The notes: a model not told the origin generated them from the sequence alone. A stretch of DNA of 62,955 bases, filler included, from an uncultured virus (IMG/VR IMGVR_UViG_3300005239_003333) (3 parts of one record of this genome joined end to end with filler, not necessarily neighbours in it), one strand, 5' to 3'; counted from the first letter of the whole stretch, positions 1-62,955 are shown. Made by a program: numbers and translations.

Positions 1-2
1 TG

Positions 3-3000
3 CATTTTATTGCGGGGTTTGGTAATGGAATTAGTAGTAGTGGTAGCGGAATTATTGGTAGTTCTAACAGCATACCTGCTGGCTGTAATAATACCTTTAT
101 TATAGGCAGTGGTATTACAGCTACTGTATCCAGTGCTTTAATAGCACAAAATATATATTCACCTGGCTATATTAATAGTAACCAATTACTTTCAGCCGGT
201 CAAGATTTATCCAATGTATTCGCAACACCAGGTACTGCAGCTGGTACATTGCAACAGGTTACGGCTAATGGCACTACGACCACTAATGCTATTTCGGTCA
301 ATAGTCTTTCAGCCTTCGGTAAAATTATAGGTAGCTCTTTTACAAATACAGCATCCGGTAACGACTCGACAGCAGTAGGTGGTATATGCGCACATGTACA
401 TGGTAGTTGTGCAGGTATAGTCGCTGGTGCATGTAATGTTGTTAACGGTAATTGGTCAATTATAGGTGCCGGTCAAGTCAATCGTGTCACCAGTAATCAT
501 GCTGCAGTTGTTGGTGGTTGTAATAATCTAGCTAGTGGTGCTAAATCATTTATAGGTGGTGGTTGTGGTAATATAGCTAGCGGTATTTGTTCAATCATCG
601 TTGGCGGCGTCACCAATTCCGCCGCTGGTGCTTGTTCATTTATAGGCGGTGGTATTACTAGTAGCGCTAGTGGAAAAACTGCATTTGTTGGTGGTGGTTT
701 TGCTAATACCGCTTCAGGAGCATATTCAACCGTAGGTGGGGGTGACAGTAATATAGCCTGTGATAATAAATCAACTGTTGGCGGCGGGTGTATGAATACA
801 GCTTGCAAGACTTGGTCTACCGTAGCAGGCGGTATTACTAATACCGCTAGCGGCTCTGCATCATTCGTCGGTGGAGGTCGTAAAAATACAGCTAATGGAA
901 ACTGTTCAACTGTTGTAGCTGGCTTTAGTAGCAGCGCGCTCGGTGCGCATTCTTTTGTAGGTAGTGCTTATAAGAGTAAAGCAGTTGGTGGGTGTACATT
1001 TGTTGGAACTGGTCGTTATAATTGCGCGACCGCGAATGGTACATTTGTAGGTACTGGCTATCAAAACATAGCGACCGGTGGTTATTCTGCTGTTGTTGGT
1101 GGTTGTTTTAATAAGCCTATTGGGGCGGTTTCATTTATTGGTGGTGGTAAGAATAATCATGCTTGTGGTTGCATATCAACTGTCGCTGGTGGTTATTGTA
1201 ATACCGCTCGCGGATGTTATTCATTTATTGGTGGTGGTACATGTAATACAGCATTAAGCGCTAGATCAACTATTGCCGGCGGTTGTGGTAATACATCTAG
1301 CGGATGTTATTCAACTGTCGCTGGAGGAATGTGTAATCAAGCTAGCGGTTCATACGCCGCAGCTGGCGGAGGATTTAATAATACAGCAACCGGAAATGCA
1401 GCTGTAGTTAATGGTTATTGTAATATAGCTAGTGGAGTTAAATCAATTGTGGCAGGTGGTGCTTTTAATTGCGCAACCGGGCTAAATAGTACTGTTGGCG
1501 GCGGGTGTATGCATTGCTCGACAGGGACGTATTCAACTGTCGCTGGGGGAATGATGTCATGCTCGACCGGTAATTATTCAACTGTTGGCGGTGGTAATAT
1601 GAATAAGGCATTCGGTAGTAGTTCAACTATAGCCGGTGGTAGATATAATCAAGCTTACAGTGGAGATTCATTTGTTGGAGGCGGTTATTGTAATAAATCA
1701 TTAAGTGCGTTTAGCTTTACCGGGGGCGGTCAGTGTAATACAGCAAACGGTATTAAGTCAACTATTGCTGGCGGTGATACTAATACAGCATCTGGTTCAG
1801 CATCATTTATTGGAGGTGGTAATTCTAATGTATCATCTAGTTCTACATCAACTGTAGGTGGCGGTCAACTTAATTGCGCTATTGCTGTTCATTCAACAGT
1901 AGTTGGTGGCTTTTCTTCTCGTGCTAGCGGTAGTCGGTCATTCATTGGCGGGGGTACAGCTAACAAAGCTTTCTGCGGAGATGATTTTATTGGAGGAGGT
2001 ATTTCAAACTGTACCGCTGGTGGATACTCTAGTGTAGTTGGCGGTTATATGAATTTAGCTTCGTGCTTGGGCGCTGTTGTAGCGGGTGGTTCAGGTAATG
2101 TTGCCCAAGGTTCTACTTCATTTGTAGGTAGTGGTCATAATAATAGGGTTTTCGGAAATTCATCTGCGGTTGTTGGTGGTCAAGATAATTATGCAAAAGG
2201 TAATTGTTCGATCGTCGTAGGCGGGGGTGGTTACGGTAAAAGTAATGTAGCGTGTGGTATTTTTTCATTCATCGGTTCAGGTCATACTAATAGAGCTTCA
2301 ACCAGTACCAGCAACGCAGGTACGGTCGTAGTTGGTGGTGCTTGTAATCAGGCTCTGGGGGATTATAACTTTGTTGGAGGCGGCTTTAGAAACATAACTA
2401 GCAATTATTGTGCAACTATTGCTGGCGGTTTCGGGAATCAAGCTCAGGGTATAAATTCATTTATTGGAGGTGGTAGTAATAATAAGGCCGCGGGTTATTG
2501 TACAAGTATTGTAGGCGGTATTAGCGGTAATGCGGCTGGAAATGCCGCCTTCATAGGCGGTGGTTACCAAAATAATGCATCTAATGCATCAACTGCTATA
2601 GTTGGCGGGACTCGAAACGCAGCTAGTGGTAGCTCAGCTGTTATTGTAGGCGGTATTACTAATACAGCATCTGGTTCAGCATCATTTATTGGAGGTGGTA
2701 ATTCTAATACAGCATCCGGGCTTGCGGGAGTTGTAGGGGGCGGTCAGGGTAATACAGCAAACGGTATTAAGTCAACTATTGCTGGCGGTCAGGGTAATAC
2801 AGCAAACGGTGTTTGCAGCTTTGTAGGTGGTGGTTATCAAAATAGTGCCAGCGGTAACCGTTCGGCTGTAGCTGGTGGATATGGTAATACAGCCTCTGGT
2901 AGTTATTCTGTCGTTGGNNNNNNNNNNNNNNNNNNNNNNNNNNNNNNNNNNNNNNNNNNNNNNNNNNNNNNNNNNNNNNNNNNNNNNNNNNNNNNNNNNN

Positions 3001-4466
3001 NNNNNNNNNNNNNNNNNNNNNNNNNNNNNNNNNNNNNNNNNNNNNNNNNNNNNNNNNNNNNNNNNNNNNNNNNNNNNNNNNNNNNNNNNNNNNNNNNNNN
3101 NNNNNNNNNNNNNNNNNNNNNNNNNNNNNNNNNNNNNNNNNNNNNNNNNNNNNNNNNNNNNNNNNNNNNNNNNNNNNNNNNNNNNNNNNNNNNNNNNNNN
3201 NNNNNNNNNNNNNNNNNNNNNNNNNNNNNNNNNNNNNNNNNNNNNNNNNNNNNNNNNNNNNNNNNNNNNNNNNNNNNNNNNNNNNNNNNNNNNNNNNNNN
3301 NNNNNNNNNNNNNNNNNNNNNNNNNNNNNNNNNNNNNNNNNNNNNNNNNNNNNNNNNNNNNNNNNNNNNNNNNNNNNNNNNNNNNNNNNNNNNNNNNNNN
3401 NNNNNNNNNNNNNNNNNNNNNNNNNNNNNNNNNNNNNNNNNNNNNNNNNNNNNNNNNNNNNNNNNNNNNNNNNNNNNNNNNNNNNNNNNNNNNNNNNNNN
3501 NNNNNNNNNNNNNNNNNNNNNNNNNNNNNNNNNNNNNNNNNNNNNNNNNNNNNNNNNNNNNNNNNNNNNNNNNNNNNNNNNNNNNNNNNNNNNNNNNNNN
3601 NNNNNNNNNNNNNNNNNNNNNNNNNNNNNNNNNNNNNNNNNNNNNNNNNNNNNNNNNNNNNNNNNNNNNNNNNNNNNNNNNNNNNNNNNNNNNNNNNNNN
3701 NNNNNNNNNNNCATTTGTAGGTAACGGTTTGAATAATAAAGCTACCGGATGCGGGTCATTTGTAGGTAGCGGTAGCTACAATAAAGCTACTGGTAATCGT
3801 TCATCTGTAGTCGGTGGCGCTACAAATACAGCTAGCGGGATATGTTCAACTATAGTTGGTGGGTTTAGTAGTAGAGCTACTGGTAGTCATTCATTCATCG
3901 GCGGTGGATCTACTAATGTAGTAACCGGTCTATCAGCTAGTGTAGTTGGGGGTGATGGTAATTGTAACCGTAGTAATAATTCATTCATTGGTGGTGGTGA
4001 AACAAATCTTATATGTGTCGGAAACGATCATTCATCCATTGTAGGTGGTATATGTAATACTGTATATGCAGATTGTTCAATTGTTGGAGGTGGTATGTTT
4101 AATAGAACTGTTGAAACTGGGACTTTTTCGTTTGTAGGTGCTGGTTGTAGAAACGATGCGAAAGGAACTAAATCGTTCGTCGGTGCTGGTAGTTGTAACT
4201 TAGCATATGGAGCTGGGTCGGTTGTTACTGGTGGTTTTAAGAACTGCGCATGCGCATCCTTTTCATCGATTTTAGGTGGTCAATGTAATTGCGTCGGTGA
4301 TACCCATCATAATTCGATCATTGCTGGTACTAATATTAACTCAGTCTCATCTAATATGCTTCATGCAGATGCATTATTCTTAAAAACTGCATCATTACCT
4401 ACCTCTGATCCAAGCATAGCTGGTGTTGTTTGGAGAGATGGTACCGATCTTAAGATCAGTGTTTAA
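3..4466 (+). CDS. Giant Gly/Ser/Asn/Cys-rich 15-aa-repeat (beta-solenoid) tail fibre/adhesin; 5'-truncated, internal N gap 2918-3711
   Basis: Frame is open from position 3 (HFIAGFGNG...GTLQQVTANGTTTTNAISV), so the 249 start is not real. Dozens of tandem GGxxNxAxGxxSx[IV]x repeats; TLQxVTxxG motif; C-terminal LPTSDP..G.VW.DG..LKIS, typical of phage fibre ends. Confidence 0.75.
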   Translation, partial: HFIAGFGNGISSSGSGIIGSSNSIPAGCNNTFIIGSGITATVSSALIAQNIYSPGYINSNQLLSAGQDLSNVFATPGTAAGTLQQVTANGTTTTNAISVNSLSAFGKIIGSSFTNTASGNDSTAVGGICAHVHGSCAGIVAGACNVVNGNWSIIGAGQVNRVTSNHAAVVGGCNNLASGAKSFIGGGCGNIASGICSIIVGGVTNSAAGACSFIGGGITSSASGKTAFVGGGFANTASGAYSTVGGGDSNIACDNKSTVGGGCMNTACKTWSTVAGGITNTASGSASFVGGGRKNTANGNCSTVVAGFSSSALGAHSFVGSAYKSKAVGGCTFVGTGRYNCATANGTFVGTGYQNIATGGYSAVVGGCFNKPIGAVSFIGGGKNNHACGCISTVAGGYCNTARGCYSFIGGGTCNTALSARSTIAGGCGNTSSGCYSTVAGGMCNQASGSYAAAGGGFNNTATGNAAVVNGYCNIASGVKSIVAGGAFNCATGLNSTVGGGCMHCSTGTYSTVAGGMMSCSTGNYSTVGGGNMNKAFGSSSTIAGGRYNQAYSGDSFVGGGYCNKSLSAFSFTGGGQCNTANGIKSTIAGGDTNTASGSASFIGGGNSNVSSSSTSTVGGGQLNCAIAVHSTVVGGFSSRASGSRSFIGGGTANKAFCGDDFIGGGISNCTAGGYSSVVGGYMNLASCLGAVVAGGSGNVAQGSTSFVGSGHNNRVFGNSSAVVGGQDNYAKGNCSIVVGGGGYGKSNVACGIFSFIGSGHTNRASTSTSNAGTVVVGGACNQALGDYNFVGGGFRNITSNYCATIAGGFGNQAQGINSFIGGGSNNKAAGYCTSIVGGISGNAAGNAAFIGGGYQNNASNASTAIVGGTRNAASGSSAVIVGGITNTASGSASFIGGGNSNTASGLAGVVGGGQGNTANGIKSTIAGGQGNTANGVCSFVGGGYQNSASGNRSAVAGGYGNTASGSYSVVXXXXXXXXXXXXXXXXXXXXXXXXXXXXXXXXXXXXXXXXXXXXXXXXXXXXXXXXXXXXXXXXXXXXXXXXXXXXXXXXXXXXXXXXXXXXXXXXXXXXXXXXXXXXXXXXXXXXXXXXXXXXXXXXXXXXXXXXXXXXXXXXXXXXXXXXXXXXXXXXXXXXXXXXXXXXXXXXXXXXXXXXXXXXXXXXXXXXXXXXXXXXXXXXXXXXXXXXXXXXXXXXXXXXXXXXXXXXXXXXXXXXXXXXXXXXXXXXXXXXXXXXXXFVGNGLNNKATGCGSFVGSGSYNKATGNRSSVVGGATNTASGICSTIVGGFSSRATGSHSFIGGGSTNVVTGLSASVVGGDGNCNRSNNSFIGGGETNLICVGNDHSSIVGGICNTVYADCSIVGGGMFNRTVETGTFSFVGAGCRNDAKGTKSFVGAGSCNLAYGAGSVVTGGFKNCACASFSSILGGQCNCVGDTHHNSIIAGTNINSVSSNMLHADALFLKTASLPTSDPSIAGVVWRDGTDLKISV
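1722..1829 (+). repeat. Intragenic DNA repeat blocks A (1722-1775) and B (1778-1829)
   Basis: Block A matches 2736-2789 at 53/54 nt; block B matches 2657-2708 at 52/52 nt. Confidence 0.85.
2657..2810 (+). repeat. Second copies of blocks B (2657-2708) and A (2736-2789), plus a tandem 27-nt copy (2784-2810 = 2739-2765)
   Basis: Direct sequence comparison. Confidence 0.85.
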
Positions 4467-5287
4467 TTGATATAACCGAAATATTTTTGATACCATTCGT
4501 ATTCAGTATCAATAAAGTTACACGCAGCATCGCCTAAGATTTCATTGTAATCTTCTACACTAGGCTCTACTTTATTTTTAATTGAATGTAGATCATTATC
4601 TAGAGCATGTATAACATCATTTTCTTTTGTTACCTGCTCTACATTATTGAAGTTATGTTGGAAGTTATCAACACCGAGAATATTATATATTTCATTCATT
4701 ATTTCTTGAGGTCTTGAAGTTAAATCTTCGGCTCGTATAAACATTATACCACTGTCAACACCCATTTCAAACAGCTCTTGGATTCGATCTAAAGATATAC
4801 TCACAGGTATATTTTTCGTATACATATCTACTCTTTTAAAGACGGTCGTGCCTCTTACCTCCCCTTCAATTAACCACTGCGAAGTTTTATCTGGATTCTT
4901 TCTATGAAGTTTTTCGAACGATGCAGCAATAGCTTTTAAATTTCGTACCATACATAAGACTTTAGGCTTTTCACCTAAGAAATTTTCTATCCAAGCTATA
5001 TTGCCCTTCCAACCTCTACCTTTTAAAATTATATTAGGTCTATCTGTTAACGTGTTACAATAAGCTTCTAACCCGCCCTTGCAGAAGTTACGCCAAGCTT
5101 GCAAGGATAAATCTTGATCTACTGCAGCTTTAAATTCTGCACTATCTGTAAATCGTTGTCTAGCACCGTCAAGCAATTCTATAACACCATCGGTAGGGGT
5201 AGCGTAAAAATTAGGATTTTGAGCAAATATATTTTGAAGTAGAGTACTACATGCTCTAGGCATCGATGAATTAAAAACTATATTCAT
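4463..5287 (-). CDS. PAPS-dependent sulfotransferase family protein
   Basis: N-terminal 5'-PSB loop SSMPRACSTLL (cf. GLPRSGSTLL); 3'-PB motif RNLKAIAAS; FIRAEDLTSRP..IMNEIYNILG. Confidence 0.8.
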   Translation of the reverse strand: MNIVFNSSMPRACSTLLQNIFAQNPNFYATPTDGVIELLDGARQRFTDSAEFKAAVDQDLSLQAWRNFCKGGLEAYCNTLTDRPNIILKGRGWKGNIAWIENFLGEKPKVLCMVRNLKAIAASFEKLHRKNPDKTSQWLIEGEVRGTTVFKRVDMYTKNIPVSISLDRIQELFEMGVDSGIMFIRAEDLTSRPQEIMNEIYNILGVDNFQHNFNNVEQVTKENDVIHALDNDLHSIKNKVEPSVEDYNEILGDAACNFIDTEYEWYQKYFGYIN

Positions 5288-6183
5288 TTTACTGTACTAT
5301 CATAAACTTGTTGCAAGTTAAAAATATCATCTGTATCGAAAGGATATTCATATTCCGGGCCATTGAAGTCATAATCAAATATTAAACTATCTATATAGCT
5401 TGTATTATTTTCAATCATCTCCTTAGCTGGTTTAATATTCGTATGCATATCATACCCGAATACTTCAGGGTGTGTACCTATCCATAGAACAGTTGATGGT
5501 AAATTTAGAGCAGCTGCAGCATGCTGTAGGCAACTATCAATTAATATACGTTTCTGAGATGCAGCTAGCATTAGCATTAATGTTCTCTTATCAACCTCAT
5601 TAACAGTCTCAGTATTTTCTAATCGCTTACAATCTGGTCTAGTCACATGCATAACAGCGAAGTTTTTAGATAATTCATTAGCTAATACCTGGGCCTGTGT
5701 ATGGGGTATATCTCTTGTCCAGCAATAATCTTTTTTATTATCTTTATACATACCCCCATTAGTTTGCAGCATTAGTATTGGTTTCTCTCTAGCCAGGTCT
5801 TGTCTAACTTTTCTTGTCTCAATCGAGGTAAAGAATAGTTCAGGTACATTATTACCATCATACTCTAGATCGTGTAAGTTACACCACGACTTAACTAATT
5901 GTTGCTTGTTGTATAAATGACCCGTATTAAAATAAGGTTCGCCTTTTAATACAATAGACTCACGGTCTTTAATATAATCCTTATAAAAATAAGGTGTGTT
6001 ACCTGAACGGAAAACCCTATCGACGTTAGGATTGTTTAAGTAAACTTCCGGCCATGGTGTTACCACAATAATTTTATGGTCAGGGTATGTTGCTTTAATA
6101 TTCCTTACAACTGCTGTAGAAGCAATTATCTTACCTAAACCACCCTCGGGGTTAAAAATTACGTAATTATCTTTCTCTGACAT
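5284..6183 (-). CDS. GT9-like (heptosyltransferase-like, GT-B fold) glycosyltransferase
   Basis: N-terminal EGGLGKIIASTAVVRNIK..YPD; C-terminal IDSCLQHAAAALNLPSTVLW (GT9 DS..H.AAA..P motif); 4-nt stop/start overlap with the sulfotransferase. Confidence 0.75.
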   Translation of the reverse strand: MSEKDNYVIFNPEGGLGKIIASTAVVRNIKATYPDHKIIVVTPWPEVYLNNPNVDRVFRSGNTPYFYKDYIKDRESIVLKGEPYFNTGHLYNKQQLVKSWCNLHDLEYDGNNVPELFFTSIETRKVRQDLAREKPILMLQTNGGMYKDNKKDYCWTRDIPHTQAQVLANELSKNFAVMHVTRPDCKRLENTETVNEVDKRTLMLMLAASQKRILIDSCLQHAAAALNLPSTVLWIGTHPEVFGYDMHTNIKPAKEMIENNTSYIDSLIFDYDFNGPEYEYPFDTDDIFNLQQVYDSTVK

Positions 6184-6192
6184 ATACTATTA

Positions 6193-6219
6193 ATTATCTT
6201 GTTTTTTGTAAATTATCAA
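6193..6219 (-). promoter_or_regulatory. Putative sigma70-type promoter for the GT-sulfotransferase operon
   Basis: TTGATA-N15-GATAAT-N9-ATG on the minus strand. Confidence 0.45.
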
Positions 6220-6284
6220 CGGTTATAAAAGGTATAATAAAGTCCAATTGAATATTGGTTACCCTTTGATATACGTATGCATAC

Positions 6285-6482
6285 CTATCGCGATCCCTTC
6301 ATATAAGCTACTAAGCAATCATAAGGATGAAAGCCTACTTTTTGTAGTTGTATATACTTGTCACAAAAATCATCTTGGAGATGTTGTCTCTCAATCTGAC
6401 CTAATGCAGATTCAATCTGCCCTTGATATTTTTTATCAGCTTCAACTCTTAATTGCTCTCTAATAGCGTTATATTTACTCAT
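6285..6482 (-). CDS. Small hypothetical protein
   Basis: 65-aa ORF directly downstream of a near-consensus sigma70-type promoter. Confidence 0.55.
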   Translation of the reverse strand: MSKYNAIREQLRVEADKKYQGQIESALGQIERQHLQDDFCDKYIQLQKVGFHPYDCLVAYMKGSR

Positions 6483-6492
6483 TACTACTCTT

Positions 6493-6520
6493 ATTATAAT
6501 ACTTTGCCTTTAATTATCAA
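6493..6520 (-). promoter_or_regulatory. Sigma70-type early/middle promoter
   Basis: TTGATA-N16-TATAAT. Confidence 0.6.
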
Positions 6521-6530
6521 GGTTTAAAAT

Positions 6531-6536
6531 TAAATA
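6531..6536 (+). promoter_or_regulatory. T4-like late promoter core TAAATA
   Basis: TAAATA-N5-ATG(6542). Confidence 0.65.
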
Positions 6537-6541
6537 TTAAT

Positions 6542-7309
6542 ATGATTTCCGTTGATAAATCTTATAGTAGTAATGTACTTTATACACAGCCTCTCGATCC
6601 AAAGAACGATATCACCTTTTCGTTTTTATATACAGATTTTGATACAGAAGATTTAGGGCTACTCCAAACAGAAGATCAAAACCACTTTTTGTTACAAGAC
6701 GGGTCCGACTTTAGATTGAATATAGGCAGAGGTATAGTTGATGGACTGGCTGTATTTTTAATTAACGATATCCCCGGGGCAACATTAGTAGGTGGTGGCA
6801 GTGCTACAAACAACCCGGGGTTGAATTTAGTTACTGATACAAACACTACCGACTTAAGTGCCTTGTCTGGTATTATGCTTATAGCTGCTATCGACAAAAC
6901 AGGTTATTTTGGATTAAGCTCTAACGGGAGTAATGGTTCTTTAAAGCAATATACATCGGGTAATACAACCTTAAAGCCTGATAATTTAGTAATACGAGCT
7001 GCTAATAGAGGTTCAACAATATCAGCGCTACCGAGCGCGTTTGACTTTAAAGGTTCAACTCCTCTGAGCTCTGTTAACACTCAAACAGTTGATAGCAGAT
7101 TTAAAGTATTTTCTATTGGGTTTAAGAGGCACTTACAAGATGTAACTATATATAATCGCTCTGATTCACTAATTGAGCCCCATAGCACTATAAACACAGA
7201 TATATCTTTAAGTAACCTACCTTCGAGCGTACGCTTAGGTATAAGTTATTCTGGTCATATGCCAATGGAAATAAAAAATATAACTGTCAATGGTAATAAT
7301 ATAGGATAA
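6542..7309 (+). CDS. Putative virion structural protein (possible lectin-like beta-sandwich)
   Basis: Late promoter; LLQTEDQNHFLLQDG motif; DGLAVFL segment; Ser/Thr/Asn-rich. Confidence 0.55.
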   Translation: MISVDKSYSSNVLYTQPLDPKNDITFSFLYTDFDTEDLGLLQTEDQNHFLLQDGSDFRLNIGRGIVDGLAVFLINDIPGATLVGGGSATNNPGLNLVTDTNTTDLSALSGIMLIAAIDKTGYFGLSSNGSNGSLKQYTSGNTTLKPDNLVIRAANRGSTISALPSAFDFKGSTPLSSVNTQTVDSRFKVFSIGFKRHLQDVTIYNRSDSLIEPHSTINTDISLSNLPSSVRLGISYSGHMPMEIKNITVNGNNIG

Positions 7310-7312
7310 ATA
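7307..7312 (+). promoter_or_regulatory. Late promoter core TAAATA
   Basis: TAAATA-N5-ATG(7318). Confidence 0.65.
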
Positions 7313-7317
7313 ATTAT

Positions 7318-7917
7318 ATGCCAGATGCTAAATTAACAGATCTACCGATTATAACCGCTCCATCATCGAGTGATAAGTTTTACGTAGTTAATAATAACTT
7401 ATCAAAGAGCGTGACTCTAAGCGCGATAGCTAAAAATTTACCAAGTATTTTAACTACGGGTAATGCTAATGTTAGCGGCGATGTCGTATTAGCAGCAAGT
7501 AGTCAAATACTTTTTAATAATAAAGATTATTCTAGTTATGTTAATACTCAAATTAGTACTAATTTTATACCCAATACTGGCACTGGGGTCATGACCCTCA
7601 CCGGCACAACCGATTTCAGCGTTCAATCTAGCGAAGGTCAAACAACATTCGCTCTATCAGCTGGTGGTACTAACTCTAAGATATTTGTCAAAGTACCAAA
7701 CCAATCAAACTATCCAGGTTTCGTAGTCTCATTTATACAACTAGGTACAGCTTGCGTACAGCTTTCTGCTGGCGGTGGCGTAACTATCGGCAGCCTTAAT
7801 AGCTCTTTATCATCTGCTGGTCAATTTGCTAAGATCGACCTTACATATGTCGGTAACTATCCATTATCAGCTGATCAGCTTTATACACTAACAGGTGATT
7901 TATCAGCTACTTCGTAG
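7318..7917 (+). CDS. Short tail-fibre-like structural protein
   Basis: N-terminal KLTDLP; C-terminal IQLGTACVQLSAGGGVTI...AGQFA...TGDL resembles common phage fibre tip domains. Confidence 0.6.
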   Translation: MPDAKLTDLPIITAPSSSDKFYVVNNNLSKSVTLSAIAKNLPSILTTGNANVSGDVVLAASSQILFNNKDYSSYVNTQISTNFIPNTGTGVMTLTGTTDFSVQSSEGQTTFALSAGGTNSKIFVKVPNQSNYPGFVVSFIQLGTACVQLSAGGGVTIGSLNSSLSSAGQFAKIDLTYVGNYPLSADQLYTLTGDLSATS

Positions 7918-7940
7918 ACTGCATTTATATTCTTCTCTAT

Positions 7941-7946
7941 TAAATA
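7941..7946 (+). promoter_or_regulatory. Late promoter core TAAATA
   Basis: TAAATA-N6-ATG(7953). Confidence 0.6.
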
Positions 7947-7952
7947 TAATTA

Positions 7953-10900
7953 ATGGCGACAGTTTTACAGAAAAATTATAGCGATATAAGGCCGGTTAAG
8001 TTTAATCTACGAGATAAAGATAGAAGCTTGGATTTAAATATCCCTGCAAAATATGTATCTCAACAAGGCGGTAGTTTTTTAGAATATAAATTTCTTGTAA
8101 AATTAAATGATCTTAAGAATAAGAACTATACTTCAAATTATTTAACAGATACAAAGACTGAGACTGAAATATTTGATTTAAACTTTGATGAAAATATTAA
8201 TAATAGTTTTATTACTACTCTCAAATTTAATAATGATGCTAGTAAGTACCTAACTATAACAAAGAACGGAACATCGCTATCATCTAGTACATCTCTTTCT
8301 GCTCTCTCGTCGGGCGACGATAATTTATTTACTACGCAGAGCTTTGTTTTTGATCTTAGTAGTAATGCTAATAGCGAAACAATATGCCAGGTATGGACTT
8401 ATGACGGTCTATATAAGAAGTACCTTGTACAGCGGGGTATGAATCAAACTATTGAACCGGAAATTATATTTGATACGATAAACCCTTCAATTGAAAGCTT
8501 AGAGAGAGCTACATTTAATATATCCCTCGATAGTAATAACGCGCTACTATCTTTCTATGGAGATACAAATGTGAGTACTAATACAGCTGTTGAAAATTCT
8601 CAGTATATTTTAACTACAACAGCAACAGTCGTGACAGCAGTATCTGGATTTAATGCAGCAACTCTCTCTACAGCTAATATTACTATCGATAGATCTAATG
8701 CGGTTGATACAGATTATAGTAAGTTTAGTAATAATTTTGTTTATTACACGTCCGGGGTAGATATAGATCTGACCGAAACTATACCATCTCAGGAGTATAA
8801 TTTCTTATTATATAATAACTACGAGGAAAATTATCTTTCAAGCGGTAATATTTACGGCGAGTTAAGTTATTTTAATCTTAAGAATCAGATATCTAATAAA
8901 AACAATGTTAATAAAAAATTACCTTTTACTTTACCTCAGCAGCAACGCTATTATAACAGTATCCTTAATAATGAAACGGAAGAGACATCAGAGGAAAACC
9001 TAAAACTTGGTTATAATTTTTACACTACCGAATACAGCTTTGTACCTGATAGGTATACAAAGTTTAAACTGCCTTCTAATATTACTCCTTTTAAGAGTAT
9101 TAATATAAATGATGCAAATTTTCAAGGATCCGGTGCATATGCAGCTGGTTCACCATACTACAGTGATAGAGTTTATAAACTACAAGATGAATCGAACTTA
9201 AATACCAGGAACGAAGAAACAGGTACATTTTTATGCAGCTGGTTATATGATGACGGTACTGGTGGTATATGGCTTGATAGATATTACTTACCTAATTTTT
9301 CAACCCCACCCCTATCATCTGTTCTATTAGGAACGAGAAACCCATATACCACCCAGATTAATCGCATATCTGCCTCTTACGGGCTCGGTGATAATAATAT
9401 GTATTATTATGATATAAAGAGTACCTTATCTCTAGAACCTAATAATACATACTTCTATGCCCGTATCGGTAAATCATATGTAACAAAGACATTAAACGGT
9501 ATATCAGATAAGGTCATTAAAACTAGCTTTGATATTAATAGCATATTGACCGAAAGTATATTATCAAATCAGAATAAGATTGCTTTTGATGGTACAGCTT
9601 ATGATGAATTTGCTTTCCCATCGCTACTAGACGCTGATCAAGGTGCAATGGCGCTATCCTTTCATTTAAACGCTCCTAGTCTTCCTGATGCTAAAGCTCA
9701 TCAACTAATAGGTAACCTGTATAACACAGGAATATCTATTATGAAGAATTTCTACTTTACACCTTTCGTAATATTACAAAATGGCAATTCTTTAAATTAT
9801 TATGATAATAATTTTAAGTTGGTTAGAACTAATACTTTCAATTCTGTATCCGCTATAAGTGATGTATGTTATATGACACAGGGTGGTGATGCTGTTATAA
9901 TCGGTCAGAGCTCTACAGGCAGTAAAATCTTGAGAGTTAATTATAATGGTGATATAATAAGAGAATCAACACATTCACTAGCCGTCCAGCTAGCTACTAG
10001 TGGTTACACATCGCGGGTATTTTATGGTGTAGGTTCGACAGTGATGTTTTTCCAGCCCAGGACACCCGGGTCGCCTGCAGTAAACTATAATCTCGACTTA
10101 CAGACCCTTTCTATAGACATCGTCGATCCAGCTGTCTATAACGGCGCAGAGTCCGGTATATTATCCGCTGTAGATACAGCTATCGGCGGAGTTTCTGGCT
10201 TAAAGGGAGTTAATATTGATGGTAGATTTGCCGCATCTTTGAGCGCAGCTACTGGTATCGGTGCATCGGCTGGTACTGCAGTCTTGTTTACAGATTATAA
10301 AACTGGTGAGCAATTCCCAGCGATTAATTCTAGAGATGAGCGTATATGGGATATAAATGCCTTTGACGATAAACTATATGTTCAGTCCGATAAACTTTAC
10401 GTCTTTAATACAGATAGGGAATTACTCTCGACAATTAACCTTTCAACTTCAGCAGTCTCTGGTTATAAGATTGACTTTATAACAGAAGACTACGTTGTAA
10501 ATCCTATCGTCTTTTCACGAGATGCTAATTCAAACTTAATAGTAGATAAAATTATAACTACTGAAAATAATACAGTTTCATCATATGCTCTCGGTATACC
10601 ATCTGTTGACTTAGGATACCCTACAGCGCCTATAGCGGGCAACTTTGTTAGTCCAACGAATTTACATAGCCTGGAAGATACGTTTAAGACATATGAAGGT
10701 AAGTTCTGCTTTGTAAGTAGATTTGATAATGAAATAGCTTTACAGGACGAAAAAAATCCATGGGATACGTTTAATGAACAATTCTCTTCGTTTAACGCAG
10801 GGTGGTGGAATGTTAACTATACCGGAGCTGGCGGTACTCTGGTTGATAATAGTAGTGTGCATATTATCGAAGGTATTAAGAATGGTCATAACTGCATACA

Positions 10901-11597
10901 GGCAGATCTAGATCTTGTTACCGGTAAGGTTAGAATATTTGTTAATGGTTCTGAAACAACTACATTCGTTATAAATGCAGGTATTAAACCTTTAAAAAAT
11001 TATCTATATAATGACTTTTATATTGGTGCACCGAACTTTAGTACGGGCTCCATTGTTGATTACAAATCAGATAGCGTTAGTTTAGCTAAAAATATTATAC
11101 TTGGAGATATAAATGTATTTGATACAACGCTAGATACAGATATTTTAAAATACCTCTATCTTAACTGTATCGAGCAAATTGACCCTGTTAATTTTGATGT
11201 AACTACATCTGCTCGTAATAATATCGAGACGATTAATAATTTCTATAGTTATAAAGTTCCGGGTAATCTGAGCAATAAGATAAAATTATTAATTAAAAAT
11301 GGTAATTTAAATCTTCAAGAGCAAGCAATTATAACAGAAGCGTTACAAAAGAGGTTGTCTAAATTTTTACCAGCAACAATTAACATAAATGATATTGAAT
11401 TCGATTATAGAATTGGTAACGACCAGCCAGCAGAAGACGAAGTACCATTACAATTACAACCTTCGCTTCCAATAGGCGGTAACCCACCGAGTAATGTATT
11501 TGATCCTGGTTCGTTCATATCTATAGAGGTAACGACTTCGCTAACACCTGTATTATTTGATAGTGACGGCGTTCAAGCCTTTGTCATGGTAATCTAA
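7953..11597 (+). CDS. Large virion structural protein (baseplate/tail-associated), 1214 aa
   Basis: Long intact ORF, late promoter, N/S/T/Y-rich, lies among fibre genes. Confidence 0.6.
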   Translation: MATVLQKNYSDIRPVKFNLRDKDRSLDLNIPAKYVSQQGGSFLEYKFLVKLNDLKNKNYTSNYLTDTKTETEIFDLNFDENINNSFITTLKFNNDASKYLTITKNGTSLSSSTSLSALSSGDDNLFTTQSFVFDLSSNANSETICQVWTYDGLYKKYLVQRGMNQTIEPEIIFDTINPSIESLERATFNISLDSNNALLSFYGDTNVSTNTAVENSQYILTTTATVVTAVSGFNAATLSTANITIDRSNAVDTDYSKFSNNFVYYTSGVDIDLTETIPSQEYNFLLYNNYEENYLSSGNIYGELSYFNLKNQISNKNNVNKKLPFTLPQQQRYYNSILNNETEETSEENLKLGYNFYTTEYSFVPDRYTKFKLPSNITPFKSININDANFQGSGAYAAGSPYYSDRVYKLQDESNLNTRNEETGTFLCSWLYDDGTGGIWLDRYYLPNFSTPPLSSVLLGTRNPYTTQINRISASYGLGDNNMYYYDIKSTLSLEPNNTYFYARIGKSYVTKTLNGISDKVIKTSFDINSILTESILSNQNKIAFDGTAYDEFAFPSLLDADQGAMALSFHLNAPSLPDAKAHQLIGNLYNTGISIMKNFYFTPFVILQNGNSLNYYDNNFKLVRTNTFNSVSAISDVCYMTQGGDAVIIGQSSTGSKILRVNYNGDIIRESTHSLAVQLATSGYTSRVFYGVGSTVMFFQPRTPGSPAVNYNLDLQTLSIDIVDPAVYNGAESGILSAVDTAIGGVSGLKGVNIDGRFAASLSAATGIGASAGTAVLFTDYKTGEQFPAINSRDERIWDINAFDDKLYVQSDKLYVFNTDRELLSTINLSTSAVSGYKIDFITEDYVVNPIVFSRDANSNLIVDKIITTENNTVSSYALGIPSVDLGYPTAPIAGNFVSPTNLHSLEDTFKTYEGKFCFVSRFDNEIALQDEKNPWDTFNEQFSSFNAGWWNVNYTGAGGTLVDNSSVHIIEGIKNGHNCIQADLDLVTGKVRIFVNGSETTTFVINAGIKPLKNYLYNDFYIGAPNFSTGSIVDYKSDSVSLAKNIILGDINVFDTTLDTDILKYLYLNCIEQIDPVNFDVTTSARNNIETINNFYSYKVPGNLSNKIKLLIKNGNLNLQEQAIITEALQKRLSKFLPATININDIEFDYRIGNDQPAEDEVPLQLQPSLPIGGNPPSNVFDPGSFISIEVTTSLTPVLFDSDGVQAFVMVI

Positions 11598-11603
11598 TTT
11601 AGT

Positions 11604-14600
11604 TTAGAATATTAAGTACAACGTCTGGTCTTGAACTGCGTCAATCCCGCCATCGCCACCTATGCTACTTCTCCAACCGTATAGAGCTCTATCAGGATGG
11701 GATAAATCAGCTAAAGCATCATATGCAGCCTGGGATAAAAGCTGTGGCGGATTTTGTCTATCTTGAGCAATAATCTTCGCACAACCGCCGCCATTTTTAA
11801 CAGCACCAAAAACATTATCCGCGTCAACTGAACCTTCAATTAAATCAACTCCGTTGAGTTTTTCGAGTAGAGGAGATGACCAAGAAATATTATCATCGAT
11901 CAGCACCGCAGCGGTCGTTTGTACCGATACTACAGCTTCACTAGACCATAAATTTGTAGCGAGATTAGCCGTTCTATCTATACCTGTAGAAGTCCAGGTA
12001 CTAGAATTCCTTCGCGATGCCCCGGCCTGGGTAAGCGCCCACTCATAGCCAATTCCATTACGTGGCTCCGGGTTACCATCCGCATCCACTGGAGCGGTTG
12101 CATCCGCATCTGATCCTGCATTTGTAACCGTACTAGACCAACCATCCGGTACTAATAGTCTATTATTCGCAAAATCATATGCCCCGTAACCGGTTTGATT
12201 AGTATTACTAGCAGGTGTGCCCGGTGGAGTTGCAGATCTTTTATATATCTTTAAATTAATCGTTTGAAATCCAGCCTCCCCAGCTACTCCAGATATATGA
12301 ATAGGAGCGCCCCACTCAACACTTGAATCACTTGCAGTTTTTGCAACTTTTTGAGACATCCAATTATATGTCTGATTTTCAGGTGGATTAGCATTAGTAT
12401 ACCAAGTAGTACCTACATTACCGGTACTACCGTTTGTTGGCTTTGTAGGTTTATTTTCTGGCTCCGGACCGTTGGGGCTATAGCAAATAAATACACTATT
12501 ACCGTCCGGTCCGGCAGCACCAGCTGGACCATCACTACCATCAGTAGTTAGAATTTCCCAAGCATTTGAACCAGTACTCTCATCAGTTTGCCAAACATGT
12601 AATCTACCAAGCCCGTCAGTACCGGTTATTCTATATACATGGCCTACTGCCAATCCAGCTATTGCCGATGCAGCAGCAAGAGATTCAGCGGTACCTTTAT
12701 ATACAAATGATGTACCGGTTTGACCTGCAACACCATCAATAGTTAGCTGCTTAAAGTTTGTATCACTGTTTTTATCAGTTGTGTTTTGACCACCTATATA
12801 TAGATATGAAACATTTCTACCATCTGTACCGGTCTCTATATGGTAGGAATTAAGTGGTGGTATACCATTATAACCATTCGTTGCATCGTCAATATAAGCT
12901 ATATAAGCAGCTCTATTAACAAATGATTGAATGAAAACTAGACCTGTACCGTCTGTAACAAATTTCTCCGGGCTTGACCACTGATCCCAACTAATTTCAT
13001 CAGTAGTACCAGCGCCAGATGCAATTGCACGTGATATCCATAAAGTACTACCACCGGTTTCTGGTAAGGTCGACGACCATTGTTGATCACTAGCTGGCCC
13101 TAATTGAACGCCGTTGACATTTAAATTACCGGTTGAGAAATTATAAGTGAAAGTAGGGGTACCGCTACCACTATATGAGAATCCTAAATTATTATTACTG
13201 ACCTCGCCAGATGGTCGACTACCGGTAGTTCTTTTATATAATCGAACAGTTGCTGAGTTAAGACCTGTACCGTCCTTTGATAGTAACACTGGTTCGGCCC
13301 ATTGATTTGAAGCTACTGAAGCTTTATCAATATCGTTAGTACCAACGACAGGGGCTATTATTACCCATAAGAACTGTCCGTTGCTTTCAGAAGGTATATC
13401 TTCACTCCAAACTACACCAGCAGTTGTAGTGAGCGCGCTTGTAGAGTCGGTATTTACCTTACCTATATCGCCCGCTGCTGTCTTAGTGTTGATATTCATA
13501 ACAGCTGGCTTGTAGCTATTAGCGTCAGTACTACTAGACCAGTTAGTTTTAAGAAGCGGGTCACTTTTTTCTGTTCTTGTATATAAGAACTTCTGGAAGA
13601 ATGTACTGCCTTCAGTACCATCAAAGCCATCTTGAGCTAATATTGTAGGAGCAGCCCATTCAGTGCTTAGAATTTCATCTTCATAATCCCCAGTGCTTTG
13701 ATTTAGGGCAGCAGTCGCTGTAGCCGTTGTACGCCATAGATATTTGTTAGTACCGTCTGAATTAGTTACACCTTTAGACCAACCAGCAAGGCTACCACCA
13801 AGGGTTTCAGTTCTAAAATTATATGATATTGTAGTAGAGGGTAAAGCTGGAGCTGTTGAACCGCCTCTCTGGTGCAAGAAGATCGATTGTTTTATGATCG
13901 TAGGGTTATAACCAAATACTACGTCAGCTATGGAAGCATTAGATGTAGTATGGAACCCCGGTAAATCACCAATCTGAGAAATATCTTCTGAGTGATCTAA
14001 TACAGTTACCCTAACATCTGTGTAAGTACCTGAAACACTGACCGGGCCAGTCCGTTGGAATACTATCCAGCTTGAACCATATTTCCATAAGAATTCACTT
14101 GCTGAATTTAAGTCTGACCAAAATTCACTAAAATCCACATTGCTCTTACCATTTACTGAAAAGAGTATCTGTTTAATAGTAGCTATAGATTGAGTTGAAT
14201 CTCCAACACCATCACCGTAACCTTGATTAACGTTAGCAGTTGCGGCACTTTCTCCTCTAAACGAGTAATAGCTAGATTGCGGCGCGCCTGCATCAGTTAT
14301 AGATTCAAAATTACTATCAAAGTATTCATATGATGCTACCCGGGATACTGTTGGGGCTGTTCTACCAGCACCTACCGACCAAGCTCTAACCGAAGACCAT
14401 TCGCTAGGTGTTATAATCAGCGGCCCGGTAGTGGTATCAGCGTCGTGTGTTTTAATAACTGTAGCTCTGTAAATTTTATAGCCCGATTCTGCATTGTCTG
14501 GTGCAACGCTCCAGTTACTCGGAAGATCGGTAACTAAACCATTTGCAATATTAAAAGTAGCGTTCGATTGAGGGACGGTAGGTACATCTGCTGTTATCGA

Positions 14601-17600
14601 TACCTTACTAAATATTTCAATTAAATTAGGTGTAATACCAGCTGTACCGGCCGCACCCTTACTCCCACCTATAGTAGGGTTTAAAGCTTTAACGTGTAAG
14701 TTTCTATCGGTCGTCTCTCTAAATTCCCAATCACCAGCTGCTAATGACGTACTGTTATCACCATCCGTTCCAGTATAACCGTAGAAATCGTAAAATACTT
14801 TAGGGTCTCCAAAGACATCAATACCAGTTCTTTTAGCTCTAATATAATCACCAGCCCAAAATCCATTTGCTCCTAGACCTATACGCTCATTAAACGCGTT
14901 ACTCAACGAAGGGAAACCATCACTTATTAGAACACTCGGTGTAATGGTTGCGTTAATATTATTGACATAGCCGCGATTGAAAGCCACTTGGTCAGTGGTG
15001 CCACCATCGTCATCTTCATCCTGCGTGTCAATCTTACCTAATACATTTATATTATCCCAATTTAACATACCGAAGCTAACATATTTAGCATTAGGCCCGG
15101 GTATATATTCGAAAGGAAAACTTACAAATTCAGTAGCTGTAAGGGTACCTCCACCGGAACCATCTCCAGTTGAATAGTTGAATATCGCCTCTGGTCTATA
15201 GNNNNNNNNNNNNNNNNNNNNNNNNNNNNNNNNNNNNNNNNNNNNNNNNNNNNNNNNNNNNNNNNNNNNNNNNNNNNNNNNNNNNNNNNNNNNNNNNNNN
15301 NNNNNNNNNNNNNNNNNNNNNNNNNNNNNNNNNNNNNNNNNNNNNNNNNNNNNNNNNNNNNNNNNNNNNNNNNNNNNNNNNNNNNNNNNNNNNNNNNNNN
15401 NNNNNNNNNNNNNNNNNNNNNNNNNNNNNNNNNNNNNNNNNNNNNNNNNNNNNNNNNNNNNNNNNNNNNNNNNNNNNNNNNNNNNNNNNNNNNNNNNNNN
15501 NNNNNNNNNNNNNNNNNNNNNNNNNNNNNNNNNNNNNNNNNNNNNNNNNNNNNNNNNNNNNNNNNNNNNNNNNNNNNNNNNNNNNNNNNNNNNNNNNNNN
15601 NNNNNNNNNNNNNNNNNNNNNNNNNNNNNNNNNNNNNNNNNNNNNNNNNNNNNNNNNNNNNNNNNNNNNNNNNNNNNNNNNNNNNNNNNNNNNNNNNNNN
15701 NNNNNNNNNNNNNNNNNNNNNNNNNNNNNNNNNNNNNNNNNNNNNNNNNNNNNNNNNNNNNCTAAATCTTATATTACCGGTAATTGTTTTTTCGGCAGTT
15801 CTAAAACCATCTACATTAATAGCAGGATATACCATCCCTAACCCAATATCAGTACCACCACTATGCTCGGATAGTATAAGTTCAGAAGTACGCTCATCAT
15901 ATACAATAGTGTTAGGGTCATCATTACTATAACCTGCAACAGCATCGAAACCAGCTGGTAACCCAGCAGCGCCTTGAATCAACGACCATGTATACTTTTC
16001 AGGTTCATTACTTTCACTAGATGAAGCGTTATTAAGCGATATACCAATATACTTTTTACCAGTCGGGTCATCGGTCATGTCTGCACCCGTATCACTTGCT
16101 GTTAATGCTCTATCGGCATACTTAATATGTGTATAGAGAGATTCACCGGTAATCTTCTTCCAAGAAGTTGCAGTACCTAGACCTTGCAAAGTTTCCTGTG
16201 TGGTATCAGAAGCAACATCACCACCGGTATAGAAGAATACATAAGGTAGACTATCGCTCTGTGTTAAAGATGCATCAGTACCGTCTGCAGCAGATGCAAA
16301 GATTGGAACTGAACCTACAGGTCCTCTAATACCTTGCTGACCATCTTCGCCAACGATCTTTGACCATGTATATGCACTGGTTTGGGTACTTTCAGTCGAA
16401 GATGCGTTATTAACTGAAATACCAATATATGGTCTTGTTCCAGGATCGCCCGTAGTAAAATTAGAGGTACCTGCTAAATTATCAGCATATGCAATATGGG
16501 TATATAGAGGGTCCCCTTTAACCTTAGTAAAGGTATAGTCTCCTATATTTGTAGGATCAGTATTGGTAGAATTATCAGTTGAATTAGTTGTTGCTACTCC
16601 TAAGAACTCTCCGAGATCTTCACCTTGTTGAGTAGTAAATGTATCAGGTATACCATTACCGGTAGTATCATTAGCATACTTAAAGTGTATTTGAGCTCCT
16701 GGTCCAGTTAGACCCGTATTACCTTGAGGTCCTTGAACCTGCCCAACATTAGTAAATGCGGCTTGACCAGAACTACCATTTGAAACGTGAAGATTACCAC
16801 CAATAATATAGGCGTCACCTGAACTAGATGTAGTAGGTAAATCATCAGTACTTGTTAAAGTATCTACAATATTAATAGATGAACCGTCATTACCTTTAAT
16901 CTTTACAAAAATAACACCAGGATTGCTTTGATATGCAGCAAATCTAGTCGCAAAAGAACTTGGGTCACCTAAATCACCAACGGTATCTTCAATAAATGAA
17001 ACGTGAGTGCTACTGGAGTTAGGGCTTAAACTAGCGTTCGCACCGCTGGAGTCAGTAGCATATACAGGTACTATTTGATTAGCATTTTCACCTTTATATT
17101 TTACGAATCCTCCTGTCCCTTCAAGAGTAGATACAGCTGGTTTAGTACCTGAATATTCATGATATTTTACAAATAATTTGCTCGACGATGGAGTTTCAGA
17201 AACATTAGTACCAGTTGCATCATCGGCATAAGCAACTAATACACCATCACCTTGGACGCCCTGTATACCTGTTTGGCCTTGAATACCTTGATCACCCCTA
17301 ATTCTAATAAACGTTAATGTATTAGCGGCAACAGTCGTACCAGCCGCTCTTGTAAGATTTTCACTACTGTCTATACTAGTATATTCATCGCTAAAGTTAA
17401 TATGGGTATGATCTTTAAATTCACCTGATGATAAGAATATTGAATCTAAACTAGCACTAACACCTGCAAAATTCGAACTAAAAACAGGTGTTATGGTGGT
17501 ACCATCCTCCATAAGCACTTTTGGCTCTTTCCACTTACTAGCTGCAATAGTATATGCATCTGTCGTAGTCGAGCATAAAGCTGTAGCGAATGTTTGCCAT

Positions 17601-20474
17601 AACTTTCTATCATTTACGTCCTTGACTGGCATTTCAAGTGTCCAAGTTTCGCTATGCCCTGCATCAAAAGTAAAGGTATCATCGCTGAAATCATAAACAC
17701 CGGGTGATAATGGCTCAGTAACTGCTGGTGATGGATTTCTACCAGTTCTTTTATATAATGTTATAACCTTAGCAATATTACCATCAACACCACGGGGACC
17801 TGTATCACCTACAATACCCCATTTAACTGGGGATGACCATTCATTAGCTGCAATAGTATCTGTATCTGTTATAGAAGTTACACTACCTGCTGCTGTAGCA
17901 TGTACTATATATACTTGCTGATCACCTGCAGGTATTTCGATCGACCATTGATTCGCTAGTGATGAAGTTATCTCTCCGGCATCACTGCCCGATAGACTAA
18001 CAGTACAATCACCAGGATTGGTCGTCGGCGTGACGCTTTCACGTTTATAAGCCTGTACGACGTGTGATACAGTAGTTTCGGTTAAGTCAAAAGGATTTTG
18101 AGAAAATATAACAGGCGTAGACCATTCGCTACTCGCAATTTCATCAGCGCATAATCTAGATGAAGCCGTTGCATTAATTTGCCAGAGATAATGATCATTA
18201 TTGCCGGTAAAGGATGGTGCACCGCTCAACCATCCATTTAAGTTAGATCCAGTTGGTACTTCTATATCACCTCTGTTATATGACCCGTCACTTAAACTAC
18301 CTATATAATACTTTATGTTACCTGTAGGACTTTGCGGACTAGGTATACTAGATGTGCCGGTCCTCTTATATAAACTAACAATAGATGCTCCTAGACCAGC
18401 TAAGCCCTCTCCGCCTGGCTTTCTGTAAGCGACAGTATCGCTCCATTCTGCGCCGCCTATAACATCAATAAGATTACTATCTGATGCATCTAAATCAGCC
18501 GCTACAGCTTCGGTAGCATATATCCAATCATTCGATGGTAGTTGGGTATACCAACCGGTACCGACTGTGCTACCCGCTGAGTTACTAGAAAGTAATTGAT
18601 TATTAGTAATATCTGCAGATTGACTATTGACTATTGTCTGTTTTGGTTTACCGAAACCTGTACTTGCAATGTCTAGATCGACTGAAGTAGCAATAGTAGC
18701 CGGGAAGTCCGGTATATCGTTACCTACCAATTCATTATCAGACCCATAGTAAAGAGTAATTCGTGCATTTGTAATACCATTGCTGCCTGCTGCTCCGTCG
18801 TAAGCTAATACAGCAGGGACCGACCAAGGGTTATTAGAGTTATAAGTATCGGTTCCACTATTGCCTAAAACAGCAAAATTGCGCTGTGAAACATATATTT
18901 GACCTAGACCTGTAGGTATAGTGGCATTCCAAGTTAACTGGTTAGGGCTTGCAGGTATACCATAACCTGAACTCGGTACTAGTAATGTATTATTCGAGAA
19001 ATTAAACGAACCGCCTATCGGTCTAGCACCTGGGACTTCTATATCGACACTACCGCTATACCGTGTATAGACTTGAGCTAAGTATGTTGATACCGCTGCT
19101 TCTCCATCCTCAGACGACAATAACGGATCTGCCCAGTTAATAGTTGTATCATTAGGATACGAGTCCGTAGTTGCATTATAAACTGATGAAGCAACGCCGA
19201 CTGCAACGTATAGAAAATCAGCGCCGTAGTCGACATCATCTGGTAGCTTTGNNNNNNNNNNNNNNNNNNNNNNNNNNNNNNNNNNNNNNNNNNNNNNNNN
19301 NNNNNNNNNNNNNNNNNNNNNNNNNNNNNNNNNNNNNNNNNNNNNNNNNNNNNNNNNNNNNNNNNNNNNNNNNNNNNNNNNNNNNNNNNNNNNNNNNNNN
19401 NNNNNNNNNNNNNNNNNNNNNNNNNNNNNNNNNNNNNNNNNNNNNNNNNNNNNNNNNNNNNNNNNNNNNNNNNNNNNNNNNNNNNNNNNNNNNNNNNNNN
19501 NNNNNNNNNNNNNNNNNNNNNNNNNNNNNNNNNNNNNNNNNNNNNNNNNNNNNNNNNNNNNNNNNNNNNNNNNNNNNNNNNNNNNNNNNNNNNNNNNNNN
19601 NNNNNNNNNNNNNNNNNNNNNNNNNNNNNNNNNNNNNNNNNNNNNNNNNNNNNNNNNNNNNNNNNNNNNNNNNNNNNNNNNNNNNNNNNNNNNNNNNNNN
19701 NNNNNNNNNNNNNNNNNNNNNNNNNNNNNNNNNNNNNNNNNNNNNNNNNNNNNNNNNNNNNNNNNNNNNNNNNNNNNNNNNNNNNNNNNNNNNNNNNNNN
19801 NNNNNNNNNNNNNNNNNNNNNNNNNNNNNNNNNNNNNNNNNNNNNNNNNNNNNNNNNNNNNNNNNAGAGGATAAAGGTGGTAAGAGCTCATCATTTAAAA
19901 AATTGAACGACCCACCGCGTGGGCGCCCGGGCTGGGTTGTACTCCTCGTAAACACTACAGCCTGATATGTCGATTGCCCGTCATCACCAGGTAAACCTTG
20001 TATTCCCGATGTTTCCGGGTCTGACCATATAATAGTATTATCCGTACCAGTAGTACCTTGGATTTCAGCTACACCGTTTGTAGAGTATAGAAGGTAGTCT
20101 TCTTCACCAGCATTAATCGCCGGCACTCCAGCAGTCCATCCGAGAGGTGCTGTAAATATACGATTTGTAAAATCAAACGATCCGTCATCGTTATTACCCG
20201 CTCCTGGTCTATAAGCGTTGATTTCCTCTGTAGTAAGTCCAGCCACCAGCCTCTTGTAGGCAACTAGTTGAGCGACGCTCTTACCGTTATTACCATCGAC
20301 GCCATTTTGACCGTTATTACCGTCAGTACCGCTTGGCCCTTGAAAGGCTATTGCTGATAAAGGGGCTGAAAATGACTTAAAGCTACCTCCTACAAGTTTG
20401 TAGACGTGAACTAAATCAGTTCTGCCGTCTAAGGAGCTTTCTCTTGGAATTTCATTGATTCTAATACCTGACAT
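11604..20474 (-). CDS. Giant modular long tail fibre with collagen-like linkers (one gene broken by N gaps 15202-15761 and 19252-19865)
   Basis: The three ORF pieces are open right up to the gaps (e.g. YRPEAIFNYSTG...FGMLNWDN reads through from 15200). They share YKR...GW...LW...EWS.P....DG modules and GxxGxxG linkers. Start 20474 follows a late promoter. Confidence 0.7.
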
Positions 20475-20477
20475 ATA

Positions 20478-20487
20478 TAAATATTTA
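20478..20487. promoter_or_regulatory. Palindromic late promoter TAAATATTTA
   Basis: Minus-strand TAAATA-N7-ATG(20474); plus-strand TATAAATA at 20476-20483. Confidence 0.55.
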
Positions 20488-20542
20488 TCTTATACCGGTT
20501 AGTTTGTGCAGAAGTGATTGCTAAAATAAATATTAATATCAA

Positions 20543-22378
20543 ATGATTGAACAAACTCTATTCAACTATACAGACGGTAGTATTCTAGAACTGAACGGCG
20601 AACCTTATACCGGCTATTATAACGTCACTAACGGTCAGCATTATACTGGCCGCGAAGTAACAACTGCGTCAAGTTTTTTAAATATTAAAGATAACGCATT
20701 AGGTAACTTTATAAAAGAAAAACTCTATTTTAACAGAATTCCTGTCGAAACTTTATCCTTGATATATTCACAGAAAGATATGATGTTCGAGCCTGGTGAG
20801 TTTATAAATCAAAATAGTATAAACGAGAAGCTTAAAAAACTAAATGATAACTATCTAGAGCTCTTTAACTTCACTTCAACTCAAACAAATGATTTACCTG
20901 AAAATTTTATAGGCTTTATAGGCGCTAGCGCGACTAACGCAAGTAGCTTTGGTTTAAACGTACCACCACCGGTTAGATCAAACGAAAGCCTTATTTGGGC
21001 TGCAGCGGGATTGGAAAATATTCATAGACTTGAAGTGATTCCTCGTAAATTAAGCCCCTTACAAACAACGCCGGATAATTTTCTATCTATATATACAACA
21101 TTGAGCGGTATATATGCTTTCGACTGCCCGAACTTAGCATCGAATACAACTTACACATTTAGAGCATCTTCAGCTTTAGTTGACGGCTTTAATACAAGAC
21201 CATTTAATTATATCGCTGATATAACAACAAATAGTAAAGATTTGTTATATGTAAGTGATATTGTTCATAATCAGATCTATAGATTATACATTGACCCGTT
21301 AGTTAATGATTCTAGAATTACCGGTAACGATTTAAATTACTTAAATCAAGGAGGAGTAGAGATAAACACAACGGGCAACGGTTTACTCTCTAGTGCTGAT
21401 TTAATAGAATACGGTCTTGGAGAGTTATATACATATAATAGAGGTATTGACACATTTGTAGTTCTTGGTAAAGATCTATCTTTCAAAAGAAAATTTTCTA
21501 ACAAAGAAATTAAAGACCATCCTCCCGTTAGTTTCGCTATTAATACCATTGAAAAGAAGTTATACGTTTTATTAAATAACTACACTATATTAAAAATCCC
21601 AACCGATTTTAAAACTGCTATAGAAATCATAACTCTCGATAATTCCTTCTTCGCAATTGAAGATCCGAAGAAAATATTCTTCTCAAAGAACAATAGTAAT
21701 ATATACTATGTCATGACAACTCTTAACCTCTATAAATATTTTAACGTAGGTGCAAATGTACCTATTGGTATTTTTAATTGGGTTAAAACAAATGTACCGA
21801 CATTAACTAGTGCCGGTCTTCTAGAACCGGATGATCAATTATGGGATGCTGTAATTCTTGATGAAAATAATAATTATGATTCCTTATTTATTTTAAATAA
21901 GAAGATTACTGGTTTTAACGTTGTAACTAATAACTACACAGGGGTAGATAAAATCTTAAGATGCAATGAAGCTAATAGTAGGATAAAACTATTAGAAAAT
22001 GAGTTATTTAGGTCTTTTGATCTAAACGATATTCTCGTTAATGATCAGTATTTTAATAGTTTGACTCTTAACAAGAGTTTTAAGAAGCTAATATTCAATA
22101 TGGATATATTATCGTCATATTTGCAATCTAAATTCTTGTTAGAGTATAATCAATTCGATGATTTAAAATCATCGGGTAAAACAGCTCTAACAGCAACCCC
22201 GGTATTTGCAAAAGAATATAATATGTTCGCCGGTTCTAACGAGGTAGTCACGCCGCAAGTTTTAAATAGATGTATATCTAAGATTATAGATTACCAAGAA
22301 TATCTATTATCGATCTTACAAGGTAAATTAATAAATGAAAAATATACAAGAACTGAACTTCAGTATATAGCTACATAG
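20543..22378 (+). CDS. Putative virion structural protein with beta-propeller/NHL-like segments
   Basis: Intact 611-aa ORF; DITTNSKDLLYVSDIVHNQIYR NHL-like segment; TAAATA at 20527-20532. Confidence 0.55.
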   Translation: MIEQTLFNYTDGSILELNGEPYTGYYNVTNGQHYTGREVTTASSFLNIKDNALGNFIKEKLYFNRIPVETLSLIYSQKDMMFEPGEFINQNSINEKLKKLNDNYLELFNFTSTQTNDLPENFIGFIGASATNASSFGLNVPPPVRSNESLIWAAAGLENIHRLEVIPRKLSPLQTTPDNFLSIYTTLSGIYAFDCPNLASNTTYTFRASSALVDGFNTRPFNYIADITTNSKDLLYVSDIVHNQIYRLYIDPLVNDSRITGNDLNYLNQGGVEINTTGNGLLSSADLIEYGLGELYTYNRGIDTFVVLGKDLSFKRKFSNKEIKDHPPVSFAINTIEKKLYVLLNNYTILKIPTDFKTAIEIITLDNSFFAIEDPKKIFFSKNNSNIYYVMTTLNLYKYFNVGANVPIGIFNWVKTNVPTLTSAGLLEPDDQLWDAVILDENNNYDSLFILNKKITGFNVVTNNYTGVDKILRCNEANSRIKLLENELFRSFDLNDILVNDQYFNSLTLNKSFKKLIFNMDILSSYLQSKFLLEYNQFDDLKSSGKTALTATPVFAKEYNMFAGSNEVVTPQVLNRCISKIIDYQEYLLSILQGKLINEKYTRTELQYIAT

Positions 22379-22384
22379 ATTGAA

Positions 22385-22390
22385 TAAATA
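22385..22390 (+). promoter_or_regulatory. Late promoter core TAAATA
   Basis: TAAATA-N5-ATG(22396). Confidence 0.65.
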
Positions 22391-22395
22391 TTATT

Positions 22396-23148
22396 ATGTC
22401 AAACTTTTCTGGTCAACTTATAAGTGCATCCTATACCAACATACTCAATATAGGGACAGGTGCTGGTAATTGCACCTTACCTACAAATACTAGGACGATA
22501 ATAACAGATAGCGCCGGTAATTCTAGCTCAATTTCTATAGGAGGTTCTGGGCAAGGCCTTAGTGTAACTGGTAATGTTATCAGTACTAATAATATTTGTG
22601 GGGTTGCCGGATGCCTTACCTCTACTCTAGGAGTGAATTCACTTGCAACACTAGGCAGCGCATGTGTTACTAGTAATGCTGAAGTAGGCGGTGAATTAAC
22701 GGTTGGTGGTAATGTTTCGACTACTAGTGGTAAATTTACCGTAGATGGCACTTGTACTAAGACTAGTAATAGTGCATGCGTGGGCGGTACGTTAACGGTT
22801 GGCGGTAATACTGATGTAACCGGTTGTATTACAGCTACTGCAGATATTATAGCTTACTCTTCTTCTGATAAGAGGTTTAAAGACGATCTCAATAAAATTT
22901 GTAATACGAAAGATATACTTAACGGTCTTACAGGTTATTCATTTAAATGGAATGAAACTTCTGGCAGAGAAGGTACTGATTTAGGTGTTATAGCTCAGGA
23001 CGTTAAAGAGGTATTACCTCAGATCGTACAAGAAAGAGAAGATGGTTATCTAGCAGTTGACTATCCAAAGCTTATACCAGTTCTCATTGAAGAAGTTAAG
23101 AGGTTAAGCGACGAAGTAGAAAAGTTAAAAAGTATTCAAACTTTTTAA
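22396..23148 (+). CDS. Tail fibre protein with C-terminal intramolecular chaperone (peptidase S74) domain
   Basis: SSDKRFKD cleavage motif, GYSFKWN, GVIAQDV..VLP..V, YLAVDYPKLIPVLIE plus coiled coil. Confidence 0.85.
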   Translation: MSNFSGQLISASYTNILNIGTGAGNCTLPTNTRTIITDSAGNSSSISIGGSGQGLSVTGNVISTNNICGVAGCLTSTLGVNSLATLGSACVTSNAEVGGELTVGGNVSTTSGKFTVDGTCTKTSNSACVGGTLTVGGNTDVTGCITATADIIAYSSSDKRFKDDLNKICNTKDILNGLTGYSFKWNETSGREGTDLGVIAQDVKEVLPQIVQEREDGYLAVDYPKLIPVLIEEVKRLSDEVEKLKSIQTF

Positions 23149-25203
23149 GGTGTAAGTTCGGTAAGAGTTACTGTTGATATTGTTCTATACTGGTAGTCGT
23201 TGACGTTAACATCGTAATAAGACCGATTTATATAACCGGACTTACCCCATCCAACCCTAGCTTCAACACTATAAGTATTTGCAGCTGAAACTGATGGTGT
23301 ATCGATGTAATCAAAAGTTAATGAGTTGTTACCATATGCACCAGGATATTGACTGTTAGCTGTTACTCTCTTTTGGCTAGATAAGCCTTGATCACCTAAA
23401 GCACCATCTATAACCACCCCGTCGCGAAGAAGTCTTACAGCAACAGCATGATTAGTAGCATTAGACGATGTACTTATACTACCTTGAATCCTTATGCTGC
23501 TCCCTGTTTTATGTTTTGTTATAGTCTTTGTTNNNNNNNNNNNNNNNNNNNNNNNNNNNNNNNNNNNNNNNNNNNNNNNNNNNNNNNNNNNNNNNNNNNN
23601 NNNNNNNNNNNNNNNNNNNNNNNNNNNNNNNNNNNNNNNNNNNNNNNNNNNNNNNNNNNNNNNNNNNNNNNNNNNNNNNNNNNNNNNNNNNNNNNNNNNN
23701 NNNNNNNNNNNNNNNNNNNNNNNNNNNNNNNNNNNNNNNNNNNNNNNNNNNNNNNNNNNNNNNNNNNNNNNNNNNNNNNNNNNNNNNNNNNNNNNNNNNN
23801 NNNNNNNNNNNNNNNNNNNNNNNNNNNNNNNNNNNNNNNNNNNNNNNNNNNNNNNNNNNNNNNNNNNNNNNNNNNNNNNNNNNNNNNNNNNNNNNNNNNN
23901 NNNNNNNNNNNNNNNNNNNNNNNNNNNNNNNNNNNNNNNNNNNNNNNNNNNNNNNNNNNNNNNNNNNNNNNNNNNNNNNNNNNNNNNNNNNNNNNNNNNN
24001 NNNNNNNNNNNNNNNNNNNNNNNNNNNNNNNNNNNNNNNNNNNNNNNNNNNNNNNNNNNNNNNNNNNNNNNNNNNNNNNNNNNNNNNNNNNNNNNNNNNN
24101 NNNNNNNNNNNNNNNNNNNNNNNNNNNNNNNNNNTGCGTATGGCTGAATATGTTATGAGGGGTAGCAGTGCTAGACGTGATTGTTTGGCCATCTACATCA
24201 GAAGCGCCACCTGCATATGTTGTAAGTCCGTATCTATTATTATCTTGATCAATGCCACCTCTACTACTTGACCACAACTAGCACTGGAATATCCCCAGCG
24301 ACCGTCAAAAATGCTACTGTTTTCGCCAAACGATCCTACGTGCCTGTGAGCTGGCATTTGATTATACGTTAAAACATTGTTATACTCTCCACCGTTAGCT
24401 GCAAAAGGAAAGTTGACACTCTCAGTCCTATCATCCACTCCAACACCAGCGCCAAGAATAGTTCGACCTTTTAAATTGGGAAGGTAGAATTGAGTTCCGG
24501 CATTTTCACGGGTACCCCAGGTATCTAGCAGTGCTGCGCTTAACTCCGGATATGCAGATCCTAAAAACTTACTACCGTCACATTCTAACCATTTGTTAGA
24601 TGGGACGCTACCTACACCACCCCATGGTACGATCGTACCGACTGGTACTATTTCTGCAAAGACTAAGGCGGTGGAGTCTCCAGGAACCGCCTCTTCCCAT
24701 GTTAATGTACCCGAGCCATTAGTTTTAAGAAACTTATTTGCAGTTTGAGTCGATGGCCAAAAATATGTTTGTGTATTAAGTTTCGTTTTACCGGATTCAA
24801 CCATTATACATCCATTTGCAAGATCTGAAATACAAACAGCTCCGTTATTCACAGTTAGACACTTAACAGTAAATCCGCAATTATTATTTAAAACTCTACT
24901 GTCTACGCTATTGCTATCGAGTACAGGATTATTAATAGTACATGCTGCGATTTGGTTGCATGTTATAGTATTATTTACTATTTTTGAGCAATCTACTTGG
25001 CGAGGTGCGATTTTACCACTCGTTATAGCATTACTAGTAATATTAACTTCCTTAACGATATTTGGTGTTAAGAAATTTTCGAGAGCAATCTTTTTTGTAA
25101 TACCTTCATCGCCTTGACTTTCTCTATCATTAATAATAATATGATTCAAATCATTATTACATGATACTAAATTTAATTCGGAAATTTTTATATCGGTTGC
25201 CAT
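23145..25203 (-). CDS. Tail-collar-domain short tail fibre (frameshift near 24280, N gap 23533-24134)
   Basis: VPVGTIVPW...WLECDG...YPEL...FYLPNLKGRTILGAG collar motif; QMPAHRH; the C-terminal piece (23145-23531) is open to the gap; late promoter at 25209-25214. Confidence 0.75.
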
Positions 25204-25214
25204 AATATTATTTA

Positions 25215-26327
25215 TTATAAAGCTCTAATTAATAATGCGTCTTTATCAGTCTTCATTCTATTAACAGCACTTAGCCCTGTTAAACCAGATAAACCATAAG
25301 GGTTATTAGTATAACTATAGTCGAAATCAGTAAAATCAAATGCTACTAACGGTATTATACCAGCTGAAGCCGTGGATACTGTTGTTGTATATGTCTTTAA
25401 TGTAGCTTCTGGAGGTAATAAATTACTTTGAAATAAGCTTATAATATTTGATGACATTTCAACCGAACTAAATTCTGAACCTATCAAATTATTATCATAG
25501 AGCAGTCCTGTAATAGCATCCTGTAAAGTTCCTACCGAGGGCGGATTATCGGTAATATCAGCTGATAATAAAATTGCTGTTGTATTCGTCGTATAAGTAT
25601 ACCTTAAGGGCTCCGCACTAACTCCAAACGCTATTGTATATACATTACCGCTCTTACCCTGCACTGAAAACCCAGAGCCGGAAAGCGCAGAAAGACCGTA
25701 AGTTGTTATATCGGATTCTAACGATATTTGCGTTTTATACCTGTACTGATCAGATAATGAAATTATCTCTGGGTCAGTATTGATATAAATATTATCATCA
25801 AAAATAACCGGATCAGTGAGTTCAATAAAAGTGCAAGGGTATACAATATTCTCACTTGATTCGAGATTAAATATCGGAGTAGCTGAACCTGCAATAGTAA
25901 ATAACTGGTTATTAAGAATCTCGAGATTTTTCTCAATCATATTCTCAGCTGATTGCTTAAAAATAATATTATGAGTTGTAGATAGCGGCTTATTACCACT
26001 GTTAGAGAGATATTTAACAATAGCCGTAGCTGTTAATTCCGAGGCAGTAGTAGTTGTCTGGTAATATGTATGCTCAACAGCAGTTAAAGGTATACTTTTT
26101 GGAAGATTGCTAGAAAAAGTAGGATCAATTGTTAAATCCGAGGAACCATCGCCATAATTAAATATAATGCCATATATACCTAAACTGCCTAAATCTATAT
26201 CTCCAAAATGAAAGCTGACATCTGTAGGTCCCTGTATTGCATGCATCTGGGTGAACACACTATCCTGCGCTGGTGTACCGCTCGATAAAGTTATAGTTAA
26301 TGAATGTCTAGAGGTTAAGTGTGCCAT
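25215..26327 (-). CDS. Virion structural protein with PKD-like domain
   Basis: IFNYGDGS...VEHTY motif; overlaps the stop of the upstream gene. Confidence 0.55.
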   Translation of the reverse strand: MAHLTSRHSLTITLSSGTPAQDSVFTQMHAIQGPTDVSFHFGDIDLGSLGIYGIIFNYGDGSSDLTIDPTFSSNLPKSIPLTAVEHTYYQTTTTASELTATAIVKYLSNSGNKPLSTTHNIIFKQSAENMIEKNLEILNNQLFTIAGSATPIFNLESSENIVYPCTFIELTDPVIFDDNIYINTDPEIISLSDQYRYKTQISLESDITTYGLSALSGSGFSVQGKSGNVYTIAFGVSAEPLRYTYTTNTTAILLSADITDNPPSVGTLQDAITGLLYDNNLIGSEFSSVEMSSNIISLFQSNLLPPEATLKTYTTTVSTASAGIIPLVAFDFTDFDYSYTNNPYGLSGLTGLSAVNRMKTDKDALLIRAL

Positions 26328-28552
26328 TTGATGCGATTTGGGTTGGTGTTGATGATAGAGTTTGAGTTGTAAAGTTATTCGCTAACTCACTGTTTTTATA
26401 AAAATTAGATGTTGTATTATTATTAGTTGGCCCGATAACGAAATTTTTGGTTATCTTTAATTTATTACCCTTTATTTCAAAAACAAGCACGTGGTAATGA
26501 TCGACATTATTAAGATCAGCAAAATCTGTTAGTAAAAAGAATTTATTTTGCTTTTTATTAAAGGATAGTTTCATATCTCTGACTTGAACAATATTTGAAC
26601 CAACATCAAAAGTAAAGTTTTCTGCAAAATAACTCCTGTTTGTGGTATTTTCATCAATTACATTGACTTCAGTTTGAGTATCTAAATTATACTTAAAAAT
26701 AGAAAAGTTAAATGTCCGAGAATTAATAGGTGATGTTGTTTCGCTGCTCTCTACCTTTATAGTAAATATTTGGCTACCCAATCTCAATGGATTACTAATA
26801 TTACTAATCCTGGTACTATCTTGCGAAACTACTATACCGGGTGATATCTTCTTTACCCGAGATACAAATATTTTAGATGCGAAGGTACTATCTTCATTAT
26901 ATATAATATTATCGATGATAAGATGATTTGATGTTCTTATAAAAAAGGTATTTTTAAAGATATCTATGTCAATAATAGCACTATTTAGCTCATTATAAAC
27001 CGCAGCGTCGTATATGTATTTGCTAAATACACCGCTTAAAGCAGATTCTACGGTTTGATAGCTATCTCTTAAAGTATTATATAATAATATATTTTTGACT
27101 GCGCGCTTGTTCGTATCTATAGTATTTCTCTCGTCGGCGGTTAATGTAATAAACTCCGTAGGTGCTATGTCAAGTGGAGTTTCCTGGAAAGGCCCGTCTC
27201 TTGCTTCGCTAAATGTAAAAGTACTTGCATAGGTACCTGTCCAATTAGAAGTACCAGGTGATGTAGCTGATACGCTAGCTAAAGCAGTATTTGTCCTTTC
27301 ATATACAAACAACCACCTACTGACCGGCGATGGTATTTGTATAAAAAACTCAGATGCCGGGTTTGCAATGCTTTCGTATCGTAATTTTTTTGAGTTGAAT
27401 ACATATGTTGTATTATACTGGGGGTTGCTAGCGCCTGTTACAGTAAATTGTGTCCCGGTGTTAGCAATATTTCTATTTGCAATAGTTGTTGGATTTATAA
27501 GAAAAAAGGTATTACCGTAGATATCGCCAACCTCTTTAAATATATTACCGGATAATTCACCAGATTCGATGCCATGTAGAGGTGTTTCATTATTTTGAGT
27601 AAAATTATCTTGCTCTAGAGATGAATAGCTATAAAAGTTTTGATTATCACTAGAGCTTTTTACAAGAGATCTACCGTATGATGAAGAGTTGTTTTTAAAT
27701 TCTAAATCTTTTAGAACAAAAATAAACGGTGACTCTCTTGCTGACTCCCCTACCCCAGTTACCTTACCATACCTACTCGGGTCAGGGAACATGTATACTG
27801 TTTCCGGCTCTATGGTACGACGGCTGAGCACGGGCTCGAATGCAGCGTCTATTTTAAGTATATTGTGTTTTGTTGGCCTATAGAAAAGACCGACTTCCCG
27901 TGAAGTCTTAAAATCATCACCAGGTACTTGTATGACCGAAGGATTATTTATATTAAGTAGATTCCGATATGGAAATTGCGCATCAAACATTTTTCCGGAA
28001 AGAACATCGTTTGCTGAATTAGAGGAAATAAAATACATATCAGTCCCCATAAATTTTTGAACTAACTCTGCTTGCAGTATATATTTTAAATTCGACGACC
28101 CGGTATTTTTATAGTCTCTAAAGTATGTATCAGGTAATGTATTTATATCGGTGTTATCGTAATCAATTAATAGGTTTGGTATCTCCTTTAACACCACTCC
28201 TTGAGTATTAATAATATCTTTTATAGCCTGCTCGGTATCGTAAAAAAATGCCCCGCTTATTTCATTTGTATTTGATGTAAAATAATTAAATCTATCACCA
28301 GAAATAGTATCATAAAATGTAGGGGATTTTTGGGGGTCTAAATCATAATAATCATTAAATGCGTCGTATTTATTTTCAATTTCAATTGATAAGCCATCTA
28401 TAAACAGTCCAATATCACTGGGTATAGCTAGACCTTCTACTAAACCATCCCCACTGTAAAGATCTAGCAATTCATTTTTGATAGATTCTATTAGCCCGAG
28501 ATTCGAACCTTTGGATTTAGTAAATTGAAGATCCTTACCCATCTCTTGCCTC
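26308..28552 (-). CDS. Large baseplate/structural protein, C-terminal part (5' end lost at scaffold linker)
   Basis: 744+ aa open frame reaching the linker; downstream of gp6. Confidence 0.55.
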
Positions 28553-28652
28553 NNNNNNNNNNNNNNNNNNNNNNNNNNNNNNNNNNNNNNNNNNNNTTAA
28601 TTAATTAANNNNNNNNNNNNNNNNNNNNNNNNNNNNNNNNNNNNNNNNNNNN
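28553..28652. other. Artificial scaffold linker N44-TTAATTAATTAA-N44
   Basis: 12-mer with stop codons in all six frames, centred in a 100-nt N run; identical at 58797-58896. Confidence 0.95.
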
Positions 28653-28667
28653 GTAAGTTAGTGTTGA

Positions 28668-29837
28668 CTAGTGTATAATTTCACTAAATTTCTCATAAGC
28701 TAGAATATATTTTGATTCTTCCCCGGTTTTTAGTATAGTCGTCTCAACCGGGAGATACTCTGCTTTATTTTTACCAAAAATAGTTTTCGAGGTATAACCT
28801 CTATCGTCAAAGTTTAGCTGAAATTGATTACTGTTGATTTGCTGCCGCGACGGGCTAACAGATAGTATATCTACTAATCTAGTTAAGCTTGGTGGAAATT
28901 GCTGGTTATAATCTTCAAAGTCAATATCCAAGCTATTAAACATAGATATAAGGGCCTTGAGATTGCAGTAATCAGGATCTGTATTATTCGAAACAAAATT
29001 AGCAGTTTTTTCAAACGCCTTAATACCTAGAGTTTCAGCAGAACTATCTTTACCCCCGACTGATTGACCTAATAGGTTGTTAAAAAATGCTGGTTTGTTC
29101 AACAGGGCATCTTGGTATATTAAATCTTTATAGTTTTGAGATTGATTATTATCTTCATTCACTTTTCTTGCATGGTATACCCCTGTATTTAAACTAATAT
29201 CAAAGGGGGTTGAAAAAGCAGTAAAAGCTTGGTTAAATGTAGATGAATTATATATGAGCCTAATTCTAAAATCTGTACCGGTTAATGTACTAGTAAAATA
29301 TCCTTTAAAGAACCCACCGCCGGTGCCTGAAACGTCTTTAAAATTGCTTTGAAACTTTACATACTCCTCAGAAACTACACCGCTTTGCGGAGTGTTAAAA
29401 TTGGTAATCAACGATAAGGCTAAATCACCTTCGTTTATTACAAGAGAATTACTATTGGTATTAAACAGTCTTATGGTATCATCATTCTGGGTTATAAGAA
29501 AATCTAATGAGCTCTCTATTAACGACTCTCTCTTAAACGGGACTATACCGTCTTTAAACCGAGCAATAAAAAAGATCTTTTGATTGGTAAAATTAATTTT
29601 AGGTATATTAAACGTGTTAATAGCATCTCCGAAACCATCTACACCGTTTGATGTAAAATTAATTGTCGGTGTTATGGTGGAGACGTCACGTGCGCTTATA
29701 GTAAAATTTATAGTAGATGGTACGTTATTAAGAATAGCAAATGCACTATCATTATCATAATTAATGAAACCTGACTCCGGGTCGTCAAATTGGGTTGTAT
29801 CGAACGACGCAAATAGAACTGTGTTGTGACCTGCCAT
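28668..29837 (-). CDS. Baseplate-associated structural protein, N-terminal part (3' end unreliable at contig edge)
   Basis: Late promoter TAAATA-N5-ATG (29843-29848); follows gp6 and the PKD gene. Confidence 0.55.
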   Translation of the reverse strand: MAGHNTVLFASFDTTQFDDPESGFINYDNDSAFAILNNVPSTINFTISARDVSTITPTINFTSNGVDGFGDAINTFNIPKINFTNQKIFFIARFKDGIVPFKRESLIESSLDFLITQNDDTIRLFNTNSNSLVINEGDLALSLITNFNTPQSGVVSEEYVKFQSNFKDVSGTGGGFFKGYFTSTLTGTDFRIRLIYNSSTFNQAFTAFSTPFDISLNTGVYHARKVNEDNNQSQNYKDLIYQDALLNKPAFFNNLLGQSVGGKDSSAETLGIKAFEKTANFVSNNTDPDYCNLKALISMFNSLDIDFEDYNQQFPPSLTRLVDILSVSPSRQQINSNQFQLNFDDRGYTSKTIFGKNKAEYLPVETTILKTGEESKYILAYEKFSEIIH

Positions 29838-29858
29838 ATGAATATTTATTAATTAACT

Positions 29859-30653
29859 TCAATCTTCGTAGTAATATATTTCTGCAGTACCTGATGTACC
29901 GATAAATATTGTACCGGGTGCAGGAAAGCTAAAAAATTCTAAACCATCTGATGGGCTCAATCGATTACGACGGGCATATATGAAATTATTATCGGTTTGT
30001 AATGATGTAATGACATTAAAACCATTCACAGTGGCAGATGCAAATGTCGAGAATGTATCTAGATGAACGTTAAGTTCTTTATTATAAGTTTCTGCTGTTT
30101 TAAATTTACTTTTATTACCCGATACTGTGAGATTTATGGTATAGCCGCCTTTCGCCGAGACAGAAGAAAAGGTCTGATATGAATTAAATCTGGTTATAAT
30201 AATAGGACTATTAAACGTAGAAGCATAAGCAGAACCAGTCTCTTTATATGTCATATACAGCGAATCCTCTATAGCGTTAACAACACGTATTACTGGCTGG
30301 TGTGTAGATCTATAAAAGTTACTAGCGCTGTCGACTGCTACTAAAGTTAATTTATAATCACCAGGTCGGGAGTAGTAGTGCTGCGCAGTTAATTCATCGC
30401 TTATAGTGCCGTCTCCTAGATCTAAAAAATAACGATAATCATCAGCAATTGTACTAGTGCTTAAATTTTGACTATACGTAAATTGCGGAAATATATAAAG
30501 CTTATCAATAGGGCATGCAAAAGCTGACAGCACTTGAGGATCTTCTTCAAAGAAGTTTGAATTTTTAATTGTAATAGGCACAACTAAATCAGGTAACTCT
30601 TCATAGCTTCTTTCAAAATTATAGCTAGGTGATACTGGATTATCTAACGCCAT
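29859..30653 (-). CDS. PKD-domain structural protein
   Basis: FLDLGDGTIS...AQHYYSRPGDYKLTLVAVDS PKD motif; TAATG-coupled to gp6. Confidence 0.7.
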   Translation of the reverse strand: MALDNPVSPSYNFERSYEELPDLVVPITIKNSNFFEEDPQVLSAFACPIDKLYIFPQFTYSQNLSTSTIADDYRYFLDLGDGTISDELTAQHYYSRPGDYKLTLVAVDSASNFYRSTHQPVIRVVNAIEDSLYMTYKETGSAYASTFNSPIIITRFNSYQTFSSVSAKGGYTINLTVSGNKSKFKTAETYNKELNVHLDTFSTFASATVNGFNVITSLQTDNNFIYARRNRLSPSDGLEFFSFPAPGTIFIGTSGTAEIYYYED

Positions 30654-32390
30654 TATGTTTCAACAGTTTCAATTAATATTCTATTAGACATTGTCGTATT
30701 ATAAAGAAACGGATATTTAAAGTACGGCAGCGTGATATTTGAAGATGTAGATGTTATATCAACATCGCTATAAATAGTATTAAAGGAATATATGTTTAGG
30801 AAAGGCACTTCTCGTATAATATCGCCCTTAGTATTAGTGCGCCGGGTGACCAAACCTTGCACCCCAGGTATACTTAGTATCTGCGCCGTAATATCGCTAA
30901 GATTAATTACCTGACCTAACTCCGCGGTACCTGTCGCGAATGCATTTTTAAAAATAATATCTACATTTTCTTTAATCTTGGTTGCACTAAATCTTTCATT
31001 AATCAATCTACGGATAACCAAAAATGTATTTTCAGTATCAGAAACAATTGGCGACGCTCCTTGTACTTCGAGACCGACTGTTATTGCATTGTAAATTGGG
31101 TCATGTGGTATGATCTCCATGTTTGCCATTTTGCTATCAGTCATAGAGTTAAGTATTTCGGTTTTTTGCGAACTAGTTAAAAAGAGTGGTGCGTTATTAG
31201 CATCAACTGTTCTCAGTCTAGGCACAATAAAAGCGTGAACTGTATTTAACTGTGATGTGCTAGCAAATTTAACTTGGTTGAAAAGAAACCGCGGATCGTC
31301 GTTAGGTCTATCTAGTCCTAGATCGTAATAATATTTTATAACATTATCGATATATGACGCATTATTAACTGTTCTAGTACTAGCCACAATATTCGAATAG
31401 CTTTTGTTGATAAATGTATCAATGTCATTAACTGTTACTAGGCGATTTTGCGCAAAGTATGTTTTAGGAGAATTTACTCTAATTTCATCAACTGTTTCGA
31501 TTTCTGCTGGTTTAGTTGAGCCGTATTCGTTTGTAAAGGCAATATTAGTGGCAGCATTAGGGGTTAAAAAGACGGTACCTGTCTCGTAAATATTCTTCGA
31601 AATTTGTTCAAATTGATTACTAGTAAAAACATTAATATTATTACCATTTAGAGTATTTGACATGATTACGCCCTTTGTACCATCACTTTTTAAATAGTAT
31701 ATAAATATATTATCCCCTGCGCCTAGTTTAACACCGTTAACGTTATTGCCAAATTTTAATTCATAAAATCCATTTTCATTTAACCGCTTCTCAAAAGCAT
31801 AGCTCGAGCTGTCTTGGGTAAATATAGAATCAACTTCGATAAATTCGATAAACTTATTATCATTGAATCTCTTAACAAAAACATTTAAACTATCGTGTTC
31901 AATATTAACAGGTACATTATTAACAGTATCTTTAACTATAAGCGACACTGTCTCGAAACTCTCACCTATAGCTACCTGCGCGGGGTGTTCAAAATATTTA
32001 CCTTGATATAATAGATTTTGATCCGATAGTGTTGTTAATATTTCATTTAAATCGTTTGTTTTACTAAAAGTAGTGTCTTTTATAAAGGAAAAATTAACAC
32101 CGTTAATCGTAAAGTATGAAAATCGTTTTATCGTATATATATTGATAGGTAATAACTCCCCTGCTGTAGCATTAAATGATAGAACCGATGTCTTATAACC
32201 GGTCGGTTTATAACCTATGAGTTTAGTGACTCTATTAATGTTTTCGAAAAGGGTTGATTCGTCAAACAAAGCTTCAGAAGCTGTTTGGTTTAAGTAGAAT
32301 AACGATAGGTGGTATGAAAAAGCGATTATGTCAATAATCGAAGAAATATTACTGCCTTCAAAGTCTTGATCTGTGAAGACGCCACCTTGA
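30653..32390 (-). CDS. gp6: Baseplate wedge subunit (T4 gp6-like), 5' end in gap
   Basis: Upstream frame reads FTDQDFEGSNISSIIDIIAFSYH...; KLIGYKP; YELKFGNNVNG; ETVDEIRVNSP..YFAQNRLVT..D. Confidence 0.85.
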
Positions 32391-33018
32391 NNNNNNNNNN
32401 NNNNNNNNNNNNNNNNNNNNNNNNNNNNNNNNNNNNNNNNNNNNNNNNNNNNNNNNNNNNNNNNNNNNNNNNNNNNNNNNNNNNNNNNNNNNNNNNNNNN
32501 NNNNNNNNNNNNNNNNNNNNNNNNNNNNNNNNNNNNNNNNNNNNNNNNNNNNNNNNNNNNNNNNNNNNNNNNNNNNNNNNNNNNNNNNNNNNNNNNNNNN
32601 NNNNNNNNNNNNNNNNNNNNNNNNNNNNNNNNNNNNNNNNNNNNNNNNNNNNNNNNNNNNNNNNNNNNNNNNNNNNNNNNNNNNNNNNNNNNNNNNNNNN
32701 NNNNNNNNNNNNNNNNNNNNNNNNNNNNNNNNNNNNNNNNNNNNNNNNNNNNNNNNNNNNNNNNNNNNNNNNNNNNNNNNNNNNNNNNNNNNNNNNNNNN
32801 NNNNNNNNNNNNNNNNNNNNNNNNNNNNNNNNNNNNNNNNNNNNNNNNNNNNNNNNNNNNNNNNNNNNNNNNNNNNNNNNNNNNNNNNNNNNNNNNNNNN
32901 NNNNNNNNNNNNNNNNNNNNNNNNNNNNNNNNNNNNNNNNNNNNNNNNNNNNNNNNNNNNNNNNNNNNNNNNNNNNNNNTTAAGCTATAGAATAATGTAC
33001 TGGAACTAAAAATAAAAT

Positions 33019-33587
33019 ATGGCAGACAAATTTTAAGATTAATCGAGCAAATTACCGATAAAATTAATAGTGGATTACAGCCCGGTGGTTTGGTTAAACT
33101 ATCAAGCGACTATAAATCAAAAGAAGGCTATAAGAACCAAAACGAAACGCAGCAAAAGTATATCGATGATTACTTCGCCTCTGAAGGTAATTATATTATA
33201 ACCAATGTTAAAACTGAATACCCATCTAGACAGCCTGGCAATGACGATAATAGAGGCAATTTTTTCTATGTTACGGTTGCTAAAGAATTAGCTAACGGTT
33301 TACATGATGAAGCCGGTCAAGTAACCCTTGCTAGTGATATGCTTGAGCCAATTGAGTTAGGTATTAACAGACATCCAGTCGATCCTGATACCGTTTACGA
33401 TAATAAAGTACAGATTGATCCAGTCGAGGCTGAGGAAAATGAAGAGCAGCAACAAACAATGACCCAACAAGGAGATAGTTTAAAGAAATCAGAACTCTCA
33501 AATCCAACTAAAAATACTACGATTCCATCGAAAGCCGCTACTCCATCACAATCAGTCGGTACTTACACTTCACAATATATGTCATAA
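33019..33587 (+). CDS. Hypothetical (head/structural-type) protein; true start probably 33019 with a contig-edge frameshift
   Basis: MADKF/LRLIEQITDKINSGLQPGGLVKL leads into ORF 33090-33587. Confidence 0.5.
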
Positions 33588-33862
33588 TGAAAGATAACGA
33601 TACACAACTATTAGGCGAAGCTTACACACAAGTACAAGAAGGATTCGGCGACTTTGCTAAAAGCGCTGCTAAAATGACTGGTAAAACAGCTGGTAAAGTT
33701 GGATTAGCAGCAACTGGAGTAGCAGCAAAAACAGCCGGTATCGGACTTGACGGTATAATGAAAGCTTTAAACTACCTTACATCAGCCCAGCTTCAAAAGC
33801 TTGGACAAGCTGCTTTAGATAAAGCAGATCAAATAAAGATTAGCGACGAAGAGGATTGCTAA
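33587..33862 (+). CDS. Small putative head internal protein
   Basis: N-terminal D..LL.EAY..V.E motif; TAATG coupling. Confidence 0.55.
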   Translation: MKDNDTQLLGEAYTQVQEGFGDFAKSAAKMTGKTAGKVGLAATGVAAKTAGIGLDGIMKALNYLTSAQLQKLGQAALDKADQIKISDEEDC

Positions 33863-34423
33863 TGAAAACTTTTCAAGAGTTTCACGAAGATACAAACGTA
33901 GAAGCTGCATTCCAAGAGATTTTACAGGAGTATGGTCCTGGTACGTTTGTAGGTCCTTACCCTAAACCTACAGATATAGGATACCACGATGCATATGGGT
34001 CCTTTGATCCGATTGAAGGTATTGGCGAATCGCCGGATATAATTCCAGGCTTTTTGGAAATACTTCAATATATTTTAGGAAAAATTGGCCCGGCTGTTTC
34101 GGTATTTTTTGGAGCTAAGCTTTTAGGGCGGGGTGTAAATTATATCTTAAAGAAAAATAGAGAGAGGCTAGAAAAAGCTAATGATGAAATAGATTTCGAA
34201 AAGAATTACGAAAAAGAAATTAAATTAGCTGAAATAGCAGAAAAAGGTGAAACGCTTTCTGATGAGCAGATTGTGAATCTAAAAGAGGAGTTATCAAAAC
34301 AGCTAGCAGAAAAATACCCAGCCAAAGAACAAGTGTGTGGCTGGATATTTTAGATAAATTTGCTTCGTTTATGAGGACGAAAACAGGTGCAGGTCTAGCG
34401 ATGATAGCTTTTATTTTAGTCTA
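33862..34423 (+). CDS. Putative internal/membrane-associated protein (probable frameshift near 34330)
   Basis: MKTFQEFHE start; hydrophobic segment ILQYILGKIGPAVSVFFGAKLLG; alternative frame continues LDKFASFMRTKTGAGLAMIAFILV to a stop at 34423. Confidence 0.5.
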
Positions 34424-34858
34424 GACATCAATACTATCTTGATCTGATTTTTCAGATCTAGCATTAGCAATTCTCTCTAGTTTTTTCTTCGCACCATATG
34501 CTTTAGCAGCTTTACCACCTACTACAGCTAACTTAGTTGCTGGCTTTGCGAGTTTACCTAATTTACGGAATTTTAATATTTTAATTACATCTGCAAATGG
34601 TATTAAAGATATAGCAGATATACCAGCGTTAATTATATGTTCTTTAGCTATATCATTCTCTTTTTTCGCTAAAGCTAATCCTGATCTGAGTGAAGATATT
34701 ACAACGTTTACTGTGTCTGCAGCAGGACCAACACCCATTATAGGGTCTAGACCAAGTACATCAAGAGCTGTTTGAAGATTGTCAACTGCATTGCGCTTTC
34801 TTCTTTCTTCGCAAACTACACCATATTGTTCAGCTATTAGGTGTAAATCATCTTTCAT
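34421..34858 (-). CDS. Putative head internal protein with pre-toxin-like helical hairpin
   Basis: MKDDLHLIAEQY start; ALDVLGLDP..GVGPAADTVN...AGISAISLIPFAD; late promoter at 34864-34869. Confidence 0.55.
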   Translation of the reverse strand: MKDDLHLIAEQYGVVCEERRKRNAVDNLQTALDVLGLDPIMGVGPAADTVNVVISSLRSGLALAKKENDIAKEHIINAGISAISLIPFADVIKILKFRKLGKLAKPATKLAVVGGKAAKAYGAKKKLERIANARSEKSDQDSIDV

Positions 34859-34869
34859 TTAATTATTTA

Positions 34870-35784
34870 TTAAATCTTCTCAAGATTGACCCAACACGCA
34901 AAGGCATTAATCTCTTTATCTAATACAAATACGTCTTTATACATATGATCTGAAATAGTCACTATATATTGACGTTTTTTATTATCATCTAAATTAGAAG
35001 TATACACATAATTTAAGTACTGCTTCATTAAGTTATGGTAATCTCCCTGAAACTCGTTTTCATTTTCAATTAGATACTTTCTTAGTTTTAAAGAATCGTT
35101 GGATGTAACATGCTTATGAATAACATTAACTATCTCTTTACTATCAACGCTATGGTCAACTGTAAAGATATTACCTATAGTAGCTTTTTGAACAGTATTA
35201 AGTATCTTGCGGATATCGGGGTAGTCTTGCTTAATTAAATTAACAAAATTAGGTTTCTGATCAGTTTCAATCTTAATGCCTTCCGATTTTACAACACTAA
35301 CTACTCGTTTAACTACATCGTCAAACGGTGGTACTAGATCGAAGAATTGAGTTCTACTTTGAATAGCTGGTATAATTTTATGCTTGTAATTTGCAGTAAG
35401 AATAAAACGAGTCATACTGCTGTATTCCTCCATCGTATTGCGCAGAGCCCTTTGGCCATCAATAGTTATACCGTCAGCCTCGTCAAGTATAACAACCTTA
35501 TGTTTCCCATCGAGAGACTTAGTCTGACTAAAGCCAACTACCTTAGAACGAATAGTATCAATGCCATTCTCATCAGACGCATTAATATAAAGATACTGAC
35601 ATTGCAATACATCATTAACTAATATCCTAGCTAACGTAGTCTTACCTAATCCAGGTGTACCTACAAATAGAAGATTAGGTATTTCATTAGTAATAGAGTC
35701 AAAAAACTTTCTATTACTCTCAGATAATACCATATCTGACAATTTCCCGGGCCTATATTTTTCTACTAAAAGATTATTGAACAT
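34870..35784 (-). CDS. gp44: Sliding-clamp loader AAA+ subunit (T4 gp44/RFC-like)
   Basis: VEKYRP, Walker A GTPGLGKTT, INASDE, ILDEAD, QRALRNTMEE, QSR. Confidence 0.93.
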   Translation of the reverse strand: MFNNLLVEKYRPGKLSDMVLSESNRKFFDSITNEIPNLLFVGTPGLGKTTLARILVNDVLQCQYLYINASDENGIDTIRSKVVGFSQTKSLDGKHKVVILDEADGITIDGQRALRNTMEEYSSMTRFILTANYKHKIIPAIQSRTQFFDLVPPFDDVVKRVVSVVKSEGIKIETDQKPNFVNLIKQDYPDIRKILNTVQKATIGNIFTVDHSVDSKEIVNVIHKHVTSNDSLKLRKYLIENENEFQGDYHNLMKQYLNYVYTSNLDDNKKRQYIVTISDHMYKDVFVLDKEINAFACWVNLEKI

Positions 35785-36079
35785 TATAAAGTGTATATTT
35801 CGTTTTTAATTCTTGTTTCATTTTAATATCATTAACTGCATAAAGCCACAAAAGTCTACCATCTTCACTACTCTGTAGCTTAACATTATTATCATTAGAA
35901 TGATTTATGAAAGCTCCTAGAGGTGTTCTAATATAACCATGTTCAAATAATTCTGAATCATACTTAATATGTGTAATACCTAAGCACTTACCCTTTTTAA
36001 TATCTTTGACAGCAAATAACCCTAAACCGTGTATCGTCGATTTTTTAATAGTAACTTCATCTGGTAATGGTCTATACAT
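35774..36079 (-). CDS. Stand-alone SET-domain protein (putative lysine methyltransferase)
   Basis: IHGLGLFA..DI; FINHS...N; EL..KY. Confidence 0.85.
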   Translation of the reverse strand: MYRPLPDEVTIKKSTIHGLGLFAVKDIKKGKCLGITHIKYDSELFEHGYIRTPLGAFINHSNDNNVKLQSSEDGRLLWLYAVNDIKMKQELKTKYTLYNVQ

Positions 36080-36098
36080 TAGTTGTCGCTTTCTATAA

Positions 36099-36305
36099 TT
36101 AAATATCCGTATAATACCGACTAGTCGTCGAGTTAGTTGAGCACCTACCTTTCCTAATAGGCTTTTTTGTGATCTCCTTACTATTAATTATAGATGAGTT
36201 CCCATCACTGCTTTCGCACTTTTTCTTACCAAAGATATCGTCGTAATTATCTCTATACTTTGCGTGATCGACACCTTCCCGTTCTCTACATCCTTTAGTA
36301 CCCAT
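36099..36305 (-). CDS. Small hypothetical protein
   Basis: Co-oriented between dUTPase and SET; YRDNYDDIFGKK motif. Confidence 0.5.
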   Translation of the reverse strand: MGTKGCREREGVDHAKYRDNYDDIFGKKKCESSDGNSSIINSKEITKKPIRKGRCSTNSTTSRYYTDI

Positions 36306-36307
36306 AA

Positions 36308-36772
36308 TTATTTGCCCGAGGATCCAAACCCTGCATCGCCACGCTTTGCTTTAGATGTCTTCTTAGCCCATCCAACTTTAGTATCATAAATCTTTTCAAC
36401 TTTAATTTGAGCTACCTTATCACCTTTTTTAAAGTTATAATTCCTACCGCTAAAGTTATACATCTTAACTGCACAATCACCTCTATAACCATTATCAATC
36501 TCTCCAAGATGAGGCTGTAGACCGGCTTTAAAACCTAAACCGGACTTAGGTCTCAATACAAACCCATAACCTTTAGTTATATCAGCAACTGTAATACCAA
36601 CAGGCACTACCGCATTACCAACAGTTACATCGCCTATCCACGAACTACTGCAAGGAATAACAGTATCTTCTACTGCATATAGGTCAAAACAATTATCACC
36701 GTCGTGGGCTTTAGTAGGCAGTATAGCATCGTCATGCGTCTTTACAAATTTAATATTAACTTTATTATCCAT
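36308..36772 (-). CDS. dut: Trimeric dUTPase
   Basis: FDL, RPKSGL, GEIDNGYRG, KGDKVAQ, RGDAGFGSSG motifs. Confidence 0.95.
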   Translation of the reverse strand: MDNKVNIKFVKTHDDAILPTKAHDGDNCFDLYAVEDTVIPCSSSWIGDVTVGNAVVPVGITVADITKGYGFVLRPKSGLGFKAGLQPHLGEIDNGYRGDCAVKMYNFSGRNYNFKKGDKVAQIKVEKIYDTKVGWAKKTSKAKRGDAGFGSSGK

Positions 36773-36778
36773 ACCTCT

Positions 36779-36806
36779 ATTATAGATTAATAGTTTAATT
36801 ATTCAA
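36779..36806 (-). promoter_or_regulatory. Sigma70-type promoter of the dut-SET-gp44 operon
   Basis: TTGAAT-N16-TATAAT-N6-ATG. Confidence 0.65.
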
Positions 36807-36828
36807 CTACGTTATTAAATATTTTTAT

Positions 36829-37287
36829 ATGGATGACCAAACTGACGACGCAGTAGATGATTTAATTAGCCAGTTGCAAGGGAATGTGCAGGTTGCTAGA
36901 GATATCGAAACTAAAGAAGAGTTTAAACTTAATAAAGATGAACTTGAAGATTTTCTCTTACAGCATTCAGGTAAATTAATTAAAGGTAGTGTGGACTTCG
37001 TTGACGATGTCAAGCAATTTATTACATCAGCGCCTGATGCTAAAGACTTAGAGGCTTTTAGTAAGCTTGTAGGGGCTTCTGCTGCGGCTATTGAAAGTTT
37101 AAATAAAATCTTAATGAGCAATAAAAAGATTGAAGCTACTGAAAAGCTTAAAATTATGGATATTGAGAGTAAAAAACAATTGCAAGATTCCGATAATGAA
37201 GCTAAGCTATTTCTTAATAGGGAAGAACTTATGAAGCAATTGCTCGATAATGCTCAAATTATCGATGCTGATGTAACTGATAAATAA
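36829..37287 (+). CDS. Probable terminase small subunit (T4 gp16-like)
   Basis: Helical pattern LIKGS....DDVK....SAPDAKDLEAFSKLV...IESLNKI and C-terminal LFLNREELMKQL parallel T4-like TerS; late promoter at 36816-36821. Confidence 0.55.
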   Translation: MDDQTDDAVDDLISQLQGNVQVARDIETKEEFKLNKDELEDFLLQHSGKLIKGSVDFVDDVKQFITSAPDAKDLEAFSKLVGASAAAIESLNKILMSNKKIEATEKLKIMDIESKKQLQDSDNEAKLFLNREELMKQLLDNAQIIDADVTDK

Positions 37288-37910
37288 CCTACTGTATCGA
37301 TGTATCTACTGTTGTAGATGGCCTTGTTGATTNNNNNNNNNNNNNNNNNNNNTTGCATGCTTGTTTTTAAAACAGCATCAGTTAGAGTATTTAAATTAAT
37401 ACTAGTTCGTAATTCATTTCTAGAAATTTTATTATAAAGCGATGATGCAATACTGTTGGGATAAGCAAATGCAGTATCTTCTATATCAAAGTATGGGGAA
37501 GTGCTTGAATCTACGATACTAGTTATATTCGTTATATTACCAATATCATCACTATATTTCGTAAAGTATATGTTACTACCAGAGAAAGAACTTGTAATAA
37601 GATTTTTAAGATTATCAGTTAATGTTTGGAATTTTTCAATATAGAACAATTTAAAAATATTATCAAATTCGTATGATGTATCATCAACGGTTACTTTAAA
37701 ATTATCGTTATTTAAAGCGGTATACAACTTTGCCGTGCTAAGGATTACGTCGTTACTTACTTTAGTTTTTTCAAAATCTATAGCTACACTTAATTGCCCG
37801 GTATAAGTCGCGAAAGCAGACATTAAATTCGTCGCCGTATTATAAAACTCAACGCTAGGCTCCTGTACCAGATCAATATACTCTGGTAATAATGTAATTT
37901 CATTGCTCAT
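37254..37910 (-). CDS. Hypothetical protein (3' end uncertain, gap 37333-37352)
   Basis: ORF TAATG-coupled to the baseplate hub gene. Confidence 0.5.
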   Translation of the reverse strand: MSNEITLLPEYIDLVQEPSVEFYNTATNLMSAFATYTGQLSVAIDFEKTKVSNDVILSTAKLYTALNNDNFKVTVDDTSYEFDNIFKLFYIEKFQTLTDNLKNLITSSFSGSNIYFTKYSDDIGNITNITSIVDSSTSPYFDIEDTAFAYPNSIASSLYNKISRNELRTSINLNTLTDAVLKTSMQXXXXXXXINKAIYNSRYIDTVGYLSVTSASII

Positions 37911-40160
37911 TAAACTATACCCTCCTTAAATTTTGGATCTTCAAAATGATACGTTTTTATAGCCACGAGTTTATTAAGATACGTTGTATCATCAACAAAT
38001 AAATGCTGAACATCTAATATAAAATATATACCTAGTAATTTATTATCGTATGGGTTATCTATATAATCTCCAGCTCTATCTATACTAAAGAAGCGGCCAG
38101 CTTTTCGTTGCAGTTGCCCTTTAACAGTTATCTCTACACCCATATTTGTTATAAGTGCATTTTTTAATAGCTTATTTAACCCGTAGGATTTACGGATTTC
38201 TGGATTATCACCGTATTCAGAAAAGACATTTTCATAATCTAAATTATCGCGTTGCATACCGTTAATAATAAAATTTGGATATGGAGCCTTATCTTTACCT
38301 TTCATAACAGATACATAATTATCAGCAAAAACATCTTTGACATTTTGTATATTAGCATCCTCCATATTAATATTAAATTCTTTCTTATTGAAATCGTATG
38401 AATGAGTGATGTACGATTTAATCTTCTCTCTTCGAATTCTAGAAGCANNNNNNNNNNNNNNNNNNNNNNNNNNNNNNNNNNNNNNNNNNNNNNNNNNNNN
38501 NNNNNNNNNNNNNNNNNNNNNNNNNNNNNNNNNNNNNNNNNNNNNNNNNNNNNNNNNNNNNNNNNNNNNNNNNNNNNNNNNNNNNNNNNNNNNNNNNNNN
38601 NNNNNNNNNNNNNNNNNNNNNNNNNNNNNNNNNNNNNNNNNNNNNNNNNNNNNNNNNNNNNNNNNNNNNNNNNNNNNNNNNNNNNNNNNNNNNNNNNNNN
38701 NNNNNNNNNNNNNNNNNNNNNNNNNNNNNNNNNNNNNNNNNNNNNNNNNNNNNNNNNNNNNNNNNNNNNNNNNNNNNNNNNNNNNNNNNNNNNNNNNNNN
38801 NNNNNNNNNNNNNNNNNNNNNNNNNNNNNNNNNNNNNNNNNNNNNNNNNNNNNNNNNNNNNNNNNNNNNNNNNNNNNNNNNNNNNNNNNNNNNNNNNNNN
38901 NNNNNNNNNNNNNNNNNNNNNNNNNNNNNNNNNNNNNNNNNNNNNNNNNNNNNNNNNNNNNNNNNNNNNNNNNNNNNNNNNNNNNNNNNNNNNNNNNNNN
39001 NNNNNNNNNNNNNNNNNNNNNNNNNNNNNNNNNNNNNNNNNNNNNNNNNNNNNNNNNNNNNNNNNNNNNNNNNNNNNNNNNNNNNNNNNNNNNNNNNNNN
39101 NNNNNNNNNNNNNNNNNNNNNNNNNNNNNNNNNNNNNNNNNNNNNNNNNNNNNNNNNNNNNNNNNNNNNNNNNNNNNNNNNNNNNNNNNNNNNNNNNNNN
39201 NNNNNNNNNNNNNNNNNNNNNNNNNNNNNNNNNNNNNNNNNNNNNNNNNNNNNNNNNNNNNNNNNNNNNNNNNNNNNNNNNNNNNNNNNNNNNNNNNNNN
39301 NNNNNNNNNNNNNNNNNNNNNNNNNNNNNNNNNNNNNNNNNNNNNNNNNNNNNNNNNNNNNNNNNNNNNNNNNNNNNNNNNNNNNNNNNNNNNNNNNNNN
39401 NNNNNNNNNNNNNNNNNNNNNNNNNNNNNNNNNNNGTGCTACTAGCTGGTGATGAATAAAATATTTGGGATAGACCATCTTCAAAAAACGGGGTCAATTC
39501 TTCACCTGTATCAACATCTATGTTTGTTTTTATGGCTGCACCATCGGAAAGAGACCTTTTTATTATATGCTTCAAACATTTACCTGTAGGTACTTCCCTC
39601 TGCTTATTACTTAACTGAGTTAATGTATCTGAACTGGCCTCTATTACATCAGTAGAACTAAAAAACCCTTTTTGCTCTTTTAAAATTTCGAGATCGTAAT
39701 CTACAATTGAGTATTTTTTAGCTTGTTTTTCATTATAAGACAATGATTCTTCATCTTCAAGACAGAATATATATTTAATAGCAAAAATTTTGTTGTAGTT
39801 ATCGTTGTTGCTATTATAATCTTGTTTATTGCCGTCAATAGGCAGTATTTCAATTTTTAGTAAGTCTCTACCGTCTCCTCTCATTGTATACCCTTTCTGA
39901 CTTTTCTTATCAGTAAATTCCGTATCTTCAGGCGACGAAACAAATCGCTCTAATACATCATCGGTATTATCGAGTATAATAGTACCTTTTAACCATGGTT
40001 CAAAAATATTATCAAATATATTTAATTCCAAAACACTACTCTTTGTTAAGGTTACTAAATCCCCGTCAGGGTTAAAAAGTGTAACTTTGAAGATATACTT
40101 TTCACTATCTATAATGTAGGTAAATCTCTCTTCGTATACGGTATCGGTAGTATATCTCAT
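37910..40160 (-). CDS. Probable baseplate hub protein (gp27-like), N gap 38448-39436
   Basis: N-terminal ELNIFDNIFEPWLKGTIILD; C-terminal EITVKG...RKAGRF...GIYFILDVQHLF; follows gp53. Confidence 0.6.
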
Positions 40161-40311
40161 TGTAACTGGTCTTTAATACTCTGCAAAACTATTTTTAAGA
40201 AAGGTTTTTTAATAAAGCGAATTTTTTTACCAGATTCAATTTTTAGCGGATTTTTAATATTGTTAACAATTATAATTAGCCCCATAGATAGGTGTACCGT
40301 ATATTCTATAA
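40157..40311 (-). CDS. Baseplate wedge gp53/LysM-like protein, C-terminal fragment (missed by ORF track)
   Basis: YRIYGT.YLW.LIIIVNNIKNPLKIESGKKIRFIK..., with indels at the contig edge; ATGA overlap with the hub gene. Confidence 0.65.
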
Positions 40312-40378
40312 NNNNNNNNNNNNNNNNNNNNCTATTATTTATAACTAAAACAAGTTATAACTAGCTAGTAATTATCAC

Positions 40379-41542
40379 CTAGCCAATGGGTTTATTAACA
40401 GTTAATTTATCCTTTTTAACACTCGCATAAATGAAGTTTCTCGTTTCTTCATTTAACCCGGTTATAGATAGTGATAATTCATACGCATCGGGTATAACGG
40501 TTTTTATATTACCAATATTACTTACCGAGCCGCCATTAGCTCCTTCGCTCATTATAGGGACATCAAACTCCATATCTCGTCTATTACCTAGGAATTTAAC
40601 AGATAAACTCGATATGTAAGCGTAAGGCATATACGCTACCCCAGGTAAATGTACTTCATATATAACCGGTTGATCGATAATACTTTTGCTAACTCTACCA
40701 GGACGATTTTGATATACGAGACCAAATATCAACTGCCAGTTGAGCCTTACATCTTCAAAAGAGCCAGTATTTAAAAGTGGTATCGTAACATTTAATGTTC
40801 TACCCGAATCTCCCATACTGAACTGCTTAGATTTTTCTATATAAGTACCAGGTTTAGCTATATTTAAAACGTTAGTTAAAGATGCAGCATCGGCTGCTAA
40901 GTTAGCTAACGGGCCTAATATATTATTATCGTCTCCTGTTCCGAAATTATTATTAACCTCTCTGTATGCATCTTCTAAATACGGGAAATAATAATTAAAC
41001 CCTGTATACTCAGTAGCATATAGACCTTCGTAAGGTTTTAATACATCACTATCAAATGTTTTGAAGTATCCACCCTGCATTACAGTTTCAAAGGCGTCTC
41101 GCAATTTCGATTTATTGGACACCTCTTCAGCAGTAGTAGTTGCTGCATCAACAGCATCACCACTAGTTGTTGCATCTTCGGGATTTTCTGTAGGAAAAAA
41201 CCTGTCAACTAACCCAGCAGCAGTATTACCTAATGCTGAAACATTATCTACCGATGCAAGCGCGGAGTATACCATATTAGTCACTGTAGAATTTAGTACA
41301 ATTCGCTGTTCTATCATTTGCAATTTAGGTACATCATCTCGTGAGCCTTTTGGGCTATTTGTCCATGCAAAATCATTTACAACATTTATTGGATCTTTTA
41401 ATTGACTGCTCTGATCACCATATATGCCTAAATTGGTTAAATCTTTAATATCAGTAGTACTATCAGACAGCCTACTCTCCCCTCTCGTAAGAATAGGTAG
41501 AGCGGTTGTACCTCCAAACTGTAAATTCCAAAGATTACTCAT
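40379..41542 (-). CDS. Baseplate tail-tube cap (gp48-like)
   Basis: RTLNVTIPL...PVIYEV...MPYAYISSLSVKF...IPDAYELSLSI pattern; sits between tape measure and gp53; late promoter at 41550-41555. Confidence 0.55.
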   Translation of the reverse strand: MSNLWNLQFGGTTALPILTRGESRLSDSTTDIKDLTNLGIYGDQSSQLKDPINVVNDFAWTNSPKGSRDDVPKLQMIEQRIVLNSTVTNMVYSALASVDNVSALGNTAAGLVDRFFPTENPEDATTSGDAVDAATTTAEEVSNKSKLRDAFETVMQGGYFKTFDSDVLKPYEGLYATEYTGFNYYFPYLEDAYREVNNNFGTGDDNNILGPLANLAADAASLTNVLNIAKPGTYIEKSKQFSMGDSGRTLNVTIPLLNTGSFEDVRLNWQLIFGLVYQNRPGRVSKSIIDQPVIYEVHLPGVAYMPYAYISSLSVKFLGNRRDMEFDVPIMSEGANGGSVSNIGNIKTVIPDAYELSLSITGLNEETRNFIYASVKKDKLTVNKPIG

Positions 41543-41555
41543 ATACTATTATTTA

Positions 41556-43088
41556 TTAAGAGTACGCTTCTTGAAGATCTCTCAAGCCGCGCTGACTATT
41601 CATATTAGTAACTGTGCTATTATTAGTTATAACGTTAGTACCTCCGCCTGCTACGGTCTTTTCTGAAATTTCTCGTAGAAGATTAGTACTCTCTTCAAGC
41701 ATCTTTAATTGAGCTTTTAACAAATCAACGTTAACTTTACCTATTTTACCAATTAATTTACTATTATCGTCGAGCCCTTTAACAATAGCTGTAGAACCTA
41801 ACGCGGTTTGAGTTTCAGCATTGGTTTTTATAGAGCCGTCAGCATCAGGTACAAATAACTCAGGCCCTTCTTCCCCAACTATATATTCTTGATTTTTCTT
41901 AACCGGTCCCCCATCTTTTCTTCTCCCACGTTTACTATTNNNNNNNNNNNNNNNNNNNNNNNNNNNNNNNNNNNNNNNNNNNNNNNNNNNNNNNNNNNNN
42001 NNNNNNNNNNNNNNNNNNNNNNNNNNNNNNNNNNNNNNNNNNNNNNNNNNNNNNNNNNNNNNNNNNNNNNNNNNNNNNNNNNNNNNNNNNNNNNNNNNNN
42101 NNNGATTTTTAATAGGGAAATTATTCATAATCTTATCTTTTATCTTACCGAAGAAAGCTCCGATACCACCAGGGGCACCTTCAGGTTTGACTTTATCTTC
42201 TTTACCTTTCTTAACATCTAAAAAGGCATTCAGTACATCTAAACCAATTGATATACCAGTACCAATACCTGGGAATAAAGTAGCTATACCAGATGCAACA
42301 TCAATTAAACCACCTACTAAATCTCCACTTTTGAATCTACTTATTGCAAATCCCCATGATATAAGAGAACCTATTCCAGGTATTCTTTTTAAGACCGGTT
42401 TTAAAAATTTCATAAACAGCTTACCTATAGTACCGAATAAAGCTTTAGCCCCTCCTTTACCTGCTAGTTTTTTAAACGGTGCTAATAAAAACTTACCTAT
42501 GTTACCTAAGAATCCTTTGGCTTTTGTTATAACGTTTTTAAATAAATCTTTAGGTAAAATTTTAGCAAACCCTGCAGTAAATTTTCCTAGCGACTTACTC
42601 ACCATTGATTTAAAAAGCTTTATACCGCCGATTATACCACCCTTTGCTAATATTTTTAAGAATCCCTTCAATGGCCCGTCGCTCATTAACCCTGTAACAA
42701 GAGCTGCAACTCCACCTAGAACTAATAAAGCTGCAGCTGTAAGTTTACCAAGACCACCACCACCACCTTTACCGCCAGCACCACCGGCTCCGCCTTGGCC
42801 TGGATCACCGGCCATTCTACCTAAATCTTGCTCAGCTTTTTTTCCGAAATCAGTAACAATAACAGGTGAAGCTTTTTCTACAACCTTTCTAGGCTTCTTT
42901 GAAACTGGTGATTGCCCTATGGCCGGAGCTGCTTGCTTAGATGTAGCGACAGGCTTTGAACTAGCTGACTGCTTTAATACAGGCGCCTTTTTACCTATTA
43001 CCTTTTCAAGTAAAGTTAGTCGTTTATTGGTTGCCGATGAAACCTTGGTTATTAAAGATAGTGCATCAGCTAATGTTGTATCAGCCAT
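41556..43088 (-). CDS. Tape-measure-like protein (internal gap 41940-42103)
   Basis: Gly/Ala/Lys-rich amphipathic helices, LKRIPGIGSLI, RKDGGPV..NQEYIVGEEGPELFVP; late promoter at 43094-43099. Confidence 0.7.
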   Translation of the reverse strand: MADTTLADALSLITKVSSATNKRLTLLEKVIGKKAPVLKQSASSKPVATSKQAAPAIGQSPVSKKPRKVVEKASPVIVTDFGKKAEQDLGRMAGDPGQGGAGGAGGKGGGGGLGKLTAAALLVLGGVAALVTGLMSDGPLKGFLKILAKGGIIGGIKLFKSMVSKSLGKFTAGFAKILPKDLFKNVITKAKGFLGNIGKFLLAPFKKLAGKGGAKALFGTIGKLFMKFLKPVLKRIPGIGSLISWGFAISRFKSGDLVGGLIDVASGIATLFPGIGTGISIGLDVLNAFLDVKKGKEDKVKPEGAPGGIGAFFGKIKDKIMNNFPIKNXXXXXXXXXXXXXXXXXXXXXXXXXXXXXXXXXXXXXXXXXXXXXXXXXXXXXXXNSKRGRRKDGGPVKKNQEYIVGEEGPELFVPDADGSIKTNAETQTALGSTAIVKGLDDNSKLIGKIGKVNVDLLKAQLKMLEESTNLLREISEKTVAGGGTNVITNNSTVTNMNSQRGLRDLQEAYS

Positions 43089-43108
43089 ACAATTATTTAA
43101 TATCTAGT

Positions 43109-44400
43109 CTATAGTATAAACAATTCTGGGGTAATATCTATGTCCTTTTCGCTCACCGGGTCGTGTGCAAAACTAGATTCTAATTCTCTAACTTTATTAA
43201 TATATTCTGTTACAGGTTGAAAATGAACGCCATCGATGCTTTCTATTAATTTAAGACTTTGAGATAGTTCTGTATGTAGATCTACTTCTTTATCGTTTAT
43301 TTGAATCTTTTTAATAAACTTAAGAATTTCGCAAGCATATAGATCGCTAATTAAATTCTTTAATTTATTCTCATCAAAAGTAGTGTTTTTATACTTGTTG
43401 AGCAAGTGAGTATTAATAAAGTTGTCGATGTTTAAGTCTGGAGCTTCGACGGAAAGAATAAAATCTCCTGTTTTAATAGTTTCAGGCTTAATATTGTATT
43501 CAATTGAAGAATTTCTTTTTAAAATACCGGATAGGTCAATATCACTCTCACCGACATTTATTACGTTTTTAAGATGCTGTCTCAATACTAAGGTAAGATT
43601 AACCCTATCAACAGTATAAATCNNNNNNNNNNNNNNNNNNNNNNNNNNNNNNNNNNNNNNNNNNNNNNNNNNNNNNNNNNNNNNNNNNNNNNNNNNNNNN
43701 NNNNNNNNNNNNNNNNNNNNNNNNNNNNNNNNNNNNNNNNNNNNNNNNNNNNNNNNNNNNNNNNNNNNNNNNNNNNNNNNNNNNNNNNNNNNNNNNNNNN
43801 NNNNNNNNNNNNNNNNNNNNNNNNNNNNNNNNNNNNNNNNNNNNNNNNNNNNNNNNNNNNNNNNNNNNNNNNNNNNNNNNNNNNNNNNNNNNNNNNNNNN
43901 NNNNNNNNNNNNNNNNNNNNNNNNNNNNNNNNNNNNNNNNNNNNNNNNNNNNNNNNNNNNNNNNNNNNNNNNNNNNNNNNNNNNNNNNNNNNNNNNNNNN
44001 NNNNNNNNNNNNNNNNNNNNNNNNNNNNNNNNNNNNNNNNNNNNNNNNNNNNNNNNNNNNNNNNNNNNNNNNNNNNNNNNNNNNNNNNNNNNNNNNNNNN
44101 NNNNNNNNNNNNNNNNNNNNNNNNNNNNNNNNNNNNNNNNNNNNNNNNNNNNNNNNNNNNNNNNNNNNNNNNNNNNNNNNNNNNNNNNNNNNNNNNNNNN
44201 NNNNNNNNNNNNNNNNNNNNNNNNNNNNNNNNNNNNNNNNNNNNNNNNNNNNNNNNNGATGAAGTTTCGATAATTAACTTTTGCTGCGCTAGTGTTAAGG
44301 GGGATATCTCTACCTCTTCACCCTTCGACGGTGCATAGGCCTTTAAGATGCTTCTCGAGCCTTTAATTTCTTCTAAAATATCTTTAAATTTATCAGACAT
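43109..44400 (-). CDS. Baseplate hub assembly chaperone (gp26-like), gap 43623-44258
   Basis: APSKGEEVEISPLTLAQQKLII...YTVDRVNLTLVLR; full TATAAATA at 44406-44413. Confidence 0.5.
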
Positions 44401-44433
44401 AGAAATATTTATAAGAGGGCTTTAAAATAACAA

Positions 44434-45192
44434 CTACCTTTCAGTCATTGCGCTCTTTTCGTTTTCCTTTTCTTTATTTAAATGATTTAAGAATATCTTT
44501 ATTTCCGGGTATGTATAGGTTTTAAAATCTGCAGATTTAAATTCTAGATTACGCATACATGCAAACTCAAAGTTTAATATTTGAAAGAGATCTTCGTAAA
44601 AAATATTTTTTATAAATCTTAATATATACTCTTGACTATAAATGTTTATATCAATATCTTTAAAGATGTTAATCTTTCGATCACTGAAAACATTATGAAG
44701 TTTATTATATATATCGGTTATTGATAGAGACGTTTCGCCTAATAATTGCTTGCGTTCCTCTACAGTCAAATCTACAACGCTAGTATCGCCAATCTTCACC
44801 AGACACTCTGCAATATAGTTATCATAATCTACCGAATAAAAATTAACCGGGCTAGATAATGTTAATATATCATATACAATAGGCTCGTTGCTAAACTCGG
44901 TAGCTAATATTAAAGAAAGATCTATAGTTATTTGTCGGCCATCAAGTAAAAATGTAACTTCATTGCCTAGTATAGTGTTTCTTATTGATAAAAGAGATTT
45001 AAACTTATCAATTATGTTTAAAGGTCTAGACGAAGTTACGTTTTCTTTAATAACAGTTTCCAAGCAATGATTGATATCATATATATCATCAGACATTAAC
45101 ATTTTACATACATTTTTATATTCATAGAAAGATAATTCTTTAAATGAAGCCTTACCTTCTACTATATCAATAGGTACTTGATTACCGATCAT
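44434..45192 (-). CDS. gp26-like chaperone with gp51-like C-terminus
   Basis: FKELSFYEYK...LNIIDKFKSLLSIRNTILGNE; C-terminal DLFQILNFEFACMRNLEF...TYPEIKIFLNHL. Confidence 0.45.
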   Translation of the reverse strand: MIGNQVPIDIVEGKASFKELSFYEYKNVCKMLMSDDIYDINHCLETVIKENVTSSRPLNIIDKFKSLLSIRNTILGNEVTFLLDGRQITIDLSLILATEFSNEPIVYDILTLSSPVNFYSVDYDNYIAECLVKIGDTSVVDLTVEERKQLLGETSLSITDIYNKLHNVFSDRKINIFKDIDINIYSQEYILRFIKNIFYEDLFQILNFEFACMRNLEFKSADFKTYTYPEIKIFLNHLNKEKENEKSAMTER

Positions 45193-46016
45193 TAAAATAA
45201 TTTATCAATAATATTAGGTAAAGGCAAGAATAAATTGTCACTAACATTATAATGGCTGTAGGACCATTGTGATGTATATGTGTCCATTTGCTCAGCATCA
45301 TATGTTAAGTTTCTACTCGATACACCAGTAGGTACGCAGTTATAAAAGCTCCATACCTTTCGTGGAATTTGCGAAATACCTTTATACGATCTCGTGTATT
45401 GCACTATAGTAACATTACACCTAGGGTCTATTTCTGGTTTATTTTTATCGTCTCTTGCGACCATACCAGCATGACTTGCCATTATAACCCAGGGTCTAAT
45501 AACATGATCAATAAATGACGAATTAGTTTCTCTGAATTGTAGTGTTAGAGGGCTAAACTCACTCCTGTTACCTGAAATACGTCCAGGTATAAATCCTCTG
45601 TTATTAGGTATAGTTGCTACTGTCGTCTGGAGAGAATCATCAGGAATATCAGCTCCTTGCGCGAATAAGCAACCAACAACGCTTTGCGCTGGGTATGATG
45701 TAAGGAAAGCTTTTGCTCTATCAATATCAAACCCCTTTTTATCGCCCTGTACTGGCTCGAGGCCTTGCAGTATATCTGTATTTAACCCTGCCGGGAAGCT
45801 ATCGATAAGAACAATCCATTGTGTACGTAGGGGTATAGCACCCACCCATGTTTCCATAGAATTAATGAAATAATCTCTAAAACTAACTAACGGTACACCA
45901 GGTACATTAGTACCAAAAAGATTAAGATTTGGTTGCGCTAAACTACCGCCAAGTGCTCCTTTGGTAATATTTGATACACCTTGTATCGCATTTCCTACTG
46001 CATTTAATATCCCCAT
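45192..46016 (-). CDS. Tail-tube-like baseplate initiator (gp54-like)
   Basis: Tube-fold motifs LTLQFRET..F...IRPW, VTIVQY, WSFYNCVP; directly after the tube gene. Confidence 0.6.
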   Translation of the reverse strand: MGILNAVGNAIQGVSNITKGALGGSLAQPNLNLFGTNVPGVPLVSFRDYFINSMETWVGAIPLRTQWIVLIDSFPAGLNTDILQGLEPVQGDKKGFDIDRAKAFLTSYPAQSVVGCLFAQGADIPDDSLQTTVATIPNNRGFIPGRISGNRSEFSPLTLQFRETNSSFIDHVIRPWVIMASHAGMVARDDKNKPEIDPRCNVTIVQYTRSYKGISQIPRKVWSFYNCVPTGVSSRNLTYDAEQMDTYTSQWSYSHYNVSDNLFLPLPNIIDKLF

Positions 46017-46031
46017 ATATAATATTTAAGC

Positions 46032-46059
46032 AAAAAAAAGCCGTACCAAAGTACGGCTT
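46032..46059 (-). terminator. Rho-independent terminator after the tail tube gene
   Basis: Stem aagccgtac/gtacggctt, 4-nt loop, followed by a T run on the minus strand. Confidence 0.85.
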
Positions 46060-46078
46060 GATTTGAAATGTCTAACTA

Positions 46079-46624
46079 CTAAGCAGTTTTTCTATAGTAG
46101 TGGTATGCAACAGTAACTGTAAACGTCTGTACTGTACCTTCAGTAGTAATATCATACGCTAATTCACCTATGCTTCTAATGCTACATCCAACTAACTGAT
46201 ACTGAGAAACTCTTTCTAGTTGCTTATCTAGCTGAACTAGATCGATTACTGAATCAGCAGTTGGTGTAAAATAATTACCTGTCGAATCAGCATCATTAAA
46301 CGTATCGCTCATTACTTGTTGAAACTTATCATATAAGTTATATGATTCGTCCGCTCTAAATGTTAACGAATATCCTTCAGAGCCAGTATATTTAACAGTA
46401 CCAGGAATGTGGAAATCTAATCCCATATATGGTACAGCGACATCAGTAATAGTCTTACCAGGTAAAGTCGCAGTAGTTACATAAACTAAATCTTCTTCAC
46501 CTATTGTAACGTCACTACCACCTCCGAAGTCTATATTTAAAACTCTAAAGAGATTATTTCTAGCGAAGTCTTTGACCTGCGCCTGTGTGTAGAAATCTTG
46601 GATTGTCTGTTTTACGTCTGCCAT
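46079..46624 (-). CDS. gp19: Tail tube protein
   Basis: ARNNLFRV, ATLPGKTI..V.VPYMG...IPG, VQLD, FTVTVAYHY; directly after the sheath. Confidence 0.85.
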   Translation of the reverse strand: MADVKQTIQDFYTQAQVKDFARNNLFRVLNIDFGGGSDVTIGEEDLVYVTTATLPGKTITDVAVPYMGLDFHIPGTVKYTGSEGYSLTFRADESYNLYDKFQQVMSDTFNDADSTGNYFTPTADSVIDLVQLDKQLERVSQYQLVGCSIRSIGELAYDITTEGTVQTFTVTVAYHYYRKTA

Positions 46625-46643
46625 AGTTATTAATATTTAATCG

Positions 46644-49005
46644 TTACCCTACAATTTCATTAAAGTCTGTACCGGTTCTTGTAGCGTAGAAGTTAACAAG
46701 AATAAATTCAGCAGCTCTAACTGGCTTTAGATATATATCAATTACTAGCTCATTTTGATCAATAACATCAGGTGTATTATTTCTCTCATCGCAAACAATT
46801 AGATAATCGTAAAGACCTTCAGTATTTTTAGCTCTCTCGAAGATCGGTGTTAATGTATTAATAACACGAGTTCTAGTTAAGAGTGTATTAGGTTCAAATA
46901 CGAAATACTTTACTGTCCGTCTTGTCGATTTTTCAAGATTTAAGAATAGTCTACGTACATTAATTCTATCAAATGCAGTTGGTGCAGCTTGTAATGTCTT
47001 TTGACCAAATACCGTAAATCCGTCTCCTGGGAAGAACGCAACTGGGTTAACAGAGTTCTTATAAAGATTATCTCTTTGCTTCTGCTTTGGGTAAAGTACA
47101 ATATCATTAACACTACCAACTCTACCTCTTGTAAAGCCTGCTGGTGCAAACCATGGTTGGAAGTTAGCATCTGTATTTGCCATTAATTCAGCAGCTGTAC
47201 CGGAGAAAGGCACCCAGCACTGATCATCTAATACTGAATCATATACCTTAGACCAGCATGCATATGTTGTAGAGTAGCTTGAATTAAGAATCGATGTAAA
47301 GGCCTTAATAGGTGCACCAATATGAAGCGAATAGTTCTTATTAGGGTCCTGTAGTGTCTTATAATTAGCACCTTGAACAAAGATCGGTCTTGGTAAATCA
47401 GCAATAAACAGGTGATCCTTTCTTCTCTTTTCAGCGAAGTTATTAAATCTATTGTAAATCGTCTTCCAGTTACTTCTATAGGTAGCTGATTGAATAGATG
47501 TTGGATCTGAAGTATAGTAGCTCGATAATTCAATTGACGCTGTATCGTCGAAGTACTTATCACTGCCGTTTTCTTTACGCGCAGCGTTGATCGTACCAAG
47601 ACCTCCTTCAACAGTAATATCGATATCATAAATATCAGGATTCTCGACAGTATCGAGTAATCTATCGATTTTCTTTGGAATACTACCAAGATCTTTACTA
47701 GTACCTTTAGCGTTTGGTGAACTGTATGAACCGATTGTAAATAAGCTAGTAGCTTTCGTACCGCCTTCTGCAGCTATTAACTGCCCTGAAACACTAGAGT
47801 GCATAGTTAAATTGCTCTGATTTGGTCCTAAATAAGTACTAGAAAGTTGTGTAAACTTCGTTGAATTCAAGCCTCTAGCTAATCTAACTTTATTAACAGT
47901 ACTCCGTCAGATTTCTCCATGTATACATACTATGAGATAGATTTCATAACATATATTATATTAGGAGATGATCTCTTCGTACATAAAAATGATGTGCTGA
48001 ACCACCGGTCTGGACTGTCTTGGCGGTGGTAGTCGAAAGAGCTACATAGCTTTCCGAGAGAACATAATCGAGTTTAATGACATCAGAAGCAAACACTGAC
48101 TGTCTTAGTTTGAATAAGCCGATTGAAAGTGTATCGTCGAACATCCGAGTTGAAATATCGAACTCAGATAGATTTTCCATTAATTCAGAAACACTATCAT
48201 CTTCTTGCCCAAAGGTATTTGTTAAGGCATTATTTGACCCAGAGAGTGAAAATCCTAAACGCTTTTCCGGCAATGTAACGTAACCAGTTGTATTAAACGC
48301 ACTCTTCGTTACGGTTTCTGTCGTCATAATACCGTCGTAATCAGTTACATCATTAATATTAGAATTATCTATCGCGCCGAAGTAAAATCCTTCAAACTTA
48401 GTATTAACAGTCGTCTGACCCTTATTAAGAACTAGCATACCAGCTCCGCCTAAGTCAGAAAAGCTACTAAGGGAGTTAGCACTCTGTGCCATCGTATTGC
48501 TCCAATCAAATCCTTCGCCTCTAAGGATTTTATTGTACTGGGTTTCAGTAAGTTCGTAATGCACGGGTTGGCCTAAAGTGTATACAACCGGTACTGCGTC
48601 ACCATTACTATAGGTAGGTTGATCAAAAGTACTAACAGCGGCACCGCTAACAGTGGCGCCGTCGGATGAAAGTGATGTTCCTCGTATTGGATATGCCAAA
48701 ACACCATATGAATTACCAAAGCCTGCCCCTGCGGAGAGCCCGTAAGGCAGTCTATATGTTAAGATATTAGCCTGTGAATTAAAGATTGGCTTTACAGTAT
48801 GATAAAAATATCTTTCTGCAGGAGTTGTAGGTACTCCATAAATTTGTTCAAATTCGCTTAAACTCGTAACTTGAATAACCTCGTCTGAAGGTCCTTTATC
48901 TGCAAAACCAGTTACTAATACTGTTGTACCAGTAGCTATATTCGGTCTCAAACTTAAATCGATTTCATTAATTTCTACACCCGGTGATTGAATTGTACGT
49001 CCCAT
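46644..49005 (-). CDS. gp18: Contractile tail sheath protein (garbled/frameshifted around 47880-48030); true start 49005
   Basis: MGRTIQSPGVEINEIDLS N-terminus; PWFAPAGFTRG, GQKTL...AFDRINVRRLF, VFEPN, CDERNNTP..ID.N, IYLKP.RAAEFI; TAAATA-N5-ATG at 49011-49016. Confidence 0.92.
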
Positions 49006-49036
49006 AATATTATTTATGGTTATTTGTACTAAAAAT

Positions 49037-49642
49037 TTATAATAACTCGACCAATAATTGAGAGAAAGCAAATTCAAACGATGTTTCAACCTCACCTTCC
49101 GTTCTATAATTGTAATCTATTTGACCTAAGCTTACAGGAAATGCATTTTTATATGTAAATTTTACTTTATTTTTATCAAACTCATCTTTAGCGAAGAGGG
49201 TCATATCAGTCATATATAAATCCGGAGGTGTTAGAGAGGCGTTCTTATCTCTATTACTAGACGATCTTGTACCAGCAATATTATCTAAATCAAATACTGA
49301 TTCTTTATCATTGTTGAGTAGATCTAACCATTTATATATTATCCAATAATTGTTAAAGTTATTATCGATTGTAAATTTAACTGTTACATTATTATACGCA
49401 GGTCTTCCATGACTTGATAATTTTATACTTTGACCGGCATATTGTTCGGTAATTTCAGGTACTGTAACACTGGGGATTACTGCACCGTAAACAGAAAATT
49501 GCAAGGAATTCTCATTTACTTTTGTATCGCCGCGAGTCCCGAGGTCCGTTGTATTAATATTTCTCAATGATTCAGGCAAGCTGATAACCATTAAAAACTT
49601 ATCTAATCTACTCTTATTTAACTGTGATTGATTTAAAGACAT
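49037..49642 (-). CDS. Tail completion / tube terminator (gp3-like)
   Basis: IPSVTVP, VTVKFTIDNNFNNYWIIYKWL, FTYKNAFPVSLGQIDYNY. Confidence 0.65.
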   Translation of the reverse strand: MSLNQSQLNKSRLDKFLMVISLPESLRNINTTDLGTRGDTKVNENSLQFSVYGAVIPSVTVPEITEQYAGQSIKLSSHGRPAYNNVTVKFTIDNNFNNYWIIYKWLDLLNNDKESVFDLDNIAGTRSSSNRDKNASLTPPDLYMTDMTLFAKDEFDKNKVKFTYKNAFPVSLGQIDYNYRTEGEVETSFEFAFSQLLVELL

Positions 49643-51198
49643 TATTGTAGTGGTTTGAATCCGGCGTTATAAAGTTGATCTAAGTCAGAATCTTGATTCA
49701 TTGCATTGCCTATTATAATAGGCGACGTATTATCAAACTTTCCTTCTTTTTCATTACTATACATCGATGTTGGGTTCATAAAATATTTAATCCCAAAGTC
49801 GAATTGTTTAATCTGTAACGGTTTATTATTTTTATCTAACTGTACTATTTCAAAATACCGCTGAACTACTTCATCTTCTAGAATAATTAAATTCCATATC
49901 ATTGCCATTACTCTATCATCATGGTTACCAGCCCCGCGCTTTGCTGCCCAGGTACCGTTCGGATACCGTATAAAGTCCCTAAGCTCCTTTACCAAGTTAA
50001 CATCTCTTATCTCTACGCTTTCAAGCTCATTTACCCAATAACGCATATTTGTAATGCCTTTTTGCTTAGTATTGGTATGAGCTATAACCCCTAGCTGCCC
50101 CTTCGCTCTACCGGCGGTAGATGCTCCCCAAGATACGATATTTTCATAGTTATAATTACGGCTTAAATTATCAACAACCTGAGCACCGCAGTTATTCCTC
50201 TCTATACAAACTAATGGGTTTCCCCAATGTTGTAGTATTTCGTATACCTTTTCTGTGAAGTTATAAGGAGATATAGTATTGTTACAATATGTTGCCACCT
50301 GCTTTATATTAGTTAAGTCTTTATAATCAAATATATGAACCACCGAATAGTCAGCTCCGACCCCTTCCGAAGTATCAACACTAGCTATATATACCCCTTC
50401 ATCATTAGGATCATCCCATAATAGATAGCTACCTTCATCGAATATAAACTTAGGTTCGACGGATCGCTGTATTAGCTTAGCATATAGCTCTTCATTCAAT
50501 GAGCTTTCACCAGAATCTAAGAATTCACAATTAAACTCCTGATTAAAGGCTTCCATAGATCCAATAGATGCGATTGTATCTTTCTTCCATCTTTCATCTC
50601 GCCCCGGGATCTCGTTCCATAAAATTTTATCATAAGCCCAGTTAGATTCATTTCTTTCTGCCGCATCATATAGTCTATAGANNNNNNNNNNNNNNNNNNN
50701 NNNNNNNNNNNNNNNNNNNNNNNNNNNNNNNNNNNNNNNNNNNNNNNNNNNNNNNNTACCGATGTTTTACCATATTCTTTAACCCCAGGCTTAAGCCAAT
50801 TAGGGTAATTCTTCATAGGCCATCCGAATTCTTTGCATTATTTCTATAGCTGTACCTTCTTTATTAGCTACAATAAGGATACGTTGATCTTGGTTAAAAC
50901 AGGCAATCCATAATGCATATATGGTCATCATTGTAGTTTTGCCTATCTGACGACTAGCCAATAATATAAAAAATCGGTTATCGCGCATTTTTCTCAGAGA
51001 TCTTTTCTGCGGACTATGTAATTTAATTTTTTGCCTACCCTCATCTAGTGAGACAATATAGAAAAAGTTTTCAGCAAAGTATAAAAGATTCTTCGATGCC
51101 CTCTTTAACTGGTTAATTTGACTGGGACTATACTCGAATTCCGCACCTACCGCTGGTAGATTAGGGTTATTCATGTAATTTTGTTTATTTTTGGTCAT
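49642..51198 (-). CDS. gp17: Terminase large subunit (frameshift near 50803, gap 50682-50756)
   Basis: YMNNPNL, ASRQIGKTT Walker A, ILIVANK, QEFNCEF, VDTSEGVGADYS, ERNN.G, HDDRVMA. Confidence 0.93.
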
Positions 51199-51205
51199 CT
51201 TGTAT

Positions 51206-51215
51206 TAAATATTTA
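51206..51215. promoter_or_regulatory. Palindromic bidirectional late promoter TAAATATTTA
   Basis: Plus: TAAATA-N5-ATG(51217). Minus: TAAATA-N11-ATG(51198, terminase). Confidence 0.65.
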
Positions 51216-51216
51216 C

Positions 51217-52083
51217 ATGTCAATACAAAATAATCTAACCGAAATATGGAATACTTATAGCGATTCTATTATCAAAGAAGGTAAAACGGGTACTAGACCT
51301 ATTGATGGCGGTAATAAGAAGATGGGTACCAAGCCTGGTCCTGGTGCTGTCGATCTTAACTCTAAGCAAGCCAAAGATATTCAGAATACCGGGAAGGTAG
51401 GTAATACAGATCCGAATTATGATATCGAGGGATTAGAAGAGCCAATCGATCCTAAGAAGACTAAGGGCAAGAAAAATCTTTACACCCCAGAAAAATATAG
51501 TTCTGAAAAGTTTGATGAAAAAGTTGAAAAAGACTATAGGGAGAGTATAAATATTAATATGAAATCTGTATTTGATAAATTATTTGAAGAAGTCATGGAC
51601 GGTCAAGAGTCTAATGAAGAACTTGACGCACTTGGTATTGAAGCTGGCGACGAAGCTGCTGGTGAAGAATCAGGCGACATTACTATAACATTAGACAAAG
51701 ATATGGCAAAAGCTCTTTGCGATATATTACAAGCAGCGATGGGCGATGAAGAAGCCGATGATGCTGAAGTTGAAGACTATGAAGAGATGGAAGAAGATGA
51801 AGACGGCGAAGATGATGAAGACACTCATCAAGAAGCAGTTGAAGCTGACGACCTTGGACATTCATTAGTTAACGCAAAAGAAACAGGTTTAACATCAGTT
51901 AAAGCTGGTTCTAATAAAATTAAGAACAGCCAAAAGGTAGCTAGTAAGAAAGCTGAAGGTAAGATCAAAGGACAGACAGGCGATTCTTCTGACCTTAAGA
52001 GCGGTGTAGGCGAACTTACAGGTAAAGGCAACAAAGCCGGTTCCGGTACAGTAGCAAGCGTCGGATCATCGCTATTTAATTAA
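51217..52083 (+). CDS. Highly charged putative prohead core/internal protein (true start 51217)
   Basis: Late promoter, acidic tract and Lys/Gly-rich tail, strong terminator downstream. Confidence 0.6.
   Translation: MSIQNNLTEIWNTYSDSIIKEGKTGTRPIDGGNKKMGTKPGPGAVDLNSKQAKDIQNTGKVGNTDPNYDIEGLEEPIDPKKTKGKKNLYTPEKYSSEKFDEKVEKDYRESININMKSVFDKLFEEVMDGQESNEELDALGIEAGDEAAGEESGDITITLDKDMAKALCDILQAAMGDEEADDAEVEDYEEMEEDEDGEDDEDTHQEAVEADDLGHSLVNAKETGLTSVKAGSNKIKNSQKVASKKAEGKIKGQTGDSSDLKSGVGELTGKGNKAGSGTVASVGSSLFN
51546..51553 (+). promoter_or_regulatory. Internal perfect T4 late promoter TATAAATA upstream of in-frame ATG 51559
   Basis: TATAAATA-N5-ATG(MKSVFDKLFEE), same frame as the host ORF. Confidence 0.6.
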
Positions 52084-52109
52084 TTTTAAATACAAACAGA
52101 TTTAAAATT

Positions 52110-52139
52110 AGCTGCAACCCTGTGTTGCAGCTTTTTTTT
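52110..52139 (+). terminator. Rho-independent terminator
   Basis: Stem agctgcaac/gttgcagct, 5-nt loop, T tail. Confidence 0.85.
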
Positions 52140-52153
52140 GCTTAAATATTATT

Positions 52154-52465
52154 ATGGACAGTTTTTCTGATTATCATACTAAGCATAGACATAGAGGTAC
52201 TGGATTTACAGATACAGATTCCTCATATAGTCGTAAGCGGGTTAACCTTGTACCGGATTACATGAAGAAGGATCTTTCAAAGAATCAAAAGATAGAGAGG
52301 TTGAAAGATAACAGCGGGATGGCAGTATGCACGCCTATTGATTTAAAATATATTAATGATACATTTAATATTGTACCCCATAAAGACAGAACTCAAACTC
52401 TCGGAAAGACTGGTATACAGCTTTCTTTTGACCCAATCACCAGAAACTTTATTCTACAGAAATGA
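52154..52465 (+). CDS. Hypothetical protein
   Basis: TAAATA-N5-ATG (52143-52148); ATGA overlap with gp14. Confidence 0.65.
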   Translation: MDSFSDYHTKHRHRGTGFTDTDSSYSRKRVNLVPDYMKKDLSKNQKIERLKDNSGMAVCTPIDLKYINDTFNIVPHKDRTQTLGKTGIQLSFDPITRNFILQK

Positions 52466-53223
52466 GTATAAACTATGACAACAACTGCTTTCCCGGTATA
52501 GTAACATCTGATGAAACATGTTTTAGATTTACAGATAAAGGCAATGTAAACTCTCCGAATGAGCGATTATTATTTTCTAATTGGTGGAGAGAGCAAATTA
52601 ATCAATTTGGTACCGAAGTAAGCTATTTTGTTAACTCTTTTAACGCGTTAAGTGCTGACAATATATACGGCGAGCAACCAACTAAAGTATTTGCTGATCC
52701 TAAAAAAATTGTAGTAGCAGCTACTCTTAATGATAATGCTATAACTCTATCACAGTTTGGTTTTCAGAGCGATGATGATGTTACTGCATATATACATATA
52801 TCGTCTTTCGAGACCACATTCAGCGATTTAACAGGTGTATGGGATACTCAGTATAGTAATATAGAGCCAAAGGCCGGGGACGTTTTTCAATTAAGCGAGT
52901 TCGGCGATGATAGGCCTGGTGATAGACAAGCTAAATATTTTGAAATAACTCAAAAGCTAGACCAGGATATTGCTACTATGAATCAACTTGGTGGTCATTA
53001 TGTATTTCTTATTAAAGCTAAGCGGCTTGACTATAGCTTCGAGCCTAATATACCATTCCCATTATCGGGCGGAAATGCGCAAATATTTGAAGGCTCTGGC
53101 AGTGCTAGTGAAGCTAATATTAAGAAAGATGGTTATAATGCTTATGATATAGATGAGGAAAGTAAGCAAGATGTATTTGATATGTCAGCTAATGACACTG
53201 ATGTGTACGGGGATTATTATTAA
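52462..53223 (+). CDS. gp14: Neck/head completion protein (gp14-like)
   Basis: EQINQFG..V.Y, IYGE, LSQFGFQSDDDVT..I, EPKAGD, FEIT. Confidence 0.7.
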   Translation: MSINYDNNCFPGIVTSDETCFRFTDKGNVNSPNERLLFSNWWREQINQFGTEVSYFVNSFNALSADNIYGEQPTKVFADPKKIVVAATLNDNAITLSQFGFQSDDDVTAYIHISSFETTFSDLTGVWDTQYSNIEPKAGDVFQLSEFGDDRPGDRQAKYFEITQKLDQDIATMNQLGGHYVFLIKAKRLDYSFEPNIPFPLSGGNAQIFEGSGSASEANIKKDGYNAYDIDEESKQDVFDMSANDTDVYGDYY

Positions 53224-53420
53224 AAGTTATCTAGAAATGCGTCGGCTTCTTTTGGCGTCTTAAATACAATTTCTTTATCGCCTTTCTCACAAGTGAATAT
53301 ATACTTTATACCATCACCGTCTTTTTTAATATGTTTGAGAGTGTAGCAGATACCATTTTTAAAATACTTACCAAACTTCGATGTATTGTTTGTAAATTGA
53401 CTACCAGGAATATACTTCAT
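53220..53420 (-). CDS. Small hypothetical protein
   Basis: 66-aa ORF converging on gp14; the 3' end of an upstream gene (FFQKYVDERF...) overlaps its start. Confidence 0.5.
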   Translation of the reverse strand: MKYIPGSQFTNNTSKFGKYFKNGICYTLKHIKKDGDGIKYIFTCEKGDKEIVFKTPKEADAFLDNF

Positions 53421-54516
53421 CGTCGTGCCCCTTTAATGATTTATCAATATTATATTTCATATCTTCAAAGCGCTCATCAACATATTTTTGAAAGAAANNN
53501 NNNNNNNNNNNNNNNNNNNNNNNNNNNNNNNNNNNNNNNNNNNNNNNNNNNNNNNNNNNNNNNNNNNNNNNNNNNNNNNNNNNNNNNNNNNNNNNNNNNN
53601 NNNNNNNNNNNNNNNNNNNNNNNNNNNNNNNNNNNNNNNNNNNNNNNNNNNNNNNNNNNNNNNNNNNNNNNNNNNNNNNNNNNNNNNNNNNNNNNNNNNN
53701 NNNNNNNNNNNNNNNNNNNNNNNNNNNNNNNNNNNNNNNNNNNNNNNNNNNNNNNNNNNNNNNNNNNNNNNNNNNNNNNNNNNNNNNNNNNNNNNNNNNN
53801 NNNNNNNNNNNNNNNNNNNNNNNNNNNNNNNNNNNNNNNNNNNNNNNNNNNNNNNNNNNNNNNNNNNNNNNNNNNNNNNNNNNNNNNNNNNNNNNNNNNN
53901 NNNNNNNNNNNNNNNNNNNNNNNNNNNNNNNNNNNNNNNNNNNNNNNNNNNNNNNNNNNNNNNNNNNNNNNNNNNNNNNNNNNNNNNNNNNNNNNNNNNN
54001 NNNNNNNNNNNNNNNNNNNNNNNNNNNNNNNNNNNNNNNNNNNNNNNNNNNNNNNNNNNNNNNNNNNNNNNNNNNNNNNNNNNNNNNNNNNNNNNNNNNN
54101 NNNNNNNNNNNNNNNNNNNNNNNNNNNNNNNNNNNNNNNNNNNNNNNNNNNNNNNNNNNNNNNNNNNNNNNNNNNNNNNNNNNNNNNNNNNNNNNNNNNN
54201 NNNNNNNNNNNNNNNNNNNNNNNNNNNNNNNNNNNNNNNNNNNNNNNNNNNNNNNNNNNNNNNNNNNNNNNNNNNNNNNNNNNNNNNNNNNNNNNNNNNN
54301 NNNNNNNNNNNNNNNNNNNNNNNNNNNNNNNNNNNNNNNNNNNNNNNNNNNNNNNNNNNNNNNNNNNNNNNNNNNNNNNNNNNNNNNNNNNNNNNNNNNN
54401 NNNNNNNNNNNNNNNNNNNNNNNNNNNNNNNNNNNNNNNNNNNNNNNNNNNNNNNNNNNNNNNNNNNNNNNNNNNNNNNNNNNNNNNNNNNNCAGATATC
54501 AAAAATCTACTTAACA

Positions 54517-54861
54517 TTACTTCTTTATTATAGCTAATGTTTCGTCAAAGTCAACTAATAAATCGGCCATGCCTTTTAATGTAGCCTGTAACTTTGATAT
54601 CTGCTCTTTATCTATAGTAGGGTTTTGTTCAGCTATTTGTATTAGCTGATGTACGTTTGATACATTAACAAAAGCGTCACCTATAGTCTGTTCTATAGCG
54701 TCAATTGGAAATTGCTTATTTGCCGTCTGTTCATCCGGTTTCTTAAGATTACCTATATTATTAGCTGTGATAGGGCCTTGATCAGCTACTTCAGATCCCA
54801 CGCCGGATGCCTGTCTCTGTACATCGTACATTTGATCATCTTCAAATAGTCGTTGTTTCAT
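54517..54861 (-). CDS. Hypothetical late protein (true start 54861)
   Basis: TATAAATA (54867-54874, minus)-N5-ATG MKQRLFED. Confidence 0.65.
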   Translation of the reverse strand: MKQRLFEDDQMYDVQRQASGVGSEVADQGPITANNIGNLKKPDEQTANKQFPIDAIEQTIGDAFVNVSNVHQLIQIAEQNPTIDKEQISKLQATLKGMADLLVDFDETLAIIKK

Positions 54862-54895
54862 GTATATATTTATACGTTTTGCCATAAATATAAAT

Positions 54896-55309
54896 ATGAA
54901 TGAGTATTCCAAAAGATTTGCAAAAATTTTAGAACAAGATGATGAGTTAGCGGATGAGTTGACCGACGGTGAAGCTTTAGATTCTGAATTACAGGATGTA
55001 ACTGCAGATGAGCTAGGTGCCGATGCGCCCGAAGATGTAACGAACGCTATAAATGATCAGCAAAAGCAGATGTATGATGAGTTGAATAGCTGGATCGGTA
55101 AGATGGACGAGTTTTCAAACTACCTCAACGGTACTACAGATAGTATTCAAACAACTCTTAACTCAGCTGAGTCTGATACAATTTTTGATAGTATTTCAAA
55201 TGCTGAAACAAAGAAAATTGCTAGAGTAGCAATGGAAGTATCGGCATTAAGTGAAATCTTAAAAGGTTACTTAGCAGGTGCTAATGATCCTAAATATAAA
55301 TTTAACTAA
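54896..55309 (+). CDS. Acidic hypothetical late protein (true start 54896)
   Basis: TAAATA (54885-54890)-N5-ATG MNEYSKRFAKILEQ. Confidence 0.65.
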   Translation: MNEYSKRFAKILEQDDELADELTDGEALDSELQDVTADELGADAPEDVTNAINDQQKQMYDELNSWIGKMDEFSNYLNGTTDSIQTTLNSAESDTIFDSISNAETKKIARVAMEVSALSEILKGYLAGANDPKYKFN

Positions 55310-55317
55310 ATAGTAAT

Positions 55318-55565
55318 ATGAAAACTGAACAAGATTTAATCTTTGAAGCTTATACTAACCTAAACTCTCAGTGAAGACTTGAGAAGATGAATCAGTAGGC
55401 GATTCTTCTAATTTTGAAGATAAAGCTGAAAAGTTCGCTGATTCTATTGGAGATGCTGAGCTAGAATATTTAGTTAATCTAAGTGGTGGAGAATTTGAGA
55501 TATTAAAAGGATTTTTACAAGATCAAATGGGTTATCGTGATCTCGGTCAATATAAACTTAACTAA
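55318..55565 (+). CDS. Small putative internal protein, frameshifted (missed by ORF track)
   Basis: TAAATA (55307-55312)-N5-ATG MKTEQDLIFEAY; downstream frame NFEDKAEKFADS...YKLN then stop. Confidence 0.5.
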
Positions 55566-56596
55566 CTATTTTTAATCTCAGTTAATAATAATTTAGCTTT
55601 AAGACCTGAATGAGTATTTTTTAATATAAATTCAGGTTTTATTTTGTCTTTATTACCAGCCACGCATATATCATTAAAGTCTTTAAAACGCTTTAATTCT
55701 TTAGGCCATATAAAAACCTTTTCATTGTTATCAGCTAAAATAATACTTTTACTTAAAGCTGCTTTATCGCAATATTGATTATCTAATACATATATCTTTT
55801 CATATAAGTTTAGTTTATTGATCTGTTCCTTCTGTAAACTAGTAAACATCTTATCGCTTCTTTCAGTAATACCGCAAGTAGCTAAACCATTTTCAACGAA
55901 ATAACTATCAATAGGTCCTTCAAATATAAACACGTTATCTAAATCAGGGTTTATATTTTGCATTCCATATAAACTTCTCTCCGCGCCTACTTTACTTAGA
56001 TATTTCGGTCTTTCGAATAGATCCTTTTTAGTCAATCCCCTAGATTGATAGAATATTATATCCCCATTCTCATCATAAAACGGTAGTATTAATCTATTCT
56101 TATGTACAGGGTCTTTTAGTGATATATAAAAAGTCTTAGGTTTATTAATCCCTTTATTAAGCCTTCTACTCTTTATTAAAGTAGTAGCCATTCTCACCAC
56201 AGCGCTATCTTTATAATACTCAATCTGACCTTCATCAGATAAATTAATACAATCTTCGGGTAAATTCTTATCTACGACTTTTCTAACTTCAACAGGTTCA
56301 TCTCTCTGAATTTCAATATCAACATCTAGATTTTTTACTTCGTTAATAATAACGTGCATTGGTTTACAAGTCACGTCGACCAGGAAGCCTAGAGTTTTTT
56401 TACTATAGCCACAGTTATGGCAATACGCTAGATCTTTATTAGGTATGTAATAGAATCGTTTCTTTTTACCCCAGGAATTACCTTCTTTACATATCGGGCA
56501 ACAGCCATTGTATGACTTGCTAAATTTATTATACGATATCTTATATATATTTTCGTATAATAAAGGTATAGTATACTGCTCGGGTATATTTATCAC
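55562..56596 (-). CDS. gp61: DNA primase (T4 gp61-like)
   Basis: Zn finger CPIC...YCHNCG, RLILPF, QSR, KYL, TOPRIM FEGPIDS, KDFND. Confidence 0.92.
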   Translation of the reverse strand: MINIPEQYTIPLLYENIYKISYNKFSKSYNGCCPICKEGNSWGKKKRFYYIPNKDLAYCHNCGYSKKTLGFLVDVTCKPMHVIINEVKNLDVDIEIQRDEPVEVRKVVDKNLPEDCINLSDEGQIEYYKDSAVVRMATTLIKSRRLNKGINKPKTFYISLKDPVHKNRLILPFYDENGDIIFYQSRGLTKKDLFERPKYLSKVGAERSLYGMQNINPDLDNVFIFEGPIDSYFVENGLATCGITERSDKMFTSLQKEQINKLNLYEKIYVLDNQYCDKAALSKSIILADNNEKVFIWPKELKRFKDFNDICVAGNKDKIKPEFILKNTHSGLKAKLLLTEIKNS

Positions 56597-56602
56597 ATAC
56601 TA

Positions 56603-56630
56603 ATTATAGTATATAATCTTTAAAAATCAA
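56603..56630 (-). promoter_or_regulatory. Sigma70-type promoter of primase
   Basis: TTGATT-N16-TATAAT-N6-GTG. Confidence 0.6.
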
Positions 56631-56632
56631 TC

Positions 56633-56893
56633 CTAACCTCTACTCTGCCTTGTATTAGCGGCTGATGTATGTACTGTTTGCCAGTCAACAATCGTTTCTC
56701 CGGTTTCAATAGATTTAATACTCACCAAGCCTTTCTTGATCTGATGACCTGTAACAGGGTCTGCAAAATGCGCTTGCTCATATGTATTACCGTTCTGCTC
56801 GTAACTCGAGTAAGTAGGTCTAACTGTTTCACCGGTGTATGGCGATCTTACTTGTTGCGGATTTACAAAATCATTTGGGTTGTAGTCACTCAT
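56633..56893 (-). CDS. Hypothetical protein
   Basis: TAAATA-N5-ATG (56899-56904). Confidence 0.6.
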   Translation of the reverse strand: MSDYNPNDFVNPQQVRSPYTGETVRPTYSSYEQNGNTYEQAHFADPVTGHQIKKGLVSIKSIETGETIVDWQTVHTSAANTRQSRG

Positions 56894-56901
56894 ATAATTA
56901 T

Positions 56902-57753
56902 TTATGACAATAAATCCATTAGGCTATTGGTTTGAAAGAATCTAGTATACCAGGGCATTTCTTTCTTTAATATGTTAGTAAATTTTAATTCCTTAATTTG
57001 TGATTTAAAGCCTGCCCAATCTGTATCGAAAGAACAACTATCAACCTGCTCGTATACATAATCACCTTCCGGCCCATCATCGACTAAGGTCATTAATTCG
57101 ACATTTTTTTCAAATTGCTGCTTTTCATCTTCTGTAAATACAACTTCACCTCTAAAAAACTTTTCAATCTTCTTTTGACCAAAGCCTTTAATGCCAGGTA
57201 TATTATCACTCTTATCACCAGCTATAGCTTTAGCTCTAAGAAACTGTTCTTTCGGAAATTTTAAAATTTCTTTGAAGTTATCGAGATTTATTTCTATTTT
57301 ACGGATCGGATCATATACTACAGTTCGTTCACTGACTAGCTGACATAAGTCTTTATCTACGGTAACTATAATATGCTTATGGGGATGGAACAAATAATCA
57401 ATAACAGCAATAGCATCATCTGCTTCATACTCGCGGGGATATATCGAAGGAATGCCCATTTTTTGTAATATATCTTTTATAAGTTCATTCTTCTGGTGAA
57501 CCTCTCTACCTTTTTCGCTAGTATCTCTTGTACCTTTATACTCTGTTAAGAGCTCTTTACGCTTATTAGGCTTATAATCAGGCTTTTCGTCCCAGACACA
57601 GTATACTCTCTCAGCATTATACATTTCTGCATAACTTCTAACACTATTTAAAAACATATACACATGAAAGTTTTCATCTTTCTTGAGCATATTATTAGCT
57701 ACCCAGTAAACCCTATGTACTAGATTATTACCGTCAATCGTTAGTATGTTCAT
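56902..57753 (-). CDS. rnh: RNase H / 5'-3' flap exonuclease (T4 rnh-like)
   Basis: IDGNN, YKGTR, EADD, VDKDL.Q, GDKSDNIPGIKG. Confidence 0.9.
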   Translation of the reverse strand: MNILTIDGNNLVHRVYWVANNMLKKDENFHVYMFLNSVRSYAEMYNAERVYCVWDEKPDYKPNKRKELLTEYKGTRDTSEKGREVHQKNELIKDILQKMGIPSIYPREYEADDAIAVIDYLFHPHKHIIVTVDKDLCQLVSERTVVYDPIRKIEINLDNFKEILKFPKEQFLRAKAIAGDKSDNIPGIKGFGQKKIEKFFRGEVVFTEDEKQQFEKNVELMTLVDDGPEGDYVYEQVDSCSFDTDWAGFKSQIKELKFTNILKKEMPWYTRFFQTNSLMDLLS

Positions 57754-58000
57754 TTTTCTTATACTGTGCGAGGATTACTTTGAAAACATACTTAGGTACC
57801 TTTTCCATAAATTTAATAACCCCTTGAGTTAAGCCATCATCGAAGTCTTTTTGCGGTATTGCTGTTGTTATCATCTCAGGCATTCTAAGAAAATTATACG
57901 TATGTTCCTTTTTATCTCGGCAAATGAAGCAAAATAATTGACCTGCAAACTGTCCATGATGACACGCATACATATCGCCCTGTCTAATCTTTTTAATCAT
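57734..58000 (-). CDS. Hypothetical protein
   Basis: 88-aa ORF overlapping its neighbours in the same orientation. Confidence 0.55.
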   Translation of the reverse strand: MIKKIRQGDMYACHHGQFAGQLFCFICRDKKEHTYNFLRMPEMITTAIPQKDFDDGLTQGVIKFMEKVPKYVFKVILAQYKKNEHTND

Positions 58001-58796
58001 AGCAGTCTACTAGTAGTTTAAGTTGTTCATCAAAATCTGTATATAGAGGCTCGTAAAATAGCTCTTCGCGTATTTTCGAACAGTCTATACTATATCTAAA
58101 GTCGTGACCTAGTCTATCCTCAACAAATCTAACCGATTCATCAAGATCTTTACCTAGTATGGTACATATTTTATCGACCAACTCTATATTAGACATCTCT
58201 ATTCCGGAACCAATATTATACACTCCATTCTTACCTTTAGTCGCGACTGCCCATACTGCTAAATTATGATCATGTACATGCACCCATTCTCGCATATTCA
58301 TACCTTCACCGTATACAGGTACCTTCTTTCCAGCTTTTAATGCTTTTATAATTGTTGGTATAAATTTTTCACTATGCTGGTTAGGTCCGTAGTTATTACA
58401 GCAGCGAGTAATACTAATATTACTATTAAATGTATTAATGTATGATAGACACAAGAGATCACTGGATGCCTTAGAGGCAGCATAGGGAGACCTTGGGGCG
58501 ATAGGGGTACACTCTACAAATGAAGGGTCGTCAAATCCTAAATGTCCGTATACTTCATCAGTACTGATATGAATAAATCTACCGTAATTATTATTAATTT
58601 TCCGGAAGCATTCTATCATATTTTGGGTACCGAGAACATTTGATTCAATAAAAACTTTAGGCCCACTAATACTATTATCCACGTGAGATTCGGCAGCGAA
58701 GTGAAAGATATAATCAAACTTGTCATTTGTAAGAAATACATTTTCAAGTTCTAAACTTTTTGAAATATCTAATTTATATTCTTTGTCGCATAACCC
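57993..58796 (-). CDS. rfbB: dTDP-glucose 4,6-dehydratase (5'-truncated)
   Basis: HFAAESHVDNSI, HISTDEVYG, PRSPYAASKASSD, NNYGP.Q..EK.IP, DRLGHDFRY. Confidence 0.92.
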   Translation of the reverse strand, partial: GLCDKEYKLDISKSLELENVFLTNDKFDYIFHFAAESHVDNSISGPKVFIESNVLGTQNMIECFRKINNNYGRFIHISTDEVYGHLGFDDPSFVECTPIAPRSPYAASKASSDLLCLSYINTFNSNISITRCCNNYGPNQHSEKFIPTIIKALKAGKKVPVYGEGMNMREWVHVHDHNLAVWAVATKGKNGVYNIGSGIEMSNIELVDKICTILGKDLDESVRFVEDRLGHDFRYSIDCSKIREELFYEPLYTDFDEQLKLLVDCYD

Positions 58797-58896
58797 NNNN
58801 NNNNNNNNNNNNNNNNNNNNNNNNNNNNNNNNNNNNNNNNTTAATTAATTAANNNNNNNNNNNNNNNNNNNNNNNNNNNNNNNNNNNNNNNNNNNN
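58797..58896. other. Artificial scaffold linker N44-TTAATTAATTAA-N44
   Basis: Same construct as 28553-28652. Confidence 0.95.
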
Positions 58897-58897
58897 A

Positions 58898-59902
58898 GGT
58901 GATAAGATTAGCGCTAAAGCTAGATTATTACCAATAGTATCAAAACTTTTAGGTAAAGAAAAGGCTGAATACAATACTTTATATATAACTAAAAATTTTA
59001 ATAAAATACTTTTAACCATTCAAAAAATGTATGGTCCGGAATCAGAATACGCCAAAGACAAGGGAGCTAAACCTTTAGATTTTACCTTTGAGTTACCCGG
59101 AGCTGGTAGAGTTGCCAAGAAGAAAGAAGGGGTAAAGGAATCAACAATTGCGTTATCTCTTCGCGAAGCGGTATCAGATGATATTGTTAAAGAGTTAGGA
59201 AGAGATGGTTCTTTAGAGCTGTTACAAGGATTTGAAAAAACTTACCCCGGTAAACAAATTAAATTTAAAGAGGTAGAGACGCTTGAGGATGAACCTGTCA
59301 TTAAATTAACTGTTGATAATGCTATTTTTGAATTAGCTGGTAGGACTAGTTTTGGTGAAAAAGGGGTACAATTTACTCTTAAGCCTATTAGTACGGATAT
59401 TATTAGTATACTAAAGGATCGTGACATAAAATACCTCACATACTTGTTACAATCTAAAGATAATGAGTTTAAAACTGCAGAAGGTAATAGTGGTATAATA
59501 TATGCATACGACGAGAGTAACCAACCTATAAATGAAATAACTACAGAGGGAGTTAATTTTCAATGGGACGGCCAAGGGAAGTTATATACATTAAGTACTG
59601 ATAATAAGGAATTAATGGGTGTTAAATATAGCGAAGGGCAATACCCTATTAATAAGTCAGATGTTAAACCGTTAACCGACGGTAAACATATTCTTATGAG
59701 ACCTGACGAAAAGTCTGGTTATATGAAATTTGCGATATTGCAAGACTTACCAACTACTAAACAGTTTTTAATTAATTTTAAGAAAGGTGTAACAGCAACG
59801 CCAGAAGAGGTCAAAGAAGCAGAGAACTGGCAGATCCATCACCGGTGCGAAAACGAGTTGATGATTACCTCTTCCCTCCTATCTAAAGATATTTTAATAT
59901 AG
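58898..59902 (+). CDS. Hypothetical protein, 5'-truncated
   Basis: Frame open from 58898 through ATG 59027. Confidence 0.55.
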   Translation, partial: GDKISAKARLLPIVSKLLGKEKAEYNTLYITKNFNKILLTIQKMYGPESEYAKDKGAKPLDFTFELPGAGRVAKKKEGVKESTIALSLREAVSDDIVKELGRDGSLELLQGFEKTYPGKQIKFKEVETLEDEPVIKLTVDNAIFELAGRTSFGEKGVQFTLKPISTDIISILKDRDIKYLTYLLQSKDNEFKTAEGNSGIIYAYDESNQPINEITTEGVNFQWDGQGKLYTLSTDNKELMGVKYSEGQYPINKSDVKPLTDGKHILMRPDEKSGYMKFAILQDLPTTKQFLINFKKGVTATPEEVKEAENWQIHHRCENELMITSSLLSKDILI

Positions 59903-59924
59903 TGAAACAAAATCAACTATTAAG

Positions 59925-59951
59925 TTGAAATAATTAATTATACATTATAAT
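59925..59951 (+). promoter_or_regulatory. Sigma70-type promoter of queD
   Basis: TTGAAA-N15-TATAAT-N6-ATG. Confidence 0.55.
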
Positions 59952-59957
59952 AGTAGT

Positions 59958-60633
59958 ATGAGATATGTANNNNNNNNNNNNNNNNNNNNNNNNNNNNNNN
60001 NNNNNNNNNNNNNNNNNNNNNNNNNNNNNNNNNNNNNNNNNNNNNNNNNNNNNNNNNNNNNNNNNNNNNNNNNNNNNNNNNNNNNNNNNNNNNNNNNNNN
60101 NNNNNNNNNNNNNNNNNNNNNNNNNNNNNNNNNNNNNNNNNNNNNNNNNNNNNNNNNNNNNNNNNNNNNNNNNNNNNNNNNNNNNNNNNNNNNNNNNNNN
60201 NNNNNNNNNNNNNNNNNNNNNNNNNNNNNNNNNNNNNNNNNNNNNNNNNNNNNNNNNNNNNNNNNNNNNNNNNNNNNNNNGTGTCGGTATTGAAAGAACG
60301 GCTGAATGGGTATATGAAAATGCTAATAAGCTAGTAACAGAACAAACTAATAATCGTGTAAGAGTTATTAAAGTTGAAGTCTGGGAGCATGAAGGTAATA
60401 GTGCGATATATGAAGAATTATTAAATTCCACTAAAGATGAAGGGCATATAGATGTAGATATATCAAAAGCAAATTACGCGCAGCAAAGTTTGTTTGATTT
60501 AAAAGAACAAGAAATAGAAGCGTCCGCTATTGAAAATGACGAGGTAAGGAATGAGCAACAAGGTGCACCTCTCTACAATAAAAAGACGAATGATCTAAAA
60601 GATCCCTTTGCTGGTACATCATGGGGTAATTAA
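59958..60633 (+). CDS. queD: QueD-like 6-carboxytetrahydropterin synthase with acidic C-terminal extension (gap 59970-60280)
   Basis: VGIERTAEWVY...RVRVIKVEVWEHEGNSAIY T-fold C-terminus; close to queE. Confidence 0.75.
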
Positions 60634-60635
60634 TA

Positions 60636-60905
60636 ATGGATTTAGGGGATATATATCAGAGTAACGTAAATAAAAATTCAATAAAAACAGGGGGTATATC
60701 TAGCGGTATACCCTCTTCGCGTGAACGTGACCCTAATCAAATAAAACTCGAACAGAGCGTTTTTACAAAAATGCGCGCCGCTATACCTAAACCTTCGACA
60801 GTAGAGGAAAAGCCGGCTGCAGTATCAAACGTTGAAAATATTGGCGTTGAACAAGCAATGAAAGAATTACTTAACGGTACTGAGTCGATCGACGATAAAT
60901 CTTAA
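60636..60905 (+). CDS. Hypothetical protein
   Basis: 89-aa ORF 2 nt after the queD stop. Confidence 0.55.
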   Translation: MDLGDIYQSNVNKNSIKTGGISSGIPSSRERDPNQIKLEQSVFTKMRAAIPKPSTVEEKPAAVSNVENIGVEQAMKELLNGTESIDDKS

Positions 60906-61634
60906 AACTTCGCTACGCACGATATCATCGCTAGTAAAGTTAAATGTTTCTATTCCCCATTCATCAGAACTAGGTGTATTAAAAGCTTTACATATTCTTT
61001 TAAAGCCGCTCTTAACTCCAATATCAGCTTGATACGTATCACCTACTACAACATATTTACTATCAACGCCAAAGCGTGTTAATATAGTTGTAAGTTCTGA
61101 AGTAGTCATATTCTGGGCCTCGTCTATAATAACACAGGAATTCTTAAAAGTTAAACCTCTGGTAAAATTAACAGGTATACATTTAATATAACCCTTAGAC
61201 ATTAAATTAGTACCAACCCCGCCCGATAATACTTCTTCAAGCTTATCGATAAGAGGCATTGACCACGGGGCGAATTTTTCTTCTAATTCACCAGGTAAAG
61301 CCCCCATACTTCGCGAAGCACTCTCGACGATAGACCTTATATAAATTATATTATCAACTTGCCGCCGCTGCAATAATTTTAAGGCAGCTAATACAGCTAT
61401 ATATGTCTTTGCTGTACCTGCAGGTCCATCAACCATACACATTCGCGTATCTTGCTGCAGCATTTTTTTCATCAATTCAACCTGCGTAGGTGTCAACTGG
61501 TAGTTTTCTTTTATCTTGAAGTCTAAATCCCAATCAGCTGGATTATCAACCGTTTTTTCGAAAGCAATATCCTCTATAGGAGCCTGCCTCCGAACCGCCT
61601 TAACTCTTTTACGAGTAGTAGTTCTTTTTGACAT
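60867..61634 (-). CDS. phoH: PhoH-family ATPase (true start probably 61634)
   Basis: GPAGTAKT, GALPGELEEKFAPW, RGLTF, IIDEAQN, ILTRFG, GD..QAD, DIVRS; late-type TAAATA at 61642-61647. Confidence 0.93.
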   Translation of the reverse strand: MSKRTTTRKRVKAVRRQAPIEDIAFEKTVDNPADWDLDFKIKENYQLTPTQVELMKKMLQQDTRMCMVDGPAGTAKTYIAVLAALKLLQRRQVDNIIYIRSIVESASRSMGALPGELEEKFAPWSMPLIDKLEEVLSGGVGTNLMSKGYIKCIPVNFTRGLTFKNSCVIIDEAQNMTTSELTTILTRFGVDSKYVVVGDTYQADIGVKSGFKRICKAFNTPSSDEWGIETFNFTSDDIVRSEVLRFIVDRLSTVK

Positions 61635-61714
61635 ATACAAATATTTAGCAATTATTAGTGGGTGTTAATATAGCCGGAAAGTGTCATAAAAATGATTAAA
61701 TATAGTACTCTGTG

Positions 61715-61743
61715 TTGATAATAATACGGAACTATATTATAAT
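61715..61743 (+). promoter_or_regulatory. Sigma70-type promoter of queE
   Basis: TTGATA-N17-TATAAT-N6-ATG. Confidence 0.65.
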
Positions 61744-61749
61744 TGTTGT

Positions 61750-62490
61750 ATGAGTAGCGATATTTTATCTTTAAGCGATGATCATGTATTTTATACCGTA
61801 GAAGGTGAGGGGAAATATATTGGTTGGCCTTCAGTCTTTATGAGACTTGCAATGTGTAATTTAACTTGCCAGGGATTTGCATCTCCAGATTCACCTCATG
61901 GTTGCGATTCATTTGTATCTTGGTCGATTAAAAATCGATATACATTTGATGAACTTAATGATTTTTATGAAAAGAATGGTTTTGATAAGGAGCTAAAAAG
62001 AGGCGCATTATTAAAAATTACTGGTGGAGAACCTCTTCTGCAGCAGAAAAGATTATTATTATGGATGGATACATTTGTTGAAAGGTTTGGATTTATACCT
62101 AAAATAGATTTTGAATCCAATAGTACTCTTAAACCTATGGATAGATGGTATGATGATTTTAATGCTGATTTTACTTTATCACCTAAGATGAGTAATAATG
62201 GAGATCCTGAAAAGCGTAGATATAAGCCTGATGTTATAGCTCATCATAATAGTAATAATGAATGTTTTAAGTTTGTCATTAATAATGAAGAAGATGAAAA
62301 GGAACTATTTGAAAAATATATTGATAACGGGCTAGTTAATCCTGAAAATGTATGGTTAATGCCTTGTGCTGGTAGTAGAGATGAGCATACAGCTAAATCA
62401 GCTATGGTAGCTGAATTATGTAAGAAGCATAATTTTAAATTTAGTCCAAGATTGCAATTAGTCATTTGGGATATGGCATTGAAAGTATAA
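61750..62490 (+). CDS. queE: 7-carboxy-7-deazaguanine synthase (radical SAM)
   Basis: FYTVEGEG..IG.PSVFMRL..CNLTC...CDS, TGGEPLLQ, LSPK, KFVI, VWLMP, FSPRLQ..IW. Confidence 0.88.
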   Translation: MSSDILSLSDDHVFYTVEGEGKYIGWPSVFMRLAMCNLTCQGFASPDSPHGCDSFVSWSIKNRYTFDELNDFYEKNGFDKELKRGALLKITGGEPLLQQKRLLLWMDTFVERFGFIPKIDFESNSTLKPMDRWYDDFNADFTLSPKMSNNGDPEKRRYKPDVIAHHNSNNECFKFVINNEEDEKELFEKYIDNGLVNPENVWLMPCAGSRDEHTAKSAMVAELCKKHNFKFSPRLQLVIWDMALKV

Positions 62491-62512
62491 TTTATACGAG
62501 TAAATATCTTAC

Positions 62513-62955
62513 ATGAGCGAATTAATCTGCAATCTACCTAACGCAAAAGTTTATGTTAGGAAAGAATATTTACATGACGGTGAAGAAGGACATGGGGAAT
62601 TTGTAGAAGGTCATTGGGTTAGTGCTAAATCGTTACCTGGCAGAGCATTCTATTTTGAAACATACTTACCGGAGTATGGAGCTCTTTTTGATAAACTACC
62701 AATATCAGCATTTGTTTCCTCACCAGAAACACCTGATCCAGATTTACCTTTACAAGATTTACAATTTTGGAATTGTATGGATTATGGCGTTGTTGCAATA
62801 TATAAGCAGTTTATAGGTTCGATGGATTTTGAAGTTTTTACGAGGAGTCATCAGGTTGTTAAAGGGACGTATATGTTTACACTGGATAATTATCACCCAG
62901 ATCCAGACCGCGTTGACTATTCTACAGCAGAAGTACCAGATGAACATAAATCATT
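62513..62955 (+). CDS. Conserved hypothetical phage protein, 3'-truncated (missed by ORF track)
   Basis: TAAATA (62501-62506)-N6-ATG; open to the window end: MSELICNLP..KVYVRKEYL...GRAFYFETYL.EYGAL.DKLPISAF...LQFWNCM. Confidence 0.75.
   Translation, partial: MSELICNLPNAKVYVRKEYLHDGEEGHGEFVEGHWVSAKSLPGRAFYFETYLPEYGALFDKLPISAFVSSPETPDPDLPLQDLQFWNCMDYGVVAIYKQFIGSMDFEVFTRSHQVVKGTYMFTLDNYHPDPDRVDYSTAEVPDEHKS

Follow-up and report, generated by a model that had tools for sequence, protein, structure and literature searches.

Why should a phage keep genes for a glycosyltransferase and a sulfotransferase next to a tail fibre that is studded with cysteine? The question is raised by one end of a 62,955-nucleotide stretch of DNA (the window), in which three parts of one record of an uncultured virus (IMGVR_UViG_3300005239_003333) are joined end to end with filler. 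The source phage is a T4-like aquatic myovirus, and the products of the window include a sheath, tube, baseplate wedge, terminase, clamp loader and PhoH. The sheath shares 33% identity with those of cyanophages. A sequence-only reading of the locus had proposed that the cysteines are exposed acceptors for a glycan that is then sulfated. We favor a broader hypothesis, with a probability of about 0.5, in which the cassette is a fibre-decoration system similar to TibC/TibA. No description of a Cys-rich fibre together with a glycosyltransferase (GT) and a sulfotransferase was found in our literature search. The features are listed in Table 1.

Table 1. Features of the fibre locus, in window coordinates
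Feature	Position	Strand	Remarks
Tail-fibre gene, 3' part	3..4466	+	at least 1,487 codons; 5' end beyond the window; N-masked at 2918-3711
Modelled fibre segment	513..1457	+	315 residues, 21 repeats, 20 Cys; modelled as monomer and trimer
PAPS-type sulfotransferase	4463..5287	-	274 aa; assigned by Pfam
GT9-fold (heptosyltransferase-like) glycosyltransferase	5284..6183	-	299 aa; leads a two-gene minus-strand unit; assigned by AF2 fold

The fibre gene encodes a long run of 15-residue repeats followed by a C-terminal tag, LPTSDPSIAGVVWRDGTDLKISV. Our recount gives 52 Cys in 1,222 readable residues (4.26%), in place of about 50 in about 1,140 counted by hand before, and the remaining 23 ORFs of the window contain 64 Cys in 10,882 residues (0.59%). 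The repeats were parsed into 45 canonical 15-mers (G1 G2 x x N5 x A7 x G9 x x S12 x [VI]14 x), in which 33 of the 52 Cys are found. All of these are at variable positions, where almost all Cys had been placed from the sequence. Positions 3, 4, 6, 8, 9, 10 and 11 have 7, 6, 5, 4, 2, 3 and 6 Cys, respectively, corresponding to 33 of the 315 residues (10.5%) at these seven positions, and there are none at positions 13 and 15, which are unconstrained in the parse. Of the 45 repeats, 19 lack Cys, 19 carry one and seven carry two. The Cys-poor "giant fibre" at 11604-20474, for which about 5 Cys in about 2,500 residues had been reported, does contain five (2+3+0) in about 2,558 readable residues, but appears in the ORF list as two or more ORFs rather than one. 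Two tail proteins located far from the enzymes, at 22396-23148 (3.2%) and 24193-25203 (3.0%), are also Cys-rich.

The AF2 monomer model of fibre residues 171-485 (pLDDT 93.6) is a left-handed parallel beta-roll in which each repeat makes one turn, like the heads of the YadA type. VIA-align comparisons with such heads covered 252-276 aligned residues at 28-32% identity with Z 21-24, including BpaC (7o23; Z 23.7, 276 aligned, 28% identity) and UspA1 (3pr7; Z 21.0), and YadA itself (1p9h) was matched at Z 10.2. The homotrimer prediction scored 0.95 against 0.27 for the best control, with at least 92% of the contacts shared among runs and pLDDT of at least 94; 20 of 30 solved pairs and one of 23 single chains attain the score mark, and the pass may rest on likeness because trimeric adhesin heads are solved structures. 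The fibre is thus predicted to form a homotrimer whose chains are left-handed beta-rolls like those of YadA heads, from which it differs in its 15-residue repeat, the missing membrane anchor and about 10% Cys at variable positions. Pfam head and repeat models were below threshold on the fibre (UspA1_rep, 20.2 against 27). A Pfam search with the last 250 residues identified no family, and thereby no C-terminal membrane anchor (translocator) domain, and the C-terminal tag is also present on unrelated phage fibres, and the fibre therefore acts like the head of a trimeric autotransporter adhesin (TAA) without being a TAA.

Whether the Cys face the solvent and are unpaired was a check suggested earlier, and the answer from the models is mixed. 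All repeat Cys point outward and none is located in the core of the roll, but of the 20 Cys in the modelled segment nine are placed in the chain-chain seam of the predicted trimer (positions 3 and 11), so that the Cys divide about equally between the free outer surface and the predicted seam. None of these nine faces a Cys at the predicted partner position. Furthermore, no type of Cys-Cys pair was enriched across the fibre family in within-protein shuffles of 578 repeats from 44 proteins, in agreement with the earlier remark that the Cys do not form fixed pairs, and the predicted seam contact from position 11 to position 3 of the next repeat yielded five pairs against 5.1 expected. In the window fibre alone, small excesses were seen among about 40 tests for positions 4 and 10 in adjacent repeats (3 against 0.2 expected) and for ladders at position 6 (2 against 0.4). 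At about 40% identity, 3-10 of 33-39 Cys sites are kept between homologues, below the conservation of the average residue; the sites turn over rapidly, while the density of Cys is maintained.

The GT was likewise modelled with AF2 (pLDDT 88.6). Foldseek ranks 1-10 were all GT9 proteins, TibC included, and VIA-align gave Z 21.7 for 3tov, 19.4 for WaaF, 19.1 for TibC and 18.9 for WaaC. Alignments to GT9 chains overall reached Z 17.3-21.7 (rmsd 3.3-4.1, 244-268 residues) whereas other GT-B folds reached at most 11.2, and the predicted fold thereby shows the product to be a GT9-family glycosyltransferase, which puts the former label "GT9-like" on a structural footing. A Pfam search with the window protein gave no match even at E 10, and the GT9 model (PF01075, cut-off 22) scored 20.4 bits on the homologue HTVC112P gp49, or 23.3 with neighbouring in-frame matches, and 16.2 bits on the homologue PSSM2_307. 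The GT9 C-terminal nucleotide-sugar motif, D-[ST]-G-x-x-H-x-x-A-A-L, is retained, and hhalign pairs IDSCLQHAAAAL (residues 215-226) with VDTGLSHLTAAL in WaaC and NDSGLMHVAAAL in WaaF at E 0.002-0.004 and a low probability of 9-13%. Residues S217, C218, Q220, H221 and A223-225, like Lys18, do not vary in any of the 37 sequences compared. Judged by eye, EGGLGK (13-18) is opposite TSSMGD (8-13) of WaaC, which would place Lys18 at Asp13, the N-terminal catalytic Asp of WaaC; a local alignment of the N-termini gave a shifted and unreliable pairing that did not confirm this. Homologues of the GT numbered 2,700; the family is abundant in aquatic phages and, within the collections searched, almost wholly viral.

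The neighbouring product is shown by Pfam to belong with the PAPS-type sulfotransferases, an identity already proposed, with matches to Sulfotransfer_1 (PF00685; 28.9 bits, cut-off 22) and Sulfotransfer_3 (PF13469; 27.4, cut-off 27). It also matches the profile phrog_27463 (E 4.5e-34), its homologues are annotated as sulfotransferases in the Synechococcus phages S-SKS1, S-SCSM1 and S-SRM01, and its atlas clusters are 94-100% viral. A weak NCBIfam match to the Nod-factor sulfotransferase NoeE (E 0.0036) is far under the cut-off. Residues 8-17, SMPRACSTLL, resemble the P-x-x-G-S/T-T loop near the N-terminus, which we take to be the 5'-phosphosulfate-binding loop of PAPS-dependent sulfotransferases; the sole PDB match had an E of 0.66. 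The two enzyme genes share 4 nt on the minus strand, with the sulfotransferase start over the GT stop, and constitute a translationally coupled pair beside the fibre. The fibre stop (4464-4466, plus strand) and the sulfotransferase stop (4463-4465, minus strand) converge in another 4-nt ORF overlap, and the tail-to-tail arrangement described earlier is borne out by these coordinates. A motif scan of the window found no T4-type late promoter motif near the GT, and 12 against 17 expected over the whole window, which is no enrichment.

The cassette recurs in other phages. Among 78 GT loci, here numbered with the prefix L, a sulfotransferase homologue was present within ±10 kb in 60, mostly 0-7 nt from the GT, and a fibre-family ORF within 10 kb in 38, whereas 17 had neither in the 10 kb of DNA examined; the closest relatives of the window GT mostly lack both partners (L002-L005, L007-L010). 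In many loci (L034, L064, L068, L081-L085), the GT is located downstream of the fibre on the same strand at a distance of 35-83 nt, and its start overlaps the stop of the fibre gene in the cultured pelagiphage HTVC112P, which fits late co-expression with the structural genes. Starting instead from the fibre C-terminus, a GT was found in 12 of 13 loci with a Cys-bearing repeat fibre (at least 1.4%), and in the remaining one (L091) the DNA ends 515 nt past the fibre. An APS kinase gene, which could contribute to the supply of PAPS, is located immediately after the GT-sulfotransferase pair in L061, and the record of L006 contains one at another place. The cyanophage P-SSM2 has its homologue, PSSM2_307, between two tail-fibre genes; next to it come genes with the annotations heptose-7-phosphate kinase/adenylyltransferase (hldE-like), carbohydrate kinase, phosphoheptose isomerase (gmhA-like) and nucleotide-sugar epimerase. 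The GT loci are fibre-rich and fast-changing regions, where genes for host range and surface modification could gather for other reasons.

Proximity to the enzymes is also associated with Cys content. An adjacent ORF had at least 2% Cys in 38 of 61 distinct GT loci, and this level was reached by 28.6% of the non-fibre ORFs that are immediate neighbours of the cassette against 9.3% of those farther away; for fibre-like ORFs only, adjacency to the cassette gave no significant rise (p 0.068). Median Cys content is 2.17% for the 40 repeat fibres of GT loci, none of which falls below 0.5%, as compared to a median of 0.71% and 52 below 0.5% among 119 fibre relatives in the database (Mann-Whitney p 2e-8, on rows that are not independent), a contrast confounded by lineage in that it sets phages against bacterial chromosomes. 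Cys accounts for 3.6-13.7% per variable position in 659 GT-locus repeats and for at most 0.2% in 1,189 repeats of Cys-poor relatives, and where Cys is gained at these positions, D, E, Q and S are lost. None of 13 bacterial loci with Cys-poor fibre relatives contained the GT. Several neighbours of the GT that seem unrelated to the fibre are Cys-rich as well, namely PSSM2_304 and PSSM2_306, encoded immediately upstream of the P-SSM2 homologue (10.1%), a 531-aa protein in L007 (6.8%) and 11-mer 'NTTG' fibres (1.5-2.8%).

The GT family recurs with Cys-bearing fibres far beyond the window, and the enzyme pair is also found beside Cys-poor fibres. In L024, the GT and sulfotransferase are placed between two Gly/Ser/Thr-rich fibres with 0.0% and 0.3% Cys and 37-38% Ser+Thr, and the fibre-like neighbours in L023 and L033 have 0.2-0.3% Cys. 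The most Cys-rich fibres (5.5-6.6%; L081-L085, L089) are accompanied by the GT and lack the sulfotransferase in the DNA examined, and sulfation is therefore not tied to Cys. The dense, rapidly changing surface Cys are genuine and under selection in the fibres that accompany the GT, where they may serve as acceptors, in post-lysis redox or disulfide chemistry or in metal binding.

We hypothesize that the GT and the sulfotransferase probably decorate the fibre. Inside the infected cell, the GT would put a sugar on exposed side chains of the fibre repeats, much as the beta-helical adhesins TibA and AIDA-I receive heptose from TibC and AAH, two enzymes related to GT9, and the donor would probably be an ADP-heptose-like nucleotide sugar. 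The sulfotransferase could then sulfate the added sugar with PAPS from the host, Tyr residues in the fibre being a less likely target, and the receptor-binding fibre would end up with an anionic coat of glycan. A conservative guess is an O-linkage to the abundant exposed Ser and Thr (T at position 6, S at position 8), while an S-linkage to Cys is possible. The main argument for the fibre as the substrate is gene adjacency. On the other hand, the enzymes in the window are convergent with the fibre and not co-transcribed with it, and WaaC and WaaF, the best-matching characterised GT9 enzymes, act on LPS.

TibC/TibA and AAH/AIDA-I (PDB 4rap, 4rb4, 4q1q) combine, like the window, a GT-B enzyme of GT9 type (Z 19.1, rmsd 4.0-4.1 over 263-264 residues for 4rap and 4rb4) with an adjacent gene for a long beta-solenoid repeat adhesin that is presumed to be its substrate in the cytoplasm; against TibC-glycosylated TibA, the fibre model reaches Z 12.8, and the P-SSM2 member of the GT family next to annotated ADP-heptose genes adds to the likeness. 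However, the window GT is phage-encoded and partnered with a sulfotransferase, it covers only residues 88-385 of TibC, leaving the N-terminal part without a counterpart, and TibA and AIDA-I are monomeric three-stranded beta-helices, unlike the predicted trimeric two-stranded beta-roll of the fibre. Autotransporter passengers are Cys-poor, whereas the fibre is Cys-rich. The PDB titles of TibC name an iron site and a dodecamer. Phage-encoded GTs that modify the phage's own structural proteins are also found in mycobacteriophages, in a study that Freeman and co-workers are said to have published in Cell Host Microbe in 2023; these reportedly place O-glycans on the C-termini of capsid and tail-tube proteins with other GT families, and involve no sulfation, fibre target or Cys. 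Modification of the fibre is in our case a proposal.

Alternatively, the enzymes may spare the virion and remodel an envelope glycan of the host during infection, such as the LPS core, capsule or S-layer glycan, for example to block superinfection or to make the progeny stick less to debris, in which case their place beside the fibre would reflect a common, fast-changing region for host interactions. The best-characterised structural matches, WaaC and WaaF (PDB 2h1h, 1psw), are LPS heptosyltransferases that have the fold (Z 18.4-19.4) and the C-terminal motif D-[ST]-x-L-x-H-x-x-A-A-L in common with the GT, the weakly matched NoeE is a carbohydrate enzyme, and both the convergent orientation and the 17 GT loci without either partner point in the same direction. 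So does the reading of P-SSM2 gene clusters, one of which includes PSSM2_307, as LPS biosynthesis genes by Sullivan et al. 2005 (PMC1079782). Nevertheless, we find this explanation rather doubtful, since it does not predict the enrichment of Cys-rich ORFs next to the cassette, the GT follows or overlaps the fibre gene on the same strand in many loci, its family is almost wholly viral and TibC matches it as well as WaaC does (Z 19.1 versus 18.9). The GT would also differ from WaaC in having Lys18 in place of Asp13, as read by eye, and it differs from both heptosyltransferases in lacking a Pfam GT9 match and in its genomic partners, which are fibres and Cys-rich proteins instead of genes for the LPS core.

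The role of the Cys is a separate matter. One hypothesis is that they are unrelated to the enzymes and form disulfides within or between fibres after lysis, act as redox latches or bind metal, which would be compatible with decoration of other residues; we consider it tentative and on balance somewhat unlikely. The nine seam Cys, the small pair excesses in the window fibre and the Cys-rich tail proteins remote from the enzymes speak in its favor, and the cyanophage Pam3 offers a precedent, as its fibres are disulfide-bonded to the baseplate wedge and freed by DTT (PMC9942802). Yet Pam3, another water phage with an exposed Cys in its tail fibre, is described there as joining a single defined Cys per chain to a defined wedge Cys (PMC9942802), in contrast to the dozens of unconserved Cys without a pairing pattern in the window fibre. 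Pairs are not enriched in the family, even at the seam, the seam Cys are without Cys partners, the sites are under-conserved, which is the opposite of structural disulfides, and the fold dispenses with Cys in 52 of the 119 relatives. The original proposal, that the GT links sugars to the Cys thiols and that these are then sulfated, is a sub-case of fibre decoration in which only the acceptor atom differs. It is favored by the density of unpaired Cys at variable positions, by poorly conserved sites at a maintained density, the expected look of a positionally loose acceptor, by the replacement of D, E, Q and S, and by the company of the GT, which includes no Cys-poor repeat fibre and several Cys-rich proteins of other kinds and is not found with the bacterial Cys-poor relatives. 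The enzyme identities and outward-pointing Cys on which it was built have stood, but we judge it improbable. In the assembled trimer there would be no room for a sugar on the seam Cys, the neighbouring fibres in L023, L024 and L033 are Cys-poor (0.0-0.3%), the fibres richest in Cys have no sulfotransferase in the DNA examined, and the Cys contrast itself is confounded by lineage. Moreover, the S-glycosyltransferases SunS, GccA and ThuS, which place a sugar on the Cys thiol of glycocin peptides as had been proposed for the fibre, are GT2 enzymes with a GT-A fold and small secreted peptides as substrates, whereas TibC and AAH, the known protein-acting relatives of GT9, form O-links, and GT9 enzymes are not known to form S-links. 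A glycocin-type GT2 was rejected as an identity for the window GT, which has a GT-B/GT9 fold and neither sequence nor fold link to these enzymes. Another putative sugar-related gene, a fragment encoding a dTDP-glucose 4,6-dehydratase, is located in the window at a distance of 52 kb from the GT.

The window comes from an uncultured T4-like myovirus. It encodes a tail sheath, tube paralogues, a baseplate wedge protein, terminase, clamp loader, primase, PhoH and several fibre-like proteins, the sheath being only about 33% identical to those of cyanophages. It contains 17 N-masked stretches, and in the Cys-studded fibre gene the 5' end and 265 mid-gene codons are unreadable. This gene adjoins genes for a sulfotransferase and a GT9-like glycosyltransferase (GT). 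No match was found for the DNA of positions 4000-12000 in a phage collection, nor for the fibre in a tblastn search of the same collection, where the low-complexity filter is probably to blame. A T4 late-promoter motif was not enriched in the window and was absent near the GT gene.

Coordinates of the fibre gene and its neighbours in the window, and of two Cys-rich genes in cyanophage P-SSM2
Feature	Coordinates	Strand	Remarks
Fibre ORF	3..4466	+	Open at window start; 2918-3711 masked
Sulfotransferase gene	4463..5287	-	Convergent with fibre; stop codons of both overlap
GT gene	5284..6183	-	Stop overlaps sulfotransferase start by 4 nt
PSSM2_304, PSSM2_306	L113 (P-SSM2) 4955-6025 and 6754-7821		Directly upstream of GT9-like homologue PSSM2_307

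The assignment of the GT rests on its predicted structure. The protein had no match in Pfam, NCBIfam or PDB sequences, its profile gave only chance-level matches to PDB sequences, and none of its 2,700 homologues carries a precomputed Pfam domain. Every top Foldseek match to the model (pLDDT 88.6) was a GT9 enzyme, and VIA-align gave Z scores of 21.7 for 3tov, 19.4 for the LPS heptosyltransferase WaaF, 19.1 for TibC and 18.9 for WaaC, against 11.2 or less for other GT-B folds. The C-terminal GT9 motif is retained, and the homologues in pelagiphage HTVC112P and in P-SSM2 give matches to the Pfam GT9 profile that lie around or below its cut-off. By eye, an invariant Lys18 takes the place of Asp13 in WaaC, in a region where the computed N-terminal alignment to WaaC is unreliable. 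The sulfotransferase scored above the Pfam cut-offs for Sulfotransfer_1 and Sulfotransfer_3; its relatives are viral, and its best E-value against PDB sequences was 0.66. An APS kinase (68 bits) directly follows the GT-sulfotransferase pair in one related record (L061; G002, 189538-192101) and is present elsewhere in another (L006; G004, 33663-33908), and none was found in the readable part of the window. The L061 record has a further ORF resembling PF01075, immediately upstream of the GT.

The gene neighbourhood recurs. Among 78 IMG/VR loci fetched around GT homologues, 60 had a homologue of the sulfotransferase, which in most cases lay 0-7 nt from the GT, and 38 contained a homologue of the window fibre within 10 kb. 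Neither was present in 17 of the 78, including most of the loci with the closest GT relatives (L002-L005, L007-L010). A reverse search, started from the C-terminal region of the fibre, showed that the GT adjoins the fibre in 12 of 13 loci with Cys-bearing repeat fibres, the exception (L091) ending 515 nt past the fibre. The short fibres of L081-L085 and L089 (5.5-6.6% Cys) are followed by the GT after 35-40 nt, without a sulfotransferase. No GT was seen in 17.5 of the 20.5 kb of L080, which encodes a 556-aa relative with 2.7% Cys. The host choice of a phage is set by its tail fibres, and enteric bacteria are known to pair GT9 enzymes with beta-solenoid adhesins. Our strongest inference, to which we assign a probability of about 0.5, is that the GT constitutes a mobile module in which the sulfotransferase is optional. 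This module would accompany genes for receptor-binding fibres and probably modify the fibres themselves, as a phage counterpart of the TibC/TibA and AAH/AIDA-I pairs. The window fibre also carries a C-terminal tag, LPTSDPGIxGxxWxDxxxLKIS (window 4395-4463), that is shared by numerous Cys-free fibre-like proteins, otherwise unrelated and with no GT nearby (L095-L111); it may serve in docking or trimerization.

The proteins encoded beside the GT are frequently rich in cysteine. When only loci with distinct GTs are counted, 38 of 61 have a neighbouring ORF whose Cys content is 2% or more. This level was reached by 28.6% of the immediate non-fibre neighbours versus 9.3% of those farther away, and by 68% versus 35% of the fibre-like ORFs (p 0.068), although the rows are related and the tests not independent. 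The ranking used a floor of 200 aa per ORF; with a floor of 120 aa, spurious small ORFs hid one locus (L024) and the fibre-only p-value became 0.009. Several seemingly unrelated families are represented among the Cys-rich neighbours, including the 15-residue repeat roll of the window fibre and an 11-mer "NTTG" repeat fibre, of which gp48 of the cultured HTVC112P is a member, its stop overlapped by the GT start. In P-SSM2, the paralogous hypothetical proteins PSSM2_304 and PSSM2_306 (355-356 aa) each contain 36 Cys (10.1%), and Gly makes up 15-16% of their residues. Downstream of PSSM2_307 are a carbamoyltransferase gene and annotated ADP-heptose synthesis genes, and the whole set lies between two tail-fibre genes. 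A search for gmhA with Pfam SIS_2 missed even the annotated P-SSM2 gene and is hence uninformative elsewhere. Proteins of 443-531 aa with 4.1-6.8% Cys and no 15-mer repeats are encoded in L007 (10906-12501, minus strand) and L010 (10897-12228, minus strand), which carry two of the closest GT relatives; their genes end tail-to-tail with the GT, in the same place as the fibre in the window. The L007 protein has 531 aa and 6.8% Cys. There are counter-examples: in L024 the GT-sulfotransferase pair is flanked by two fibres rich in Gly, Ser and Thr, which contain 0.3% and 0.0% Cys and 37-38% Ser+Thr, and in L023 and L033 the fibre-like neighbours have 0.2-0.3% Cys.

The window fibre itself contains 52 Cys in 1,222 readable residues (4.26%), compared with 64 in 10,882 residues (0.59%) for 23 other ORFs in the window. 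The sequence-only reading had set the fibre against a giant, Cys-poor fibre at 11604-20474; the contrast holds with slightly corrected counts, the large fibre ORFs in that region having 5 Cys in about 2,558 residues, but the region is not a single fibre. At least two ORFs are listed there on the minus strand (11604-15068 and 15122-19894/20474), with N runs inside, and neither ORF 11604-15068 nor ORF 7953-11597 has a Pfam or PHROG family. Genes for two further Cys-rich tail proteins lie at a distance of 16-19 kb from the enzymes: the product of 22396-23148 (plus strand; 3.2% Cys) has a Peptidase_S74 chaperone domain, and that of 24193-25203 (minus strand; 3.0% Cys) has a tail collar domain.

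Parsing the fibre yielded 45 canonical 15-mers of the form G1 G2 x x N5 x A7 x G9 x x S12 x [VI]14 x. All 33 Cys within them fall at positions 3, 4, 6, 8, 9, 10 and 11, where they make up 10.5% of the residues, just as the sequence-only reading had described for the variable positions of the repeat. They never occur at the inward positions 5, 7, 12 and 14, nor at 13, which rules out a role as core-packing residues. A fixed disulfide ladder is ruled out by within-protein shuffles of 578 repeats from 44 family proteins, in which no Cys-Cys lattice pair was enriched, the predicted seam contact included. The window fibre alone showed two small excesses in about 40 tests, namely p4/p10 pairs in neighbouring repeats (3 versus 0.2) and p6 ladders (2 versus 0.4). 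In homologues about 40% identical, only 3-10 of 33-39 aligned Cys sites are kept, a figure weakened by ambiguity in the repeat register, and in the C-terminal 250 residues (74% identity) 8 of 12 are kept; the overall number of Cys is similar across the homologues. Since no pair type is enriched and sites are poorly conserved while the totals are similar, the sequences suggest that the Cys behave like a maintained surface composition rather than as structural disulfides.

The 15-mer family as a whole is not rich in cysteine. A search gave 1,642 matches, including numerous bacterial proteins with PF13884 or PF21300 that are named "tail fiber domain-containing", and among the best 120, the 119 with at least five repeats had a median Cys content of 0.71%, with 29 at 2% or more. 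As many as 52 of the 119 had less than 0.5%, which shows that the fold does not need the Cys. One branch without Cys is encoded on the chromosomes of Kapabacteria and Chlorobiota. In 1,189 repeats from Cys-poor relatives, Cys was at most 0.2% at each variable position, as opposed to 11.7% at p3, 13.7% at p4 and 10.0% at p11 in 659 repeats from GT-bearing phage loci. The gains are balanced chiefly by fewer D, E, Q and S, and T6 and S8 remain the commonest residues in both sets.

A 315-residue segment of the fibre (window 513-1457; 21 repeats with 20 Cys) was modelled from an alignment of 20 homologous rows with a pLDDT of 93.6. Each repeat is predicted to form two strands, at positions 4/5-8 and 11-14, which would turn the conserved N5, A7, S12 and V/I14 into the core of a roll, with positions 6, 8, 11 and 13 pointing outward and 3, 4, 9 and 10 in turns. 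Foldseek gave nothing for this model at E-values up to 0.001; the fold matches came from VIA-align against 48,161 chains and were to the head of the trimeric autotransporter BpaC (Z 23.7, 276 aligned residues, 28% identity), UspA1 (Z 21.0), CbpF (Z 14.9-15.5), the TibC-glycosylated TibA fragment 4q1q (Z 12.8) and YadA (Z 10.2). When the segment was modelled in three copies, a trimer was predicted with a score of 0.95, against 0.27 for the best control; 20 of 30 solved pairs and 1 of 23 single chains attained that mark. The pLDDT was at least 94, and the runs agreed in at least 92% of contacts. The pass may stem from likeness to trimeric adhesin heads, since these are already solved structures. 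The predicted interface places positions 11-13 and 15 of one chain against positions 15 and 1-3 of its neighbour. This would put 9 of the 20 Cys (p3, p11) in the seam, and the other 11 (p4, 6, 8, 10) are absent from the interface list, side-chain exposure being derived from strand alternation together with that list.

What the Cys are for is a separate question from whether the fibre is decorated. The sequence-only reading proposed that their thiols are the sugar acceptors, which we consider quite unlikely. In its favour, the Cys are loosely placed with fast turnover, the Cys-rich neighbours of the GT come from apparently unrelated families, and none of the 40 repeat fibres in GT loci is Cys-poor. 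However, the same cassette also stands beside Cys-free fibres, almost half of the Cys are predicted to lie in the seam, and we know of no GT9 enzyme that makes S-links. The association is also confounded with lineage (phage versus bacterium), because Cys-poor relatives could be placed only in bacterial loci, where a GT was present in 0 of 13, and no viral locus was confirmed from three Cys-poor queries (P0169, P0161, A4). It is likewise improbable that aquatic phages, P-SSM2 and HTVC112P included, use a Lys-for-Asp GT9 variant to sugar dozens of loosely placed surface thiols on their fibres, many then sulfating the sugar. Another possible explanation, compatible with decoration, is that the Cys have a role of their own in metal binding or in redox chemistry, as in cyanophage Pam3 (PMC9942802).

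Alternatively, the GT and the sulfotransferase could remodel the host envelope, a somewhat unlikely reading in our judgement, although it is how the P-SSM2 clusters were interpreted in print (PMC1079782).

In the openly accessible full-text literature, we found no description of a GT9-like GT and sulfotransferase paired with a Cys-rich phage fibre. Should abundant ocean and lake phages indeed coat their fibres with sugars of their own, sometimes sulfated, this would change the view of receptor binding, particle stickiness and the grazing and decay of marine viruses. The pairing of GT9 enzymes with beta-solenoid adhesins would extend to viruses, and a fresh interpretation would be called for in genes that have passed for twenty years as auxiliary host "LPS" genes. 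To our knowledge, S-glycosylation has so far been found only on small bacteriocins. If the thiols were the acceptors, this would be the first S-glycosylated virion, with the modification as a bulk coat, and some cyanophage "LPS genes" would be virion-decoration genes. Decoration of the fibre is directly testable, since cultured carriers exist in P-SSM2 and HTVC112P.

A few other genes in the window deserve mention. A dTDP-glucose 4,6-dehydratase gene at 57993-58682 on the minus strand retains its 3' two thirds (TIGR01181, E 1.2e-84, covering 87-311 of the 321 profile positions), the 5' end being lost in masked stretches (N runs 58797-58896); the enzyme could supply a deoxy-sugar, although its gene and that of the GT are 52 kb apart. 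Among the replication genes, 35774-36079 on the minus strand encodes a SET-domain protein of 101 aa (Pfam PF00856, E 1.2e-8). Finally, a QueE-like radical SAM protein (61750-62490, plus strand) is followed by an ORF matching phrog_3704 ("ferredoxin"; 62513-62953, plus strand), and the two may belong to a 7-deazaguanine pathway.
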